A stretch of DNA of 64,000 nt. Origin: Octopus sinensis (lineage: Eukaryota). Of the stretch, positions 1 to 64,000 are shown piece after piece. Position 1 is the stretch's first letter. Each line of letters begins with the position of its first letter. A program made the translations under genes and the position numbers. The DNA lies in NCBI RefSeq assembly GCF_006345805.1, contig NC_043003.1, positions 27,466,001 through 27,530,000 of the forward strand, written 5' to 3'. Under the pieces are notes generated by a model. The model saw nothing but the letters and a program-made list of their open reading frames with translations. It was not told the DNA's origin and ran no database searches.

Positions 1-1121
1 CCCCCAAAAAAAACTATCGCCTAAATTGTAACGCAAAACGATAGGGAACAAAAGTGTAATGCTTTAAGGGAAAAAAGGGATTCGGAGGAAAGCTGCTTTG
101 TTAATTAGTCCGGGAAGAGGGTGCCTGCAATTTAAACCACGGATACAAAAAACGAAAAAGTTGAATGAAATGAAAAATGCAATGGTGGAGGAGTTATCTG
201 TCAAATACGGCGAAGTGGTTGTTTAATGAATAAAAGTAGTTTGTGGTGGTGGTGATGGGGAAGGCACTTGAGAGCTTTCTTTTTCTTTAGTAACAGCTGT
301 GCGACGGTGAAGAAAGATGTGGCGGCCAACAAGCTCCACCGCCACAGCAGAAAACGAGAAAAAAAAAAACGCTAAAGTGTTACACATCAGCTGAATACGT
401 TTACCTATTTTATATAAGTTTCAAGGATACACAGGTAAATCGATGTTATATGGAAAAAGAGGAAATTAAATAAGACGGTTTATAATTCAAAGACATTAAT
501 GACGTAAATGAAATCGAAACCGGGCCGCGAATTTTACTTCGCGAGTGGAGACAGAGTTATTCAAATTTCTTCTTCATGAATTTGATACTCAAGGAGAGTT
601 TTTTTTTTCCTCCTTTTTGAAAGCATTTTCTTCCCTAAAGTTTGTATGCGTTTGGCGGTTTTCATTAGGAAAATGTACGTTCTATATTCCTGGCAACCCA
701 CATTATATATCACGTTGGTAATGACTATGAATTTTTAATGTATGCATATGAACATTGCAGAAAAGTTCTTTAATCTCTACCTTAATATACATACCATTTT
801 AATCTTTTTCAATTTATGTAAGTGCTCACCTGAAACGCTTTACATTTATATTGTGATTAGGCTTAGCACCACAATGTTTCGAACAGATGAAAGTACCCCA
901 TCACCACTTTTTCACACTTCATCGGCGTAAAAATAAAATTTAAAAAACCTAGAATACTGCTCCCGACCAAAGACCTTTTGAGCATTGCTACCGACATATT
1001 TTGGTAAAGTTTTAGAACACTATGAAAAAACAAAAGCAAACAATGGTCTCGATTACTAAATTTATAAATCTTAGGAGCAACGAAAGCAGAGGAGCTGCTA
1101 CATACAAAAAGTCATACATAC

Positions 1122-1373
1122 CTTTGCATTTCTCAACGGGCGCTTTCGTTGTTGGGTTACCGGTACATTTCTGTCCAAAAATACCTTCAGATCGCTGCCG
1201 ACAGAACGGCCGAGTTCACCGAGGACTTCTCGTTTCTTTTGGTTTCGACCGAAACGAGACACTGCATCGTTTTCAGTTGGGACCCGGTTTTCATCATTGA
1301 TTAATGCATTCTCCTTAAGTATTCTGGCAGGTTGTGCAAGTAGTCGGTTAGTACCATTGTTTTGAAGCGACAT
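1122..1373 (-). CDS. First coding exon (84 codons) of a probable cell-cycle regulator with KEN and D-box motifs, cyclin A-like N-terminus; remainder of gene lies off the left edge
   Basis: ATG at 1373; open frame ends at a canonical phase-0 donor AAG|GTATGT (intron starts 1121). The peptide contains LKEN, DENR, KKREVLGEL (RxxL) and RPLRNAK, similar in order to the DxENQ..RAxLGxI..QPxRAAK pattern I recall from molluscan cyclin A. No cyclin box is visible, so the identity is unconfirmed. Confidence 0.55.
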
Positions 1374-2099
1374 TGTTGCTGTCTCTTGGTAATTTCTCTG
1401 TTCGTGGCTAGTGATATCCAGCTACCCACTGATATAATGTAGATATGTTATATTTATAATGCTTGTAGATTATCTTCCTTTCCTTTTGTGTTGGTAATGT
1501 TAATAGTGTATGTGTATATGAGGGGTTGGATTTTTTAAGCTTGTTATCACTCAGAAATAATACCAATATATCTTTATAACTTTAAATTAAGCGATGTTTT
1601 GGAAACAATAACAAACACAGAAAGTGAAGAAATCGTTAGGAAAGAAAAAGAAAAAGAATAAGCGAACGCCCACGATGTAGCTAAATAGAAGGAAGAAAAG
1701 AAAGCAAAATAACCAATATTAATAAAATACTTCCTTCCTTTTATACTTTGACGATGATATGAGAATATATATGCATATATACATGAATAAGCATTTCGTG
1801 ATTTGGGGACAACTGAAGAAAGAAAAAATAAATAGCAGATACGGTTAAAGGGTAGAAAATTATATTGTTTAGCCGGACAATGAAACGTTTTAAACTGAGA
1901 AAAAAAACAGAAAAGAGAATTTCTGCGTAAATATAATATCTGGTGTTAAATATGTCCGTTGTTTTCGCTGATATAATCAGGAATTAAAAAAAAAAGAAAT
2001 TGAAGTGACAGTGCGACCAAAACCATAAAAAAATAGGAGCAGCTTGCTTTCTTCTGTTTAGCGTGGTAAGCCGTTTGTATGAGTTGTTCACGTTGAATT

Positions 2100-2175
2100 A
2101 CCCGCTACACTTGAATTGACCAATAAATAGCGTGTATTCTCATCACGTGCTCTCTCGCTTGTTATTTTGAAAAAT
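2100..2175. promoter_or_regulatory. Possible promoter motifs upstream of the minus-strand gene (CCAAT, CACGTG E-box, TTTGAA)
   Basis: Motifs CCAAT (~2120), CACGTG (~2144) and TTTGAA (~2166) sit in a relatively CpG-containing stretch; short motifs only, no TSS data. Confidence 0.2.
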
Positions 2176-2229
2176 TCATACAAATCTTCTTAACAGTGGT
2201 TCGCTTTTCCCTTCCCTCATGCTACTATT

Positions 2230-2248
2230 GTGTGTGTGTGTGTATATG

Positions 2249-2308
<60 letters not shown>

Positions 2309-2622
2309 CACACATTTATGTATACATATATATAAATATATACGTTTATGTATATATATATATATATATACGTTTATGTATATATATATATATATATATA
2401 ATATACGTTTATGTATATATATATAATATACGTTTATGTATATATATATATATATATAATATATATATATATAAATATATACGTTTATGTATATATATAT
2501 ATATATATAAATATACGTTTATGTATATATATAAATATATACGTTCATGTATACATATATATATATATAATATATACGTTTATGTATACATATATATATA
2601 TATATATAAATATACGTTTATG

Positions 2623-2716
<94 letters not shown>

Positions 2717-2870
2717 GTTTATGTATACATATATATATATACGTTTGTGTATACATACATATATATATATTTATATTTCATAACTGTGCGTGGGTGTATG
2801 CGCGTGTATACATACATATATACATACACACACATATATATATGTATATATATATACACATACATACATT
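2230..2870. repeat. Compound (TA)n/(CA)n microsatellite with recurring ACGTTTATG anchor
   Basis: Directly visible; 11 anchor copies (2 variant) separated by variable TA tracts. Further pure TA/GA tracts at ~2990-3115 and ~3358-3480. Confidence 0.95.
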
Positions 2871-3040
2871 TGAACATACACACTCGCACACAAATATATA
2901 ACTTGTTCGTTTGTTTAAGACATCTTTTTGAATGTCAGTTTCTTTCTAGTTAATCATTCACAAGGGATTGTGCTATTATGTCATTCTCATACACACACAC
3001 ACATATATATATATATATAGAGAGAGAGAGATATGAATGC

Positions 3041-3105
<65 letters not shown>

Positions 3106-3375
3106 ATATACATATATGAAACGATCGTAGTGTTTTACTCTTTATCTTTTATTAAACTTTTAATACTTTTGATATATATTTAAAATAATATAAATTAATT
3201 AATTTTATGTATTGGCTTATGTTTTTCATTGTTTGATTTGCCTAATAGTCGTTTTATCTCTAATTTAATATAATATAATATATTTTACTATAAAATTGGA
3301 TTTAATCCTAAATCTGATTTTTCCCTGTAAGTTTGGATTTATTCCCTAATATTTTATTATATATATATATATAAT

Positions 3376-3423
<48 letters not shown>

Positions 3424-3529
3424 TATACACATACATACATATCTATAAATATATCTATAGAGAGAGACACACACATACAGGGTATATAATACAGTTCTAT
3501 AAAAATTACTAACAATTTGTCATAAATCA

Positions 3530-4245
3530 GGCATTGCAATGTGGTGAGAAGTTTAATTCTCAACCACATGGTTTTGGGTTCAGTCTCATTGCGTGGCACC
3601 TTGGATAAGTGTCTTCTGCTATAGCCTCAAGCTCACCAAAGCTCTAAGTGGATTTGGTAGATAGGAAATGAAAGTTATTCCATCGTGTGTGTGTGTGAGA
3701 CAACGAGTGTTGTCGTGTTTACGTCCCCGTAATTTAGCTGTTCGGCAAAAGATATCTATATTTCTTTATTGCCCACAAGGGGCTAAACACAGAGGGGACA
3801 AACAAGGACAGATAAACGGATTAAGTCGATTACATCGACCCCAGTGCGATTCTGGTACTTTATTTATCGACCCCGAAAGGATGAAAGGCGGAGTCGACCA
3901 CGGCGGAATTTGAATTCAGAACGTAACGCAGACGAAATACCTATTTCTTTATTACCCACAAGGGGCTAAACATAGAGGGGACAAACAAGGACCCAGTGCG
4001 TAACTGGTACTTAATTTATCGACCCCGAAAGGATGAAAGGTAAAGTCGACCTCGGCGGAATTTGAACTCACAACGTAACGGCAGACGAAATACCGCTAAG
4101 CATTTCGCCCGGCGTGCTAACGATTCTGCCAGCTCATCAACAAGATAGGAACCCAGCTTAAAATACTGGGGTTGATTCGTTCCACTAAAATTCTCCGATG
4201 CGGTGCTCCGGCATGACCGCAGTCTAATTAGTGAAACACGTAAAA
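3530..4245. mobile_element. Cluster of tRNA-derived SINEs: a plus-strand copy interrupted by a tandemly duplicated minus-strand SINE of a second family
   Basis: Head with GGGTTCAGTC B-box-like sequence at ~3576. The block CTTTATT(G/A)CCCACAAGGGGCTAAAC...TCGACCCCGAAAGGATGAAAGG...GGCGGAATTTGAA occurs twice (~3760-3940 and ~3941-4135). The first SINE's tail resumes at ~4160-4245. Confidence 0.8.
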
Positions 4246-4704
4246 GACAAACGATATAAGATATAGTATACTTACATAGACACATACGTACGCGTACACA
4301 CACACACCCATACACACGCGCGCGCGCACACACACACACGTATATAGATACGTTCACACATGCCTATTTATATACATACATACACATGTTTTGTTTCAAT
4401 CATTTGATTGTGGCGGCCATGCTGTAGCACTGATTTGATTGGTTTACTCAAACAAATATATCCGAATACTTATTTTTATCTAAAATCTGATACTAATTAC
4501 ATCGGAGGATCCTTTTACTGAACCGCTAGGTCACAGGGATGAAAACAAACCAACACTAATTGTCAAGCAATGATGGAGAACATAGACAAGCAAGCAAAAA
4601 AAAACAATCCCTCCTCCTCATTCCCTCACCCCATCCCTTCCCCCCATCCATCTATCCATAGATACATACATGTTCACACATGGATATATACATACATACA
4701 TATA

Positions 4705-5862
4705 TATATATCATCATCATCATCGTTAAATGTCTGTTTTCCATGCTAGCATGGGTTGGACGGTTCGACCAGGGTCTGGGAAGCCAGGAGGCTGCGCCAG
4801 GGTCCAGTCTGATCTGGAAGTGTTTCTACAGCTGGATGCCCTTCTTAATGCCAACCACTCTGTGAATGTAGTGGGTGCTTTTTACGTTCCATCAGCTCAG
4901 GGGCCAGAGGAGGCTGTCAAATGGCCATGATCGGTTGGTGCTTTTTATGTGTCACCGACATGGACACCGGTCAGTTGGCGCTGGCACCGGCCACATTCAG
5001 ATGGTGCTTTTTACGTGCCACCGGCATGGGTATCACAACTACAATTTCCATTTGATTTTTATTTTGATGTTGATGTTGATGTACTTGACTCAATAGGTCT
5101 CAAGCACAGCAGGTCACCCTACGGTCCAAGGTTAGTACAGCAGGCCGTCCTGCAAGCCATGAACTCACTTCATTTGTCGGGTCTTTGCGGTCACAGCATA
5201 TCTCAGCTCTTGGTCTTTCGTCATTGCCTCTGTGAGGCCCAACATGCCACCAGCACGGGTATCACAACTACAATATCCATTTGATTTTTATTTTGATGTT
5301 GATGTACTTGACTCAATAGGTCCCCTCAAGCACAGCAGATCACCCTATGTTCCAAGGTTAGCACAGCAGGCTGTCCTGCGAGCCATGAACTCACTTCATT
5401 TGTCGGGTCTTCACAGTCACAGCATATCTCCAGAGGTCTCGGTCTTTCGTTGTAGCCTCTGTGAGGCCCAACGTTCAAAGGTCATGCTTGACCACCTCAT
5501 CCCATATCTTCCTGGGTCTACCTCTACCCCGGATTCCTTCAACAGTTTGAGAGTGGCACTTCTTCACACATCTCTCCTCATCCATCCATAGTACATAACC
5601 ATATCAACGCAAATGTCTCTCCTGCACGCCACATCCAATGCTTCTTGTGTCCAACATTTCTCTCAGAGCGCTTACACTCTGTCATGCATGCAAAGTGACA
5701 TAACACATCCAGCAGATCATGCTAGCTTCATTTCTTTCGAACCTGCACATGTCCTCTGCAGTCACGGCCCATGTTTCACTGCTGAGAAGGATGGCAGTTC
5801 GCACACATGCGTCATACAATCTACCTTTCACTCTGAGTGAGAGACCCTTTGTCGCCAGTAGG
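4705..5862 (-). mobile_element. 5'-truncated RTE-clade LINE 3' fragment with (CAT)n tail and an internal ~230-bp tandem duplication
   Basis: Homologous to the 3' part of the RTE at 41080-43085 (same 3' UTR; minus frame reads like ..VKHDL..LGLTEAMTKDRD..). Segment ~5020-5240 is repeated at ~5250-5475. Confidence 0.85.
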
Positions 5863-5866
5863 GATA

Positions 5867-6490
5867 TCTATATATATAAAACTCAACTTGTGTGTCTGTG
5901 TGTGTGTCTGTGTGTTTAACTTTCCGGCACATCTCCTCCTAGCCAACAAATCGTAGAACCACCAAAAATGGGTCACTTAAAGTTTAGGCGAATGAAAATT
6001 GAACTGCGCTATTTCTGTTCCGAAATTCATCTCGCAAGTGTAAAAATCGATAATGTGTTTGTTTAGGCCCTATCCCATGCATTGAATAGTGAACTTTACT
6101 CAGTCAGCTGTGTCACCACACGTGCAAGCATGCGTAAATTGCATGAAAAATAAAAAATCAAGATATAAAAATGAATCGCCGTAAACATTGTAGAAATTCG
6201 GCAAAGAAATGAATTTTCGGGATGTAGCCTGGAGGGTTTTTTTGTAGTAATCGTTTGGACTTTGTGAACACATACCAATTATTTTCTTAACATTTTTAAT
6301 GCTTTGAATTAAATGTGACCATTTTGCGTTGAGTCTGCAGTTTGAATCACTTTAACCAACTTTTAGCAGGCCGGATTTTTGAACATCACGATACATCGCC
6401 AGCGACTCCCTGAAACTCTCCCCTGAAATCCCCGTTGAGAAATCTATATATATAAAACTCAACTTGTGTGTCTGTGTGTTTAACTTTGGG
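5867..6490 (+). mobile_element. Helitron-like non-autonomous element(s), 5' ends only
   Basis: A|TCTATATATATAAAACTCAACTTGTGTGTCTG at 5867 and again at ~6443; no CTRR 3' end identified. Confidence 0.55.
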
Positions 6491-6536
6491 ATCTACCAAG
6501 TTTCATTATTAAGGATGGAAAGTAGTGTGTAGCAAA

Positions 6537-6922
6537 TCTATATATATAAAGCTGAAGTTGTCTGTGTGTGGCAGGTTTGGTAGCCTTCAACTAACACTAT
6601 CTCCTTCGAGACCCTGCAGCGCAAGTTGACCAAAATTGAGAGTATGATAGAAGGCTTGCTCTTCATTCTGTAGAAGATAAAATTCAAATCGGACCATGTT
6701 AACACCAAAAATTATTTACATCAAAAAGGTGCTTTTTTTCTATGAAAATCCCTATTTTTTACGATTTTTGACTGCTGTGTCACCATTTTTCAGTGTATTT
6801 CAACTGGAAAAATGTTCACTTGAAGAGAATGACAAGTTGCATAATGCAAAATTTTTACTTTTCAAAAATTCCAATTCTAAAGGGTCGAAACAAACCCAAG
6901 CAACACCGGGTGATACTGCTAG
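6537..6922 (+). mobile_element. Complete non-autonomous Helitron (family H1)
   Basis: Inserted between A and T; 5' TC(TA)n; 3' CTAG preceded by a subterminal CCCAAGCAACACCGGG hairpin remnant. A second copy is at 61917-62304. Confidence 0.85.
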
Positions 6923-7164
6923 TATATATATTTATATATATATATACATATATACATTGAGCTTCCACACACTTTCTGTCTACCTAATTCACTTACAAAG
7001 CATTGATTGATTCAGGTCTATAGTGGAAATCAAGGTGCCATGTGGTAGGATTGAATGTGAAACCACATGACTGCAAAGCGAATTTCTTAACCACACAGCG
7101 ATGCCATGCAGCTGTACTTCCGCATACATGCATGCATACATACATACATACATACATGATTACA

Positions 7165-7450
7165 ATTCAAGCCATCAATGGAACTGTAAAAATTCATAAA
7201 ACTTTCCAGAAGTTTAGTATTTAAGTATAAGTGTGTATGTCTAGATATGCAACTATACACAAGAAAACAGATGCGTAAGACAAAATATACAAATATGCAC
7301 ATGCACTGACTCTAAATACTACATATATACACACAAATATGCACAAATGTCCTGTTGATGCTGAAATTCCAATGAAGGAACCTTGGAACAAGGTTAGAAA
7401 CTGGCTCTTTCTCTGCTGACAAGAAACCTTGACATAAAACTGAGTAATAA
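7165..7450 (+). mobile_element. R4/Dong-type LINE 3' end (last codons and 3' UTR)
   Basis: Frame reads IQAINGTVKIHKTFQKFSI*, matching the ORF end seen at ~27275-27340 (minus); the 3' UTR matches 7481-7566 in inverted orientation. Confidence 0.75.
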
Positions 7451-7480
7451 CATGTATGTATGTATGTATGTACGTATGTC

Positions 7481-9600
7481 ATTATTCAGTTTTATTTCAA
7501 GATTTAGAAAAAGAGCTGGTTTCTAACCTAGATCCAAGGCTCCTTCATTGGAATTTCAACACCTATGCTGACCTTCAGTATAAGTGTTCCCTTTTTCACT
7601 GATCTCCAGTTTTATGTTAACATCCACTGGGCAGCTAATTTCCACAATTGTGCACAGTTTCTCTTCTCTATCCCAAATCATTATATCAGGTCTGCTGTGC
7701 TACATCACTGTTTATGTGGAAATTATGTGCTTGTTAGTATTTTTCACATCTTCACATCAATGGCTTGGATCTCATCAAGCATCCTTGTGGGATGACGTCA
7801 GCAGCGGGGTGCGTTGACCGGAAGCTGGGGCAAGCGGAAGGGGCCAGCTGTCAAGCGTGCGCAGGGGGCGGAAATTGACCTTTCCAATGTGGGTTGTGCT
7901 GGTGACAAGACGTGCGAGGACGTCGCTAAGGGTTTGGGACTAGCAGCTGCTATCGTTAGTGTTCGGGTCGGGGCTGTGAGGAAAGACCAGTCATCTCTGG
8001 AGGACCTCTGTCACTACGAAGAGAAGGTAGGTGCCTCTATATTCAAATCGCACACTCACTACAATCCTATCAAGCAGCCCAAATGTTGGTATGAGTACAG
8101 GCAGTGCAAACACATTGTGGGCCACTGTTTTATTGAATGCACAGAGTTCTGAGGTCCAAATTTTCTTTATTCAGCTGTAATAATATTCTTTTGTGACATG
8201 TGTTTTGTTACAGGTACCATTGTCAGATGTATTTTCATCCACCCTTAGATACCTGTAACATTCCTTCTCAGACACAGGGGAAGCAGTCAAATCATTGATG
8301 GAGATGTTACTAGTCTAGTTTATAGTTTTCCCCCTTTTCACAACCATGTAACATTTATCCTGACCAAACTCCAACCCTACATCCTTTGAGAATGTTGTAA
8401 CTAGGTCAAGGCTCTTTTTCATCTGACGCATATTCTTTGTATAAAGTTTAAAGTCATCCACAAAGAAACAGTGTGTAAGTTTGATATTTCTCTTTCCTTG
8501 TGAACCATCGAGATATCCTTCAGACTTCCTTAACATGAATGACAAGGGATTTACAGAAAGTATAAACAACATCACAGAGAGGCTGTCCCCTTCAAATATG
8601 CCTTTGCAATACTGTATTCTATCGGTGAAAATACAGTCACTCTTTGTGTTTAATTTCAAGATGGTGGTCCATGATGAAGTCAGGTCAGCTATGGCTTTGA
8701 CTATTCTTACTGGAACTTTAGCAAGATGAAGGGCTTCCAGCATCCATGAGTGGAGAACAGAGTCAAATACTTTCTTGTAGTCTAGCCACATTGAAACTAG
8801 GTTCCTCCTATGCTCTCACCCCTCTGACATCACAGTTTTGCTCAACACATCCCCAGATTCCTCTCTTCCCAGTTGCTTGTTCTGCTGTGATAATGTTATT
8901 GGTTTCACAATGGTCCTGGAGTATGAGGCTTAAGTATGCTGTATATATCTTATACATTAAGTTCTGGCAAGTAATTGGCTGGTAGTTTTTTGCTATGTGG
9001 GTAGTTCTGCATTTGGGAATCAATTTTGTCTCTGCCAATGCTAACCAGTGTGGTATGCTACTGTTCCCAATAAAAGCTTGCTGGTACAGATTGATAAGAT
9101 GTGGTCAGTAGAATGTTAGCTTCTTGTACCAATATCCAACAATCAAGTCTCTTCCAGGTGCTTTTCCATCCTGGAGTTTCTGGATTACAGCTGCAAGAGT
9201 TTCACCATCAATGTTATATGTCTTGGATGTAATGCAGGAACAATAACTTTATTGGATTTCTTCCAGCCATAAAACATCTTGGTTAAATTCCTTCTCTTCA
9301 CTCTAGATTTTCCTCCAGAAGGAGTTTATGTCTGCTCGTGAAGGAGCTTCCGTGATGTTTACTGCTCCTCCTTTCATGTCTCTGTATACTGCTGCCTGGT
9401 TGTGGTTAAATTTTTTGTTTATTGTTCTTCTCTCGGTTATTCTCTTCTGATGTCAAAATTTTTCACTGACAGCTTTTAGTTCCTGCTTGAGGGTAATCAG
9501 TTTGCAAATGAGTGTCCTCATTTTGCTGTCTCAAAACATCATTTCTATCTCCTTCTTTACTCTCTGTTGGTGGTACGTATAGTGGTTTGCTTGTATGAAC
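7481..9600 (-). mobile_element. Degenerate R4/Dong-clade (RLE-type) non-LTR retrotransposon: RT plus restriction-like endonuclease remnant
   Basis: RT motifs WLDYKKVFDSV, GIFEGDSLSVMLF, HCFFVDDFKLY and AKNYQPITCQNLMYKIYT; C-terminal RPDIMIWDREEKLCTIVEISCP (PD-(D/E)xK-like). Many stops and frameshifts. Confidence 0.85.
7786..8063. mobile_element. Solo LTR (278 bp, TG...CA) with 5-bp target-site duplication, nested in the Dong LINE
   Basis: Begins TGTGG, ends CTACA, flanked by ATCCT at 7781-7785 and 8064-8068; removing it plus one TSD copy restores the host frame FGLLDRMLDEIQAIDVK. Confidence 0.85.
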
Positions 9601-9610
9601 TCTTTACCCT

Positions 9611-9823
9611 TTACTCTTTTACTTGTTTCAGTCATTTGACTGTGGCCATGCTGGAGCACAGCCTTTAGTCAAGAAAATCGACCCCAGGACTTATTCTTTG
9701 TAAGTCTAGTACTTATTCTATCAGTCTCTGTTGCCAAACCACTAAGTTATGGGGACATATACATACCAGCATTGGTTGTCAAGCGATGTTGGAGGTGACA
9801 AACACAGACATATAAACATACAT

Positions 9824-9858
<35 letters not shown>

Positions 9859-10167
9859 CACATATATATATGTATGTATATATATATATATGATCTGACT
9901 GGCCTGGTGCAGCCTTCGGGCTCCCCAGACCCCAGTTGAACCGTCCAACCCATGCTAGCATGGAAAGCGGACGTTAAACGATGATGATATATATATATGC
10001 ATAATATACAACGGACTTCTTTCAGTTTCTACCAAATCCACTCACAAGACTTTGGTCGGCCTGAGGCTATAGTAGAAGACACTTGCCCAAGGTGCCATGC
10101 AGTGGGACTGAACCCAGAACCATGAGGTTCGTAAGCAAGCTACTTACCACTCAGCCACTCCTACACC
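9611..10167 (-). mobile_element. Full-length tRNA-derived SINE (family S1) carrying a nested RTE-tail insertion at ~9892-9988
   Basis: Collinear with copies at 25583-25951 and 27442-27837; tRNA-like head, CCTTGGGCAAGTGTCTTCT core, CAGTCAAATGACTG hairpin tail. Confidence 0.9.
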
Positions 10168-10297
10168 TATGTATGTATGTATTTATTGGTATAATGGTAG
10201 TCATCTCTCAAGCATCAATCATTCAACTATTCAAGAAACATTAGAATTACTATTTTTACATCTCACAACGTGAGATATTCAGCAAGAGTACTTTGTA

Positions 10298-10556
10298 GTA
10301 AAGATTGTTCGCCAACATAACATGGTAGTCATGGTTTAGGACAAATGTTGCTGTAACTTAGCCCCAGGAGACATCGTCTCCAGCTGGCTATACGACTCGA
10401 TCTGTGTCCTTATATTTTCAAATAGGGGAATCTAGCACCCTCACTCAACTGAAAACAATATCTGTGTATTGCGATTTCCAGGTTATTTTCCTTCATCAGT
10501 ACAATTATTCTGTCCTAAACCAGGACTGCCATGTTATGTTGGCAAACAATCTTTAC
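10298..10556. mobile_element. MITE-like element with 46-bp terminal inverted repeats
   Basis: 10298-10343 versus reverse complement of 10511-10556 match at 43/46 positions; ~167-bp non-coding interior. Confidence 0.7.
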
Positions 10557-13500
10557 CATTCAAGAAACAGCTGTAAAGGTACTACCTGCACACCTCTTTT
10601 CCATGAATTTCATGTCTTTCTTTTTTTTATTAACCTGTGATATCATTGGTCTACTTACCTTAATCATACCAACACAATGGACATCCTTTCTATGTCATCC
10701 TGGAGTATAACACTCTCCATCTGAACTATTTCTGAACTTTTCACATTTCCTATTGAGTATATTTTTATATATTTTTATATATATCTGCATTTGCCTTCGG
10801 TATGTTATATGAAGATAAATGTTATAAATGGATCTGACACTTGATAACAGCCTATTTATACTTTTGTTGCACTATAGCGACAACAGCTCACTTGATAAAT
10901 TGCTTATAGGCAATCCTCATTTTGGCAGATCTCACATCCCTGCAGTTAACTTTGGAATTGAGGCACTGATTCAACCTGAACACTCATTGTATGTACATTC
11001 TGATTTTAAAATTTTGACACAAGGCCAGCAATTTTGGGGTGGGGTATAAGTCTTTAATATTGACCCCAGTGTTCAACTGATACTTATTTTATCAAACCTG
11101 AAAGAATGAAAGGTAAAGATGACCTCGGTGGAATTTGAATTGTCCATACTTATTATCATTTGTCGTCTTATTACTCATCAGATTCACACACACTCACGCA
11201 TACTGTTTTCTACTCTGTTTTGCATAAGTCGAAGTCCTCTGGCCACTGGAGATTAGGTTGGACAACTGTCATGCCGATGAAGGCTATTGAGCCAGAAACA
11301 TGTATTCATGACTCTCCTCTTATCTCCAGACAGTAACCTTGTCCCTTTCCTTAACAGCAAGTCCGTTTTGGAGAAATTCTTGAATCTTGAGATTATTTCA
11401 CCTTTTTAACTGAAGCTGGTAAATATAATACATCCTCTGTAACTAGCTGGTAAATATGATACATACTCTGAAGTGGAGGTGATTTTAACAAATCAAAAGT
11501 TTTTATCACAAGATTCTTCCCAAAATGTCTACAAGAGTGTCAAAAATATTAAACACCTTAGCCAAAAGCTCCCACAATATTTTGAGGTTATAGGCTTCAG
11601 CCTACCAAGCCAGGCTGTAACCCTACAAAAATGTAACATTTCAGTCAATATCAGTAAGTTTAATGGACATGATGCAGTTAAAGAAATAAATGCTATTCTA
11701 CATCTATCTTAATCTTTATACCAATTTTCCCTTTAGCATGATATAGATATACATATAACCAAGTTATGTATCTTTATGTCCAGTGCTGGATTTAGATGAA
11801 GGGAAACCCTAGGCTATTCCACAAGTGAGGTCCTTCCAAAAGGCCTTTGATGGTGTCAAAAATATTATACACCTTCACCAGAAGACCCCTAGATTATGAG
11901 GTTCTCATGGATATATTCAATGTAGGGCTTCTAGCAGGTCTGCAATATGATTAAGCTACTTTTTCTCACTCCAAATTTTTTTCGCCAAAGTGACTCTTAC
12001 CTTCCTGAAATGAAGCCTCAGTGACAAGTGTTGATTGTTCATACATATCTTGCTAAACTTTTGGCTGGTTTCAATTAAATTTCTTGTTATGCTGATTGAA
12101 TTGAATTTATTGAGTATGTATGTATGTGCTACTGGTAACATGTAATCCAGTACATTCTGCTGCATGGTTGGGGGCTGGTAGTGCCCAAACCAGCCAGCCT
12201 ACCGAGCTATAATGGAGAAAGCTGCTTATTAATTAGTTATGTAACAGTTACTAAAAGAAAGCAATTATTAAAGGCTTGACTGTCTGGAAATTTTTTTGTA
12301 AATTCATGTTCCAAAAAATTTCCTGTAATTTCGATTTCTGGAGGTTATTGAATATTTGAACTACAAGTTTTCAAAAATTTAAATATTCATTGCAGAATAG
12401 ATTTAATAAACAATATTAATTCACTGCAGGTGAAATTTTCCATTTTCATTCACAACAGTCCCTCACTCTCTCTCTCTCTCACCTCTATTTTCATTATTGA
12501 TAATTTAATATATATTCATTTCAAATTTTTACTTCGCTATTTGCAAAACCCACAGTTTATTCTATATACGTAATGTAAAAGTAATTATTTATTGAATGAA
12601 TGAATGCTATTAGACAAAATAGCTGTATAACTTTGATAAATTGAAAAGTTTTTAGTATACCTGTATAATTAAAAAAAATTAAGACGTGATTTTGTTGGTG
12701 TGGGTGTTTGGAATGCTATAAGCCTTACAATAATAACTATGCGATCGTTGCTATGTCTTGTATGCTAAACCTTGAAGTTAGTTTAAATTACTGATATATT
12801 ACAACTACGATAAATTACTGAAAGAAATATTTACTAAGCAAGTGAGATTTTTTTATAAATTGAATTTTTCAGGAAAATTTACTTTCTGAACTTCCTTTTA
12901 TTATTGAATATTTCAAGTTCATAAATTTAAATATTTCTGAACCAGATAATTTTTAACATGCTTTTATTTATATGATTTTTTCCTTTCGTGTTTATTTCAT
13001 TCATTGTTTTCAATGTTCTCTCCTCCACCTCTCTCTCTCACACACTCTATCGCTTTAATATAAACACAGCCACACTACAGATTTGACTAGCAGAAAATAA
13101 CCTGGATGGCGGTCTTTCTGCTAGTATATATAATCAGGCTGCCTCCCTTGTTAAGGTGTCTGTCTAGTCTGATTTGAGTATAATTTAGAATGTTCAATGT
13201 TCAAGTAATAAGTATGCTTCCTTAATTATTGATATGTGGGTATCGTGTGTGATTGAACTACTTTTTGATTTCATAATAGTGATTTTTGTGCTGTTAGTTT
13301 TATACAGTGGAATCTTTTGAATTTTTTTTTTTGCGCCATACATACCAAAATCTTTTGTGTGTGAACTGTCTATTTTCCACTGCATTCTGTGTGAACTTGT
13401 TACAGTGTATTGTTGATGTCATTGTTATTCTTCCTGTAAAAGCATGTATCTTTTTAGAGTATTTGTAAACTCTGTTGTTTGTTAGTGTTTTTGTAAACCT

Positions 13501-14499
13501 TTCACAAACTTTATAATACATCTCTACCTTTGGTGTGGCTTCATATAGTACTTCATACAGAGAAGTAACTACTGTTGTTTGATCAGCAGTCTAGCTGCGA
13601 CTATCATGTCTTCTTTTACAGCATATTACATTTACTATAAAGACTGTCTTCTTAATCAACCACTTAATGCAAGAAAGTGTCATACTCACAAGGACAGAGA
13701 TGTTCTAAAAGAAAGTAACTAGAGAGGCAGTAAATTGAAAGAGCAAATTGTGAAAGTATCAGAAAGAACTATAATGCAATTAATTCGGAAGAGAATCAGC
13801 TTAGGTGATATTCATCTTGGATTTGTGTTAGAACCAGTGGTGGTTCATAGATGAGATTAGTGGGGGTGCTGCTTCAGAAAATCTTTAGCCATTGTTTTAA
13901 TATTGTGTAAAAGGAAACAAACATGTAAAAAGATAATTTATACATAAACTTGATCAGTTCGTGTTTCAGCCACTGCCGGGTAGTGTGTTTAATTTGTTCA
14001 CTGAACACTGCCACAAGTTCTCCCTTGTTTTTCAAAAATCCCACCTAAATCACAAAGTAAGGTGGGAAAATCTTCCCTATTTTTCAAATCCTGGCAGCAA
14101 CACTGTAGCTGGAAGCAGGATAATAATCTAAGTCGACACTTTATCACATTCAAGATTATAAACACGTCTTTAAGCACAACACATGAGGAGTCAAAAAGAA
14201 ACACTACCTTTCACCAGCACACAAAGGTCAGCACTGCGGGGACGACAGTGCTCACTCTCCCTAGTGTGCAGCTTCCTATCTCGGACATGTGAGCATGCAC
14301 AACACAGTTCTATACAAGAATTTTTGTATTTTTTTCATAAACTAGGGAAAGGCTACTGACATTAAGCTTAAGGATTATATAATGTACAAGTATAAAGAAA
14401 GACTTAAAGGAAAAAGGGCTCATTATATTGAATGTTATCGATAATATTGAGTGGAAATAGAGGGTGCTGCAGTTCTGCAGTGCCTATACACGAGTCGCC

Positions 14500-14650
14500 A
14501 CTGGTTAGAACAGAGTACTGGTGATACCCTTTTCTTACTGGGACCACTGCAGAACCTAAGAGAAAACTACTATATTTAGCATTCATTGTCCTGGAGAAGA
14601 CCTTTGATAGAGTCACACGATTTGTGGTCTATCATTTAGAAAATTTGGTT
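14500..14650 (+). mobile_element. Small, highly degenerate RTE RT fragment
   Basis: Translates to ..LLYLAFIVLEKTFDRV.., matching the (LAFVDLEKAFDRVP) RT motif of the RTE at 42.7 kb. Confidence 0.55.
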
Positions 14651-15484
14651 TAGAGTAGGGGGTCGGTAAACTGCTTTACATCATTGATCCCTTCATGGAA
14701 TCATTGATAACTTAACAAATCCCATCATGTAAATTTCTAAAATAAAATTAAAAAGTACAATTGATAAAAAATTTCTTGGTTTAAAAACTGTAATTGCTAC
14801 AGCTTTTTAATAAGAAATATTTTTTTAAAAATCTAATGAAAACACTTAACGAATTTGATAAAGAACAATAAAAATTCAGTCATAGATAAATAATGTCAGA
14901 ATATTTAATGGGAAATATTTTTGGTGATTGAATTGGTATTTGGATGGAAATTAGCGAGGTTTTCCTCTCTAAGTCACCACAATTTAGCATCCTTAATACT
15001 CAAAATCGCTTCAGGTATTTATCGATCCCTTCTCAATATGTTTTGGCAGATTTGAACATGAATATACTGTTCGCTGTTGTTTTCATCATCGGAGAATATC
15101 TCCTCATTTAGACGATGTGTGCTCATAACAAGTTGGCCCTCTCTTCCACTTAAACTAATGGAAACATCCACTATGACAGCTGGAGGTTATACAGAGGACT
15201 ACAGGAGCACCCAGGCTGGTACGCATTATCGCTGTAAAGGCTGACTGTAGCAATGTGAAATTAAGTGTCTTGCTCAAGGACTCAACATACCGTCCAACTC
15301 AGGATCTGAACTCATGTACTAAGTCACACACCTAGTAAAAGCTGTGAACAAATATATAAGGTATTTATTACATTTTATTTAACTTTAACATGTTTCCTTC
15401 ATTAGACTACAGCCATGCCAATGTGCTGCCTTGAAGGGTTTGTTGTGAGGGGTATGTGCTGATGGCTGGTCTGAAGTGATGACT

Positions 15485-15585
15485 GGCTGGGTTGCTGAAT
15501 GAAAATGTTGCAGTACTCTACCAATTCCAATATTAGATGCATCAACTATTAATGATAGGGAAGTGTTTGGTACCGGATGCAACAT
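15485..15585 (-). mobile_element. Gypsy-like RNase H fragment
   Basis: LHPVPNTSLSLIVDASNIGIGRVLQH resembles the Gypsy RT-RNaseH motif (HP..LxxDAS..GAVLxQ). Confidence 0.6.
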
Positions 15586-15705
15586 CATCATCATCATCGT
15601 TTAACGTCTGCTTTCCTTGCTAGCATGGGTTGGATGGTTCAACTGGGGTCTGGGGAGCCAGAAGGCTGCACTAGGCCAGTCAGATCTGGCAGTGTTTCTA
15701 CAGCT
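15586..15705 (-). mobile_element. 5'-truncated RTE-tail insertion with 11-bp flanking duplication
   Basis: GGATGCAACAT at 15575-15585 and 15706-15716 flanks a (CAT)n-tailed copy of the RTE 3' end. Confidence 0.75.
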
Positions 15706-17654
15706 GGATGCAACATATAGAATAATTATAAACAGGGCAAATTTTAGCCATTTCTCTGCAAACTGGTAAAAAATGACAAACAACCTTAATCAATTTTTGA
15801 GCCTTATTGGGTTCTCATCAGAGGCGTCATTCTAACAGTCTCTAGGGAAACAAGCAGCCAAACTGTTTATATACTCAACAAATGTAGCAGTTACTCTGTG
15901 AAGGGGTCCCTAATTTGCATACCGAAAGTGTTTAACACTCTATAAATACCAGTGGCCTGTCAATGGGGATCTTAGTCCACACAGTATGATAACAATTAGA
16001 TGTAGAGTGTACAAAGAAAAAAAAGACTGACAGTAGCAGGTTTAGTGAACATACCCTCCATAGACAATTCTGTCAGCAAATCTATCAGTTGCCTGTGTTT
16101 CAAATTTACAAGGAGACTGAAATTTACAAGAAGCTGGGACCTCACCTCAAGTTAAGAGCCAGAGTCACCCTAACCCTAACACTATTTCCACTGTAAGTGG
16201 AAAAAGGTGAATGGTTAACAACTTGTAATGTTATAGCTGAGGATTTTTGCAAATCGTATAAGAATTTCACTGGCCGATTGGGTAGTCGAGCTCTGCTCTC
16301 TTACCAGTGTTAAAATGGCTTGCACCTTTGAAAGGAGGCATGAGGAAGAGTTGTTGTAACATTGACTCTTCAAACGGGTTATCTTCCACTAATACTTTCA
16401 TTCTTCTCAACAGTTGAGAAGGCTTCTTATCTCCAAAAACTTCTTTGTGAAGGAGTTGGCAAAAGTACTTCTGTTTGGAGGTTGAAGAACGTCAGAAATT
16501 TTCTGCTTTCGTACTTTGATAAAATATGGAGTCAGAATGGTTGGTAATCAATTCTTTGACTTCACTGCTTAAGGTAAGAGGCAAAACATTGACTAAAAGG
16601 TGAAATTGGTGCATTTATGAAGAAATTTTGTTCACTGTGAAATAGCTTCGAGCTCAGGAAACCAATATATGGAGGTAAAGTGAAGGACAAGATAGCTTGA
16701 CTAGCTAACTATCGCTATTTCCAGAAGAAACGGATAGGACAAGTGAACTTGCCATTCTTTTTGGAACTGAGATTAGTTGAAATTACACAAATGAAAAGAT
16801 AAACTATTAAATACTGGCTGTTATAGCAAACTTTGAGAAGTTCAGGATCAACTTTCGAGAGAAGAGAGTTTCCTTGGTGTTGACAGGTAGACGTACTTGA
16901 CAGCTATTTCGAGCAAAACAAAAGCTCTGTCTAAGCTAACAGTGTTCTCAGTGTCAGCCTGTAGAGGAAAGAGTTGCAGTGGTAAGAATTGTATGTGTTA
17001 TGGCTTTTTCTCTCTTAGACCTTTTCTTCTCTTGGTGGTGGTAATTGTGGTGATAGGCATGGATCGTATTGAGGGTCACCAGTGTCACGAAGAATATGCG
17101 CTGTTGGCTGGTCTGAGGTGATGACTGATTGAAGTGCTGAGTAAAAATGTATTTCTCAGGCTGCATAAAGAAGTTACTGACAACATCCACAAACAATTAA
17201 GAGAGGATTTTATTATTGCATAAATTACAAATAGGTTGGCATTAGGAAGGGCATCAAGCTGTAGAAACCCTGCCAGATCAAGATTAGAGCCTGGTGCAGC
17301 CATCTGGTTCGCCAGTCCTCAGTCAAATCGTCCAACCCATGCTAGCATGGAGAGTGGATGTTAAACGATGATGATGATGAACAGTAATAATTACATACTT
17401 GGAGAGACATACTGTTTGGAGTTTACAACATGCATACTGATACAACAATCTAAGACTGGCCCATCATAACTGGAAACAATTGTGCTATATAAGCGGCAGT
17501 GAAGATTCCTATTGACAATCGGCCACTTAACCATTTGGCTGTGACAAGAATGGAGATGCGACGCACATTCTTCAATTATTGCCAAAAGCAACCATTTTAT
17601 AAGGTGCAAAGAGAAAATTCTAGAATATTGTATCTCACAATGGCTTGATGCTGG

Positions 17655-20600
17655 TTTCTTTTTTCTTTTTCTCTAGTTTCAGCTCAGAGCTGCGGCCATG
17701 CTGATGCACTGCCGTTTTGTGCTACACTGTTATTGCGAAGAACCTCGTCTAATATGTGGCACTTGGTGAAGAATGGAGTTGATATAGCTACTCTCATTTG
17801 CACCTCTTGCCGTGAGGTAGGTTCATTTGGGACTCTCAACAGGAAGATGTCCAGCTTTGATTTAAAAGTTCCTCAGACTCTTTAGGAGAATATTAAAAAG
17901 CTGTGGGCCCTTGAAACCCAGGCTGTTGCAGAAGCTGGTCCTGAAGCGTGATGGCATTGCTGGGATCTTTGGCACTATGCAGTGTCGTCCCGTTCTAGCA
18001 TTGGTGTAGCTTACAATGCCAAAATTTGGCACAATTCCTTCCAGGATCTTCCAGACATATATTACTGCATACCTCTCCCGTCTTCTCTCCAAAGAGTAGA
18101 GTCTTAGCTGTTTCAACCTTTCCCAGTAGCTGAGCTGTTGCAAAGAGACGATCTTCTTTGTGAATCTTCTCTGGATTGCTTCAAGGTCCGCTGTTAATTT
18201 TACACTGGTGGGTGACCATAGCTGTGAGCAGTAATCCAGGTGGCTGAGGACGAATGTCTGCCAGAGGACCATCATGGTTTCCTTATCTCTGGTTCTGAAT
18301 GTTCTTAGGCTCCACCCAGCCAGTCGTCTGCACTTTGTCGCCATCCTGGTAATGTGCACTTGGAAAGAGGTATCATCACTCATGTCGATACCCAGGTCCC
18401 TCACAGACTTAGGCTCTGGGATTGAAATTCCCTGTGGACCGGTGTATCCTGTAAGTTTAATATTCAGTTTTGGATGCTGGTAGTGCAGGGCCTGGAATTT
18501 TTCAGCATTAAACTGCATATTATTAACCTCAGCCCATCTGTAGATTGAGTCCAACTCCTGCTTTCTGCGAGACTTTCGTATCGTCTGCATAGCTGGCCAG
18601 AGTGGCTATCCGGGCATTTGAGGGCATATCTGAGAGGGCCACTATAAAAAGCAGTGGTCCCAAGACAGTGCCCTGTGGAACACCGCTCACTATTTGTGTG
18701 TTCATAGAGGTGGCTCCATTAACCACTACTGCCTGACTCCTATCTTTCAGGAAGTCATATAACCACACTCCAGGTTTTCCAACTATGCCGAGGTCACGCA
18801 GTTTGTGACATATCATACCATGATCCACCTTGTCAAAAGCTTTTGCAAAGTCAAGGTAGATTACATCCTCATTTGATTTGTTGAGTAACTGCCTCAACAC
18901 CCAGTCATAATGTTGTAAAAGCTGGGTCAGGCAGCTCCTACCTGGTCGAAAACCATGCTGGGTATCACTCAGCAAGTTATTTTCCTCAAGGAATGCGATT
19001 AGTTTCTTTCTGACTATCCGTTCCATGACTTTGCTGATGTGTGAAGTCAGAGAGATAGGCCTATAGTTTTTGGCATCTGCTCTACTTCCCCCTTTATGTA
19101 TTGGGCATATTATTCCCTCCTTCAGCTTGCTTGGCAGTTTGCCATTCGCAAGAAAGCTCTGGAAGAGAATCTTGAGGGGTTTTGCCAGGGCATGCTTACA
19201 CGCTTTGAGGAGGATGGCTGGGAAACCATCTAGACCAGCAGCTGAGTTTGTGTCCACTTCATCTATGGCTAGTAGGACATCTTTTTCGGTAATGTCAATA
19301 CATTCTATTGTAACCACCTTGCTGGTTATAGGTGAGGTGGCAAAGAAGTCCACTGGTTCGTTTACGTGTCTGTGTTCCAGACACTTTTGAACTGGTCATT
19401 CAGCATCTCACTGATCTTAGTTGGACTGTCTGTGAGGGAGCCATCCTTTTGGAGGAGGGGTCCTATCTTGTAGTGCACTGAGACTGTTTCTTTCGCGTAA
19501 TGAAAGAAGGCTTTTGGGTTTGATTTAATATTTTTTATAACCCAGGCTTCTTTGTCTGCTTTCTCCTTCACATAGGATTGTTGCAGCCTTTTTTCAGTCT
19601 CCATCAGTGTTGTTTTTAGGCGGGACGTTTCGCTACTTTTGGGATGTTGGTTGAGACGATTTGCAACCTTCGTCCGTCGTCTCACGAGGATCTTCCTGTC
19701 TCTTGGAATCTTGCTCCTATTTGTTTTGGCCTTGTGCTCTGGGACATATTTCTGGCATACGACTTGCACAGAAGACATGAAACATTCTAGTTTCATGTCA
19801 ATGTCTGGTGTGGAGAGACATTCCGGCCAGTCCTCTCTGAGGATCTCTTTTTGGATTGATTTCCAATCTGCTTTGTGGAAGTTCAGATTGGAGAGATTTC
19901 GGGTGCTTCCTTTAGGCTGTATGTCTCTGGTTACTTTTGGCCTAAACATAGACAGCTTTATTATGTTGTGATCCGAAACTGATGTCGGTGTCACTTTCAC
20001 ATCATGAATGATGTCCATATTGTTCGTGAAGCAGAGATCCAGAATGTTATTTGCCCTAGTTGGCTTGAGTACAACTTGCTCCATGAATAAGGCATTGGTG
20101 AGGTTGAGCAGGGACTCCACCTGTACTTGCTTGCAATGATTCATTCCTGAGAGTATGTGACCTTCAGGCCATTTGACGTTGGGGAAGTTGAAATCACCCA
20201 TAAGAAATATGGTCACTTGGTGTTCCAGATTTATGAGGATTTCTTTAATTCTTGTGAGGCAATCTTCAAACTTGCCTGTGTGATTTGGGGCATCCGGTGG
20301 GCAATATGTATTGCATATGACTATATTATGTTGTCTTATGTATACAATTAAAGTGTCACATACCGAATTTGAGTATGTCATTAAGACCTGGGGTGTGAGG
20401 TCATCTTGGATGTATACAGCAACTCCACCATGGCTTCTTTCCCTTCTGTCTGTTCGCAGTATGGCATAGTTTGGTATGTGTACTTCTGCATCCTCTATAT
20501 CAGGGTTGAAGTGAGTTTCCACAAGTGCTATGCATAGGGCTTGATTGCATGCAGTAAGATCTCTCAGGAAAGAAATTTTGTTTCTATTTTGATGCAACAG

Positions 20601-21200
20601 GCCCCCAATATTTAGTAAAAGTATTGGGGTGACGGCTGTGCAGGCGTTAGGGGAGGCCATCCCGTGTCTGTTGACTGTGGTGGTCTTGCATAGTGGTGGG
20701 CAGGGTTCCTTCTCTGTGCTTGGTGTAGCCAGGTTAGCTGCCGGACAATTCTTTGCGCCATGCATAAAAAAGACTCTTGCTCAGCTGCTGCGTTGCGCAG
20801 AACATCTGAGGAGCGCACTTCGTTTTTGAAAGTTTTCCTGGGAGACAATTTTTGTGTTCCCTCGGTAAAGCTTTTCTCTTTGAGTCCCCTGAAGTTCTGG
20901 CGGGGTGTCGGGTGGGCGAACCGGCAGTTTTTGCCGTCCTCACCATGCCAACATTTGCCCCGCAGGTAGAATTTACAGGTTCTTCGGTGCCTTCCAGATT
21001 TCTTCTTTCCTGAAGTGTACTAGGTGGCATTGGATCCTCCATGGGGTTCTCTGCTGTTTGTGTGGTGGGTTGGGGTTTCAGCTTTGGTTGTTTTGCCTTT
21101 TCCTCCTTATTTTTGGTTGGTTGCTTAATAGATCGGTCATGTGAAACTACTGTGGTCTGATCATGATGCTTGAGCGGTTAGCTTGCAGCCTGGTTTTGAA
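17655..21200 (-). mobile_element. Near full-length CR1/L2-like LINE (CCCH finger, APE endonuclease, reverse transcriptase), inactivated
   Basis: ORF 19362-20765 has APE motifs (ALVETH, GGVAVY, MGDFNFP, NILDLCFT, SDHN). ORF 18529-19353 has RT motifs (YRPISLTS, QHGFRPGRSC, YLDFAKAFDKV, GVPQGTVLGPLLF, YADDT). ORF 17862-18590 is the RT C-terminus. Simple A-rich 3' tail at ~17655-17675. 5' boundary approximate. Confidence 0.95.
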
Positions 21201-21381
21201 TCATTGCTACAGATTTAATTAAACAAATCGACACCAGTACTTATTTTTTAAAACCTAGTATTTATTCTATTGTTCTCTTTTATAGATACAGAACTGCTAT
21301 GTTATGGGAACATAAACAAACCAGCACCGGCTATCAAGTAGTGGTCGGTCACATGCTTACATATACATATATATATATATA

Positions 21382-22040
21382 CTAGCTGATGTACCTGGTA
21401 ATTCCCGGGAAAGCGGGGCTTATCCCTTGGTTCCATTCTCATAATTGTTTTGCTAATCCAGTAACAACAATACAAAGTATGTAGCCCTTAAAACAGTTTT
21501 TGTGCATTTACAGAGAATACCAAACTGTCTTACATAGGATCTTATTTTTAGGAATTCCCAATATGTTATGAATACCCAAATTGTGAAGTCAGTTATGTAC
21601 TAACATGAAATTAGTTACCCGATAGTAAGAATTCAGATAAAGTAGCCCCCCAAAAGAGCTTTAATGTGTTCCCAGAGTATATAGAACATAGGAAGAAGTA
21701 CTAATAAGGTATATATACTAAAATCGTGAAGCATGTTACGTAATAACAGGCTAATCAGATATGAGATAATAACAATTCAAAGGAAATAACTCCGAAAAAG
21801 GCTTTTGTGCATTCCCAGAGAATACACCCTCAAGGGCGCTAGTGTTGGTATATTCGTAAATAAGTTACTAACTGAAATAAGTGGATCTATTTTTTAGGAA
21901 AATACTATTTACTTGTTTAAGGGTGTACTGAATAAATTGCGAAAATAACTCAAATAGTTAAAATACTAAGAAATAAGCATACTCAATTTCATTTTTACCA
22001 AATAATTTAGGAAAATTAATGTTATTTCCCTTGGCTATAT
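21382..22040 (-). mobile_element. Helitron-like element (3' end defined, 5' end uncertain in TA tract)
   Basis: Minus strand ends CCCGGGAATTACCAGGTACATCAG-CTAG|T (hairpin remnant plus CTAG, followed by T); interior has degenerate direct repeats. Confidence 0.55.
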
Positions 22041-22041
22041 A

Positions 22042-22092
<51 letters not shown>

Positions 22093-25000
22093 TATATATA
22101 TACACACACACACACATACACATATATATACGATGGGCTTCCACAATTTCTGTCTACCAAATTCATTCACAAGGCCTGAGCCTATAACAGAAAATGCTTG
22201 CCCAAGGTGCAGTGCAGTGGGACTGAACCCGAAAGTGAGCTTCTTAACCACACAGCTATGCCTGCACCTAATGTAAGAATAAAATCTTTTTTATTTGCAT
22301 ATTGTCTCGCTCTCTCTCTCACACACACACACACAGTGATGCCCTGGGAGTCAGCCCAAGTTCCTAGTACTTTCAACTGACCCGTTCTGACAGTGGTGAT
22401 TAGATGCAATATGGGACAAATGGTTAACAAGTTTGCTTCTCAACCACGAGGTTCTGGGTTCGATACTACTGCATAGCATCATGAATAAATATTTTCCATA
22501 GCCTCGGTTCGACCTACATCTTGTGGGCCTTGTCACACACAATTTTCCTCAGATTCAGCCTGAGAATTACATTAAATGTATACGTGTTTGTAGAATGTTC
22601 AGTCGTTTATACATTTAATTCAGGAGCAGGTAATTTAGTCAATGGGATAACTGAATCCACTTCGTCACACGGAAGAAACAAAAAAAAAAGAAGAAACGAA
22701 AGGAAAGAAAAAGGTTAACGCGCACACATACTTACTAACAAGCATCACATGTATATATTTAAAAAATGAAACTTGAAATTTTGAAAACAATTGTTATGTG
22801 TGTCAGAATGTATGTATGCGCGTTCACCATTTTTTTCACCTTAAGTTCCGATACCATTTTAAAAAGTATTTATAAAAATTTCGACGTAACTTCGGTATAA
22901 GTACCGGATACATTTCAAGAAAGTGGGGTTTTTTTTTAACAAAGTCACGTGTGTACCTATACCGAAGGATCGCCAAAATTTCATTAAAAAACATCAATTT
23001 TTCTGAAAGTTCAGAAGAAACAAATACGATTCGTGTGAATTATCCGAAATTCCTTTCCCTGCTCTCCGAAAAAGTTTTCCACAACAAATTCCGATATAAT
23101 CGGAATTTTCACTATGTGAAAGGTATTTGTAGAGCATTTTATTAAAAAATATCCATTTTACTGAAAGTTATGAGAAACAAAGTTGGGTGAGAGCATACTC
23201 ATGTATTTATTCGAAAGTGAGAAAATAGCTAAAAAAAAATAAATAAAAAGCTTTCCTACGAAATTAGTCTAAGGGAGATAATTATCTAAGTCGTTTCTTT
23301 TTAGTCTCGTGACTTAACGGAGCTATAGATTACATAGAGCACCAAGCAAACCGTGTTTCGATTCCCAGTTAAAGTTAGTTCGCTTGTGTTACTCTGTTAG
23401 AGACATAAACGAAAATCACATGATCGTTATGTCTTCCAAAAACATTCTTCTAATGTTTGATTTAACTCCGCTTCAATTTTGTGTGCGGGGGGAAAGGATA
23501 CAAAACTAAGAATTTATTCAAGTTACATACAAACCACGTAGTTCATATTAAATTCCTTTCAACCAATTGAAGTTTTTCCAATTTTTACCACATTATTTTC
23601 AAAATTGTAGTTGTGTATACTGATGACGGAAACCACATTATTTTTATCTTGAAATTTACAATAAAGAAGTTAATTCATGTAGAGAATTTGAAAAAAAAAA
23701 TCTATTGAAAATTTGAAATACTTAAAATAATTTAATGAAATTTAACAAGGTCCCTAAAGTACTATTTTTGGTATCAGTTTTATCAACATCTGTGTGCCTC
23801 TATACATAACTCCTTAACTAAACAACGGCCCTTCGGCTGTTTAGTTAAGAAGTTCATTTTGAAATCGTGGTTTCGCGCGAATCACTGCTCTATCTTTTAT
23901 AATCACTTCATGGGCGACCAAACCTTATCGAAAATTCTGGAGAAAGAAATTATGCAGAAAACTATAGCACTGTATGTTTGTAGGAAACAGTTGTTATCTG
24001 CTCTGTTTAAAGCCACAAACCAGTCCTTAGGTGTCTTTGGCAGAATCTGTTCTCTGGAACCAATGATGTAATCTCAAAACGGTCATTCGATCTGTTAGAA
24101 ACAGCAAAGAAATCTCCCTTAAACCACAAATATTGGAGGAGAATATATAAGATAAATCTGTCATTGGATTATATCTGAATCATAGATGTGATGGTCACAA
24201 TCATAAAGCAACATAAAGTTAGCTGAATAGAGCCGACCGGGTACTAAATAACTAAATAATAAATACTAACTAGGCGCATCTCTATGGCCACCTGATCTAT
24301 TAGAAACAACACATTTCTCTTTGTTCTCATCTTCTTAAAGAGGGCACTTAATATAACATACTCTACTATACATTATACCTAGGGAGAGCTTCATTACTAG
24401 AATGCTTTTGATCATAAATTTGCTCGATCAAAGCTGACCTGGAGGTTAACAATAAGTCTCCTTATCACATAACGAGGTCACGTGATATGCTGGAAATAGC
24501 AGCTGAATTTCTTTTAAACAGCATCATGTCTTAAAAAAAAAGCATAGCAAATAAAGTAGTGTTATATATTCTAATATGTGACAAATTCATAGGAACATAA
24601 TCAGGCCATGTTTAGGCTATAATCCGGTTTATAGATTAAACGTACATGCATGCATATATGTATGTATGTATGATGTATGTATGTATGTATGTATGTATGT
24701 ATGTGTGCCTGTGTGTGCGTGCGTGCGCGAGAGAAATTAGGATAAACACGAGTATATATTATCCTCTACGAACGTTTTACCATCGGGCGTTTCAAGTTTA
24801 ATTGGATGTCGAACCAGAACAGATCATCAGTAAGCACTTTATTGCATTATGTTACAAGCAATCCCTGGGGTCTGGGGAGATGGAAAACAAGATGGTTATT
24901 GCTTCTCATATAATCAGGGCTGACTCGGGGACGAGCCACAACAAAATCCTCGCTTTCGGATCAATCAACAGTGGTTTTGTTCTTATTTTCTTTACATCAG

Positions 25001-25582
25001 TTTTGAAAGCCCTCGAAAAAGGCTCTGAAAAAACACTGCCTAAAAAAGAAAAGATGTTCTCTTCCTACCCTAGAAAGCATTGGAATGTTATCAAAAAAGT
25101 TGATCCTATTCATAGTATAGTAGTTTTCTGACATTGGTCACTTACTTCCAAAAGTTGGCTCATACTGATTAAACGGGCCCCAATATTTGACTGTTGATGA
25201 AAAGCTATGCTAACCTCGGCGAGATATGAATTTAGAATGTAAATGACTGTATCTAAACATCGTTAGGCATTTTATCCGACACCTAAACAATCCTGCAATC
25301 TACCAACCCTGATCCCCCTGTATCCTGGTTATATTCTACAAGAGTTCATGTTAACGGCTGGAACAATAGGCAGTTGGGATCCAGTAGGAGTTTAAATCCA
25401 AAGCTAATTACAATACTGGTAATAATGTTAATAGACTTAAACGTAATAAGCTAAGAAATATCAAATGTAACTATATTCGCGCTGAAGAGACCTGCTGACA
25501 TACTGAAATAACGCAAAAGTGAAATTGAAGGAAGAAAAGTAAGGGAGGTAACTCCGAAATTTTAATTCTTTCTTTTCTTGAT

Positions 25583-25951
25583 TCTTTTATTTGTTTCAGT
25601 CATTTGACTGCGGCCATATTGGAGCACCGCCTTTAGTCGAGCAAATCGACCCCCAGGACTTATTCTTTGTAAGCCTAGTACTTATTCTATCGGTCACTTT
25701 TGCCGAACCGCTAAGTGTCGGGGATTAAACACACCAGCATCGGTTGTCAAGCGATATTGGGGGGGGGGGGGGGGGGACAAACCTATACACACATATATAC
25801 GACGGGCTTCTTTCAGTTTCCGTCTACCAAATCCACTCACAAGGCTTTGGTTGGCCCGAGGTTATAGTAGAAGACACTTGCCCAAGGTGCCACGCAGTGG
25901 GACTGAACTCGGAACCATGTGGTTGGTAACCCCACAGCCACTCCTGCGCCT
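25583..25951 (-). mobile_element. tRNA-derived SINE, family S1
   Basis: High similarity to 9611-10167 and 27442-27837; further partial copies at ~26815-27175, 43480-43740 and 55080-55330. Confidence 0.9.
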
Positions 25952-26359
25952 ACATTCGTTTAAAATAAAATGGCCAATGCAGTGGAGAGCGAGTCTGAAC
26001 AAGGTACAATAGCAACAATTCTAGAACTGTTTCAATCTTATTAAATCTCATCAACGTATAAGCTTTAAGCTTTACCAGTATTGCCAGGCAAAGATGACTG
26101 TCTGTGTGTGTCTCTCTCCATAAACTTTGGATTTGGATACATGAGAAATATCAACTGTCATGAATGTCCTCAAATGTTCGGATAATGCATCGGATTCATA
26201 TGAATTTCGCAAAGCGCATCGAACTTTTTCATTCCTACTAACAGAAACCATGTTTAAAATGTTATTCATTAATAAAATTAAATGAAATTAATTGAAAATA
26301 TGCGTTTTCACCTATGCATCTAGATTTTACGATTATCATGCATGCATGTATGCATAGTC

Positions 26360-26732
26360 GGTGGAGGCGCAATGGCCCAGTGGTTAGGGCAGCGGACTCA
26401 CGGTTTCGATTCCCAGACCGGGCGTTGTGAGTGTTTATTGAGCGAAAACACCTAAAGCTCCACGAGGCTCTGGCAGGGGATGGTGGTGATACCTGCTGTA
26501 CCTTTTCACCACAACTTTCTCTCACTCTTACTTCCTGTTTCTGTTGTACCTGTATTTCAAAGGGCCGGCCTTGTCACTCTCTGTGTCACGCTGAATATCC
26601 CCGAGAACTACGTTAAGGGTACACGTGTCTGTGGAGTGCTCAGCCACTTACACGTTAATTTCACGAGCAGGCTGTTCCGTTGATTCGGATCAACCGGAAC
26701 CCTCGTCATCGTAACCGACGGAGTGCTTCCAC
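26360..26732 (+). mobile_element. Full-length tRNA-derived SINE (family S3) with 10-bp TSD
   Basis: A-box-like TGGCCCAGTGG and B-box-like GGTTTCGATTCCC; ATGCATAGTC at 26350-26359 and 26733-26742. Confidence 0.85.
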
Positions 26733-27173
26733 ATGCATAGTCTCTTTAAATTCTTCCTCTGAGGAAGGAACTGGTTACTAACAAAAATACACAGCTCCAT
26801 CGTTGGAATATCTTTTACTTTTACTTGTTTCAGTCATTTGACTGCGGCCATGCAGGGGTACCGGTTTGAATTTTTTTTTAGTCAAATGAATCGAACCCAG
26901 TATTTATTATTTTTTTCAAGCCCGAACCTTATTCTATTGGTCTCTTTTTGCAGAACCATTATGTTACGGGAACGTAAACACACCAACACCGGTTGTCAAG
27001 TAGCAGTGGGGGAAAACACATGCACAGACCCCGGACTTCTTTCAGCTTCCGTCTATCGAATCCACTCATAAGGCTTTGGTCGGCTTGGGATTATATCTGA
27101 AGATTCTTGCTCGAGGTGTCACGCTGTAGACTGAACCTAAGCTCACATATTTGGGAAGCAAGTCACGCCTACG

Positions 27174-27209
<36 letters not shown>

Positions 27210-27274
27210 AAAATATAAGTATGAACCCGGAACTATGTGGTTGGGAAGCAAACTTCTTACCACACAGCCACGCA

Positions 27275-27960
27275 TTCTAAACTTGAGAAAAGTCTTGCAT
27301 ACTTTTACTGTTCCGCTTACAGGTTGTATTTGTAATGTGCGAGTCGGTTGAGTTCTTTTTCTTAAAACCCTAGCTTATCCAGATTGTCACTTAGGCATTT
27401 ACTCACGTAACCAAGTGCACCAATTATTATTGGTATAAGTGTTACTCTTTTACTTGTTTCAGTCATTTGACTGTGGCCACGCTGGAACACTGCCTTTAGT
27501 CGAGCAAATCGACCCCAGGACTTATTCTTTGTAAGCCTAGTACTTATTCTATCGGTCACTTTTGCCGAACTGCTAAGTTACGGGGACGTAAACACACCAG
27601 CATCGGTTGTCAAGCGATGTTGGGGGGACAAACACAGATACACAAACATATACACACGCACATACATATATATACGACGGGCTTCTTTCAATTTCCGTTT
27701 ACCAAATCTACTTACAAGGCTTTGGTCGGCCCGAGGCTATAGGAGAAGACACTTGCCCAAGGTGCCACGCAGTGGGACTGAACCCGGAACCATGTGGTTG
27801 GTAAGCAAGCTACTTACCACACAGCCGCTCCTACGCCTTATTATTATATAATCTAGATATAGAAGCTGGAGGTTTCGAAGCAATTGTCCATTGTTATCCT
27901 CTTTTATATTTTCAAAGCGATGTTCACATAGCAGGACAGTGACCAGGATTAAACATACTA
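27275..27960 (-). mobile_element. R4/Dong 3' fragment interrupted by a full-length S1 SINE (27442-27837)
   Basis: Minus frames give ..GQLLRNLQLLYLDY [SINE] IPIIIGALGYVSKCLSDNLDKLGF..LQIQPVSGTVKVCKTFLKF, i.e. contiguous host protein on both sides of the SINE. Confidence 0.75.
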
Positions 27961-30900
27961 GCATCGGTTGTCAAGCGATGTTGGGGGGGGGCAAACCTAT
28001 ACACACATATATACGGTATGTACTATTTCTTGTCTGTTTCAAAAAACAATATCGGGCCTGTTATGTTATCATAGGAATGTTCCACCAGTATTCCTTGTGC
28101 TGATGTTTATATATGTATTCAATAACAGGGCGATTCTATATATATATATTCCAGGATAGCATGCATCCATCCATCCAACCAACCAACCAACCAACCAGCC
28201 AATCAGCCAGCCAACCAACCAACCAACCAACCAACCAACTATATTAGCCGTGCCATGTGCCTTCAGCTCCTGATGGAATCGTGGAGATACTTTCCTGATA
28301 TAAAGCGTATCGTGGGGGATTTTCACACCTGGTGGAGCCTATTCCCTCTCCAAATCATACAACAACTGATTTCTTCGAGAAATCACCCTCCTATTTCTGC
28401 TTTATTTTTAAACATAGGATGGTAATCAACCAACTCAATTTCTGTGTATGACTTGTGTATCACCTCGTTTCTACAAAGAAAGGATGAGAAATAAAGAGTG
28501 AGAAAAATAATATTACTTGCTATAATATAAATACTATTCTCCGATTTATGGAGAAAGATGATCCATCCGTCAATGGTCAAAGATGTTTCAACCATGACCA
28601 CCCCGCCTTTAATTTTAGCGACTGTATAGTCAATGTTGAGAAAGATTCCAATAAATAAATAATCTATTACTAAATTATTGATGGAAAGTTCATAAGAAAA
28701 GTGAAAACAATATTAGCAAAAGTAAACTGGTACGTTATACTCCAGGATCTCCTCACGTTGTTCATCAAGTCCTACCTTGTTAAAACGGTCTAATTTGAAG
28801 GGGGTTTGGTTTGTTAACAATGGTTTTTAGCGTTAGGTCACCAGGTTAGTTCTGGTCGACCACATCTCTCTATCCACAAACAGCCATCTACCATATTGAA
28901 CTGTGTCTTTTTTATGACTGGAGAGTGATTTGAGGCAGATTTGGTGCAATTTCTAACAGGTCGAACAGCCTTCTACTTTGTAGTCACATTGAGGATGGAT
29001 TATGGAATCGAAGCCTGTATTTAGTTAAGACTCCATTTTATTGACTCCTGGCAAGTAATAACAAAGTTGTCGACTGAACCGTAAAGAGCCCTGACTTAAC
29101 AATTCTGCAAATCACTGATTTATAAACCAAAGACATCCCAACCACGATCCTTTCGTTTTTTCTGATATTTCTTTTTCTCAGACTACATAATCCAATATCT
29201 CCTTCCTTTAAAAAGTAATAAAATAGCAACAAAAAAAAATGTGGTTGAGTGTTATTTGAGCGTGTGGTATTTGATCTGGTTCTATGTACTCAAAATTCAA
29301 ATCCTATCGAGTTTAACTTCACTTTTTATCCTTGCAGAATCGATAAATTGTCAGTCGTGGAGTAGAGATCAAAATGTCTATCCTCTCGGATAGGTTACGT
29401 AATATAATTAGAAAGATCGTAGGAAACCATTCACATTGTTCCTTTCTCCAGAAAACAATAGCTGTGTGGCTAACAGGTTCGCTTCGCAACTATATGACAC
29501 CTTGGGCAAGTGTCTCCTTCAATATCCACCAGTTGACCAATGTGAGTGAATTTGATAAGTGGAAACTATATGGAGTTTGTCACACATATGTATGTTTCAT
29601 TGTTTGCTGACTGTTATTTTTTTCATTTTTATTTGCTGAGTCTGGAGAAAGGGTCAGTGCTCATGACCACTAAGACAGGTGGTGGTGCGTGGGGTGATGT
29701 CATTAAACTGTTCCGTTTAAATTATTACTGGTCAACACCTACAGGAAAGACGAGAGCAGGGAGAATATTCCAACAGGTCGATTTTTGAGGACAGAACACA
29801 GTAGTTAGTGCGGGGCTAGAGAAGAAGAGATGGTTGACGAAAAAGGGATAACAGGAAGTGGAGAGATGAAGGGGTCATGGGACAACAATGAAAAAGGTAC
29901 AAAATCAGTCAGATCTGAGGAACAGAGATCATTAGAGTAGTAACAAAAAAAGACAGAGAAGAGATACCACGCTTGTTTAAGTTCTTGTTACTTACCAGTT
30001 CGGCAATAGAATAAGTACGAAACGTACAATAAGTACCGTGGTCGACTTCATTCCGTAACTCATTCAAGGCGGTACCTCATTATGACCACAGTCTAATTAC
30101 TGATACAAGAGAGAAAAAAATTGAACAAAGATCTAACAACTACTCATAGAAAAAAACCGATTTTCTACTGGAATATTCCAAGAAGGGATCAATATAAGTT
30201 AAGTGTACAGCACAGAACAAAACTAAAGAGGGAAAATGTGATTTGAAAATTTGACTGCTTTTCTAGCAGGTCGAACATTCCTTGTACATTGTACGATCTT
30301 CGTAGAATAACAAGGTTGAGTTACTGGTGGTCACAGACGGAGACGGAGTTTCCATCACCGACTGTAGCATCTCGTAAGCCAGAATAACCTTTGAATAAGG
30401 TATGAATGCCACACATTCACATCGTCTTAAGTGGACAGAGATGATAACGGAACATCAGATGACAAACTATTCCTATGGTTCACCTGGGGCAGGAGTCGTC
30501 GAACCAGGGTATATGACCCAAAGTGAGACAAAAATGGAATTCTTCGGAGTAATGAGGACTCATTAGGCATCAAGATTATATTAAAAAAATGTGTTCCTTG
30601 CTACGGCAGAAATTTTTCTTCAGGCATGAGGAGGCAGTCAAAAAGTTGCTTCCTTTTGTAACATCCCGCCTTTGTGGACAAGGATTTCCCACTCTAACGA
30701 ACGTAAAAACAAAGCATGTCGTCTTTCGGTCAGTCCCACAGCGCGGCACCTTGGGCAAGTGTCTTCTACTATAGCTCTGAACGGACCAAATATTGAATGG
30801 ATTTGGTAGACGGAAACTTGAAAGAAACCCGTCGTGTGTGTGTGTGTATGTTAAAAGGTGTCAGTATATTTACGTCTCCCCTATCTCAGCAGTTCGTCAA

Positions 30901-31132
30901 AAAGGAGTCGAAAGAATAAATACCAGGCTTAAAAATAAGTGCCGGTGTCGATTTTTTCGACAAAATACTTCAAGGTGGTGCCCCAGCTTGGTCGCAGTCC
31001 AAAAACTGAAACAAGTAAAAATAAACGGTAAAAGCTATATATATATATATATGTGACAGAAAGAAAGAAATCTAAATAATGACCAGGTGTTGCGTAAGCT
31101 GTTCTGTTCGAAGGAAGGACCAAGAGATCACG

Positions 31133-31147
31133 AGAAAATTCGAGAAA
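31133..31147 (+). promoter_or_regulatory. Perfect three-unit heat-shock element (HSE)
   Basis: aGAAaaTTCgaGAAa matches nGAAnnTTCnnGAAn exactly, ~1 kb upstream of the ZFAND2 ATG. Confidence 0.65.
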
Positions 31148-31228
31148 CAAGACAGACACGTAACCGCAAAAAAAAATTTGCCATCTCATTGACAACTCAA
31201 TAACAATGACAACACAGTTTGAGTGAGG

Positions 31229-31521
31229 CCGGAAGTGGATCTATGTCTGTACTTGTATGTGTATGTATGTGTGCGTGCGTGTGTGTAAATGTCACAGTAA
31301 ACGGAAGTGACGTTTTTACAATTGTGGTGATAAAGGTGACAGCGGCGGGGAAGAAGCCAGCATGTAGAGGTCGGCGACGACGACGGTGGTGGAAGTGCAG
31401 TTAGAAGCAAGCAGCAGCAGGATTGAGCGATAGAGGCGGTGGTGTTAGTAGTGGCGGCGGAAGAAGCAGCAGTAGTAGTAGTAGTAGCACTGGCGGTGGT
31501 GGTTAGCAGGGTATTATAAAA
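31229..31521 (+). promoter_or_regulatory. Putative core promoter of ZFAND2: two ETS/GABP-type sites and a TATA-like box
   Basis: CCGGAAGTG 31229-31237, ACGGAAGTG 31301-31309, TATAAAA 31515-31521; locally GC/CpG-rich. TSS not determinable. Confidence 0.45.
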
Positions 31522-32166
31522 CCCGAAGCTGGTTTACCCATCCCGAAGTTAGATAGTTAACATTTTCAATCGGGTGCACCGCTTACTTGGAGGACGAGGA
31601 AAAAGAACAACACCAGAAGTTTCGCATTTATATTTTATTATATATTATTATTAACTAATTAATTGGGGGTTTAAAAAAGTGGGGAAAACACCCTCATTTA
31701 ATGTAGATAGATTTGTATATTTTTTCTGTTCTGATTTTTCTTTTTCTCCTCTCTCTGTCGCTCTTTCTTTTTCTGTTTATTCTTCTGGGAGTGATTTCTG
31801 TGGTGGTTTGTGATTAAGGAATTTTAACTGAAAGAACTTAAAAAAAAAAAAGTCTCTCAGAAGTAGCAATAATAGACGAGAGATACTCTCTCTGTGAGAG
31901 ACCAGCTTACTCTATAGTTTTAATATTCTGTGTAAAACTAAACACACAGCATTACACATACTGACACACTAAAAACACGGATCACAGCTCTATTTACTAC
32001 AACACACACATAGACACACACACACGCACATACACTTATATACACATAAACATCTGACCAACATACGACGGTAATAATAACTAATAATAATCATAAACAG
32101 CAGCAGAAACGTAGAGACAGAGAAAAAAAGACTCTTAAAGAAAGAAGAAAAAAAAAACAAGAAAGG

Positions 32167-32221
32167 ATGGAATTTCCTCATCTGGGTGCTAATTGTGGTG
32201 AATCTACCTGTAAAATGCTGG
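32167..32221 (+). CDS. ZFAND2B: AN1-type zinc finger protein 2 (AIRAP/AIRAPL family), coding exon 1 (MEFPHLGANCGESTCKML+G)
   Basis: N-terminus closely matches the ZFAND2A/B pattern MEFPDLGxHC; donor G|GTAATT, phase 1, joins exon 2 to make Asp (LDFLP). Paralogue A versus B cannot be resolved from this part. Confidence 0.93.
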
Positions 32222-32356
32222 GTAATTATACAGATTTATATTTTTCTCTTTGCAACATTTCATTTCACTCTCTCAGTCACACTAACCATTATTACCGCAC
32301 CTGTCTTCTCGTGACAAAATGTTTGTCTTCTCCACAGCTTGTCTTATATGTATGTG

Positions 32357-32407
<51 letters not shown>

Positions 32408-32632
32408 AATATAAATATATACAATATATACATAAACTAGGTGTTTCTATCTAAATATATGTTCGTTTGCCTAATTGCTTTTCTTATAGTTTTATCATCT
32501 ATCTATGTATCTATCTGACTATAATTGTCTGTCTGCGCTGTTTGTCAGTTTGTCCAGCTGTCTGCCTTTCTCAGTAGATGTCTCTTTTCGTCTTTTACTG
32601 TCCATCTACCATATCTAGCTATCTGTGTGTGA

Positions 32633-32672
<40 letters not shown>

Positions 32673-33232
32673 CTGTTTTCTGTCCGTCAAGATATCTGAC
32701 TTTCTATCTATATGTGTATGTCTGTCAGACTATCTATCAGGGTGTCTACGTATCTACCAGTCTGTCTCTAAATTTAGCTATCCATCTGTCTGCATGTTTA
32801 TATATCTATCATACTGCTTATGTGTGCGTATGTCATATTTGTCGGTTTCTGTTCAACTAACCATTAGTTTATTTGTCCATCTATCTGTCATATCTAGTTA
32901 CCTCCGCGTATATCTACACATCTATCTTTTTACCTATCCTTCTAGCTATTCTCTATATGTCTGTCTATCTTTCATCGAGTCCATTTAGTTGTCTGTCAAA
33001 CTGCCAAGCTTTTTACCACCTACGAATTAAGTGTCTTTGACCATCTTTCTGCGGCACATCTAAGCTATCACTCTTCATGTCAATTTAGCTGTCTTTCTAT
33101 AACAGACCACTTAGCTGTCTATCTACATGTTCATCTAGGCCTCTACCTGTATCTCTAGATTTCCACACAGCTGGCTATTTCTAGATTCCTTTAAAGCTGT
33201 CTTTCTCTCTCTCTCTCTTCTCTCTCTCTCTC

Positions 33233-33324
<92 letters not shown>

Positions 33325-33370
33325 AATAGCTGTCTTTCTCTTCAACAGTTCATATAACTATCTTGCTACA

Positions 33371-36300
33371 TGTCCATACAGCTGGTCATTTCTATACCTG
33401 TCCATCTCTCTCTCCCACTCTTCTCTCTCTTTCTTATATATATATATATGTATATTGTCTCTTTCCCTACATGCCCACCTCACTATTTGCCTCTCATACC
33501 TGCATCTCTTCCTGTCTCTCTGTTTCTCCACCTGTCCATCAGACACTCTGTCGCTCTACCTGTTCATAACACTGTCTGCCACTCTACCTGTCCATCAGAG
33601 AGTCTGCTTTTCTTCCTGCCCATCAGACAGTCTGCCTCTCTACCTGACCATCAGACAGTCTGCCTCTCTACATGACCATCAGACATTCTGCTTTTCTTCT
33701 GCCCATCAGACAGTCTGCCTCTCCACCTGACCATCAGACAGTCTGCCTCTCTACCTGACCATCAGACAGTCTGCCTCTCTACCTGACCATCAGACAGTCT
33801 GCCTCTCTACCTGACCATCAGACAGTCTGCCTCTCTACCTGACCATCAGACAGTCTGCCTCTTTACCTGTCTATGAGAGAGTTTGCCTCTCTACCTGACC
33901 ATGAGACAGTCTGCCTCTCCACCTGACCATCAGACAGTCTGCCTCTCCACCTGACCATCAGACAGTCTGCCTCTCCACCTGACCATCAGGCAGTCTGCCT
34001 CTCTACCTGTCCATCAGACAGTCTGCCTCTCTACCTGTCCATCAGACAGACTGCCTCTCTACCTGTCCATCAGACAGTCTGCCTCTCTACCTGTCCATCA
34101 GACAGTCTGCCTCTCTACCTGTCCATCAGACAGTCTGCCTCTCTACCTGTCCATCAGACAGTCTGCCTCTCTACCTGTCCATCAGACAGTCTGCCTCTCT
34201 ACCTGTCCATCAGACAGTCTGCCTCTCTACCTGCCCATCAGACAGTCTGCCTCTCTACCTGACCATCAGACAGTCTGCCTCTCTAACTGACCATCAGACA
34301 TTCTGCTTTTCTTCCTGCCCATCAGACAGTCTGCCTCTCTACCTGACCATCAGATAGTCTGCCTCTCTACCTGACCATCAGAAAGTCTGCCTCTTTACCT
34401 GTCTATGAGAGAGTTTGCCTCTCTACCTGACCATCAGACAGTCTGCCTCTCCACCTGACCATCAGGCAGTCTGCCTCTCCACCTGACCATCAGACAGTCT
34501 GCCTCTCCACCTGACCATCAGACAGTCTGCCTCTCCACCTGTCCATCAGACAGTCTGCCTCTCTACCTGTCCATCAGACAGTCTGCCTCTCTACCTGTCC
34601 ATCAGACAGTCTGCCTCTCTACCTGTCCATCAGACAGTCTGCCTCTCTACCTGTCCATCAGACAGTCTGCCTCTCTACCTGTCTATGAGAGAGTCTGCCT
34701 CTCTACCTGTCTATGAGAGAGTCTGCCTCTCCACCTGACCATCAGACAGTCTGCCTCTCTACCTGTCCATCACACAGTCTGCCTCTCTACATGTCCATCA
34801 TACAGTCTGCCTCTCTACATGTCCATCATACAGTCTGCCTCTCTACATGTCCATCAGACAGTCTGCTCCTCTACTTGTCCATCAGACAGTCTGCCTCTTG
34901 TCCATCAGAGAGTCTGCCCCTCTAGTTGTCCATCAGACGGTCTGCCTCTCTACTTGTCCATCAGACAGTCTGTCTCACTCTTCCTGTCCATCACACAGTC
35001 TATCTCTCTCCCTGTCCATAGTCTGCCTCTCTACTTGTCCATTACACAGCCTGTCCCACTACCTGTCCATTACACAGCCTGTCCCACTACCTGTCCATTA
35101 CACAGTCTGTCCCACTACCTGTCCATTACACAGTCTGTCCCACTACCTGTCCATTAAACGGCCTGTCTCACTACCTGTCCGCTACACAGCCTTTCTCTCT
35201 ACCTGTCCGTTACACAGCCTGTCTCTCAACCTGTCCATCACACAGTCTTTCTCTCTCCCTGTCCACAGTCTGCCCTACCTGTCCGTCGCACAGCCTGTGT
35301 CCCTAGCTGTCCATCGCGCAGCCTGTGTCCCTACCCGTCCGTCGCGCAGCCTGTGTCCCTACCCGTCCGTCGCGCAGCCTGTGTCCCTACCCGTCCGTCG
35401 CGCAGCCTGTGTCCCTACCCGTCCGTCGCACAGCCTGTGTCCCTACCCGTCCGTCGTGCAGCCTGTGTCCCTACCCGTCCGTCGCGCAGCCTGTGTCCCT
35501 ACCCGTCCGTCGCGCAGCCTGTGTCCCTACCCTCCGTCACGCAGCCTGTGTCCCTACCCGTCCGTCGCGCAGCCTGTGTCCCTACCCGTCCGTCGCGCAG
35601 CCTGTGTCCCTACCCGTCCGACGCATCTGCCTGTGTCCCTACCCGTCCGACGCATCTGCCCGATAAACAGCCTGTCTTTTTACCCGTGCATTAAATAGCC
35701 TGTCTCTCTACCCAGCTGTTAAATAGCCTGTCTCTCTACCCGTCCGTTAAACAGCCTGTCTCTCTACCCGTCCGTTAAACAGCCTGTCTCTCTACCTGTC
35801 CGTTAAACAGCCTGTCTCTCTACCTGTCCGTTAAACAGCCTGTCTCTCTACCTGTCCGTTAAACAGCCTGTCTCTCTACCTGTCCGTTAAACAGCCTGTC
35901 TCTCTACCTGTCCGTTAAACAGCCTGTCTCTCTACCTGTCCGTTAAACAGCCTGTCTCTCTACCTGTCTGTTAAACAGCCTGTCTCTCTACCTGCCCGTT
36001 AAACAGCCTGTCTCTCCATCTGTCTTTTTAACTCACTACCTGTCCATTATGCAGAATCTCTTAATACCTGTCCATAACACATCTTGTCTCCCTACCTGTC
36101 TGTTACACAGCCTGTCTCCCTACCTCTCCATTACACTGCCTGTCTCCCTACCTCTCCATTACACAGTTTGTCTCCCTACCTGTCCGTTACACGGCCTGTC
36201 TCTCTACCTGTCCGTTACATATGCCCATCTCCATACCTGTCCATTACACAGTCTGTCTCCTTGCCTGATGGTTACACAGTCTATCTCTCTACCAGAAGTG

Positions 36301-39300
36301 TTATGCTACATCTCCCTCTACCTGAAGTGTTACGCAGCCTGTCCCTCTACCTGAAGTGTTACGCAGCCTGTCCCTCTACCTGAAGTGTTACGCAGCCTGT
36401 CCCTCTACCTGAAGTGTCCATGCAGCTGGTTATTTCTATACCTGTCCATCTCTCTCCCTCGTTCCTTTCTATCTCTTATATTTATATTGTCTCTTTCCCT
36501 ACATGCCCACCTCACCAATTACCTCTCTTACTTGCATCACTTCCTGTCTATCTCTGTTTCTCCACCTGTCCATCAAACACTCTGCCGCTCTACCAGGCCA
36601 TCACACTGTCTGCCTCTCTACCTGTTCCTCAGACAGTCTGCCTCTCCACCTGACCATCAGTCTGCCTCCACTTGACTATCAGACAGTCTGCCTCTCCACC
36701 TGACCATCAGACAGTCTGCCTCTCCACCTGACCATCAGACAGTCTGCCTCTCCACCTGACCATCAGACAGTCTGCCTCTCCACCTGACCATCAGACAGTC
36801 TGCCTCTCCACCTGACCATCATACAGTCTGCCTCTCCACTTGTCCACCAGACAGTCTGCCTCTCTACTTGTCCATCAGACAGTCTGCCTCTCTACTTGTC
36901 CATCAGACAGTCTGCCTCTCTACTTGTCCATCAGACAGTCTGCTCCTCTACTTGTCCATCAGACAGTCTGCCTCTCTACTTGTCCATCAGACAGTCTGCC
37001 TCTCTACTTGTCCATCAGACAGTCTGCCTCTCTACTTGTCCACCAGACAGTCTGCCTCTCTACTTGTCCACCAGACAGTCTGCCTCTCTACTTGTCCACC
37101 AGACAGTCTGCCTCTCTACTCGTCCATCAGACAGTCTGCCTCTCCACCTGTCCGTTAAACAGCCTGTCTGTCTACCTGTCCGTTAAACAGCCTATCTCTC
37201 TACCTGTCCGTTAAACAGCCTGTCTCTCTACCTGTCCGTTAAACAGCCTGTCTCTCTACCTGTCCGTTAAACAGCCTGTCTCTCTACCTGTCCGTTAAAC
37301 AGCCTGTCTCTCTACCTGTCCGTTAAACAGCCTGTCTCTCTACCTGTCCGTTAAACAGCCTGTCTCTCTACCTGTCCGTTAAACAGCCTGTCTCTCTACC
37401 TGTCCGTTACCAGCCTGTCTCTCTACCTGTCCGTTAAACAGCCTGTTTCTCTACCTGTCCGTTAAACAGCCTGTCTCTCTACCTGTCCGTTAAACAGCCT
37501 GTCTCTCTACCCGTCCGTTAAACAGCCTGTTTCTACCTGTCCTCTACCTGAAGTGTTACACAGTTCGTCTCTCTACCTGAAGTGTCTGTGTACATGTCCA
37601 TTACACAACCTGTCTCACTACTTGTCCGTTACACAGAATCTCTCCCTACCTGTCCGTTACACGGCCTGTCTCCCTTCCTGTCCGTTACACGGCTTGTCTT
37701 CCGACCTGAAGTGTTACACAGCCTGTCCCTTTACCTGAAGTGTTACACAGCCTGTCCCTCTACCTGAAGTGTTACACAGCCTGTCCCTCTACCTTAAGTG
37801 TTACACAGCCTGTCCCTCTACCTGAAGTGTTACACAGCCTGTCCCTCTACCTGAAGTGTTACACAGCCTGTCCCTCTACCTGAAGTGTTACACAGCCTGT
37901 CCCTCTACCTGAAGTGTTACACAGCCTGTCCCTCTACCTGAAGTGTTTCACAGCCTGTCCCTCTACCTGAAGTGTTTCACAGCCTGTCCCTCTACCTGAA
38001 GTGTTTCACAGCCTGTCCCTCTACCTGAAGTGTTTCACAGCCTGTCCCTCTACCTGAAGGTTTCACAGCCTGTCCCTCTACTGAAGTGTTTCACAGCCTG
38101 TCCCTCTACCTGAAGTGTTTCACAGCCTGTCCTCTACCTGAAGTGTTTCACAGCCTGTCCCTCTACCTGAAGTGTTTCACAGCCTGTCCCTCTACCTGAA
38201 GTCGTTCACAGCCTGTCCCTCTACCTGAAGTGTTTCACAGCCTGTCCCTCTACCTGAAGTGTTTCACAGCCTGTCCCTCTACCTGAAGTGTTTCACAGCC
38301 TGTCCCTCTACCTGAAGTGTTTCACAGCCTGTCCCTCTACCTGAAGTGTTTCACAGCCTGTCCCTCTACCTGAAGTGTTTCACAGCCTGTACCTCTACCT
38401 GAAGTGTTTCACAGCCTGTCCCTCTACCTGAAGTGTTTCACAGCCTGTCCCTCTACCTGAAGTGTTTCACAGCCTGTCCCTCTACCTGAAGTGTTCACAG
38501 CCTGTCCCTCTACCTGAAGTGTTTCACAGCCTGTCCCTCTACCTGAAGTGTTTCACAGCCTGTCCCTCTACCTGAAGTGTTTCACAGCCTGTCCCTCTAC
38601 CTGAAGTGTTTCACAGCCTGTCCCTCTACCTGAAGTGTTTCACAGCCTGTCCCTCTACCTGAAGTGTTTCACAGCCTGTCCCTCTACTGAAGTGTTTCAC
38701 AGCCTGTCCCTCTACCTGAAGTGTTTCACAGCCTGTCCCTCTACCTGAAGTGTTTCACAGCCTGTCCCTCTACCTGAAGTGTTTCACAGCCTGTCCCTCT
38801 ACCTGAAGTGTTTCACAGCCCGTCTTTCTACCTACTGGTTACACAGCCTGTCTGTCTGCCTGATGGTTACATAGCCTGTCTCTCTACCTGTCACTCTCTG
38901 CCTGTCCTTTTGACACTGTCTCTCTCTGCCTGTCCATCCGACAGTCTGTTACTCTCTACCTGTCCATCACACAGTCTGTCTCTTTTTCCTCGTCCATCAG
39001 ACACTCTGTCAATCTCTGCCTGTCCATCCGACAGTCTGTTACTCTCTACCTGTCCATCACACAGTCTGTCTCTTTTTCCTCATCCAGCAGACACTCTGTC
39101 TCTCTCTCTGCTTGTTCATCAGACTGTCTGTCTGTCTCTCTCTCTCGCTGCCTGTTCATCAGACTGTCTGCATCTCTACCTGTCCATCTCACAGTCTGTC
39201 ACACTCTATCTGTCCATCACCCAGTCTCTCTCTCTCTCTCTACCTTTGCATCACATAGTCTGTCTCTCTCTCCCTGTCCGTGTAACAGTCTGTCTCTCTC

Positions 39301-40800
39301 TCCCTGTCCGTGTAACAGTCTGTCTCTCTCTCCCTGTCCGTGTAACAGTCTGTCTCTCTCTCCTGTCCGTGTAACAGTCTGTCTCTCTCTCCCTATCCGT
39401 GTACAGTCTGTCTCTCTCTCTCTCTCTGTCCGTGTAACAGTCTGTCTCTCTCTCCCTGTCCGTGTAACAGTCTGTCTCTCTCTCCCTGTCCGTGTAACAG
39501 TCTGTCTCTCTCTCCCTGTCCGTGTAACAGTCTGTCTCTCTCTCCCTGTCCGTGTAACAGTCTGTCCCTCTACCATGCCGTCTCGCAGTCTGTCTCTCTA
39601 CCTGTCTGTCTAGCAGTCTGTCTCTCTACCTGTCTGTCTAGCAGTCTGTCTCTCTACCTGTCTGTCTAGCAGTCTGTCTCTCTACCTGTCCGTCTAGCAG
39701 TCTGTCTCTCTACCTGTCCGTCTAGCAGTCTGTCTCTCTACCTGTCCGTCTAGCAGTCTGTCTCCCTACCTGTCCGTCTAGCAGTCCGTCTCCCTACCTG
39801 TCCGTCTAGCAGTCCGTCTCTCTACCTGTCCGTCTAGCAGTCCGTCTCTCTACCTGTCCGTCTAGCAGTTCGTCTCTCTCCCTGTTCGTCTAGCAGTCCG
39901 TCTCTCTCCCTGTTCGTCTAGCAGTCCGTCTCTCTCCCTGTTCGTCTAGCAGTCCGTCTCTCTCCTGTTCGTCTAGCAGTCCGTCTCTCTCCCTGTTCGT
40001 CTAGCAGTCCGTCTCTCTCCCTGTTCGTCTAGCAGTCCGTCTCTCCCTGTTCGTCTAGCAGTCCGTCTCTCTCCCTGTTCGTCTAGCAGTCCGTCTCTCT
40101 CCCTGTTCGTCTAGCAGTCCGTCTCTCTCCCTGTTCGTCTAGCAGTCCGTCTCTCTCCCTGTTCGTCTAGCAGTCCGTCTCTCTCCCTGTTCGTCTAGCA
40201 GTCCGTCTCTCTCCCTGTTCGTCTAGCAGTCCGTCTCTCTCCCTGTTCGTCTAGCAGTCCGTCTCTCCCTGTTCGTCTAGCAGTCCGTCTCTCTCCCTGT
40301 TCGTCTAGCAGTCCGTCTCTCTCCCTGTTCGTCTAGCAGTCCGTCTCTCTCCCTGTTCGTCTAGCAGTCCGTCTCTCTCCTGTTCGTCTAGCAGTCCGTC
40401 TCTCTCCCTGTTCGTCTAGCAGTCCGTCTCTCTCCCTGTCCGTCTAGCAGTCCGTCTCTCTCTCTCTGTTCGTCTAGCAGTCCGTCTCTCTCTCTGTTCG
40501 TCTAGCAGTCCGTCTCTCTACCTGTCCTTCTAGCAGTCCGTCTCTCTACCTGTCCGTCTAGCAGTCTGTCTCTCTACCTGTCCGTCTAGCAGTCTGTCTC
40601 TCTACCTGTCTATCTAACAGTCTGTCTCTTCTCTACCTGTCCGTCTAGCAGTCTGTCTCTCTACCTGTCCGTCCAGCAGTCTGTCTCTCTACCTGTCCGT
40701 CCAGCAGTCTGTCTCTCTACCTGTCCGTCCAGCAGTCTGTCTCTCTACCTGTCCGTCCAGCAGTCTGTCTCTCTACCTGTCCGTCCAGCAGTCTGGTTTC
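33371..40800 (+). repeat. Composite minisatellite (~7.4 kb, roughly 240-250 monomers of 28-30 bp in at least seven related sub-arrays) in ZFAND2 intron 1
   Basis: Monomers include CAGTCTGCCTCTCTACCTGTCCATCAGA, CAGCCTGTGTCCCTACCCGTCCGTCGCG, CAGCCTGTCTCTCTACCTGTCCGTTAAA, CAGCCTGTCCCTCTACCTGAAGTGTTTCA, CAGTCTGTCTCTCTCTCCCTGTCCGTGTAA and CAGTCCGTCTCTCTCCCTGTTCGTCTAG. Copy number estimated from length. Confidence 0.97.
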
Positions 40801-41079
40801 TCCCTGTCCGTCTTTCTATCTGTTTGTCTTTTGCTTTCTGGAAGAGATTGATTCTGGTCAACCTTGGAGCAAGATGGACTCAGCCAGCTCTAAAAGTTGC
40901 AGAGAAACTTCAGTCAAGTTTCATAAATCTTTTGGGAGTCAGTTTAATATTTCCTGGCCTTTCAATACCAAACTGTTGCTGTATGGCAACACACACACAC
41001 ACTAATGGTCTCAGGAGAAGGCAGTACAATGGCGCGGCGTTTACTGTATTGGCTAAAACAAAACTAAAATGAAGACTTG

Positions 41080-43085
41080 TCATCATCATCATCATCATCA
41101 TCGTTTAACGTCCGCTTTCCGCGCTAGCACGGGTTGGACGGTTTGACCGGGTCTGGGAAGCCAGGGGCCGCTCCAGGCTCCAGTCTGAATCTGGCAGAGT
41201 TTCTACGGCTGGATGCCCTTCCTAACGCCAACCACTCCGTGAGTGGATTGGGTGCTTTTTACGTGCCACCTGCACAGGGGCCGGAGGGTCCGGCATCGTC
41301 ACGATCGGATTCGAGCATTTTAACGTGTCAGCGGCACGGGGGCAACGAGGTCCGGGGTACTTTGGGGATTGGGGTATTTTGGGGATCCAGGGTACTTTGG
41401 GGATCCGGGGTACTTAGAATGGGTAGGGGGGTACTTAGAATGGGTAGGGGGGGTACTTAGAATGGGTAGGGGGTATGTGGAATTGCTGCAGAAAGCAGCC
41501 CGGGTCTTTGTAGTCACAGCATATCTCCAGAGATCTCGGTCCTTCGCCATTGCCTCAGTGAGGCCCAATGCTCTGAGGTCATGCTTGACCACCTCATCCC
41601 ATGTCTTCCTGGGTCTACCTCTCCCCCTGATACCTTCAACTGTTTGGGAGTGGCACTTCTTCACACATCTCTCTTTCCATCCGCAGCACATGACCATACC
41701 ATCGCAAGCGTCGCTCTTGCACACCACATCTGATGCTTCTTATATCCAGCATTTCTCTCAGGATACTTACACTCTGTTTTGCGTGCACACTGACACTACA
41801 CATCCAGCGGATCATGCTAGCTTCATTTCTTTCAAGTCTACGCATGTCTCTGCAGTCACAGCCCATGTTTCATTACCGTGAAGCATGGCAGTTCGCACAC
41901 ATGCATCATATAATCTACCTTTGCTCTGAGGGAGAGGCTTTGTTGCCAGTAGGGGTAGGAGCTTTCTGAACTTTGCCCAGGCTATTCGTATTCTAGTGGT
42001 GATACTCTCTGTGCATCCACCTCCGCTACTAACTTGGTCTCCCAGGTAGCGGAAACTATCAACTACTTCTAGTTTCTCTCCCTGGAGTGTGATGGAATCT
42101 GTTTCTGAGTGTCTGTTGTGTCTATTGTCCCTGTGCATCTGCCGCACATGAAAGCTATCTTATCTGTTAATTTCCCTTTAATGTTGCTGCACCTCTTATG
42201 TGTCCATAACTTACATTGGGTGCATCTTATGGAGTTTCTACCTGTACCTTCCTACAGGTTGAGCAGGGCCACCTACCCGAGGGGATGTGTGTTGAGTACC
42301 TCTTGCTGCTTACTAATACTTTGGTCTTTGCTACATTTATTCTAAGGCCTTTGATTCCAACCCTTGCTTCTACCCGAAATTTCTCTTCTAGTTCCGGTAG
42401 TGATTCTGCTATGAGAGCTAGGTCATCGGCATAGAGGAGCTCCCAGGGGCATCCCGTTTTGAATTCCTCTGTTATTGCTTGAAGTACTATGATGAACAAA
42501 AGGGACTGAGGCTGAGCCCTGGTGCACACCTACTTCTACTCGGAATTCTTCACTATATTCGTTGCCAATCCTAACCTTGCTAACAGCCTCTCTGTATAGA
42601 GCCTGTACAGCCCTTATTAGCCATTCTTCAATCTCCAGTTTCCGCATCGACCACCAGATAAGGGAACGGGGAACCCTGTCAAAGGCTTTCTCCAAGTCTA
42701 CAAAAGCTATGTAGAGGGTTATCTTTAGCTAGGTACTTCTCCTGCAGTTGTCGGACCAGGAATATAGCATCAGTGGTGCTTCTACCTGGTACAAAACCGA
42801 ACTGCATTTCATCTAAACAAATTCTCTCCCTAATGAGATTGGTTATGACCTTCTCTGAGACCTTCATCACCTGGTCCAACAGTTTGATACCTCTGTAGTT
42901 ATTTCTATCTAGAGCATCACCCTTACCTTGTAGCAGTTGACTATGGTACTGCTGCACCAGTCATTGGGTATGGCTCCATTGTGAACTACCTGGTTTACAA
43001 TGCGGGTGACTATGGCATGGCCCACATAGCCAGCTGTTTTAAGCATCTCAGCAGTGATTCCTGATAGGCCAGGGGCTTTGCCTGA
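41080..43085 (-). mobile_element. 5'-truncated RTE-clade LINE (RT domain to (GAT)n tail), antisense in intron 1, frameshifted
   Basis: Motifs GKAPGLSGITAEMLK, NYRGIKLL, QFGFVPGRSTTDAIF, LEKAFDRVP, VGVHQGS, LLYADDLAL, FRYLGD and RGRGRPRKTW spread over shifted frames. Confidence 0.93.
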
Positions 43086-43172
43086 CACATACGTGTCTAT
43101 ATGTAAATATACATGTATGTGCTTGCCTATTTATATATTCTTTTGTGTGTATACATGTTCTCTCTTTCTACA

Positions 43173-43208
<36 letters not shown>

Positions 43209-43779
43209 CACACACACCTATGAATATTACAAGTATGTTTGACCATATTACACTTGTGTTAATAAATAGCTGCTTGTTTCTCAATCTGTGTGTGTATTTG
43301 TATTATATATATATATGTCTTTGTGTGAGTGTAGTGATGATGTATAAATTGTGTGTATTTGTTTAATAATCAATCAGCTGAACAAGCTCATTGCCTGAAT
43401 TGACAATGTTCTTACTATCATCACCAACCGCAACAACTTAGTACATGTATTAATGACAGAACTTGCATGTAGTCACTCAGCTTGCTAGAAGTAGCAACAA
43501 AATTTTTAGGGATGTAAACAAACCAACACTAGATGTCAAACAATGGTGGTGGACAAACGCAAAGACATTCATACATGCGTGTACACACACGACAGGCTTC
43601 TTTCATTTTCCATCTACCAAATCCACTCACAAGCCTTGGTCAGTTTGAGGCTAGAGCAGAAGCCATTTGCCCAGGGTGTTACACAGTGGGACTGAATCCT
43701 GGACCATGTAGTTGAGAAGCAGGCTCCTTACCACACACACAAACACACATATACATGCATATGTATACATATGCATAAA

Positions 43780-44131
43780 CGAGCAAAACGCACCCCCATC
43801 CAATGGACGGTGTTGAGTTGTCAAACATTTAAACCAAATTTCGACTGTCCCATAGGCCTCCCCTTTGAGAAACACTGATTTAACCTAAATTTGATACACC
43901 AGCAAAAGAAGAAATAAAGATAGACTTTTTTTCTATTCCAAAGGAAAATGATTTCTTACGGCTTTATCAATCGCATTCTCACTTGGAATCGATTTTTGTA
44001 CTCTTTTCAAGAATTATACATGCTCTGATACCGTCGGTATCTACATATCAAATTTGAGCGCAATTGGATGGAGGATGTCCGAGATCCTAGAAGCCACACG
44101 CACACAGACAGAACGGATTTTATATAAGAGA
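43780..44131 (-). mobile_element. Helitron-like non-autonomous element (family H2), copy 1
   Basis: On the minus strand A|TCTCTTATATAAAA...CCGTCCATTGGATGG-GGGTGCGTTTTG-CTCG|T. Confidence 0.7.
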
Positions 44132-44459
44132 TTTGTACATACACACACACACATTTTAATGTCCATTTTTCCAAGTGAGTATTGGTTTGATGAAGACATG
44201 ACATTATTTTACTGCTAGATGCTTTTCCTAAAGCTAACAATTACCTGTTTTTACAAGTGAGGGTTTTTTTTTCTTCAAAATTGCGAAGATATAAGGCGAT
44301 TAAAAAAAATTCTTTTGTTTTTTAAAGTTGTTGACATAGTGTTGTCATTTATGCTTGAGGGATTTCATTCAATGACTACACAGATTGTAAGCATTTGCAA
44401 ACATAAATGCATATACTTCAATTTCATGTTGTGTGTCTCAATCAATAATATCAATGTAA

Positions 44460-45120
44460 TTGAGTGGTCTTCATCCTCCAGTAGGGTGTGGAAATATAAA
44501 TAACATTTATTGTAGCCTGCTGTTCAGCACAATAGCAGTGGCCAGCAATGTCTACTTTATGTTGAGTAATAATTACAAAGATGGGTAGAATATACCCATA
44601 AATCTCCTCTTTATTCTTGTGCTCATGGCATGAGATATTTTGAGCCCTCATGAGAAGCCAGATATATGTATATGTGCCATTAAGGTGATCTTGAAGCCCA
44701 GGTTTTAGCTCCATAAACGAAAATGCTCTCTACATATGCTCTGAAGAAGGTAAGCATTGTTGACTTTCAAGCGTGTCATTGCTTGATGTTTCGAAGCATG
44801 ATATAGGCACTCTAGGCTTGTCCCTTGCATGTAAGGAAGTCTTTCTTATTGTCAGCAACAAAAGACTCAAGAAACCAACCTCCTTGAGCCATGTGATATC
44901 ATTGAAACAAATTGTCTGGTGGCTCTTATCTTCATTGAGAGCTTCTCCAGTGATTTATATTGTGAGAGAAACCACTGACCAGTGTCAAGATGCATGGTTT
45001 CAGCATTTTAAATTGTTGTTTTGTAATATAGAGCTACATATCATCAAACATGACAATCTTTTTCTCAACCACAAAGTTGCAGATGACCTATCGATCCTGA
45101 CTGGCCAATTGACTGAAACT
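44460..45120 (-). mobile_element. Ancient degenerate RTE-like LINE, RT C-terminal region
   Basis: Fragmented translations resembling ..LLMRAQNISW.EH..KEEIYG..FAGHC.RA..; many stops. Confidence 0.5.
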
Positions 45121-45689
45121 TAGGTGTATCAAGGATCTTAACCTAGTTTCCATAGCATATGTGACTGAGATTATAACTCTTTCCCCTGAATGGGATGCCA
45201 GTCTATCACAGTGTTAACTTTCCAGCTATTGGTGGAACCTATTTGTAGCTGAGTGAAGTGGAGCAATGTGAAATGAAGCGTTTTGTTCAAGACCACACTA
45301 CCCAGTTCAGGAATTTAAACCATGATCTTGCAGTCATGTGTGCAACACCCTATCTATTTATTAAGCCATGTATCTTCACTTTTACTAAAATGCCTAAAAA
45401 TATTAAAAAGAAAAAGAAAAAACACCAGGTCCAGATAATATTCTAGTCATTGTGTGAATCTACTCTTCCACAGACACTTGTTAGAATTCTGTAATGAGAT
45501 CTATAAAGGAAACACATTGACAGCCTTCTTGAAGTCTTCAATTACTTACTTTACCTGCTTCAGAACTTGAGGTCATCTTCATCTGCCTCACAACTACAGA
45601 AGAAAATATTCTTCCATCTCTATCCTTAAAAATTTACAACTGTGGGCCCCTTAATGAATTTCCCCTCACATTAACCCCATCCTAAGACA

Positions 45690-46190
45690 GAACTAAAATG
45701 TTTTCTGCAAAGGCAAATCAACACTACCACAATGCATTTGATAGTATCAAGGAAAGAGCCATCTTACATATCCTGTTAAATTATAGTATCTCAGATGAGA
45801 TTGTCATAGCTATAACCCTCAGGTATGAAAACCCATGAATTTTTATTTCAAAGTACAAGCAATCCAACTAAAAAGTTTCTAACAACAGCAGGAATCTTTC
45901 AAGGAAGCACCTTGGCTTTTCTGTTTGTGATTATAGTGGAGTACATCCTAGTAAAGTCATGATCCCATTCACAACAAAAGCTTCACTCTCAAGCAGTAGT
46001 GATTGAAGCATCAACAAAATACTTACCTCTCTGACTGTGACTGTGTTGAAGATATTGCCCTCACAGTTCAATGGTGTTACTGAGCTGTGCACAAGACTGG
46101 CTGATATCCCTTGAGCTGAAGTATGTCTGTTTCTTTATCCAAAGAAGACTGAATGCATGATTATTAGTGAAGGTGTTCTATATAGAATCA
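45690..46190 (+). mobile_element. Ancient degenerate RTE-like RT fragment
   Basis: AFDSIKERAILHILLNYSI, AGIFQGSTLAFLFVIIVEYIL and KKTECMII resemble RT motifs. Confidence 0.5.
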
Positions 46191-46508
46191 GCTTCTATAT
46201 AGTTGCATACCAGTTCCACTCTCAAGACATTAGTTGATCCAGGGCATAAAGTAAAAGATACTTGCCCAATATACCATGCAGTGGGTCTGAACCCCAAATC
46301 ATATGCTTGTGAAACAAACTTCTTAAACATACAGCCATGCTTGTACATGTATGTGTGCTAAATAATTATGCATAACACATGTATTAGGAACATAAGATAA
46401 ATTGAGACATTGAACAGATATACATATAACCTGTTATTCTCTTTGGACAATGAAAATAATGGTGATTCTCCAGACATGTTTCACAATTCATTGACTCCAA
46501 ATCAGAAG

Positions 46509-46564
<56 letters not shown>

Positions 46565-47121
46565 TTCCTCTAACCCACTAGCATACTGTGTCTTCTCTCT
46601 GCCTTTTCTACTGGTACTATAATGGTCTTTGCTTCTCAGCTGTCTTTCCTCATGCCACTTCCCTTAGACAACCCTGACTCTCTGCTCTTCCCATTACCCA
46701 TGTTGTGTCAGTTCACTCTCCTCCTCCATTAGGCCCCACCCTGATCACTACACCTAGTCTTTCTTCCCCAGAACATTTGCTCCACTGGAATCTCTTCCCA
46801 GCTCAATCTTTCCTCCAGTTCAAGTGGAACATTAATTACATCAACCTCACTGCTGATGAAGAGCCTGCAAAGGCCTTGGGCACTGTCCCTTCCTTCAAAC
46901 TCACCTAGCACAGAAAAATGTCTTCATATTTGTATATTAAAACCACAGACTCTAGTATGTTTTGTATGTATGTATGAAGTGTACAAGTGTAGCTGCACTT
47001 GGGTTCAGTATGCCTATGCTGCACTTTGAGCAAGTATGTTCTTTTATAGGTCTGGGCTGAATTGATTTGGTATATGGAAACTGAATGAAGCCTGTTATAC
47101 ATATACAAACATATGTATATA

Positions 47122-47565
47122 CGAGCAAAACGCCCCCCGTCCAATGGACGGTGCTGAGTTGTCAAACATTTAAACCAAATTTTCTCAAAACAATTTGTCC
47201 GACCATCCCATAGGCCTCCTCTTTGAGAAACACTGATTTAACCTAAATTTGAGACACCAGCAAAAGAAGAAATAAAGATAGACTTTTTTCTATTCCAAAG
47301 AAAAACGATTTTATTCACACAAATATGCAACCGAAGAGTTTAAAGTACCAGTGAGTACATCGCAATAGCTGATGTACTTGTGCGTACAAATGCACGTTCC
47401 CACGGTTTTATCGATCGCATTCTCACCTGGAATCGTTTTTTGTAATTTTTTCAAGACTTATACACGCCCTGATACCGTCGATATATACATATCAAATTTG
47501 AGCGCAATCGGATGGAGGATGTCCGAGATCCTAGAAGACAGACAGAACGGATTTTATATAATAGA
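47122..47565 (-). mobile_element. Helitron-like non-autonomous element (family H2), copy 2
   Basis: A|TCTATTATATAAAA...CCGTCCATTGGACGG hairpin...GCGTTTTG-CTCG|T; collinear with copy 1 but ~90 bp longer. Confidence 0.72.
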
Positions 47566-48291
47566 TGTGTTTCCATGTTCTCTTGCCTTCACTTCATGTA
47601 ATGGTTGTAAAAGAGCAGCACTCAAACAAGTGATGTTCTTCATTTGCTGCCTTGCATCCACAGAGGACATTTTACCTTGCTTGGAAACAGGTGAGAGTTG
47701 GCAATATGAAGGGCGTCCAGCTATTAAAAACTTTTCAAATTCCGTCTGACCTATGTGAGCATAAAAAAGTGGACGTTACGTGATATATAGGGAGCTGACA
47801 GTAGGCGTATGCGTACATACACACATACCTTTTATATATATACATGTATATTGGTAGTGAGGTCAAAAGGTGACAGTTAATACAACTTAAGGTCAACATC
47901 AGTGGAGGAACGAATTTATTTTGGTGAGGAAGGGTATCTGTGTATGTATACTTTAACTCGCCCATGTACGTGTGTGTGTGTGTGTGTGTGTGTGTAAATA
48001 TATATGCATACATCACATATATACCTGCACACATACATACGTCTATGCATATGGACGTATATACCTACATGTACGGATAAATACAGGTGTAACACACACT
48101 TGTCCAACTGTTTGTCGTTTCATATCCCCTATCTACTGCAATCACTATGTGTCTGCCTGTTTATAAGTGCTATTAGTGAGGTAACCCTCATGAGCTCTGA
48201 TGCAGCATCTCTTTGACAAAGACGTTCCAGCTTTGCCCATCTCGTATTTCCGGATACCTCAGACAATGTTATTCAATACATACATGCACAC

Positions 48292-48323
<32 letters not shown>

Positions 48324-51142
48324 ATATAGATATAAACCAGTGTCGGGTGATTTCAGGAAAATTTGATTGTTACTTCTAGCAAATCGAGCGGTCACATATA
48401 GATTCTTTCAGTGTGTGTGTCCGCCCGTAGCCTGCCACACACTCACATTTATTATAATTACACGAACCTTCATTTAATTTTCGTAGTGTTCCTTCTTTTT
48501 GTCACACATTCTCTCTCCTCCCCACCCTCTCTCTCACACACACAATCTCACACATTCTCTTTGTCTCATACAAAAACTCTCTTCCTCATTCACATATACA
48601 CACGCACACACACACACACATATGCTCACTAGAACACTATTTTCCAGCTGATTTTTCTACTCTGGTTTATCATCGGTTTTGGAAAGTAGTAATAGTAGTC
48701 GTAGTGTTGCCAGCATTTTTATTTACTACTACTACCACTACCACCACCATCACCAGCATCACCACCGTCACCACTTCCACCAACATGACGATGACGACGG
48801 CGTCGTTAGCAGCAACCATTGTGGCTCCTTGGTTGAAAATGTCGTAAAGGTCTTTTTAAGAACCTCTTCTTACCTGCGCGCACACACACACAATCGTGCA
48901 GGCGCACTGATGAAGAGAGATATGCTCTTATACACACACACACACATATTGACTGTTGTACATACATGCTCACAGATGTGCACATGCACACACACCGTTG
49001 TAGAGATACGTACACTAGCTCTCATACGTACACACATATACTGATTTACGTACACACATACACATTCTGACACTCATGAAGACCCATACACGCATAGAGC
49101 TACACTCGTGCAGACGGACACGCTCACTCACATTCATATGATTACACTCGTGCAGACACACACACACATATACGTACACTTATACATATATTTGGGGAGG
49201 GAGAGAGAGACTTGGTTTCTTCATTGAGAAAAACTACAGAAATATACACACCAATACACACACACACACACACATGTACGTACTTAGACACACATTATCT
49301 GTATACACATACATACGCGCCAACTAGGTAGCTTCTATTTGTAGTCCCTCAGCATGCTAGAAATAACAGCAAAATCTTCCTCAAATCATAATTTAAGGAA
49401 GAACTTCACAAAGGAAAGAACATATTGACTAAAGTAGGCCTAGATACACTGTGCCCGAAAGAATAAAATACTCTTGATGTTGTTGTTTAACCCCAGGTCT
49501 GACTTATTTATTCAGCTGATTATAATCAAGGCAGTTCCTGTCATAACCATTCCTTCTTCTTGCAGACCAGTGACTATAATTTTAGCGTTTTTTTTTTCTT
49601 TCCATTTTTTTTTCTATGAGAGTAGATAGGATATCCATGGTTGGAACACATTTAGTTGTAGGTCTGCTCGACCGGGACTGGTTTTGATTTAAACAACAAT
49701 AACCTTGCCAAATATGTAAGGTCTGGGCAAACATGGCTGACGATAGAAGTAGTGGGGGGGAGAGGAATTCGAAAACAAAATGTTACTTTGAATTTGTTTG
49801 TCTCTGTCTGTCAGTTTCCATCAGTCTGTCTCTCTATCTTTCTGTGTCTTTTTGTTTTTCAGTCGCTTTGCGTCTCCCTCTCCTTTGATTTATACCTGTC
49901 TGTCTCTCCAGTTGTCTTGTTTGCCACCCAAAATTTGGGAAATCTTACACGTTGCATTATCCCTCTCTTTTTCTCTCTCCATTTCTTCTTTCTCCTCACT
50001 CACTACTACATACATAGGTATATGTGTGTGTGTTTTTCCAATTTTAATCAGAGATAGAGGGACAGTACCCATAACCTCTACGACTGGTGAGGTTGTTTGT
50101 TTAGCCCCAGGCAGGCTCTGATTGAGCAGACCTTTGATGAAAAGTGTTTTAACCATGATCATTCCATTCTTTATCCATATATATTATATCTATGTTTACA
50201 TTATCTATTAGCATCGTCATCAATTTAATTATTTTAATGTCAGCTTTTTCCATGCTTGCATGGGTCAAGAGGCAGTTTTCTTGACTGAATGCCCTTCTTA
50301 TTGCCAACTTTCACCTGTTGCCAAGCAAGGTATTATTTCCCTGTGGTTGGACATTTTCACAGAATACGTCACTTGTATACACATACACACTGCTTTATGA
50401 TAGTAATAGTCATTTACAACTATCATATAATGTCAAAACAAGGATACACATACACTCACTACAAGTTTCTTTCAGATTCCATCTACCAAATCTACTTATG
50501 AGGCTTTGGTTTGCCTGGGATTGTAGAGAAAGACACTTACCCAAGGGGCCATTCTGTGGGACAAATTTTTTATCATCACCATTTAATGCCCATTTTCCAG
50601 GCTGATATGGATTGAATGGTTCAATAGAAACCAGAGGAATGCACCAAGCCCTAATGTCTTCTTTGGCATGGTTTTTATGACTTTATGCCATTCCCAATGT
50701 CAACCACTTTGCAGAACACACTAGGTGCTTTTTTTATATGGCCCAGCCCTAGAAAATTCACTGAGTAAGACCCTCTCAACTGATGAGGAATGCAATATTG
50801 AGGGAGATGGGTTTATGCTAGGTGAGGAGAGGTTAAAGCATGATATGGGGAACAGGAACAGATGTCATGCTGTAGCTCTTGCACTGTAGTAGTAATAATA
50901 ATAATTTCAGTAGTATACAAATATTCTAATTCCCCCCAAGACAATTCTGTACACAGCTCAGGGACATGGATGCACCTGATGGTGCAGTAGAAACTTAGAT
51001 ACGATGGAAAACATGGATGATACTAATAAGTTTCAAATTTTGGTGTAAGGCCAGCAATTTTGAGGTGAGAGGGGATTTAGTTGATAACATTGTCCCCCAG
51101 TATTTGACTGGTACTTCATTTCATTAACCCCAAAAAGGATGA

Positions 51143-51407
51143 AGTGGAGGCACGTGGCTTAGTGGTTAGGGTGTTAGCTTCATGATCGTAGGATTGTGGT
51201 TTCGATTCCTGGACCGGGTAACACGTTGTGTTCTTGAGCAAAACACTTCATTTCACGTTGTTCCAGTCCACTCAGCTGGCAAAAATGAGTAACGCTGCGA
51301 TGGACTGGCGCCCCGTCCAGCTGGGGAACACATAACGCTATAGAAACTGGGAAACTGGGCCCATGAGCCTGGCTAGGCTTTAAAAGGGCACATTTATTTA
51401 TTATTTT
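51143..51407 (+). mobile_element. tRNA-derived SINE (family S4) with 11-bp TSD, nested in an older minus-strand SINE
   Basis: AAAAAGGATGA at 51132-51142 and 51408-51418; A/B-box-like head; internal CTGCGATGGACTGGCGCCCCGTCCAG. Confidence 0.85.
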
Positions 51408-53599
51408 AAAAAGGATGACAGAAGCAATTGACCTCAGATTTCAATTCAGAATGTAAAGACCCAGAAGAAATGCATCTCTAACATTTTTCTGATGCTTTAA
51501 TGATTCTACCAACTCACTGCCTTAACCCTTTAACTGTGAAATTGAATTTCAGCATTATTCCAGTTAGGATTATTCCAACTATTTACCAAAAAATAGAATT
51601 GGTATTTTCTGCAAGTTATGTTGCCTCAGTAAACTTGACACATCTCAAATGTTTCAAACATGAACTTCTTCAACAACAGATAGATTGGTATATGAAACTG
51701 TATTCTGAACTTGAGGGTAATGATATTCTGAGTAGATATATTTCATTTCAGCAGCAAAAGGTTTATTAATCATCATCATCTAACGTCCGCTTTCCATGCT
51801 AGCATGGGTTGGACTTGACTGAAGGACTGGCGACCCAGATGGTTGCGCTAGGCTCCAATCTGATCTGGCAGAGTTTCAACAGCTGGATGCCCTTCCTAAA
51901 ACCAACCACTCCGAGAGTGTAGTGGGTGCTTTTATATGCCACCGGCATGAGGGCCAGTCTGGCAGTACTGGCAATGGTCACGCTCGAAATGGTGTTTTTT
52001 ATGTGCCACCTGCACAGGAGTCAGTCCAGCGGCACTGGCAACAACCTCGCTCGAATGTTTTGCTCAAGTGCCAGTAAGGCGATGCTGGTAATATTGATAA
52101 TAATAATGACTCATTTGCCATTAGGATGAAGGATGAGGAGGACAATACAAAGACAGACGATAATCATAATGTAACTTATGTGTGTTTGTGCTTTACAGAT
52201 TGAGCAATAGGATATAAGTATGTGCTTATATCTTTGTATATTATAAACATAGTAAAATAGGTACCTGTCTATATGACTGATCTAGCAGTATGTATGTGTT
52301 TTCAAAAATCAATCCTTACAGTCTTATGTATATTTTTAGTTTCTTTTGTTGTTTTTTCCCCTCATTATCTAATTGTGATAATGACTAATTTTTTGGTGGG
52401 GGTTGAGAGGCTTGACTAATATGCTGATGTGTTTTATAAACACATACCTAAACACATGCACACTTACCCTCACATTGTTGTATACCATACACTTAGACAC
52501 TCATTCTTAAGTATCTACTTTGGACAGTTAAGATAAACACACACAAATATATCTATTTTGCACAGTTAATTACAGTAAGCATGCATGCACACATACACAC
52601 AATCTCTGTCTGTCAGTTTCTCTCTCATTAACTTAATTTTATGACCTTTTGCACTGGATGACACTGAAATAAGTAAATAGACCTTATAAAAAGTCTGTTT
52701 ACCATTTGTAGATAGCAGAATTAGTAGATGAAATTTTTTTGTTTATGCAGCTGTGTGAGTAAGAAACTTGTGTCTCAACCATGTGGTTTTGCTTTCAATC
52801 CCCCTATGCAGCACCTTTGGGCAATTGTCTTTTCTACTGTAGCCCTGGGGTAATCAAAACCTTGCAAGTGGATTTGGTAGACAGAAACTGAAAAAAGACT
52901 ATTGTGTGTGTGTATATGTACCACAAAACCTTCAAAAACTAAACATGAATATGTAAGTGTTATCTAAACCTAATTAGATTACCTATGAAGATAACCAGAC
53001 AATACCAATGTAAGTGATCCCAGCAAACTATGCATCCACAAACACTTTCCTGCTTACAAGAATGAAGGACAACTCAGAATAACAAGACAAACATAAGACA
53101 TTCATAATTGTGCATAACAAGTATGTGTTTTCATCATCAACTGCCAAATGAAATCACTATGGTTTTGCCATTTGGGCAGCACCATTCAATCTGGTGGTGT
53201 CAACAGCATTAGAAATATAAATGGGACCTGAGAATCCATAAACTTATTACAACTATTAACATCAAAGTAAACAAATAGTAACTTACAGTTACAAAATAGT
53301 ACTTATAAAACAAAGAATTTTTTCAGACACACATACTGTTGACATTCAGACAATACAATGAACATAGACTACTAGATACTTTTGTTTCCCAATCTACATC
53401 ACATCATAAACATGATATCACACCAAATACTAGCCTAATAAAGACTAGTAGAATAGTATATCTCATAAACAACATTCTTGAACAATGTACAAAGAAAAGA
53501 TCAAGCTTGGATCAATATCTCTGAAACAAGTTCAATACTATAAAATTTATTAATCAAACAAATTGCTTATTAAAAGTAAAATAAAATGCAAAAAGGGAA

Positions 53600-54320
53600 A
53601 TCATCATCATCATCGTTTAATGTCTGTTTTCTATGCTGGCATGGGTTGGACAGTTTGACTGAGGTCTGGAGAGCCAGCAGCTGCACCAGGCTCCAATCTG
53701 TTCTGGCAATGTTTTTATAGCTGGATGCCCTTCATAATGCCTACCACTCCAAGAGTGTAGTGGGTGCTTTTTATGTGTCACTGGCACAGGAGCCAGTCAG
53801 GTGGGCCTGGCATTGATCACGTTCAGATGGCGCTTTTTATGTGCCACCAGCACAAGAGCCAGTCAAGGGGTACTGGCATTGGGCATGATCAGTTGGTGCT
53901 TTTTACGTGCCATTAGTGCGGGAACCAGTCAGGCAGACCTGGCAAGTGCTTTTTATGTGCCAAAAAAATTTGACATTTCTTTATGCAGCTGTTATGAATG
54001 AAGACAACAGTGTAAAGAAGTGCTGATCTCTGACTGTGGAGGGAACCTGTGAAAAGGTGGACCCAGGAAGAAATTGGACAAAGTGGTAAAGCATGATCTT
54101 TGAATAATGGGTCTCATGGAAGCAATGACAAATGATCGAGACCTTTGGCAATTTACGTTTTTGAGAAGACTTGTCAAGCCAAGTGAAACCATAGTTGTGG
54201 CCAGTGCTGGTGACATGTAATCGGCACCTATTACACTCTTGGAGTGGTTGACATTAGGAAGGGCATCCATCCATAGAAGCCAAGTCAAATCAGCTCTCTG
54301 ACTTACCAGTTCCAGTCAAA
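53600..54320. mobile_element. Two RTE 3' fragments in opposite orientation
   Basis: 53600-53960 matches the RTE tail on the minus strand; 53995-54320 matches the RTE ORF end and UTR on the plus strand. Confidence 0.75.
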
Positions 54321-54520
54321 GCAGATGCTAAAAGATGTTGATATATACACATATAGATATCTATAACTAAAACAATTAACTAACCTATATATATATATTA
54401 ATTTGTGAAGGTGTCATTAATTCTATTATTATCCAATGTAAATATTTTTAAAATGATGATAACAGAATCAATGACACAGGTGATAGCAGGCCAAAAATAG
54501 CATTAAATAGCCAAGAGTTT

Positions 54521-54663
54521 AAAATTAATCAAAGGACATAGTATGTCTACCTGCTTGAAATAACAGTCAAACCTCTTATCAAATTGCCAAAAATATTTTT
54601 GACGATTTGATAAGAGGTTTGACTGTTATTTCAAGCAGGTAGACATACTTACTATGCCCTTTG

Positions 54664-54672
<9 letters not shown>
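54521..54672. repeat. Near-perfect loopless palindrome (74/78-bp arms)
   Basis: The left arm 54521-54594 equals the reverse complement of 54595-54672 except for 3 substitutions and one 4-nt indel. Confidence 0.95.
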
Positions 54673-54695
<23 letters not shown>

Positions 54696-56334
54696 GTGTG
54701 TGTGTCTATTTATGTGTAACCTTGTCTTGACATCACCTCACAGTTGTAAACAAGCATACAAGTGATTTTATCTTCTGTGAAAAACATGTTTAGCCATAGA
54801 AAATCTGCTTCAACAAATTCTGCCAGACCTTTGCTATTATGGTAAAGTGGTTGTTAAAATGATGACTGGTTCTATCCCTATATATTCTGAATTCAGATTC
54901 TTCTCAGCCCATTTTTATCTTTCTTTGATAGTCAGGTACAATTATTAACAGTTTACATTAAATATTAGCGTCAATGCTACATTTCTCATGGGCAACAGGG
55001 TTGGGGCTGTGAGGGTTGAAAAGGGAGCAATTTGTTTGCCCACCACCACCTTTTTTTTTATCTTTGACTTATTTCAATTATTGGATTGTGGTCATGCTGG
55101 GTAACTGCTTTGAGAGGGTTAATTGAACAAATCAACTGCATCACTTATGTTTTTAAAGTCTGGTAGTTATTCTGTCATTTTTGTTTTGGTGAACTGCTAA
55201 GTTACAGGAACATAAACAAACCAACAACAGTTGTCAAGCAGTGGTGTGGGGCGCAAGCACAAAGACACATGCTCATAGATATATATAGTTTCTGCCTACC
55301 AAATTCACTCACAAGGCATTGGTCAGCCTAGAGCTATAGGAGATGCAAAGTGAACTTCTTGACCCGTTGCCTTTCCAAAGCATTTTCATGTTTACCCTAA
55401 ACATCCATGCTTGTTTTCAGACTTTTAGTTAGCCCTTATTTCAAGTGTCCTGTTTAATATAAAGCTTTCTTTTCACTGGTCCTAAATTACTCTGTTTGAA
55501 AAGAATTGGGAATATGTATCATATATGATGCAACGGAAGCCAGAGAAATATGTCCTGTGTATCACATGTAATACTCAGGACAAGCAAAAAGTTAACCACA
55601 TAGCCATACCTGCACCTAAAATTTAATAAATTTAGTAAATTAGTATCTTTCCAACACCATAATGAAGTTAGAAGAATTATATAACTGCAAACTCTATTTT
55701 GTTTTATTAATAAAGATGGAGAGGCAAGGGGCAAATGTCACTCTGATATTTTTTGTCAAGGGTAGTGAGGTAGAGAGGGTGTATTTGTCATTTTAAGAAT
55801 CACTGTGTCTGCTATTAATTCCACTCTGTTTTGGACATGTTTCCTTTGAAGTGTGTTCTGGCACATTGTCATAACTGTATTTACCTCTTTTGAGTCCCTC
55901 TTCAGCCTTTCCCATCCACTCCATGAAAAATACAAAGTAACCATGAACCTCTTTCATAAATAGTAAACCTGTTTCTGCTATTGCCATCATACTTCAGCTT
56001 ATCAACTCCTTGCTGGAAGCACCTGTCCTTTCTCTTATCCCCCACCTCATTCAAAGATATTTCCAGTCTTGTAAGTTACAAGGTGACCGCATTAGGGCTG
56101 GTACAATGAAAATAGCACCCAGTACACTCTGTAAGGTGGTTGGCATTAGGAAGGGTATCCACTTGTAGAAATCATGTCAAAATGAAATACTGGAACAAGA
56201 TATAGTCCTCTGACCTGTTGGCAAAGAAAAAAAAAAAGAAAAGGAGGATGCTGATGCCCCCATCATGGCCTCAGTCTTGATTCAGTCACTGAATTTGCAA
56301 TTAGGCATGACTGTGTGGTTAAGAAGGTCATTTC

Positions 56335-57409
56335 AAGCATTTCAGAGTATTGGGTGTCAATCTGAGGACAGTGCAGAGGATTTGAGAGTTGGATGAGTCA
56401 AATGGTGATTATGAAGGTACAGCAGCTCGGAAAACTCACTCTGATTGTTCTGATAAGAAAAGAACCCCTGAATTTGTTGGTGAGATCTAGGCTATGATTG
56501 ACAACGACTCCTCCAAGTCAGTCAGGGACATGGGAGTGTCTGAGTTTCTTATCAGGCAAGTAGTACATAAAGACATTCAGTATTCCTCTTACAAGATGAG
56601 AAAGGGCCAATTTTTATCTCAACCCATCAAAGACAAGAAGAAAGACTGCTTAGAAGCTTTTTAACAAACTCAAGCATCTCTTCCAACCAAACATGTTTTG
56701 GTTTTTCTCAGATGAGAAAAATCTCTGCTAGGATCAGATGGTGACCACACAGAACAACCACTGGCTTGTCATTTCCCCAAAACATGTACCAAGAATGATA
56801 AAAATCAAACATCCAGTCAACATCATGGTGTTCGGAGTGATCACTAATGATGGTGACGTTATGTTTCCATTCATCTTCCCACATGGCCTCACACTCAACA
56901 CGGAGGCCTACATCAAGTGCCTGGAGGAGGTAGTCCTGCCCTAGGTCAAGGGGGTGGTTGCTGGAAGACCCTATGTCTGGCAACAACATTCTGCACCATG
57001 CCACAGAAGCAGGAGAACCCAGCCATGGCTGTCAGACAATTTCTGCGACCACATCACTCCTAACATCTGGCAACCTAACTCCCCAGACTGCAATCCCTTG
57101 ATTATTATGTGGGAGGCACAGTTGCGTGAGAGACCAACAAAATTCCTTGTAACACACCAAAGACAAACTGAAGGCAGGGATTATGGCAGTATTGACCAAC
57201 TTAAAGAGACTGTCGAGAAGAGTTGCAGCAGATTCTGAAGTTGTCTGGAGACCTTGGTTGAGGCCAATGGTGATTTTATTGAATAAATTTACTCTTTAGT
57301 ATTTCAAGATATTTTCATGTAATTTTGATAAATATATCTGTTAAAATGAGATGTCAGTGTTATTTTCACTTTTGCATAATTTAGACGACAGTTTATTCAC
57401 TGCACCCTG
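56335..57409 (+). mobile_element. Degenerate Tc1/mariner-superfamily transposon, DD37D (maT) type; right end retained
   Basis: FSDEK, HPVNIMVFGVIT, QQ(H)SAPCH and WQPNSPDCNPLD with 37 residues between the 2nd and 3rd catalytic positions. The second Asp is mutated to His, with an in-frame stop at ~56942 and frameshifts. Ends ...TTTATTCACTGCACCCTG. Confidence 0.88.
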
Positions 57410-57741
57410 GATAATATATATAAAACTACAGAGAACCTGTTTGTAATTACTTGACTTTCTAGAAATAGCAGGCAAATTTACCTCTAATCACATCCTGCCA
57501 TCTTGACAACTGAAGGACACTTTATGAATAGTCATGGCTTGAACAGTTTTGATCATGTGTTTTTATCAAAGCTTGTTTTGGTTTAATAATAAATTATAGT
57601 TGCAATAGGTACTAGTAATACACTGGTATCATAAGTGCAGCCAATTATATATTTACTCATGGAAAAAAAGAAAGAAAGAAAATGAAACAAACATAGTTAA
57701 AAATAATCATTAAACAATTTTTTAAAATTTTATATTTGCAG

Positions 57742-57784
57742 ATTTTTTGCCAATGAAGTGTGATGCTTGTTCTCAAGTATTTTG
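57742..57784 (+). CDS. ZFAND2B: ZFAND2 coding exon 2 (43 nt; DFLPMKCDACSQVFC)
   Basis: Acceptor TTGCAG| and donor |GTGAGT; continues the AN1 finger in frame (phase 1 to phase 2). Not in the ORF track. Confidence 0.95.
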
Positions 57785-58573
57785 GTGAGTATGAATTAAA
57801 AATTACTCTTTCATTGATGGTTGTCTTGGGGTGACATGACAGCTTAATCCCCTTCCCATTCATGTTTTTTTTGTCCTCTCATTTTCTGCAAGTCATCAAT
57901 ATGTATGTATGTACGTATGCATGTAGGCTGCTGCTGTGAGGATTTCAAGTTAGTTCAGGTTTCGAATTTAGACTGTCGAAGCTGTTGGGTCGCTTCGTTG
58001 TGCTTATTTAGTACGACCATATTGTTGACGTCAGACACGAGATTAGATTTCTGTAGGCAATCTTACAACTTTTTCATCGTCGTCTTCTGCATACACACAC
58101 AAATATGAAATTACTCTTCATTAACCTAAACATTCTTTCATTTTGCGTGATCTCTAAATGTTTAATTGTTCCGTAAACACTATCTATTGTGAGTGGTCTT
58201 TTGACATTGGCAAGATCCCAACGTCATAGAAGTCACACTGCTTTTGCCGATTCTCTCCGCCACTATTACCGCCTTACACAACTTTACTAATGCATTTGCT
58301 GTTGTTTAGCCAGCTTTGATCGAGCAGAAATAGACCTATGTTGAAAGACGCTCCAGGCAGACCCAAGTCGTAAAAAGAATCAAACTCTAACAGGAGCGTG
58401 TCTTTAATATATTTTTCAAAAGAAAACACCTTTCTCATTAGCACACACACACTTACACATATACACGCGCGCGCGTGTAACTTACACAAGCATTCAAACA
58501 GAATTATCTCCCATTAGGTCAACGTCCGGACCAATTCTCAAACGAAGTACTTACTAGTATCGACATGCAGCTT

Positions 58574-58610
<37 letters not shown>

Positions 58611-60291
58611 ATGGCCCTAGTATGGCCGCACTCCAGTAACTAAAACTAGTAAAACAAAATAAATTTGTGTGTAGCTTAATTACATTTTGGTACCCGTCCC
58701 TTGACCTTCTTTCTTCATAGTTTTCTGAAAAATGCATATTTGTTTTAAAATTGTGCAGATAACTTTTTAAGTGTGGCAATCCTTCGTATGATTGTGTTGA
58801 GATACCTTAATGTGTGTGTATATATGTATGTATATATATATATATATATACATACACACACACATACATGCTCTTTTAGATCGTTTTAGTTCCATCGCGC
58901 CACGAATTTTCCACTAAGTTCGTACCTTCAGCATTTTCACTTCACCTTTCTTTTCCAGATTTATATGTTTGGAAATAAGTTAAGACATTACGTAATCTAC
59001 ACTGCCGAAAATGTCATTGAAAAATATATATTTTAAGGAGAGATTTTAAGAGACTTAGGATCTTTTCGGTTTGAACGACAAGAATAAAATGAAATTCCTT
59101 TTTCAAAAATGTTATGTTCTGAGCAAAATCGTAATCTACACTCTCAAAAACGTATCACTACATAATTTGGTGTGTGCGAGTTAACTTGGGATCCGTTGAC
59201 AACACGGACTGATGAGTAACCAATGGAGTACCTCTCGTTGAGTAATTATTACTTCCGAGGTTCTGCTAGCTAGGAAACATATGTAGCCTGGATTTTGCAT
59301 ACTTCATTTCCTCTATTTGGATTTTTTACGCATTCGTAGCAACCCTAGATACTAATTGTGAAATATGAAATAACTTTTTTGCAGTTTATCTAACTACGAT
59401 ATGGGAAAAACCTACAACCTTCTATGCTAATAAACTATTATTGCTCCTGAAAATTGTTTTTTATACTTACTACGGACTGGGACTGCTCGAAGCTAGCTTT
59501 CTACACCTGGACACTTGGATCTTAAAATCACACACACACACGCGCACACAGAGTTGTGTGTGTGATGACCCAATGTGACCTGGTTAATTGCTGGATTAAA
59601 TGAATGTATTTTCTAATGAACCAGTTTCTTTTAATAAACAAGTTTGTTGTCAGTAGTTTGCTTTGAAGGTCGATGTTATCTACAGTTGCTGATTTTTTTT
59701 TTTCCTGTTAAGTCTGTATTTATAGATGGCCTTCAATGGTGATTTGTCCATTTTAACTCATCAAATACTGGCCTGCAAAACTCATTCTAGATTATGAGTA
59801 AGTGAGGAGCTCCATGTGAACACACAACATACTAGAAATAGCAGTCAACTTTCTTTCATCACATTGTCTGAAAAAAGTGATGTTTGCTAAGCATAGTCCT
59901 AGATGCAAATATATCTGCAGGTATGAGGGTATAGGAAGGTATGATCACTGGTACAATGCCTTTGAACTGGATTAAGGCTGACTTGGAGTTAAACAACATC
60001 TCTTTATCATAATAATGAGAATATTTCAGGGTAGATGGAGCTCTCTCTCCCTGAGAAAGCCACTTCATTGTAAAACCTACAGTTTGCTGATCAGTGCAAC
60101 TGTCTTAGCCTACAAATCCACTGTGCTCAGACCTCCAAGTTTAAAGAAAGGGATTGGTTGTGTCGATTGACTTTCACTTTAAAACTAATTGCAGGCATGA
60201 GAAAAAAACCCAAAAAAACTCTGTAGTGTCAAGGATCAGTTACTTTTCCCTGTGATTTTTGACTATGAAAAAAACTATTGAGCTTATTATA

Positions 60292-60642
60292 TGAGGTGGT
60301 ATCAGAGAGTTCCTGGACTAGTTCTGTAGCACATCAACACATTTCAGTACATGGTTGTATCTACAGTGAGTGTTAGCAGTGACCTTCATGAGGCAATGTG
60401 CCAAGTGACATCGTTGTGCTTACTTCTCAAGTTGTGAAATTTGTGTTTTAGTGATCATATTTATGCTGTAGTATGTAGAAGTTGGAACAAAGAGCCAACA
60501 TGAAATTTTGTGTTAAACTTGGGATGTCTGCTACAGAGACATTGAGCATGCTTTGGAAAGCTTACAACAATGAGGCAATGGGTCATACGCAATGTTTTGA
60601 GTGGCACAGGCACTTCAAAAGCGGAAGAATGTTCCTGAAAGA
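60292..60642 (+). mobile_element. Mariner 5' fragment (left end and HTH N-terminus)
   Basis: EQRANMKFCVKLGMSATETLSML..AY..EAM..TQCFEWHRHFKSG is a typical mariner transposase N-terminus; TA|TGAGG start. Confidence 0.8.
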
Positions 60643-61770
60643 TCTGCCAGTTGTTACCTGTTGAGATACTGCATTCTTCAAAAGTGGCAGATCTTTTAGA
60701 AGGATGAAAGCAAAGTTGACCTCAGACAGTAAAGAGCCAAAACAAATACTGATTTCAAATTTTGGTACAAGGCCAGCAATTTTTTTTGGGGGGAGGGGGT
60801 TAAGTTCATTAGATTGACCCTAGTGTTCAACTAGTACTTATTTATCAACCCCAAAAGGATGACAGGCAAAGTCGACCTTGGTGGAGTTTGAACCCAGAGC
60901 ATGATGATGGACGAAATACCACTAAGCATTTTGCCCAGCATGCTAATGATTCTATGAGCTTACTGCCCTAGTCAGAACAAATATTGCAAGGTATTTTCTC
61001 CTAGTTCTAACAATCCTTCCACTCTCTTCTCTAATAGAGAGACAGGGTTTGAAATTTTGTAGGAGTAGGGTTATAGTTAATTAAATTGACTCTCGGTTCT
61101 TAATCATTATTTTATTGGTCATGTAATGATGAATGACAAAGTTGTTCTTGGTGATTGTTTTGTGTTCATATACCACTATCATCATTTAATATCCACTTTT
61201 CTATGCTTGCATGAGTCAGACAGAATTTGCTGAGGCAGATTTTCTATTGTCAGATACTCTTCCTGTCATCAAGTGTTACCAAGGCAACATTTCCTCATGG
61301 AAGACTGGAAACACATCACTTGTATGGCATTAATGCTCGTTTACAATCATTACATGATGTCAGGACAAGTGTTTAAACACTCCTGATGGGCTTCATAATG
61401 TTTCCATCACCTAAAATGCACTTACAAGGTTTTGGTCAGTTATGGGCTCTAATGGAAGACACTTGCCCAAGGTCCCACGCAGTGGCACTGAAACCAAGAT
61501 TATGATTGGAAAGCAAGCTTGTTAACCTCAGAGCCATGCCTATACCATACAGCAATCATAAATAACAATGATAATAATTGTTTCTAACTGTTGTAAGGTC
61601 TGAAAATTTTGGAGAAGTGGTAGGTTAGTCAATTAAATTGCCTACAATGCTTAAATGGTATTTTATTTTATCTACGCACAGAGGGCTGAAATGCAAAGTT
61701 GACTGCAACGATAATAAACTGTCATTTTACATAGTTAAATATCTGATATTCTTTCTGTTCTCTTTTCTAG

Positions 61771-61822
61771 CCGTGATCATATTCAGTATGCAACACACAA
61801 ATGTCCAGAATCATACAAAAAG
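61771..61822 (+). CDS. ZFAND2B: ZFAND2 coding exon 3 (52 nt; RDHIQYATHKCPESYKK)
   Basis: Acceptor TTTTCTAG| and donor AAG|GTAACT; completes the Cys codon (TG+C) and supplies the H..H.C ligands of AN1 finger 1. Confidence 0.95.
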
Positions 61823-61916
61823 GTAACTAATTCAAAATATTTTTGTGTGATTATTGTTATTGTTGTTGTTAGTGGTGGTGGTGGTGGTAGTAGTGAGTAT
61901 ATGTATTTATTTCATA

Positions 61917-62304
61917 TTAGCAGTATAGCCTGGCATTGCTCGGGTTTGTTTTCCTTTCGACCCTTTAGAGTTGGAATGTTTGAAAAGTAAAAATTTTGCA
62001 TTATGTAGCTTGTTATTCTCTTTAAGTGAACATTTTTCTGGTTGAAATACACCGAAAAATGGTGACACAGCAGTAAAAAATCGTAAAAAATAGGGATTTT
62101 CATAGAAAAAAAGCACCTTTTTGATGTAAATAATTTTTGGTCTTAACATGGTCCAATTCGAATTTTTCTTCTACGGAAGGAAAAGCAAACCTATCATACT
62201 CTCGATTTTGGTCAACTTGTGTCGCAGGGTCTCGAAGGAGATAGTGTTAGTTGAAGGCTACCAAACCTGCTACACACAGACAATTTCAGCTTTATATATA
62301 AAGA
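61917..62304 (-). mobile_element. Complete non-autonomous Helitron (family H1), antisense in ZFAND2 intron 3
   Basis: Homologous to 6537-6922; A|TC...CCCGAGCAATGCCAGG...CTAA|T; its 3' end is 94 bp from the exon 3 donor. Confidence 0.85.
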
Positions 62305-62699
62305 TTTGTAATTGCTGTATCATACAGTTCAAATTAGTTTGGAAACATAAATATTAAAACAGCAGAGAGTTGTTTTAGGCTGGTGTCATATCACAGAAGC
62401 TATATAATAAGTATCAGATCATATGATAGTGTTAACTGTGATAGACTAGTGTCATATCTCAGGAGAGTTATGAGAAGTAGTAAATCATTTGATAATGTTA
62501 ACTTTGATAGACAGGTAATTTGTCTTAGGAATGATATGATCTGGTATTGTTAACTATGATGGAAAACATATCATATCTAGTAGTTAATAAATTTTAAAGT
62601 TCCCAGATCAGATGTCATTTCCCCTTGTATTTTCATTTTCATTTATTTACCTCTGCAGTTTCCTCTTCATCCTTCCTCACATATTCTTGTATTTTGCAG

Positions 62700-62831
62700 G
62701 ACAACCAAGTTCCAGTCTGTCCCTTATGCAATACGCCAATTGGCTTAAAGAAAGGAGAACTTCCAGATGTTGTGATTGGCCATCATATAGACAATGATTG
62801 TCAGTCAGATCCTGCCAGACAACGCCGAAAG
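62700..62831 (+). CDS. ZFAND2B: ZFAND2 coding exon 4 (132 nt; DNQVPVCPLCNTPIGLKKGELPDVVIGHHIDNDCQSDPARQRRK); gene continues beyond window
   Basis: Acceptor TTTTGCAG| and donor AAG|GTATCA; matches the QVPVCPLC..HID.DC.SDP motif of ZFAND2. The four exons total 282 nt = 94 codons with no stop. Confidence 0.95.
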
Positions 62832-63424
62832 GTATCAACAACTCTTTTTTTTTTCGCTTTTGTTTATGTTTGAATATTTAATAGTTTGTGTGTGTATTTG
62901 AGTGTTGCTATTTTTGTGTGTTGTCAGTGTGCTTGTGTTTGTGGTGTTTCTATGAAGGGTGTATGTTATTTGGATACAGCCAGACCAAGGCTGAAACTGC
63001 TATCCATAACTATTCCTCATTCCAGAAACAGACAAGTGTCCTTTTCTCCTAAACCCTGTCAATCTACCTGAAAAATTTGTAATATTTTGAAATTATCTCC
63101 CTTTCACATACAGTGTTTTCATTTCATTTCTCTGTCTGCAAGAGAAATTTTAATAAGACTTTGTCATGACTCTAGCATTTAATGCATTTCCCTCTCTAGT
63201 TAACTTTGTTACTCAAATTCATGCCACTGGCTTCATTATTATTTTTTTTGGTGGGGGCTCCTAATATTGGTGTTAGGAAGGGCATCCAGCCATAAAACCA
63301 TGCCAAAGCAGACATTGAGGCTTAATGCAGTCCTTAGAGACATCAGATCCTGTCAAACTAGCCAGTCCATTCCAGCAAAGAACATGGACATTAAATTACA
63401 TATATATATATGTTTGTGTGTGTG

Positions 63425-63760
63425 TGAAAGCACATGGCTCAGTGGTTAGAGCATCTGGCTCACAGTCATGAGGGAATGAATTCGATTCTTGGACCAGGCT
63501 ATGTGTTGTTATCTTGAGCAAGACCCTTTATTTCACGTTGCTCCTGTTCACTCAGCTGTAGAAATGAGTTGCAGCATCACTGGTGCCAAGCTGTATTGGC
63601 TTTTGCCTTTAACTTGGATAAAATTGGTGATGAGGAGAAGGGAGGCTGGTATGCATGGGTGACTGCTGGTCTTCCATAAACAACCTTGCCTGGACTTGTG
63701 TCTCAAAGGGTAACTTTCTAGGTCCCATATCCTGGTCATTCATGACTGAAGGGTGTCTTT
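63425..63760 (+). mobile_element. tRNA-derived SINE
   Basis: TGGCTCAGTGGTTAGAGC A-box-like and TTCGATTC B-box-like head, then a CTTGAGCAAG..TTTCACGTTGCTCC core shared with 51143-51407. Confidence 0.75.
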
Positions 63761-64000
63761 TACCCTTTATATATATTAATATATCATCATTGTCTCAACA
63801 TCCATTTTTCCATGCTTGCATGGGTTTGACTAAATTTGTTGAGGCAAATTTTTCATCGTTGAATACCCTTCGTGTTCCCAATCCTCACCAAATTCCCCAT
63901 GGCGAGACATAATTTTGGCAGACTATTGGAAATGACACTGCTTATATGACAGTGACACCCTTTTACAACTTTCACATGATGTTAAAACAAGGAAATACAT

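What the first reader, a model, noticed from the sequence alone, without database searches (positions are those of the whole stretch)
33371..40800. A 7.4-kb minisatellite family built on a 7 x 4-nt code: a visible record of microsatellite-to-minisatellite evolution
Every sub-array monomer parses into seven tetramers: A CAGT-CTGC-CTCT-CTAC-CTGT-CCAT-CAGA; B CAGC-CTGT-CCCA-CTAC-CTGT-CCAT-TACA; C CAGC-CTGT-GTCC-CTAC-CCGT-CCGT-CGCG; D CAGC-CTGT-CTCT-CTAC-CTGT-CCGT-TAAA; G CAGT-CTGT-CTCT-CTAC-CTGT-CCGT-CTAG. E (+1 nt) and F (+2 nt) are indel derivatives. Units 1, 2, 4 and 5 are nearly invariant while unit 7 labels each sub-array. A degenerate (CTAT/CTGT)n field at ~32480-33180 grades into the array. 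Single variants sweep whole blocks (TTACA to TTTCA at ~37945), and array G has similar edges around a newer centre. All monomers share one orientation, ~1.1 kb into intron 1. Origin from a tetranucleotide microsatellite is inference.
Basis: partly seen in the sequence, partly recalled or inferred. Interest (0 to 1): 0.7.

Follow-up and report, generated by a model that had tools for sequence, protein, structure and literature searches.

The report
Layered 28-base minisatellite in an octopus intron
A 7.4-kb stretch in the first coding intron of a zinc-finger gene, probably from an octopus, is a real tandem array of about 260 copies of a 28-base unit that grew by repeated rounds of duplication, an ordinary kind of non-coding repeat with an unusually legible history.

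Summary
Positions 33371-40815 carry about 262 head-to-tail monomers (168 of 28 nt, 44 of 29, 17 of 30). All are on the + strand, and none occurs elsewhere in the window.

The array lies 1,150 nt into the first coding intron (32222-57741) of an AN1-type zinc-finger gene. The host is probably an octopod.

The 4-nt sub-periodicity is statistically real in the A, D and G units: 18-21 of 28 bases match (CTGT)7, P 0.0002-0.0014 against dinucleotide shuffles. It is not significant in B or C. It is a fossil rather than a code, because monomer lengths change by 1 or 2 nt and never by 4.

The upstream (CTAT/CTGT)n field is real (z = 11) and unique in the window. An unrelated Octopus sinensis locus holds compound microsatellites made of CTAT, CTGT, CTCT and CTAC, one with a 20-nt super-period. 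This makes a microsatellite origin plausible but unproven.

I found no relatives outside the window, no transposon hallmarks and no evidence of function. It is a new member of a known kind and of low interest.

The parts
32167..32221 (+). Coding part of exon 1 of an AN1-type zinc-finger gene (MEFPHLGANCGESTCKML, then the first base of Asp); GT donor at 32222
   Evidence: Sequence read. Spliced with exons 2 and 3 it gives a full zf-AN1 match, E = 8e-13. Nearest solved structures are ZFAND1-type AN1 fingers.
32480..33190 (+). Decayed compound tetranucleotide field, (CTAT/CTGT)n-like, interrupted by (AT)n; followed by (TC)n at 33200-33269 and (TA)n at 33269-33322
   Evidence: Lag-4 match 0.44 against 0.29 in dinucleotide shuffles, z = 11. 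The commonest 4-mers are TCTA/ATCT/TATC/CTAT and TGTC/TCTG/CTGT/GTCT. Besides the array, it is the only place in the window with a density of these 4-mers above 0.2. TRF rows.
33371..33543 (+). Leader 1: degenerate monomer-like sequence with a short (TC)(TA) tract; left end of super-block 1
   Evidence: Aligns with 36415-36577 at 88% substitution identity (142 matches, 19 mismatches, 14 gap columns). BLAST gives 82% over 173 nt.
33544..35046 (+). Sub-array A of block 1: 54 monomers of 28 nt, variants A, x (CCTGACC), a (CCACCTGACC), t (CTACTTG); contains a 532-nt (19-monomer) higher-order duplication
   Evidence: The same order of rare variants recurs 532 nt apart, for example 33851 and 34383.
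35047..35265 (+). Sub-array B (8 monomers)
35266..35667 (+). Sub-array C (15 monomers; 4 CpG per 28 nt)
35668..36026 (+). Sub-array D of block 1 (13 monomers)
36027..36425 (+). Transitional T-type monomers (GTTACA tail), then a short E array (29-mers) that ends super-block 1
36415..36577 (+). Leader 2: a copy of leader 1 and the start of super-block 2
36578..37131 (+). Sub-array A of block 2 (20 monomers; a then t variants, including the same rare GCTCCTC variant as block 1)
   Evidence: The monomers at 34859 and 36936 are identical.
37132..37547 (+). Sub-array D of block 2 (15 monomers; same consensus as D of block 1)
37548..38871 (+). Transitional T-type monomers, then the expanded E array (40 monomers of 29 nt; TTACA becomes TTTCA from 37922)
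38872..39255 (+). Mixed, mostly 30-nt monomers, including a 90-nt (3 x 30) unit present twice (38914-39001 and 39002-39091)
39256..39557 (+). Sub-array F (10 monomers of 30 nt; a G-like unit with one extra CT)
39558..40815 (+). Sub-array G (45 monomers): G edges, derived g centre at 39866-40505, h variant at 40649-40788
   Evidence: g lies 7 edits from A and from D, while G lies 4 from each.
57742..57784 (+). Exon 2 of the AN1 gene (DFLPMKCDACSQVF); acceptor AG at 57740-57741, donor GT at 57785
61771..61822 (+). Exon 3 of the AN1 gene (C-RDHIQYATHKCPESYKK); coordinates approximate

Best explanation
This is a locus-specific, complex minisatellite (VNTR-type tandem array) in the first coding intron of an AN1-type zinc-finger gene. 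The host genome is most likely octopod. It has no demonstrated function. It is best read as a by-product of iterated tandem duplication.

Proposed history, with each step marked as shown or inferred:
1. Inferred: a compound tetranucleotide tract of the CTAT/CTGT/CTCT/CTAC type, common in octopus DNA, accumulated interruptions.
2. Inferred: a seven-tetramer, 28-nt stretch then became the unit of duplication.
3. Shown: the 28-mer diversified into sub-families that occupy contiguous blocks. New variants spread locally, which is what unequal sister-chromatid exchange or replication slippage with gene conversion would produce.
4. Shown: larger units were duplicated in turn. There is a 90-nt trimer, a 532-nt 19-mer and a roughly 3.05-kb super-block (leader, A, [B, C], D, T, E).
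5. Shown: the two super-block copies then expanded and contracted independently. B and C occur only in copy 1. E has 4 units in copy 1 and 40 in copy 2.
6. Shown: current changes in unit length come from CT-dinucleotide slips and 1-nt indels, not from 4-nt steps.
For: Existence, orientation and locality.

Lag-4 periodicity. Best identity to (CTGT)7 is G 21/28, A 19/28 and D 18/28. P is at most 0.0017 against mononucleotide shuffles and 0.0002-0.0014 against dinucleotide-preserving shuffles.

Adjacent field. It has the same motif on the same strand (z = 11). Outside the array it is the only place in the window with that tetramer density, on either strand.

Related-genome analogue. The O. sinensis locus L003, fetched for another reason, has compound arrays of CTAT (37), CTGT (27), CTCT (4), and of CTAT (63), CTAC (33), CTGT (8). 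One shows a 20-nt super-period. The three commonest in-phase tetramers of the array are CTGT, CTCT and CTAC.

Hierarchy. The sub-family order is colinear in both blocks, and the blocks share a rare variant.

The g centre is derived relative to the G edges.

No transposon hallmarks: no inverted repeats other than (TA)n artefacts, and the flanks are unique in the window.

A review describes how short repeats give rise to longer units through cycles of duplication and divergence (PMC5615363).
Against: - The microsatellite origin is not directly observable. B and C show no significant 4-nt periodicity.
- The sub-family closest to (CTGT)7 is G, at the far end of the array from the field, so the 'grading' is not monotonic.
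- No monomer-length variants differ by 4 nt.
- D and the a/t variants are identical between the two super-blocks, yet the leaders differ by about 12%. This requires continued homogenisation between blocks or faster decay of the leaders.
- Genome-wide uniqueness could not be tested. No assembly of the source species or of its relatives was searchable by DNA.
- Some 27/28-nt variants are single-base losses in short runs of C or T. They could be long-read consensus errors.
Confidence: 0.7

Rival explanations
1. The 28-mer belongs to a dispersed satellite family or to the internal tandem-repeat region of a transposon. This locus would then be only one of many copies.
For: Octopod DNA is repeat-rich. 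The window shares many dispersed elements with a random O. sinensis locus at 77-94% identity, and a SINE-like element lies 270 nt downstream of the array. Genome-wide absence was not testable.
Against: - All 172 core matches lie inside the array and none lies elsewhere in the 64 kb.
- There are no terminal inverted repeats around it.
- Both flanks are unique in the window.
- The 10-nt core is absent from the 21.5-kb O. sinensis sample.
- There are no related translated ORFs in 5.8 billion proteins.
- Pattern scans of metagenome, prokaryote-genome and viral contigs gave only two unrelated short hits.
- The monomer core strings searched (CTCTACCTGTCCAT, CTCTACCTGTCCGT and their reverse complements) occur in only three unrelated papers.
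Confidence: 0.12
2. The 4-nt periodicity is secondary. It would be a by-product of pyrimidine-rich composition and slippage inside monomers, and the neighbouring tetranucleotide field would be a coincidence in a genome full of such tracts. On this view the 28-mer arose by duplication of an ordinary low-complexity sequence.
For: - (CT)n slippage demonstrably operates inside monomers: F is +CT, and there are 26- and 30-nt variants of g.
- B and C lack significant periodicity.
- Tetranucleotide tracts are so common in octopus DNA (five in 21.5 kb) that adjacency alone is weak evidence.
- There are no length variants of plus or minus 4 nt.
Against: - The periodicity survives dinucleotide-preserving shuffles (P = 0.0002 for G).
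- Lags 4, 8 and 12 clearly exceed lag 2 (15, 15 and 18 against 9 for G).
- C occupies the first position of all seven tetramers.
- The in-phase tetramers are those that co-occur in octopus compound microsatellites.
- No other field of this type is present in the window.
Confidence: 0.25
3. The array is functional. It might be an intronic regulatory VNTR, a platform for pyrimidine-tract-binding factors, or a set of decoy 3' splice sites acting on the AN1 gene's pre-mRNA.
For: - The array lies 1.15 kb from exon 1, on the sense strand, and fills 29% of the intron.
- Each unit reads as a pyrimidine-rich tract (64-75% pyrimidine) ending in CAG. This resembles a 3' splice site; that is a direct reading of the sequence, not a scored prediction.
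- GC content is 0.50-0.55 against about 0.38 in the surroundings.
Against: - There is no conservation evidence and no match to any Rfam family.
- Sub-families turn over rapidly and differ at many positions, which is the pattern of neutral concerted evolution.
- No expression data are available.
Confidence: 0.08
4. The length or block order of the array is an assembly artefact.
For: Arrays of 7 kb made of near-identical 28-mers are hard to assemble. Several monomers differ only by a single-base loss in a C or T run (for example 38066, 38123, 38470, 39950, 40365), which is typical of long-read consensus errors.
Against: - There are 146 distinct monomer sequences, arranged in an ordered, non-random variant map.
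- The junctions are unique.
- The two super-blocks have diverged by about 12% in their leaders.
- An assembler collapse or expansion would not create this structure.
Confidence: 0.08

Closest known systems
Classical complex minisatellites / VNTRs with internal variant maps (for example the human hypervariable minisatellites studied by variant-repeat mapping; recalled from general knowledge)
   Same: - The unit is 28-30 nt and the array is kilobase-scale, head to tail and genic.
- There is strong strand asymmetry: GC skew is about -0.4, with 64-75% pyrimidine on one strand.
- Variant units are arranged in blocks.
- Variants spread locally.
   Different: - Length polymorphism and germline instability are untested here.
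- The array is unusually long and carries nested higher-order duplications of 90 nt, 532 nt and 3.05 kb.
- Any similarity of GGACAGGTAG (minus strand) to the G-rich minisatellite 'core' is a recollection, not a test.
Satellite DNAs whose monomers derive from shorter repeats through cycles of duplication and divergence, and higher-order repeat (HOR) organisation (review PMC5615363)
   Same: - The periodicity is hierarchical: 4, then 28, then 90 or 532, then 3,046 nt.
- Blocks are homogenised.
- Array G has older edges around a younger centre.
   Different: - It is a single euchromatic intronic locus of 7.4 kb, not a heterochromatic array of hundreds of kilobases or more.
- Each higher-order unit is present only twice, so these are segmental duplications rather than a homogenised HOR array.
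Compound tetranucleotide microsatellites of octopus genomes (seen in O. sinensis locus L003, 13538-13836 and 15088-15548)
   Same: - The tetramer vocabulary is the same: CTAT, CTGT, CTCT, CTAC.
- The strand bias is the same.
- One of them already shows a 20-nt super-period.
   Different: In those arrays the 4-nt unit is still the unit of repetition. Here the repeating unit is 28-30 nt, and only 54-75% of its bases fit a tetranucleotide consensus.

Membership tests
Minisatellite / VNTR | Repeat unit of roughly 10-100 nt | tested here: met
   168 units of 28 nt, 44 of 29 and 17 of 30. TRF periods are 28, 29 and 30.
Minisatellite / VNTR | Head-to-tail tandem arrangement in one orientation, with an array of 0.5 kb to tens of kb | tested here: met
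   262 contiguous monomers over 7.4 kb, and all 172 core matches are on the + strand.
Minisatellite / VNTR | Single, euchromatic or genic locus rather than a dispersed or heterochromatic family | tested here: inconclusive
   It is genic (the intron of an AN1 gene) and unique within the 64 kb. A genome-wide search of the source species was not possible. External scans were empty or unrelated.
Minisatellite / VNTR | Copy-number polymorphism between individuals | not testable with these tools
   No second assembly or read set of the species was reachable. Exact-protein look-ups of ORFs at or in the locus found nothing.
Satellite DNA with higher-order repeats | A multi-monomer unit repeated many times, with higher identity between HOR copies than between monomers within a copy | tested here: not met
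   The multi-monomer units (90, 532 and about 3,046 nt) each occur only twice. The super-block leaders are only 88% identical.
Satellite DNA with higher-order repeats | Very long (100 kb to Mb) heterochromatic or centromeric arrays | tested here: not met
   The array is 7.4 kb and is flanked by unique intron sequence and exons.
Tetranucleotide microsatellite (as the present-day state) | A 4-nt unit is the unit of tandem repetition and of length change | tested here: not met
   The period is 28-30 nt. Only one monomer has 24 nt and none has 32. The upstream field 32480-33190 does meet this feature in decayed form.
Transposon-internal tandem repeat | The array is bounded by transposon termini (TIRs or LTRs) or lies next to transposon ORFs of the same element | tested here: not met
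   Only (TA)n artefacts appear among the inverted repeats. The nearest reverse-transcriptase ORFs are 13 kb away on the other strand. The downstream SINE-like copy is a separate dispersed element.

The most novel reading that the evidence does not exclude
The locus preserves every stage of tandem-repeat growth in one place: a decayed compound tetranucleotide tract, a 28-mer, 90-nt and 532-nt higher-order units, and a 3-kb duplicated super-block. If so, comparison of the orthologous intron across octopod species could date each step and directly test the microsatellite-to-minisatellite transition. A bolder version is that about 260 sense-strand units of pyrimidine tract plus CAG near exon 1 affect splicing or transcription of a stress-type AN1 zinc-finger gene.
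Probability: 0.3. Interest if true: 0.4.

Novelty: new member of a known kind. Interest (0 to 1): 0.2.

Why it matters
The main value is as a clean worked example. Few minisatellites show the short ancestral periodicity, the probable parental tract next door and three further levels of duplication all at one locus.

If the orthologous intron in related octopods holds earlier stages, the locus could calibrate how fast such arrays are born and homogenised in cephalopod genomes, which are rich in tandem and interspersed repeats.

On a practical level, sub-arrays A, B and C are open in all three + frames and yield mechanical ORFs of up to 283 aa. Gene callers could mistake these for proteins.

The array does not change any current understanding of tandem-repeat evolution.

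Tried and rejected
1. Orthologues of the AN1 gene, wanted in order to fetch the orthologous intron. The 50-aa spliced peptide found no candidate in the word-indexed protein search, so no comparison between species was possible.
2. The translated A-array as a probe for other arrays. 8,000 word candidates were collected and none scored E <= 0.001.
3. Exact-protein look-ups of the exon-1 read-through ORF and of the 283-aa array ORF. Neither is on record.
4. DNA pattern scans. The first metagenome pattern gave nothing. A two-unit pattern gave two contigs, which turned out to be an unrelated 29-nt x 4.5 repeat and a chance match. Prokaryote genomes and viral contigs gave none.
5. Rfam and tRNA scans of the window. 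Nothing was found, so there is no RNA-family explanation.
6. Inverted repeats that would bound a transposon. Only (TA)n artefacts were found.
7. A literature search for the monomer core. It returned three papers on unrelated subjects.
8. A decayed 28-nt periodicity in the upstream field. Lag 28 is not above lags 20 or 24 there. There is only a weak bump at lag 26 in 33000-33200. The field is therefore a decayed tetranucleotide tract, not an old minisatellite.
9. A period-14 or period-7 substructure of the monomer. Neither is better than period 4.
Full report
**1. What is there**

TRF reports tandem arrays with periods of 28, 29 and 30 nt running from 33525 to 40813. The region stands out in composition: GC is 0.50-0.55 against about 0.38 around it, and GC skew is about -0.4.

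I decomposed positions 33501-40830 by wraparound alignment against a generic 28-mer. This gave 262 monomers: 168 of 28 nt, 44 of 29 and 17 of 30. There are 146 distinct monomer sequences.

A degenerate core pattern with up to three mismatches matches 172 times. Every match is on the + strand and lies between 33526 and 40795, with none expected by chance. The only correction is that the array ends near 40815 rather than 40800.

**2. Layout**

| Segment | Coordinates | Notes |
|---|---|---|
| Leader 1 | 33371-33543 | |
| A | 33544-35046 | 54 units |
| B | 35047-35265 | 8 units |
| C | 35266-35667 | 15 units, 4 CpG per unit |
| D | 35668-36026 | 13 units |
| Transitional 'T' units with a GTTACA tail | 36027-36305 | |
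| E | 36306-36425 | 4 units of about 29 nt |
| Leader 2 | 36415-36577 | |
| A | 36578-37131 | 20 units |
| D | 37132-37547 | 15 units |
| T | 37548-37718 | |
| E | 37719-38871 | 40 units; TTACA becomes TTTCA at 37922 |
| Mixed units, mostly 30 nt | 38872-39255 | |
| F | 39256-39557 | 10 units of 30 nt |
| G | 39558-40815 | 45 units |

Within G, the G-type edges enclose a g-type centre at 39866-40505. Symmetrical intermediates (G carrying TCCG) lie on both sides. The g form is 7 edits from A and from D, while G is only 4 from each.

**3.

- The two leaders align at 88% substitution identity: 142 matches, 19 mismatches and 14 gap columns. BLAST gives 82% over 173 nt.
- The sub-family order after each leader is colinear. 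Copy 1 runs a/x, A, t, [B, C], D, T, E. Copy 2 runs a, t, D, T, E.
- A rare variant, CAGTCTGCTCCTCTACTTGTCCATCAGA, sits at the corresponding place in both copies, at 34859 and 36936.
- A super-block of about 3,046 nt was therefore duplicated. The copies then changed independently. B and C exist only in copy 1. E has 4 units in copy 1 and 40 in copy 2.
- Inside A of copy 1, a 19-monomer (532-nt) segment occurs twice with the same order of rare variants, for example at 33851 and 34383.
- In the mixed region, a 90-nt trimer of 30-mers occurs twice, at 38914-39001 and 39002-39091.
- The hierarchy is 4, then 28, then 90 or 532, then about 3,046 nt.

**4. The '7 x 4-nt code'**

| Unit | Best identity to a tetranucleotide repeat (best unit) | P, dinucleotide-preserving shuffles |
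|---|---|---|
| G | 21/28 (CTGT) | 0.0002 |
| A | 19/28 (CTGT) | 0.0014 |
| D | 18/28 (CTGT) | 0.0008 |
| B | 15/28 (CTGT) | 0.22 |
| C | 16/28 (CTGC) | 0.20 |

Against mononucleotide shuffles P is at most 0.0017 for G, A and D.

For G, the matches at lags 4, 8 and 12 are 15, 15 and 18 of 28. This clearly exceeds lag 2, which gives 9. C occupies the first position of all seven tetramers.

The periodicity is therefore real in the less derived units. Nothing suggests it is maintained. Among the monomers, one has 24 nt and none has 32. The visible length changes are CT-dinucleotide slips (F, and the 26- and 30-nt variants of g) and single-base indels. 'Fossil periodicity' is a better description than 'code'.

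**5. The upstream field**

- Positions 32480-33190 have a lag-4 match of 0.44 against 0.29 ± 0.017 in dinucleotide-preserving shuffles. The contrast statistic has z = 11.
- The commonest 4-mers are the four rotations of CTAT and the four rotations of CTGT.
- The density of these eight 4-mers exceeds 0.2 only in this field and in the F and G part of the array. It does so nowhere else in the window on either strand.
- Lag 28 is not elevated in the field, so it is a decayed tetranucleotide tract and not an old minisatellite. There is a weak bump at lag 26 in 33000-33200.
- The leader contains monomer-like pieces.
The grading is not monotonic, however. The unit closest to (CTGT)7 is G, which lies at the opposite end of the array.

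**6. Evidence from a relative**

The only sizeable protein match in the window is a LINE endonuclease ORF at 19362-20765 on the minus strand. Its best hit is an Octopus sinensis protein at 54% identity.

I fetched that protein's locus (L003, 21.5 kb of O. sinensis chromosome CM016884.1). It shares many dispersed repeats with the window at 77-94% identity. The window is therefore most likely from an octopod, though not necessarily from this species.

L003 contains no copy of the 28-mer core. It does carry five tetranucleotide arrays of the TATC/GATA/TCTA type. Two of them are compound:
- 13538-13836 has CTAT 37, CTGT 27, CTCT 4, and TRF reports a 20-nt super-period (TATCTGTCTGTCTATCTATC).
- 15088-15548 has CTAT 63, CTAC 33, CTGT 8.

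The three commonest in-phase tetramers of the minisatellite are CTGT, CTCT and CTAC. This shows that the proposed raw material is abundant in octopus DNA and can acquire longer periods. It is circumstantial support for the origin model, not proof.

**7. Context**

- Exon 1 is 32167-32221, with a GT donor at 32222.
- Exon 2 is 57742-57784.
- Exon 3 is about 61771-61822.
- Together they splice into MEFPHLGANCGESTCKMLDFLPMKCDACSQVFCRDHIQYATHKCPESYKK. This peptide matches the whole zf-AN1 model (PF01428, positions 1-40 of 40, E = 8e-13). It also matches solved AN1 fingers.
- The N-terminus resembles ZFAND2 (AIRAP) proteins. That comparison comes from my memory and was not tested.
- The intron is 32222-57741, or 25.5 kb. 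The array starts 1,150 nt into it and fills 29% of it, on the sense strand.
- Whether an untranslated exon lies upstream cannot be told without RNA data, so 'first coding intron' is the safe term.

**8. Is it part of something known?**

- No inverted repeats bound the array.
- Its flanks are unique in the window.
- The window has no Rfam or tRNA hits.
- Searches outside the window found no relatives.
The test that matters most, whether the monomer occurs elsewhere in the source genome, therefore remains open.

**9. Mechanism and comparison**

The block-wise distribution of variants, the sweep of a single substitution through about 30 adjacent E units, the derived centre between older edges in G, and the nested segmental duplications all fit the expected outcome of unequal exchange, slippage and conversion in tandem arrays.

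A review states that shorter units give rise to longer ones through cycles of duplication and divergence, and that higher-order repeats arise by joint amplification of adjacent monomers (PMC5615363).

By unit size, arrangement and genic setting the locus qualifies as a complex minisatellite. It fails the tests for a true HOR satellite, because each higher-order unit occurs only twice and the array is only 7.4 kb. It also fails the test for a transposon-internal repeat.

A functional role cannot be excluded but has no support. Candidates would be a regulatory VNTR, or a series of sense-strand pyrimidine tracts ending in CAG that act as decoy splice acceptors.

**10. Verdict**

The periodicity and the neighbouring tract are real, 'code' is an overstatement, and the microsatellite origin is plausible (about 0.55-0.6) but inferred. 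The locus is a new member of a known kind. It is a tidy illustration rather than a surprise, and I score its interest at 0.2.

Noticed in passing
window 31134-31146 and 31515-31521: A perfect heat-shock-element-like trimer (GAAAATTCGAGAA, fitting nGAAnnTTCnnGAAn) lies about 1 kb upstream of the AN1 gene's ATG. A TATAAAA lies about 650 nt upstream of the ATG. The trimer pattern occurs three times in the window against 0.6 expected. This would fit a stress-inducible ZFAND2/AIRAP-type gene, but the evidence is weak.
   Followed up: partly
window 17862-20765 (- strand) and 8315-8791 (- strand): A LINE-type retrotransposon has its endonuclease (Exo_endo_phos_2) and reverse transcriptase (RVT_1) split over three consecutive ORFs, so it is probably degraded. 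A second RT fragment is at 8315-8791. The best protein hit is an Octopus sinensis protein at 54% identity.
   Followed up: partly
window 41084-41343; also 4710-4963, 53600-53853, 51769-51955, 17234-17380, 15580-15711, 9894-9988: A SINE-like dispersed element of about 260 nt is preceded here by (CAT)7. At least eight copies occur in both orientations within the window at 77-84% identity. It is also present in the O. sinensis locus L003 at about 77-90%. The copy at 41084 is followed by 18-22-nt tandem repeats (GGGGTACTTAGAATGGGTAGG) at 41351-41473.
   Followed up: partly
window 33370-37214 (+ strand), e.g. 34847-35698: Sub-arrays A, B and C contain no stop codon in any + frame, so mechanical ORFs of up to 283 aa run through the repeat. 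They have no homologues. Gene callers could mis-annotate them as proteins.
   Followed up: yes
window 33544-40815 (+ strand): On the sense strand of the intron, nearly every monomer reads as a pyrimidine-rich tract ending in CAG, which resembles a 3' splice site. The x and a variants contain CTGAC, which resembles a branch point. No donor-like GTRAGT motif accompanies them. This was read directly from the sequence. It was not scored with a splice-site model.
   Followed up: no
window 38066, 38123, 38470, 38672, 39346, 39950, 40365 (monomer starts): Several monomers differ from their neighbours only by the loss of one base in a short C or T run. These may be real slippage or long-read consensus errors, and the sequence alone cannot distinguish the two.
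   Followed up: no
window 35291-35623: Sub-array C carries 4 CpG per 28-nt unit, while A, B and E carry none. Several differences between sub-families are CG/TG or CG/CA alternations (CCGT against CCAT, CCGT against CTGT). This suggests methylation-driven CpG decay or its reversal by conversion.
   Followed up: no
L003 13538-13836 and 15088-15548 (Octopus sinensis CM016884.1): These are compound tetranucleotide microsatellites mixing CTAT, CTGT, CTCT and CTAC. One has a 20-nt super-period. Five tetranucleotide arrays of this family occur in 21.5 kb.
   Followed up: partly
window 32343-32400 and 32620-32670: A composite TGTGTGAGTGT...(TA)n motif occurs twice upstream of the array. (TC)n(TA)n composites recur at 33200-33322 and inside both leaders. 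This suggests that the upstream low-complexity field also grew by duplication of larger segments.
   Followed up: no
window 5016-5472 and 53759-53944: A 226-nt unit occurs twice in tandem at 87% identity. A 66-nt unit occurs 2.8 times, overlapping a SINE-like copy.
   Followed up: no
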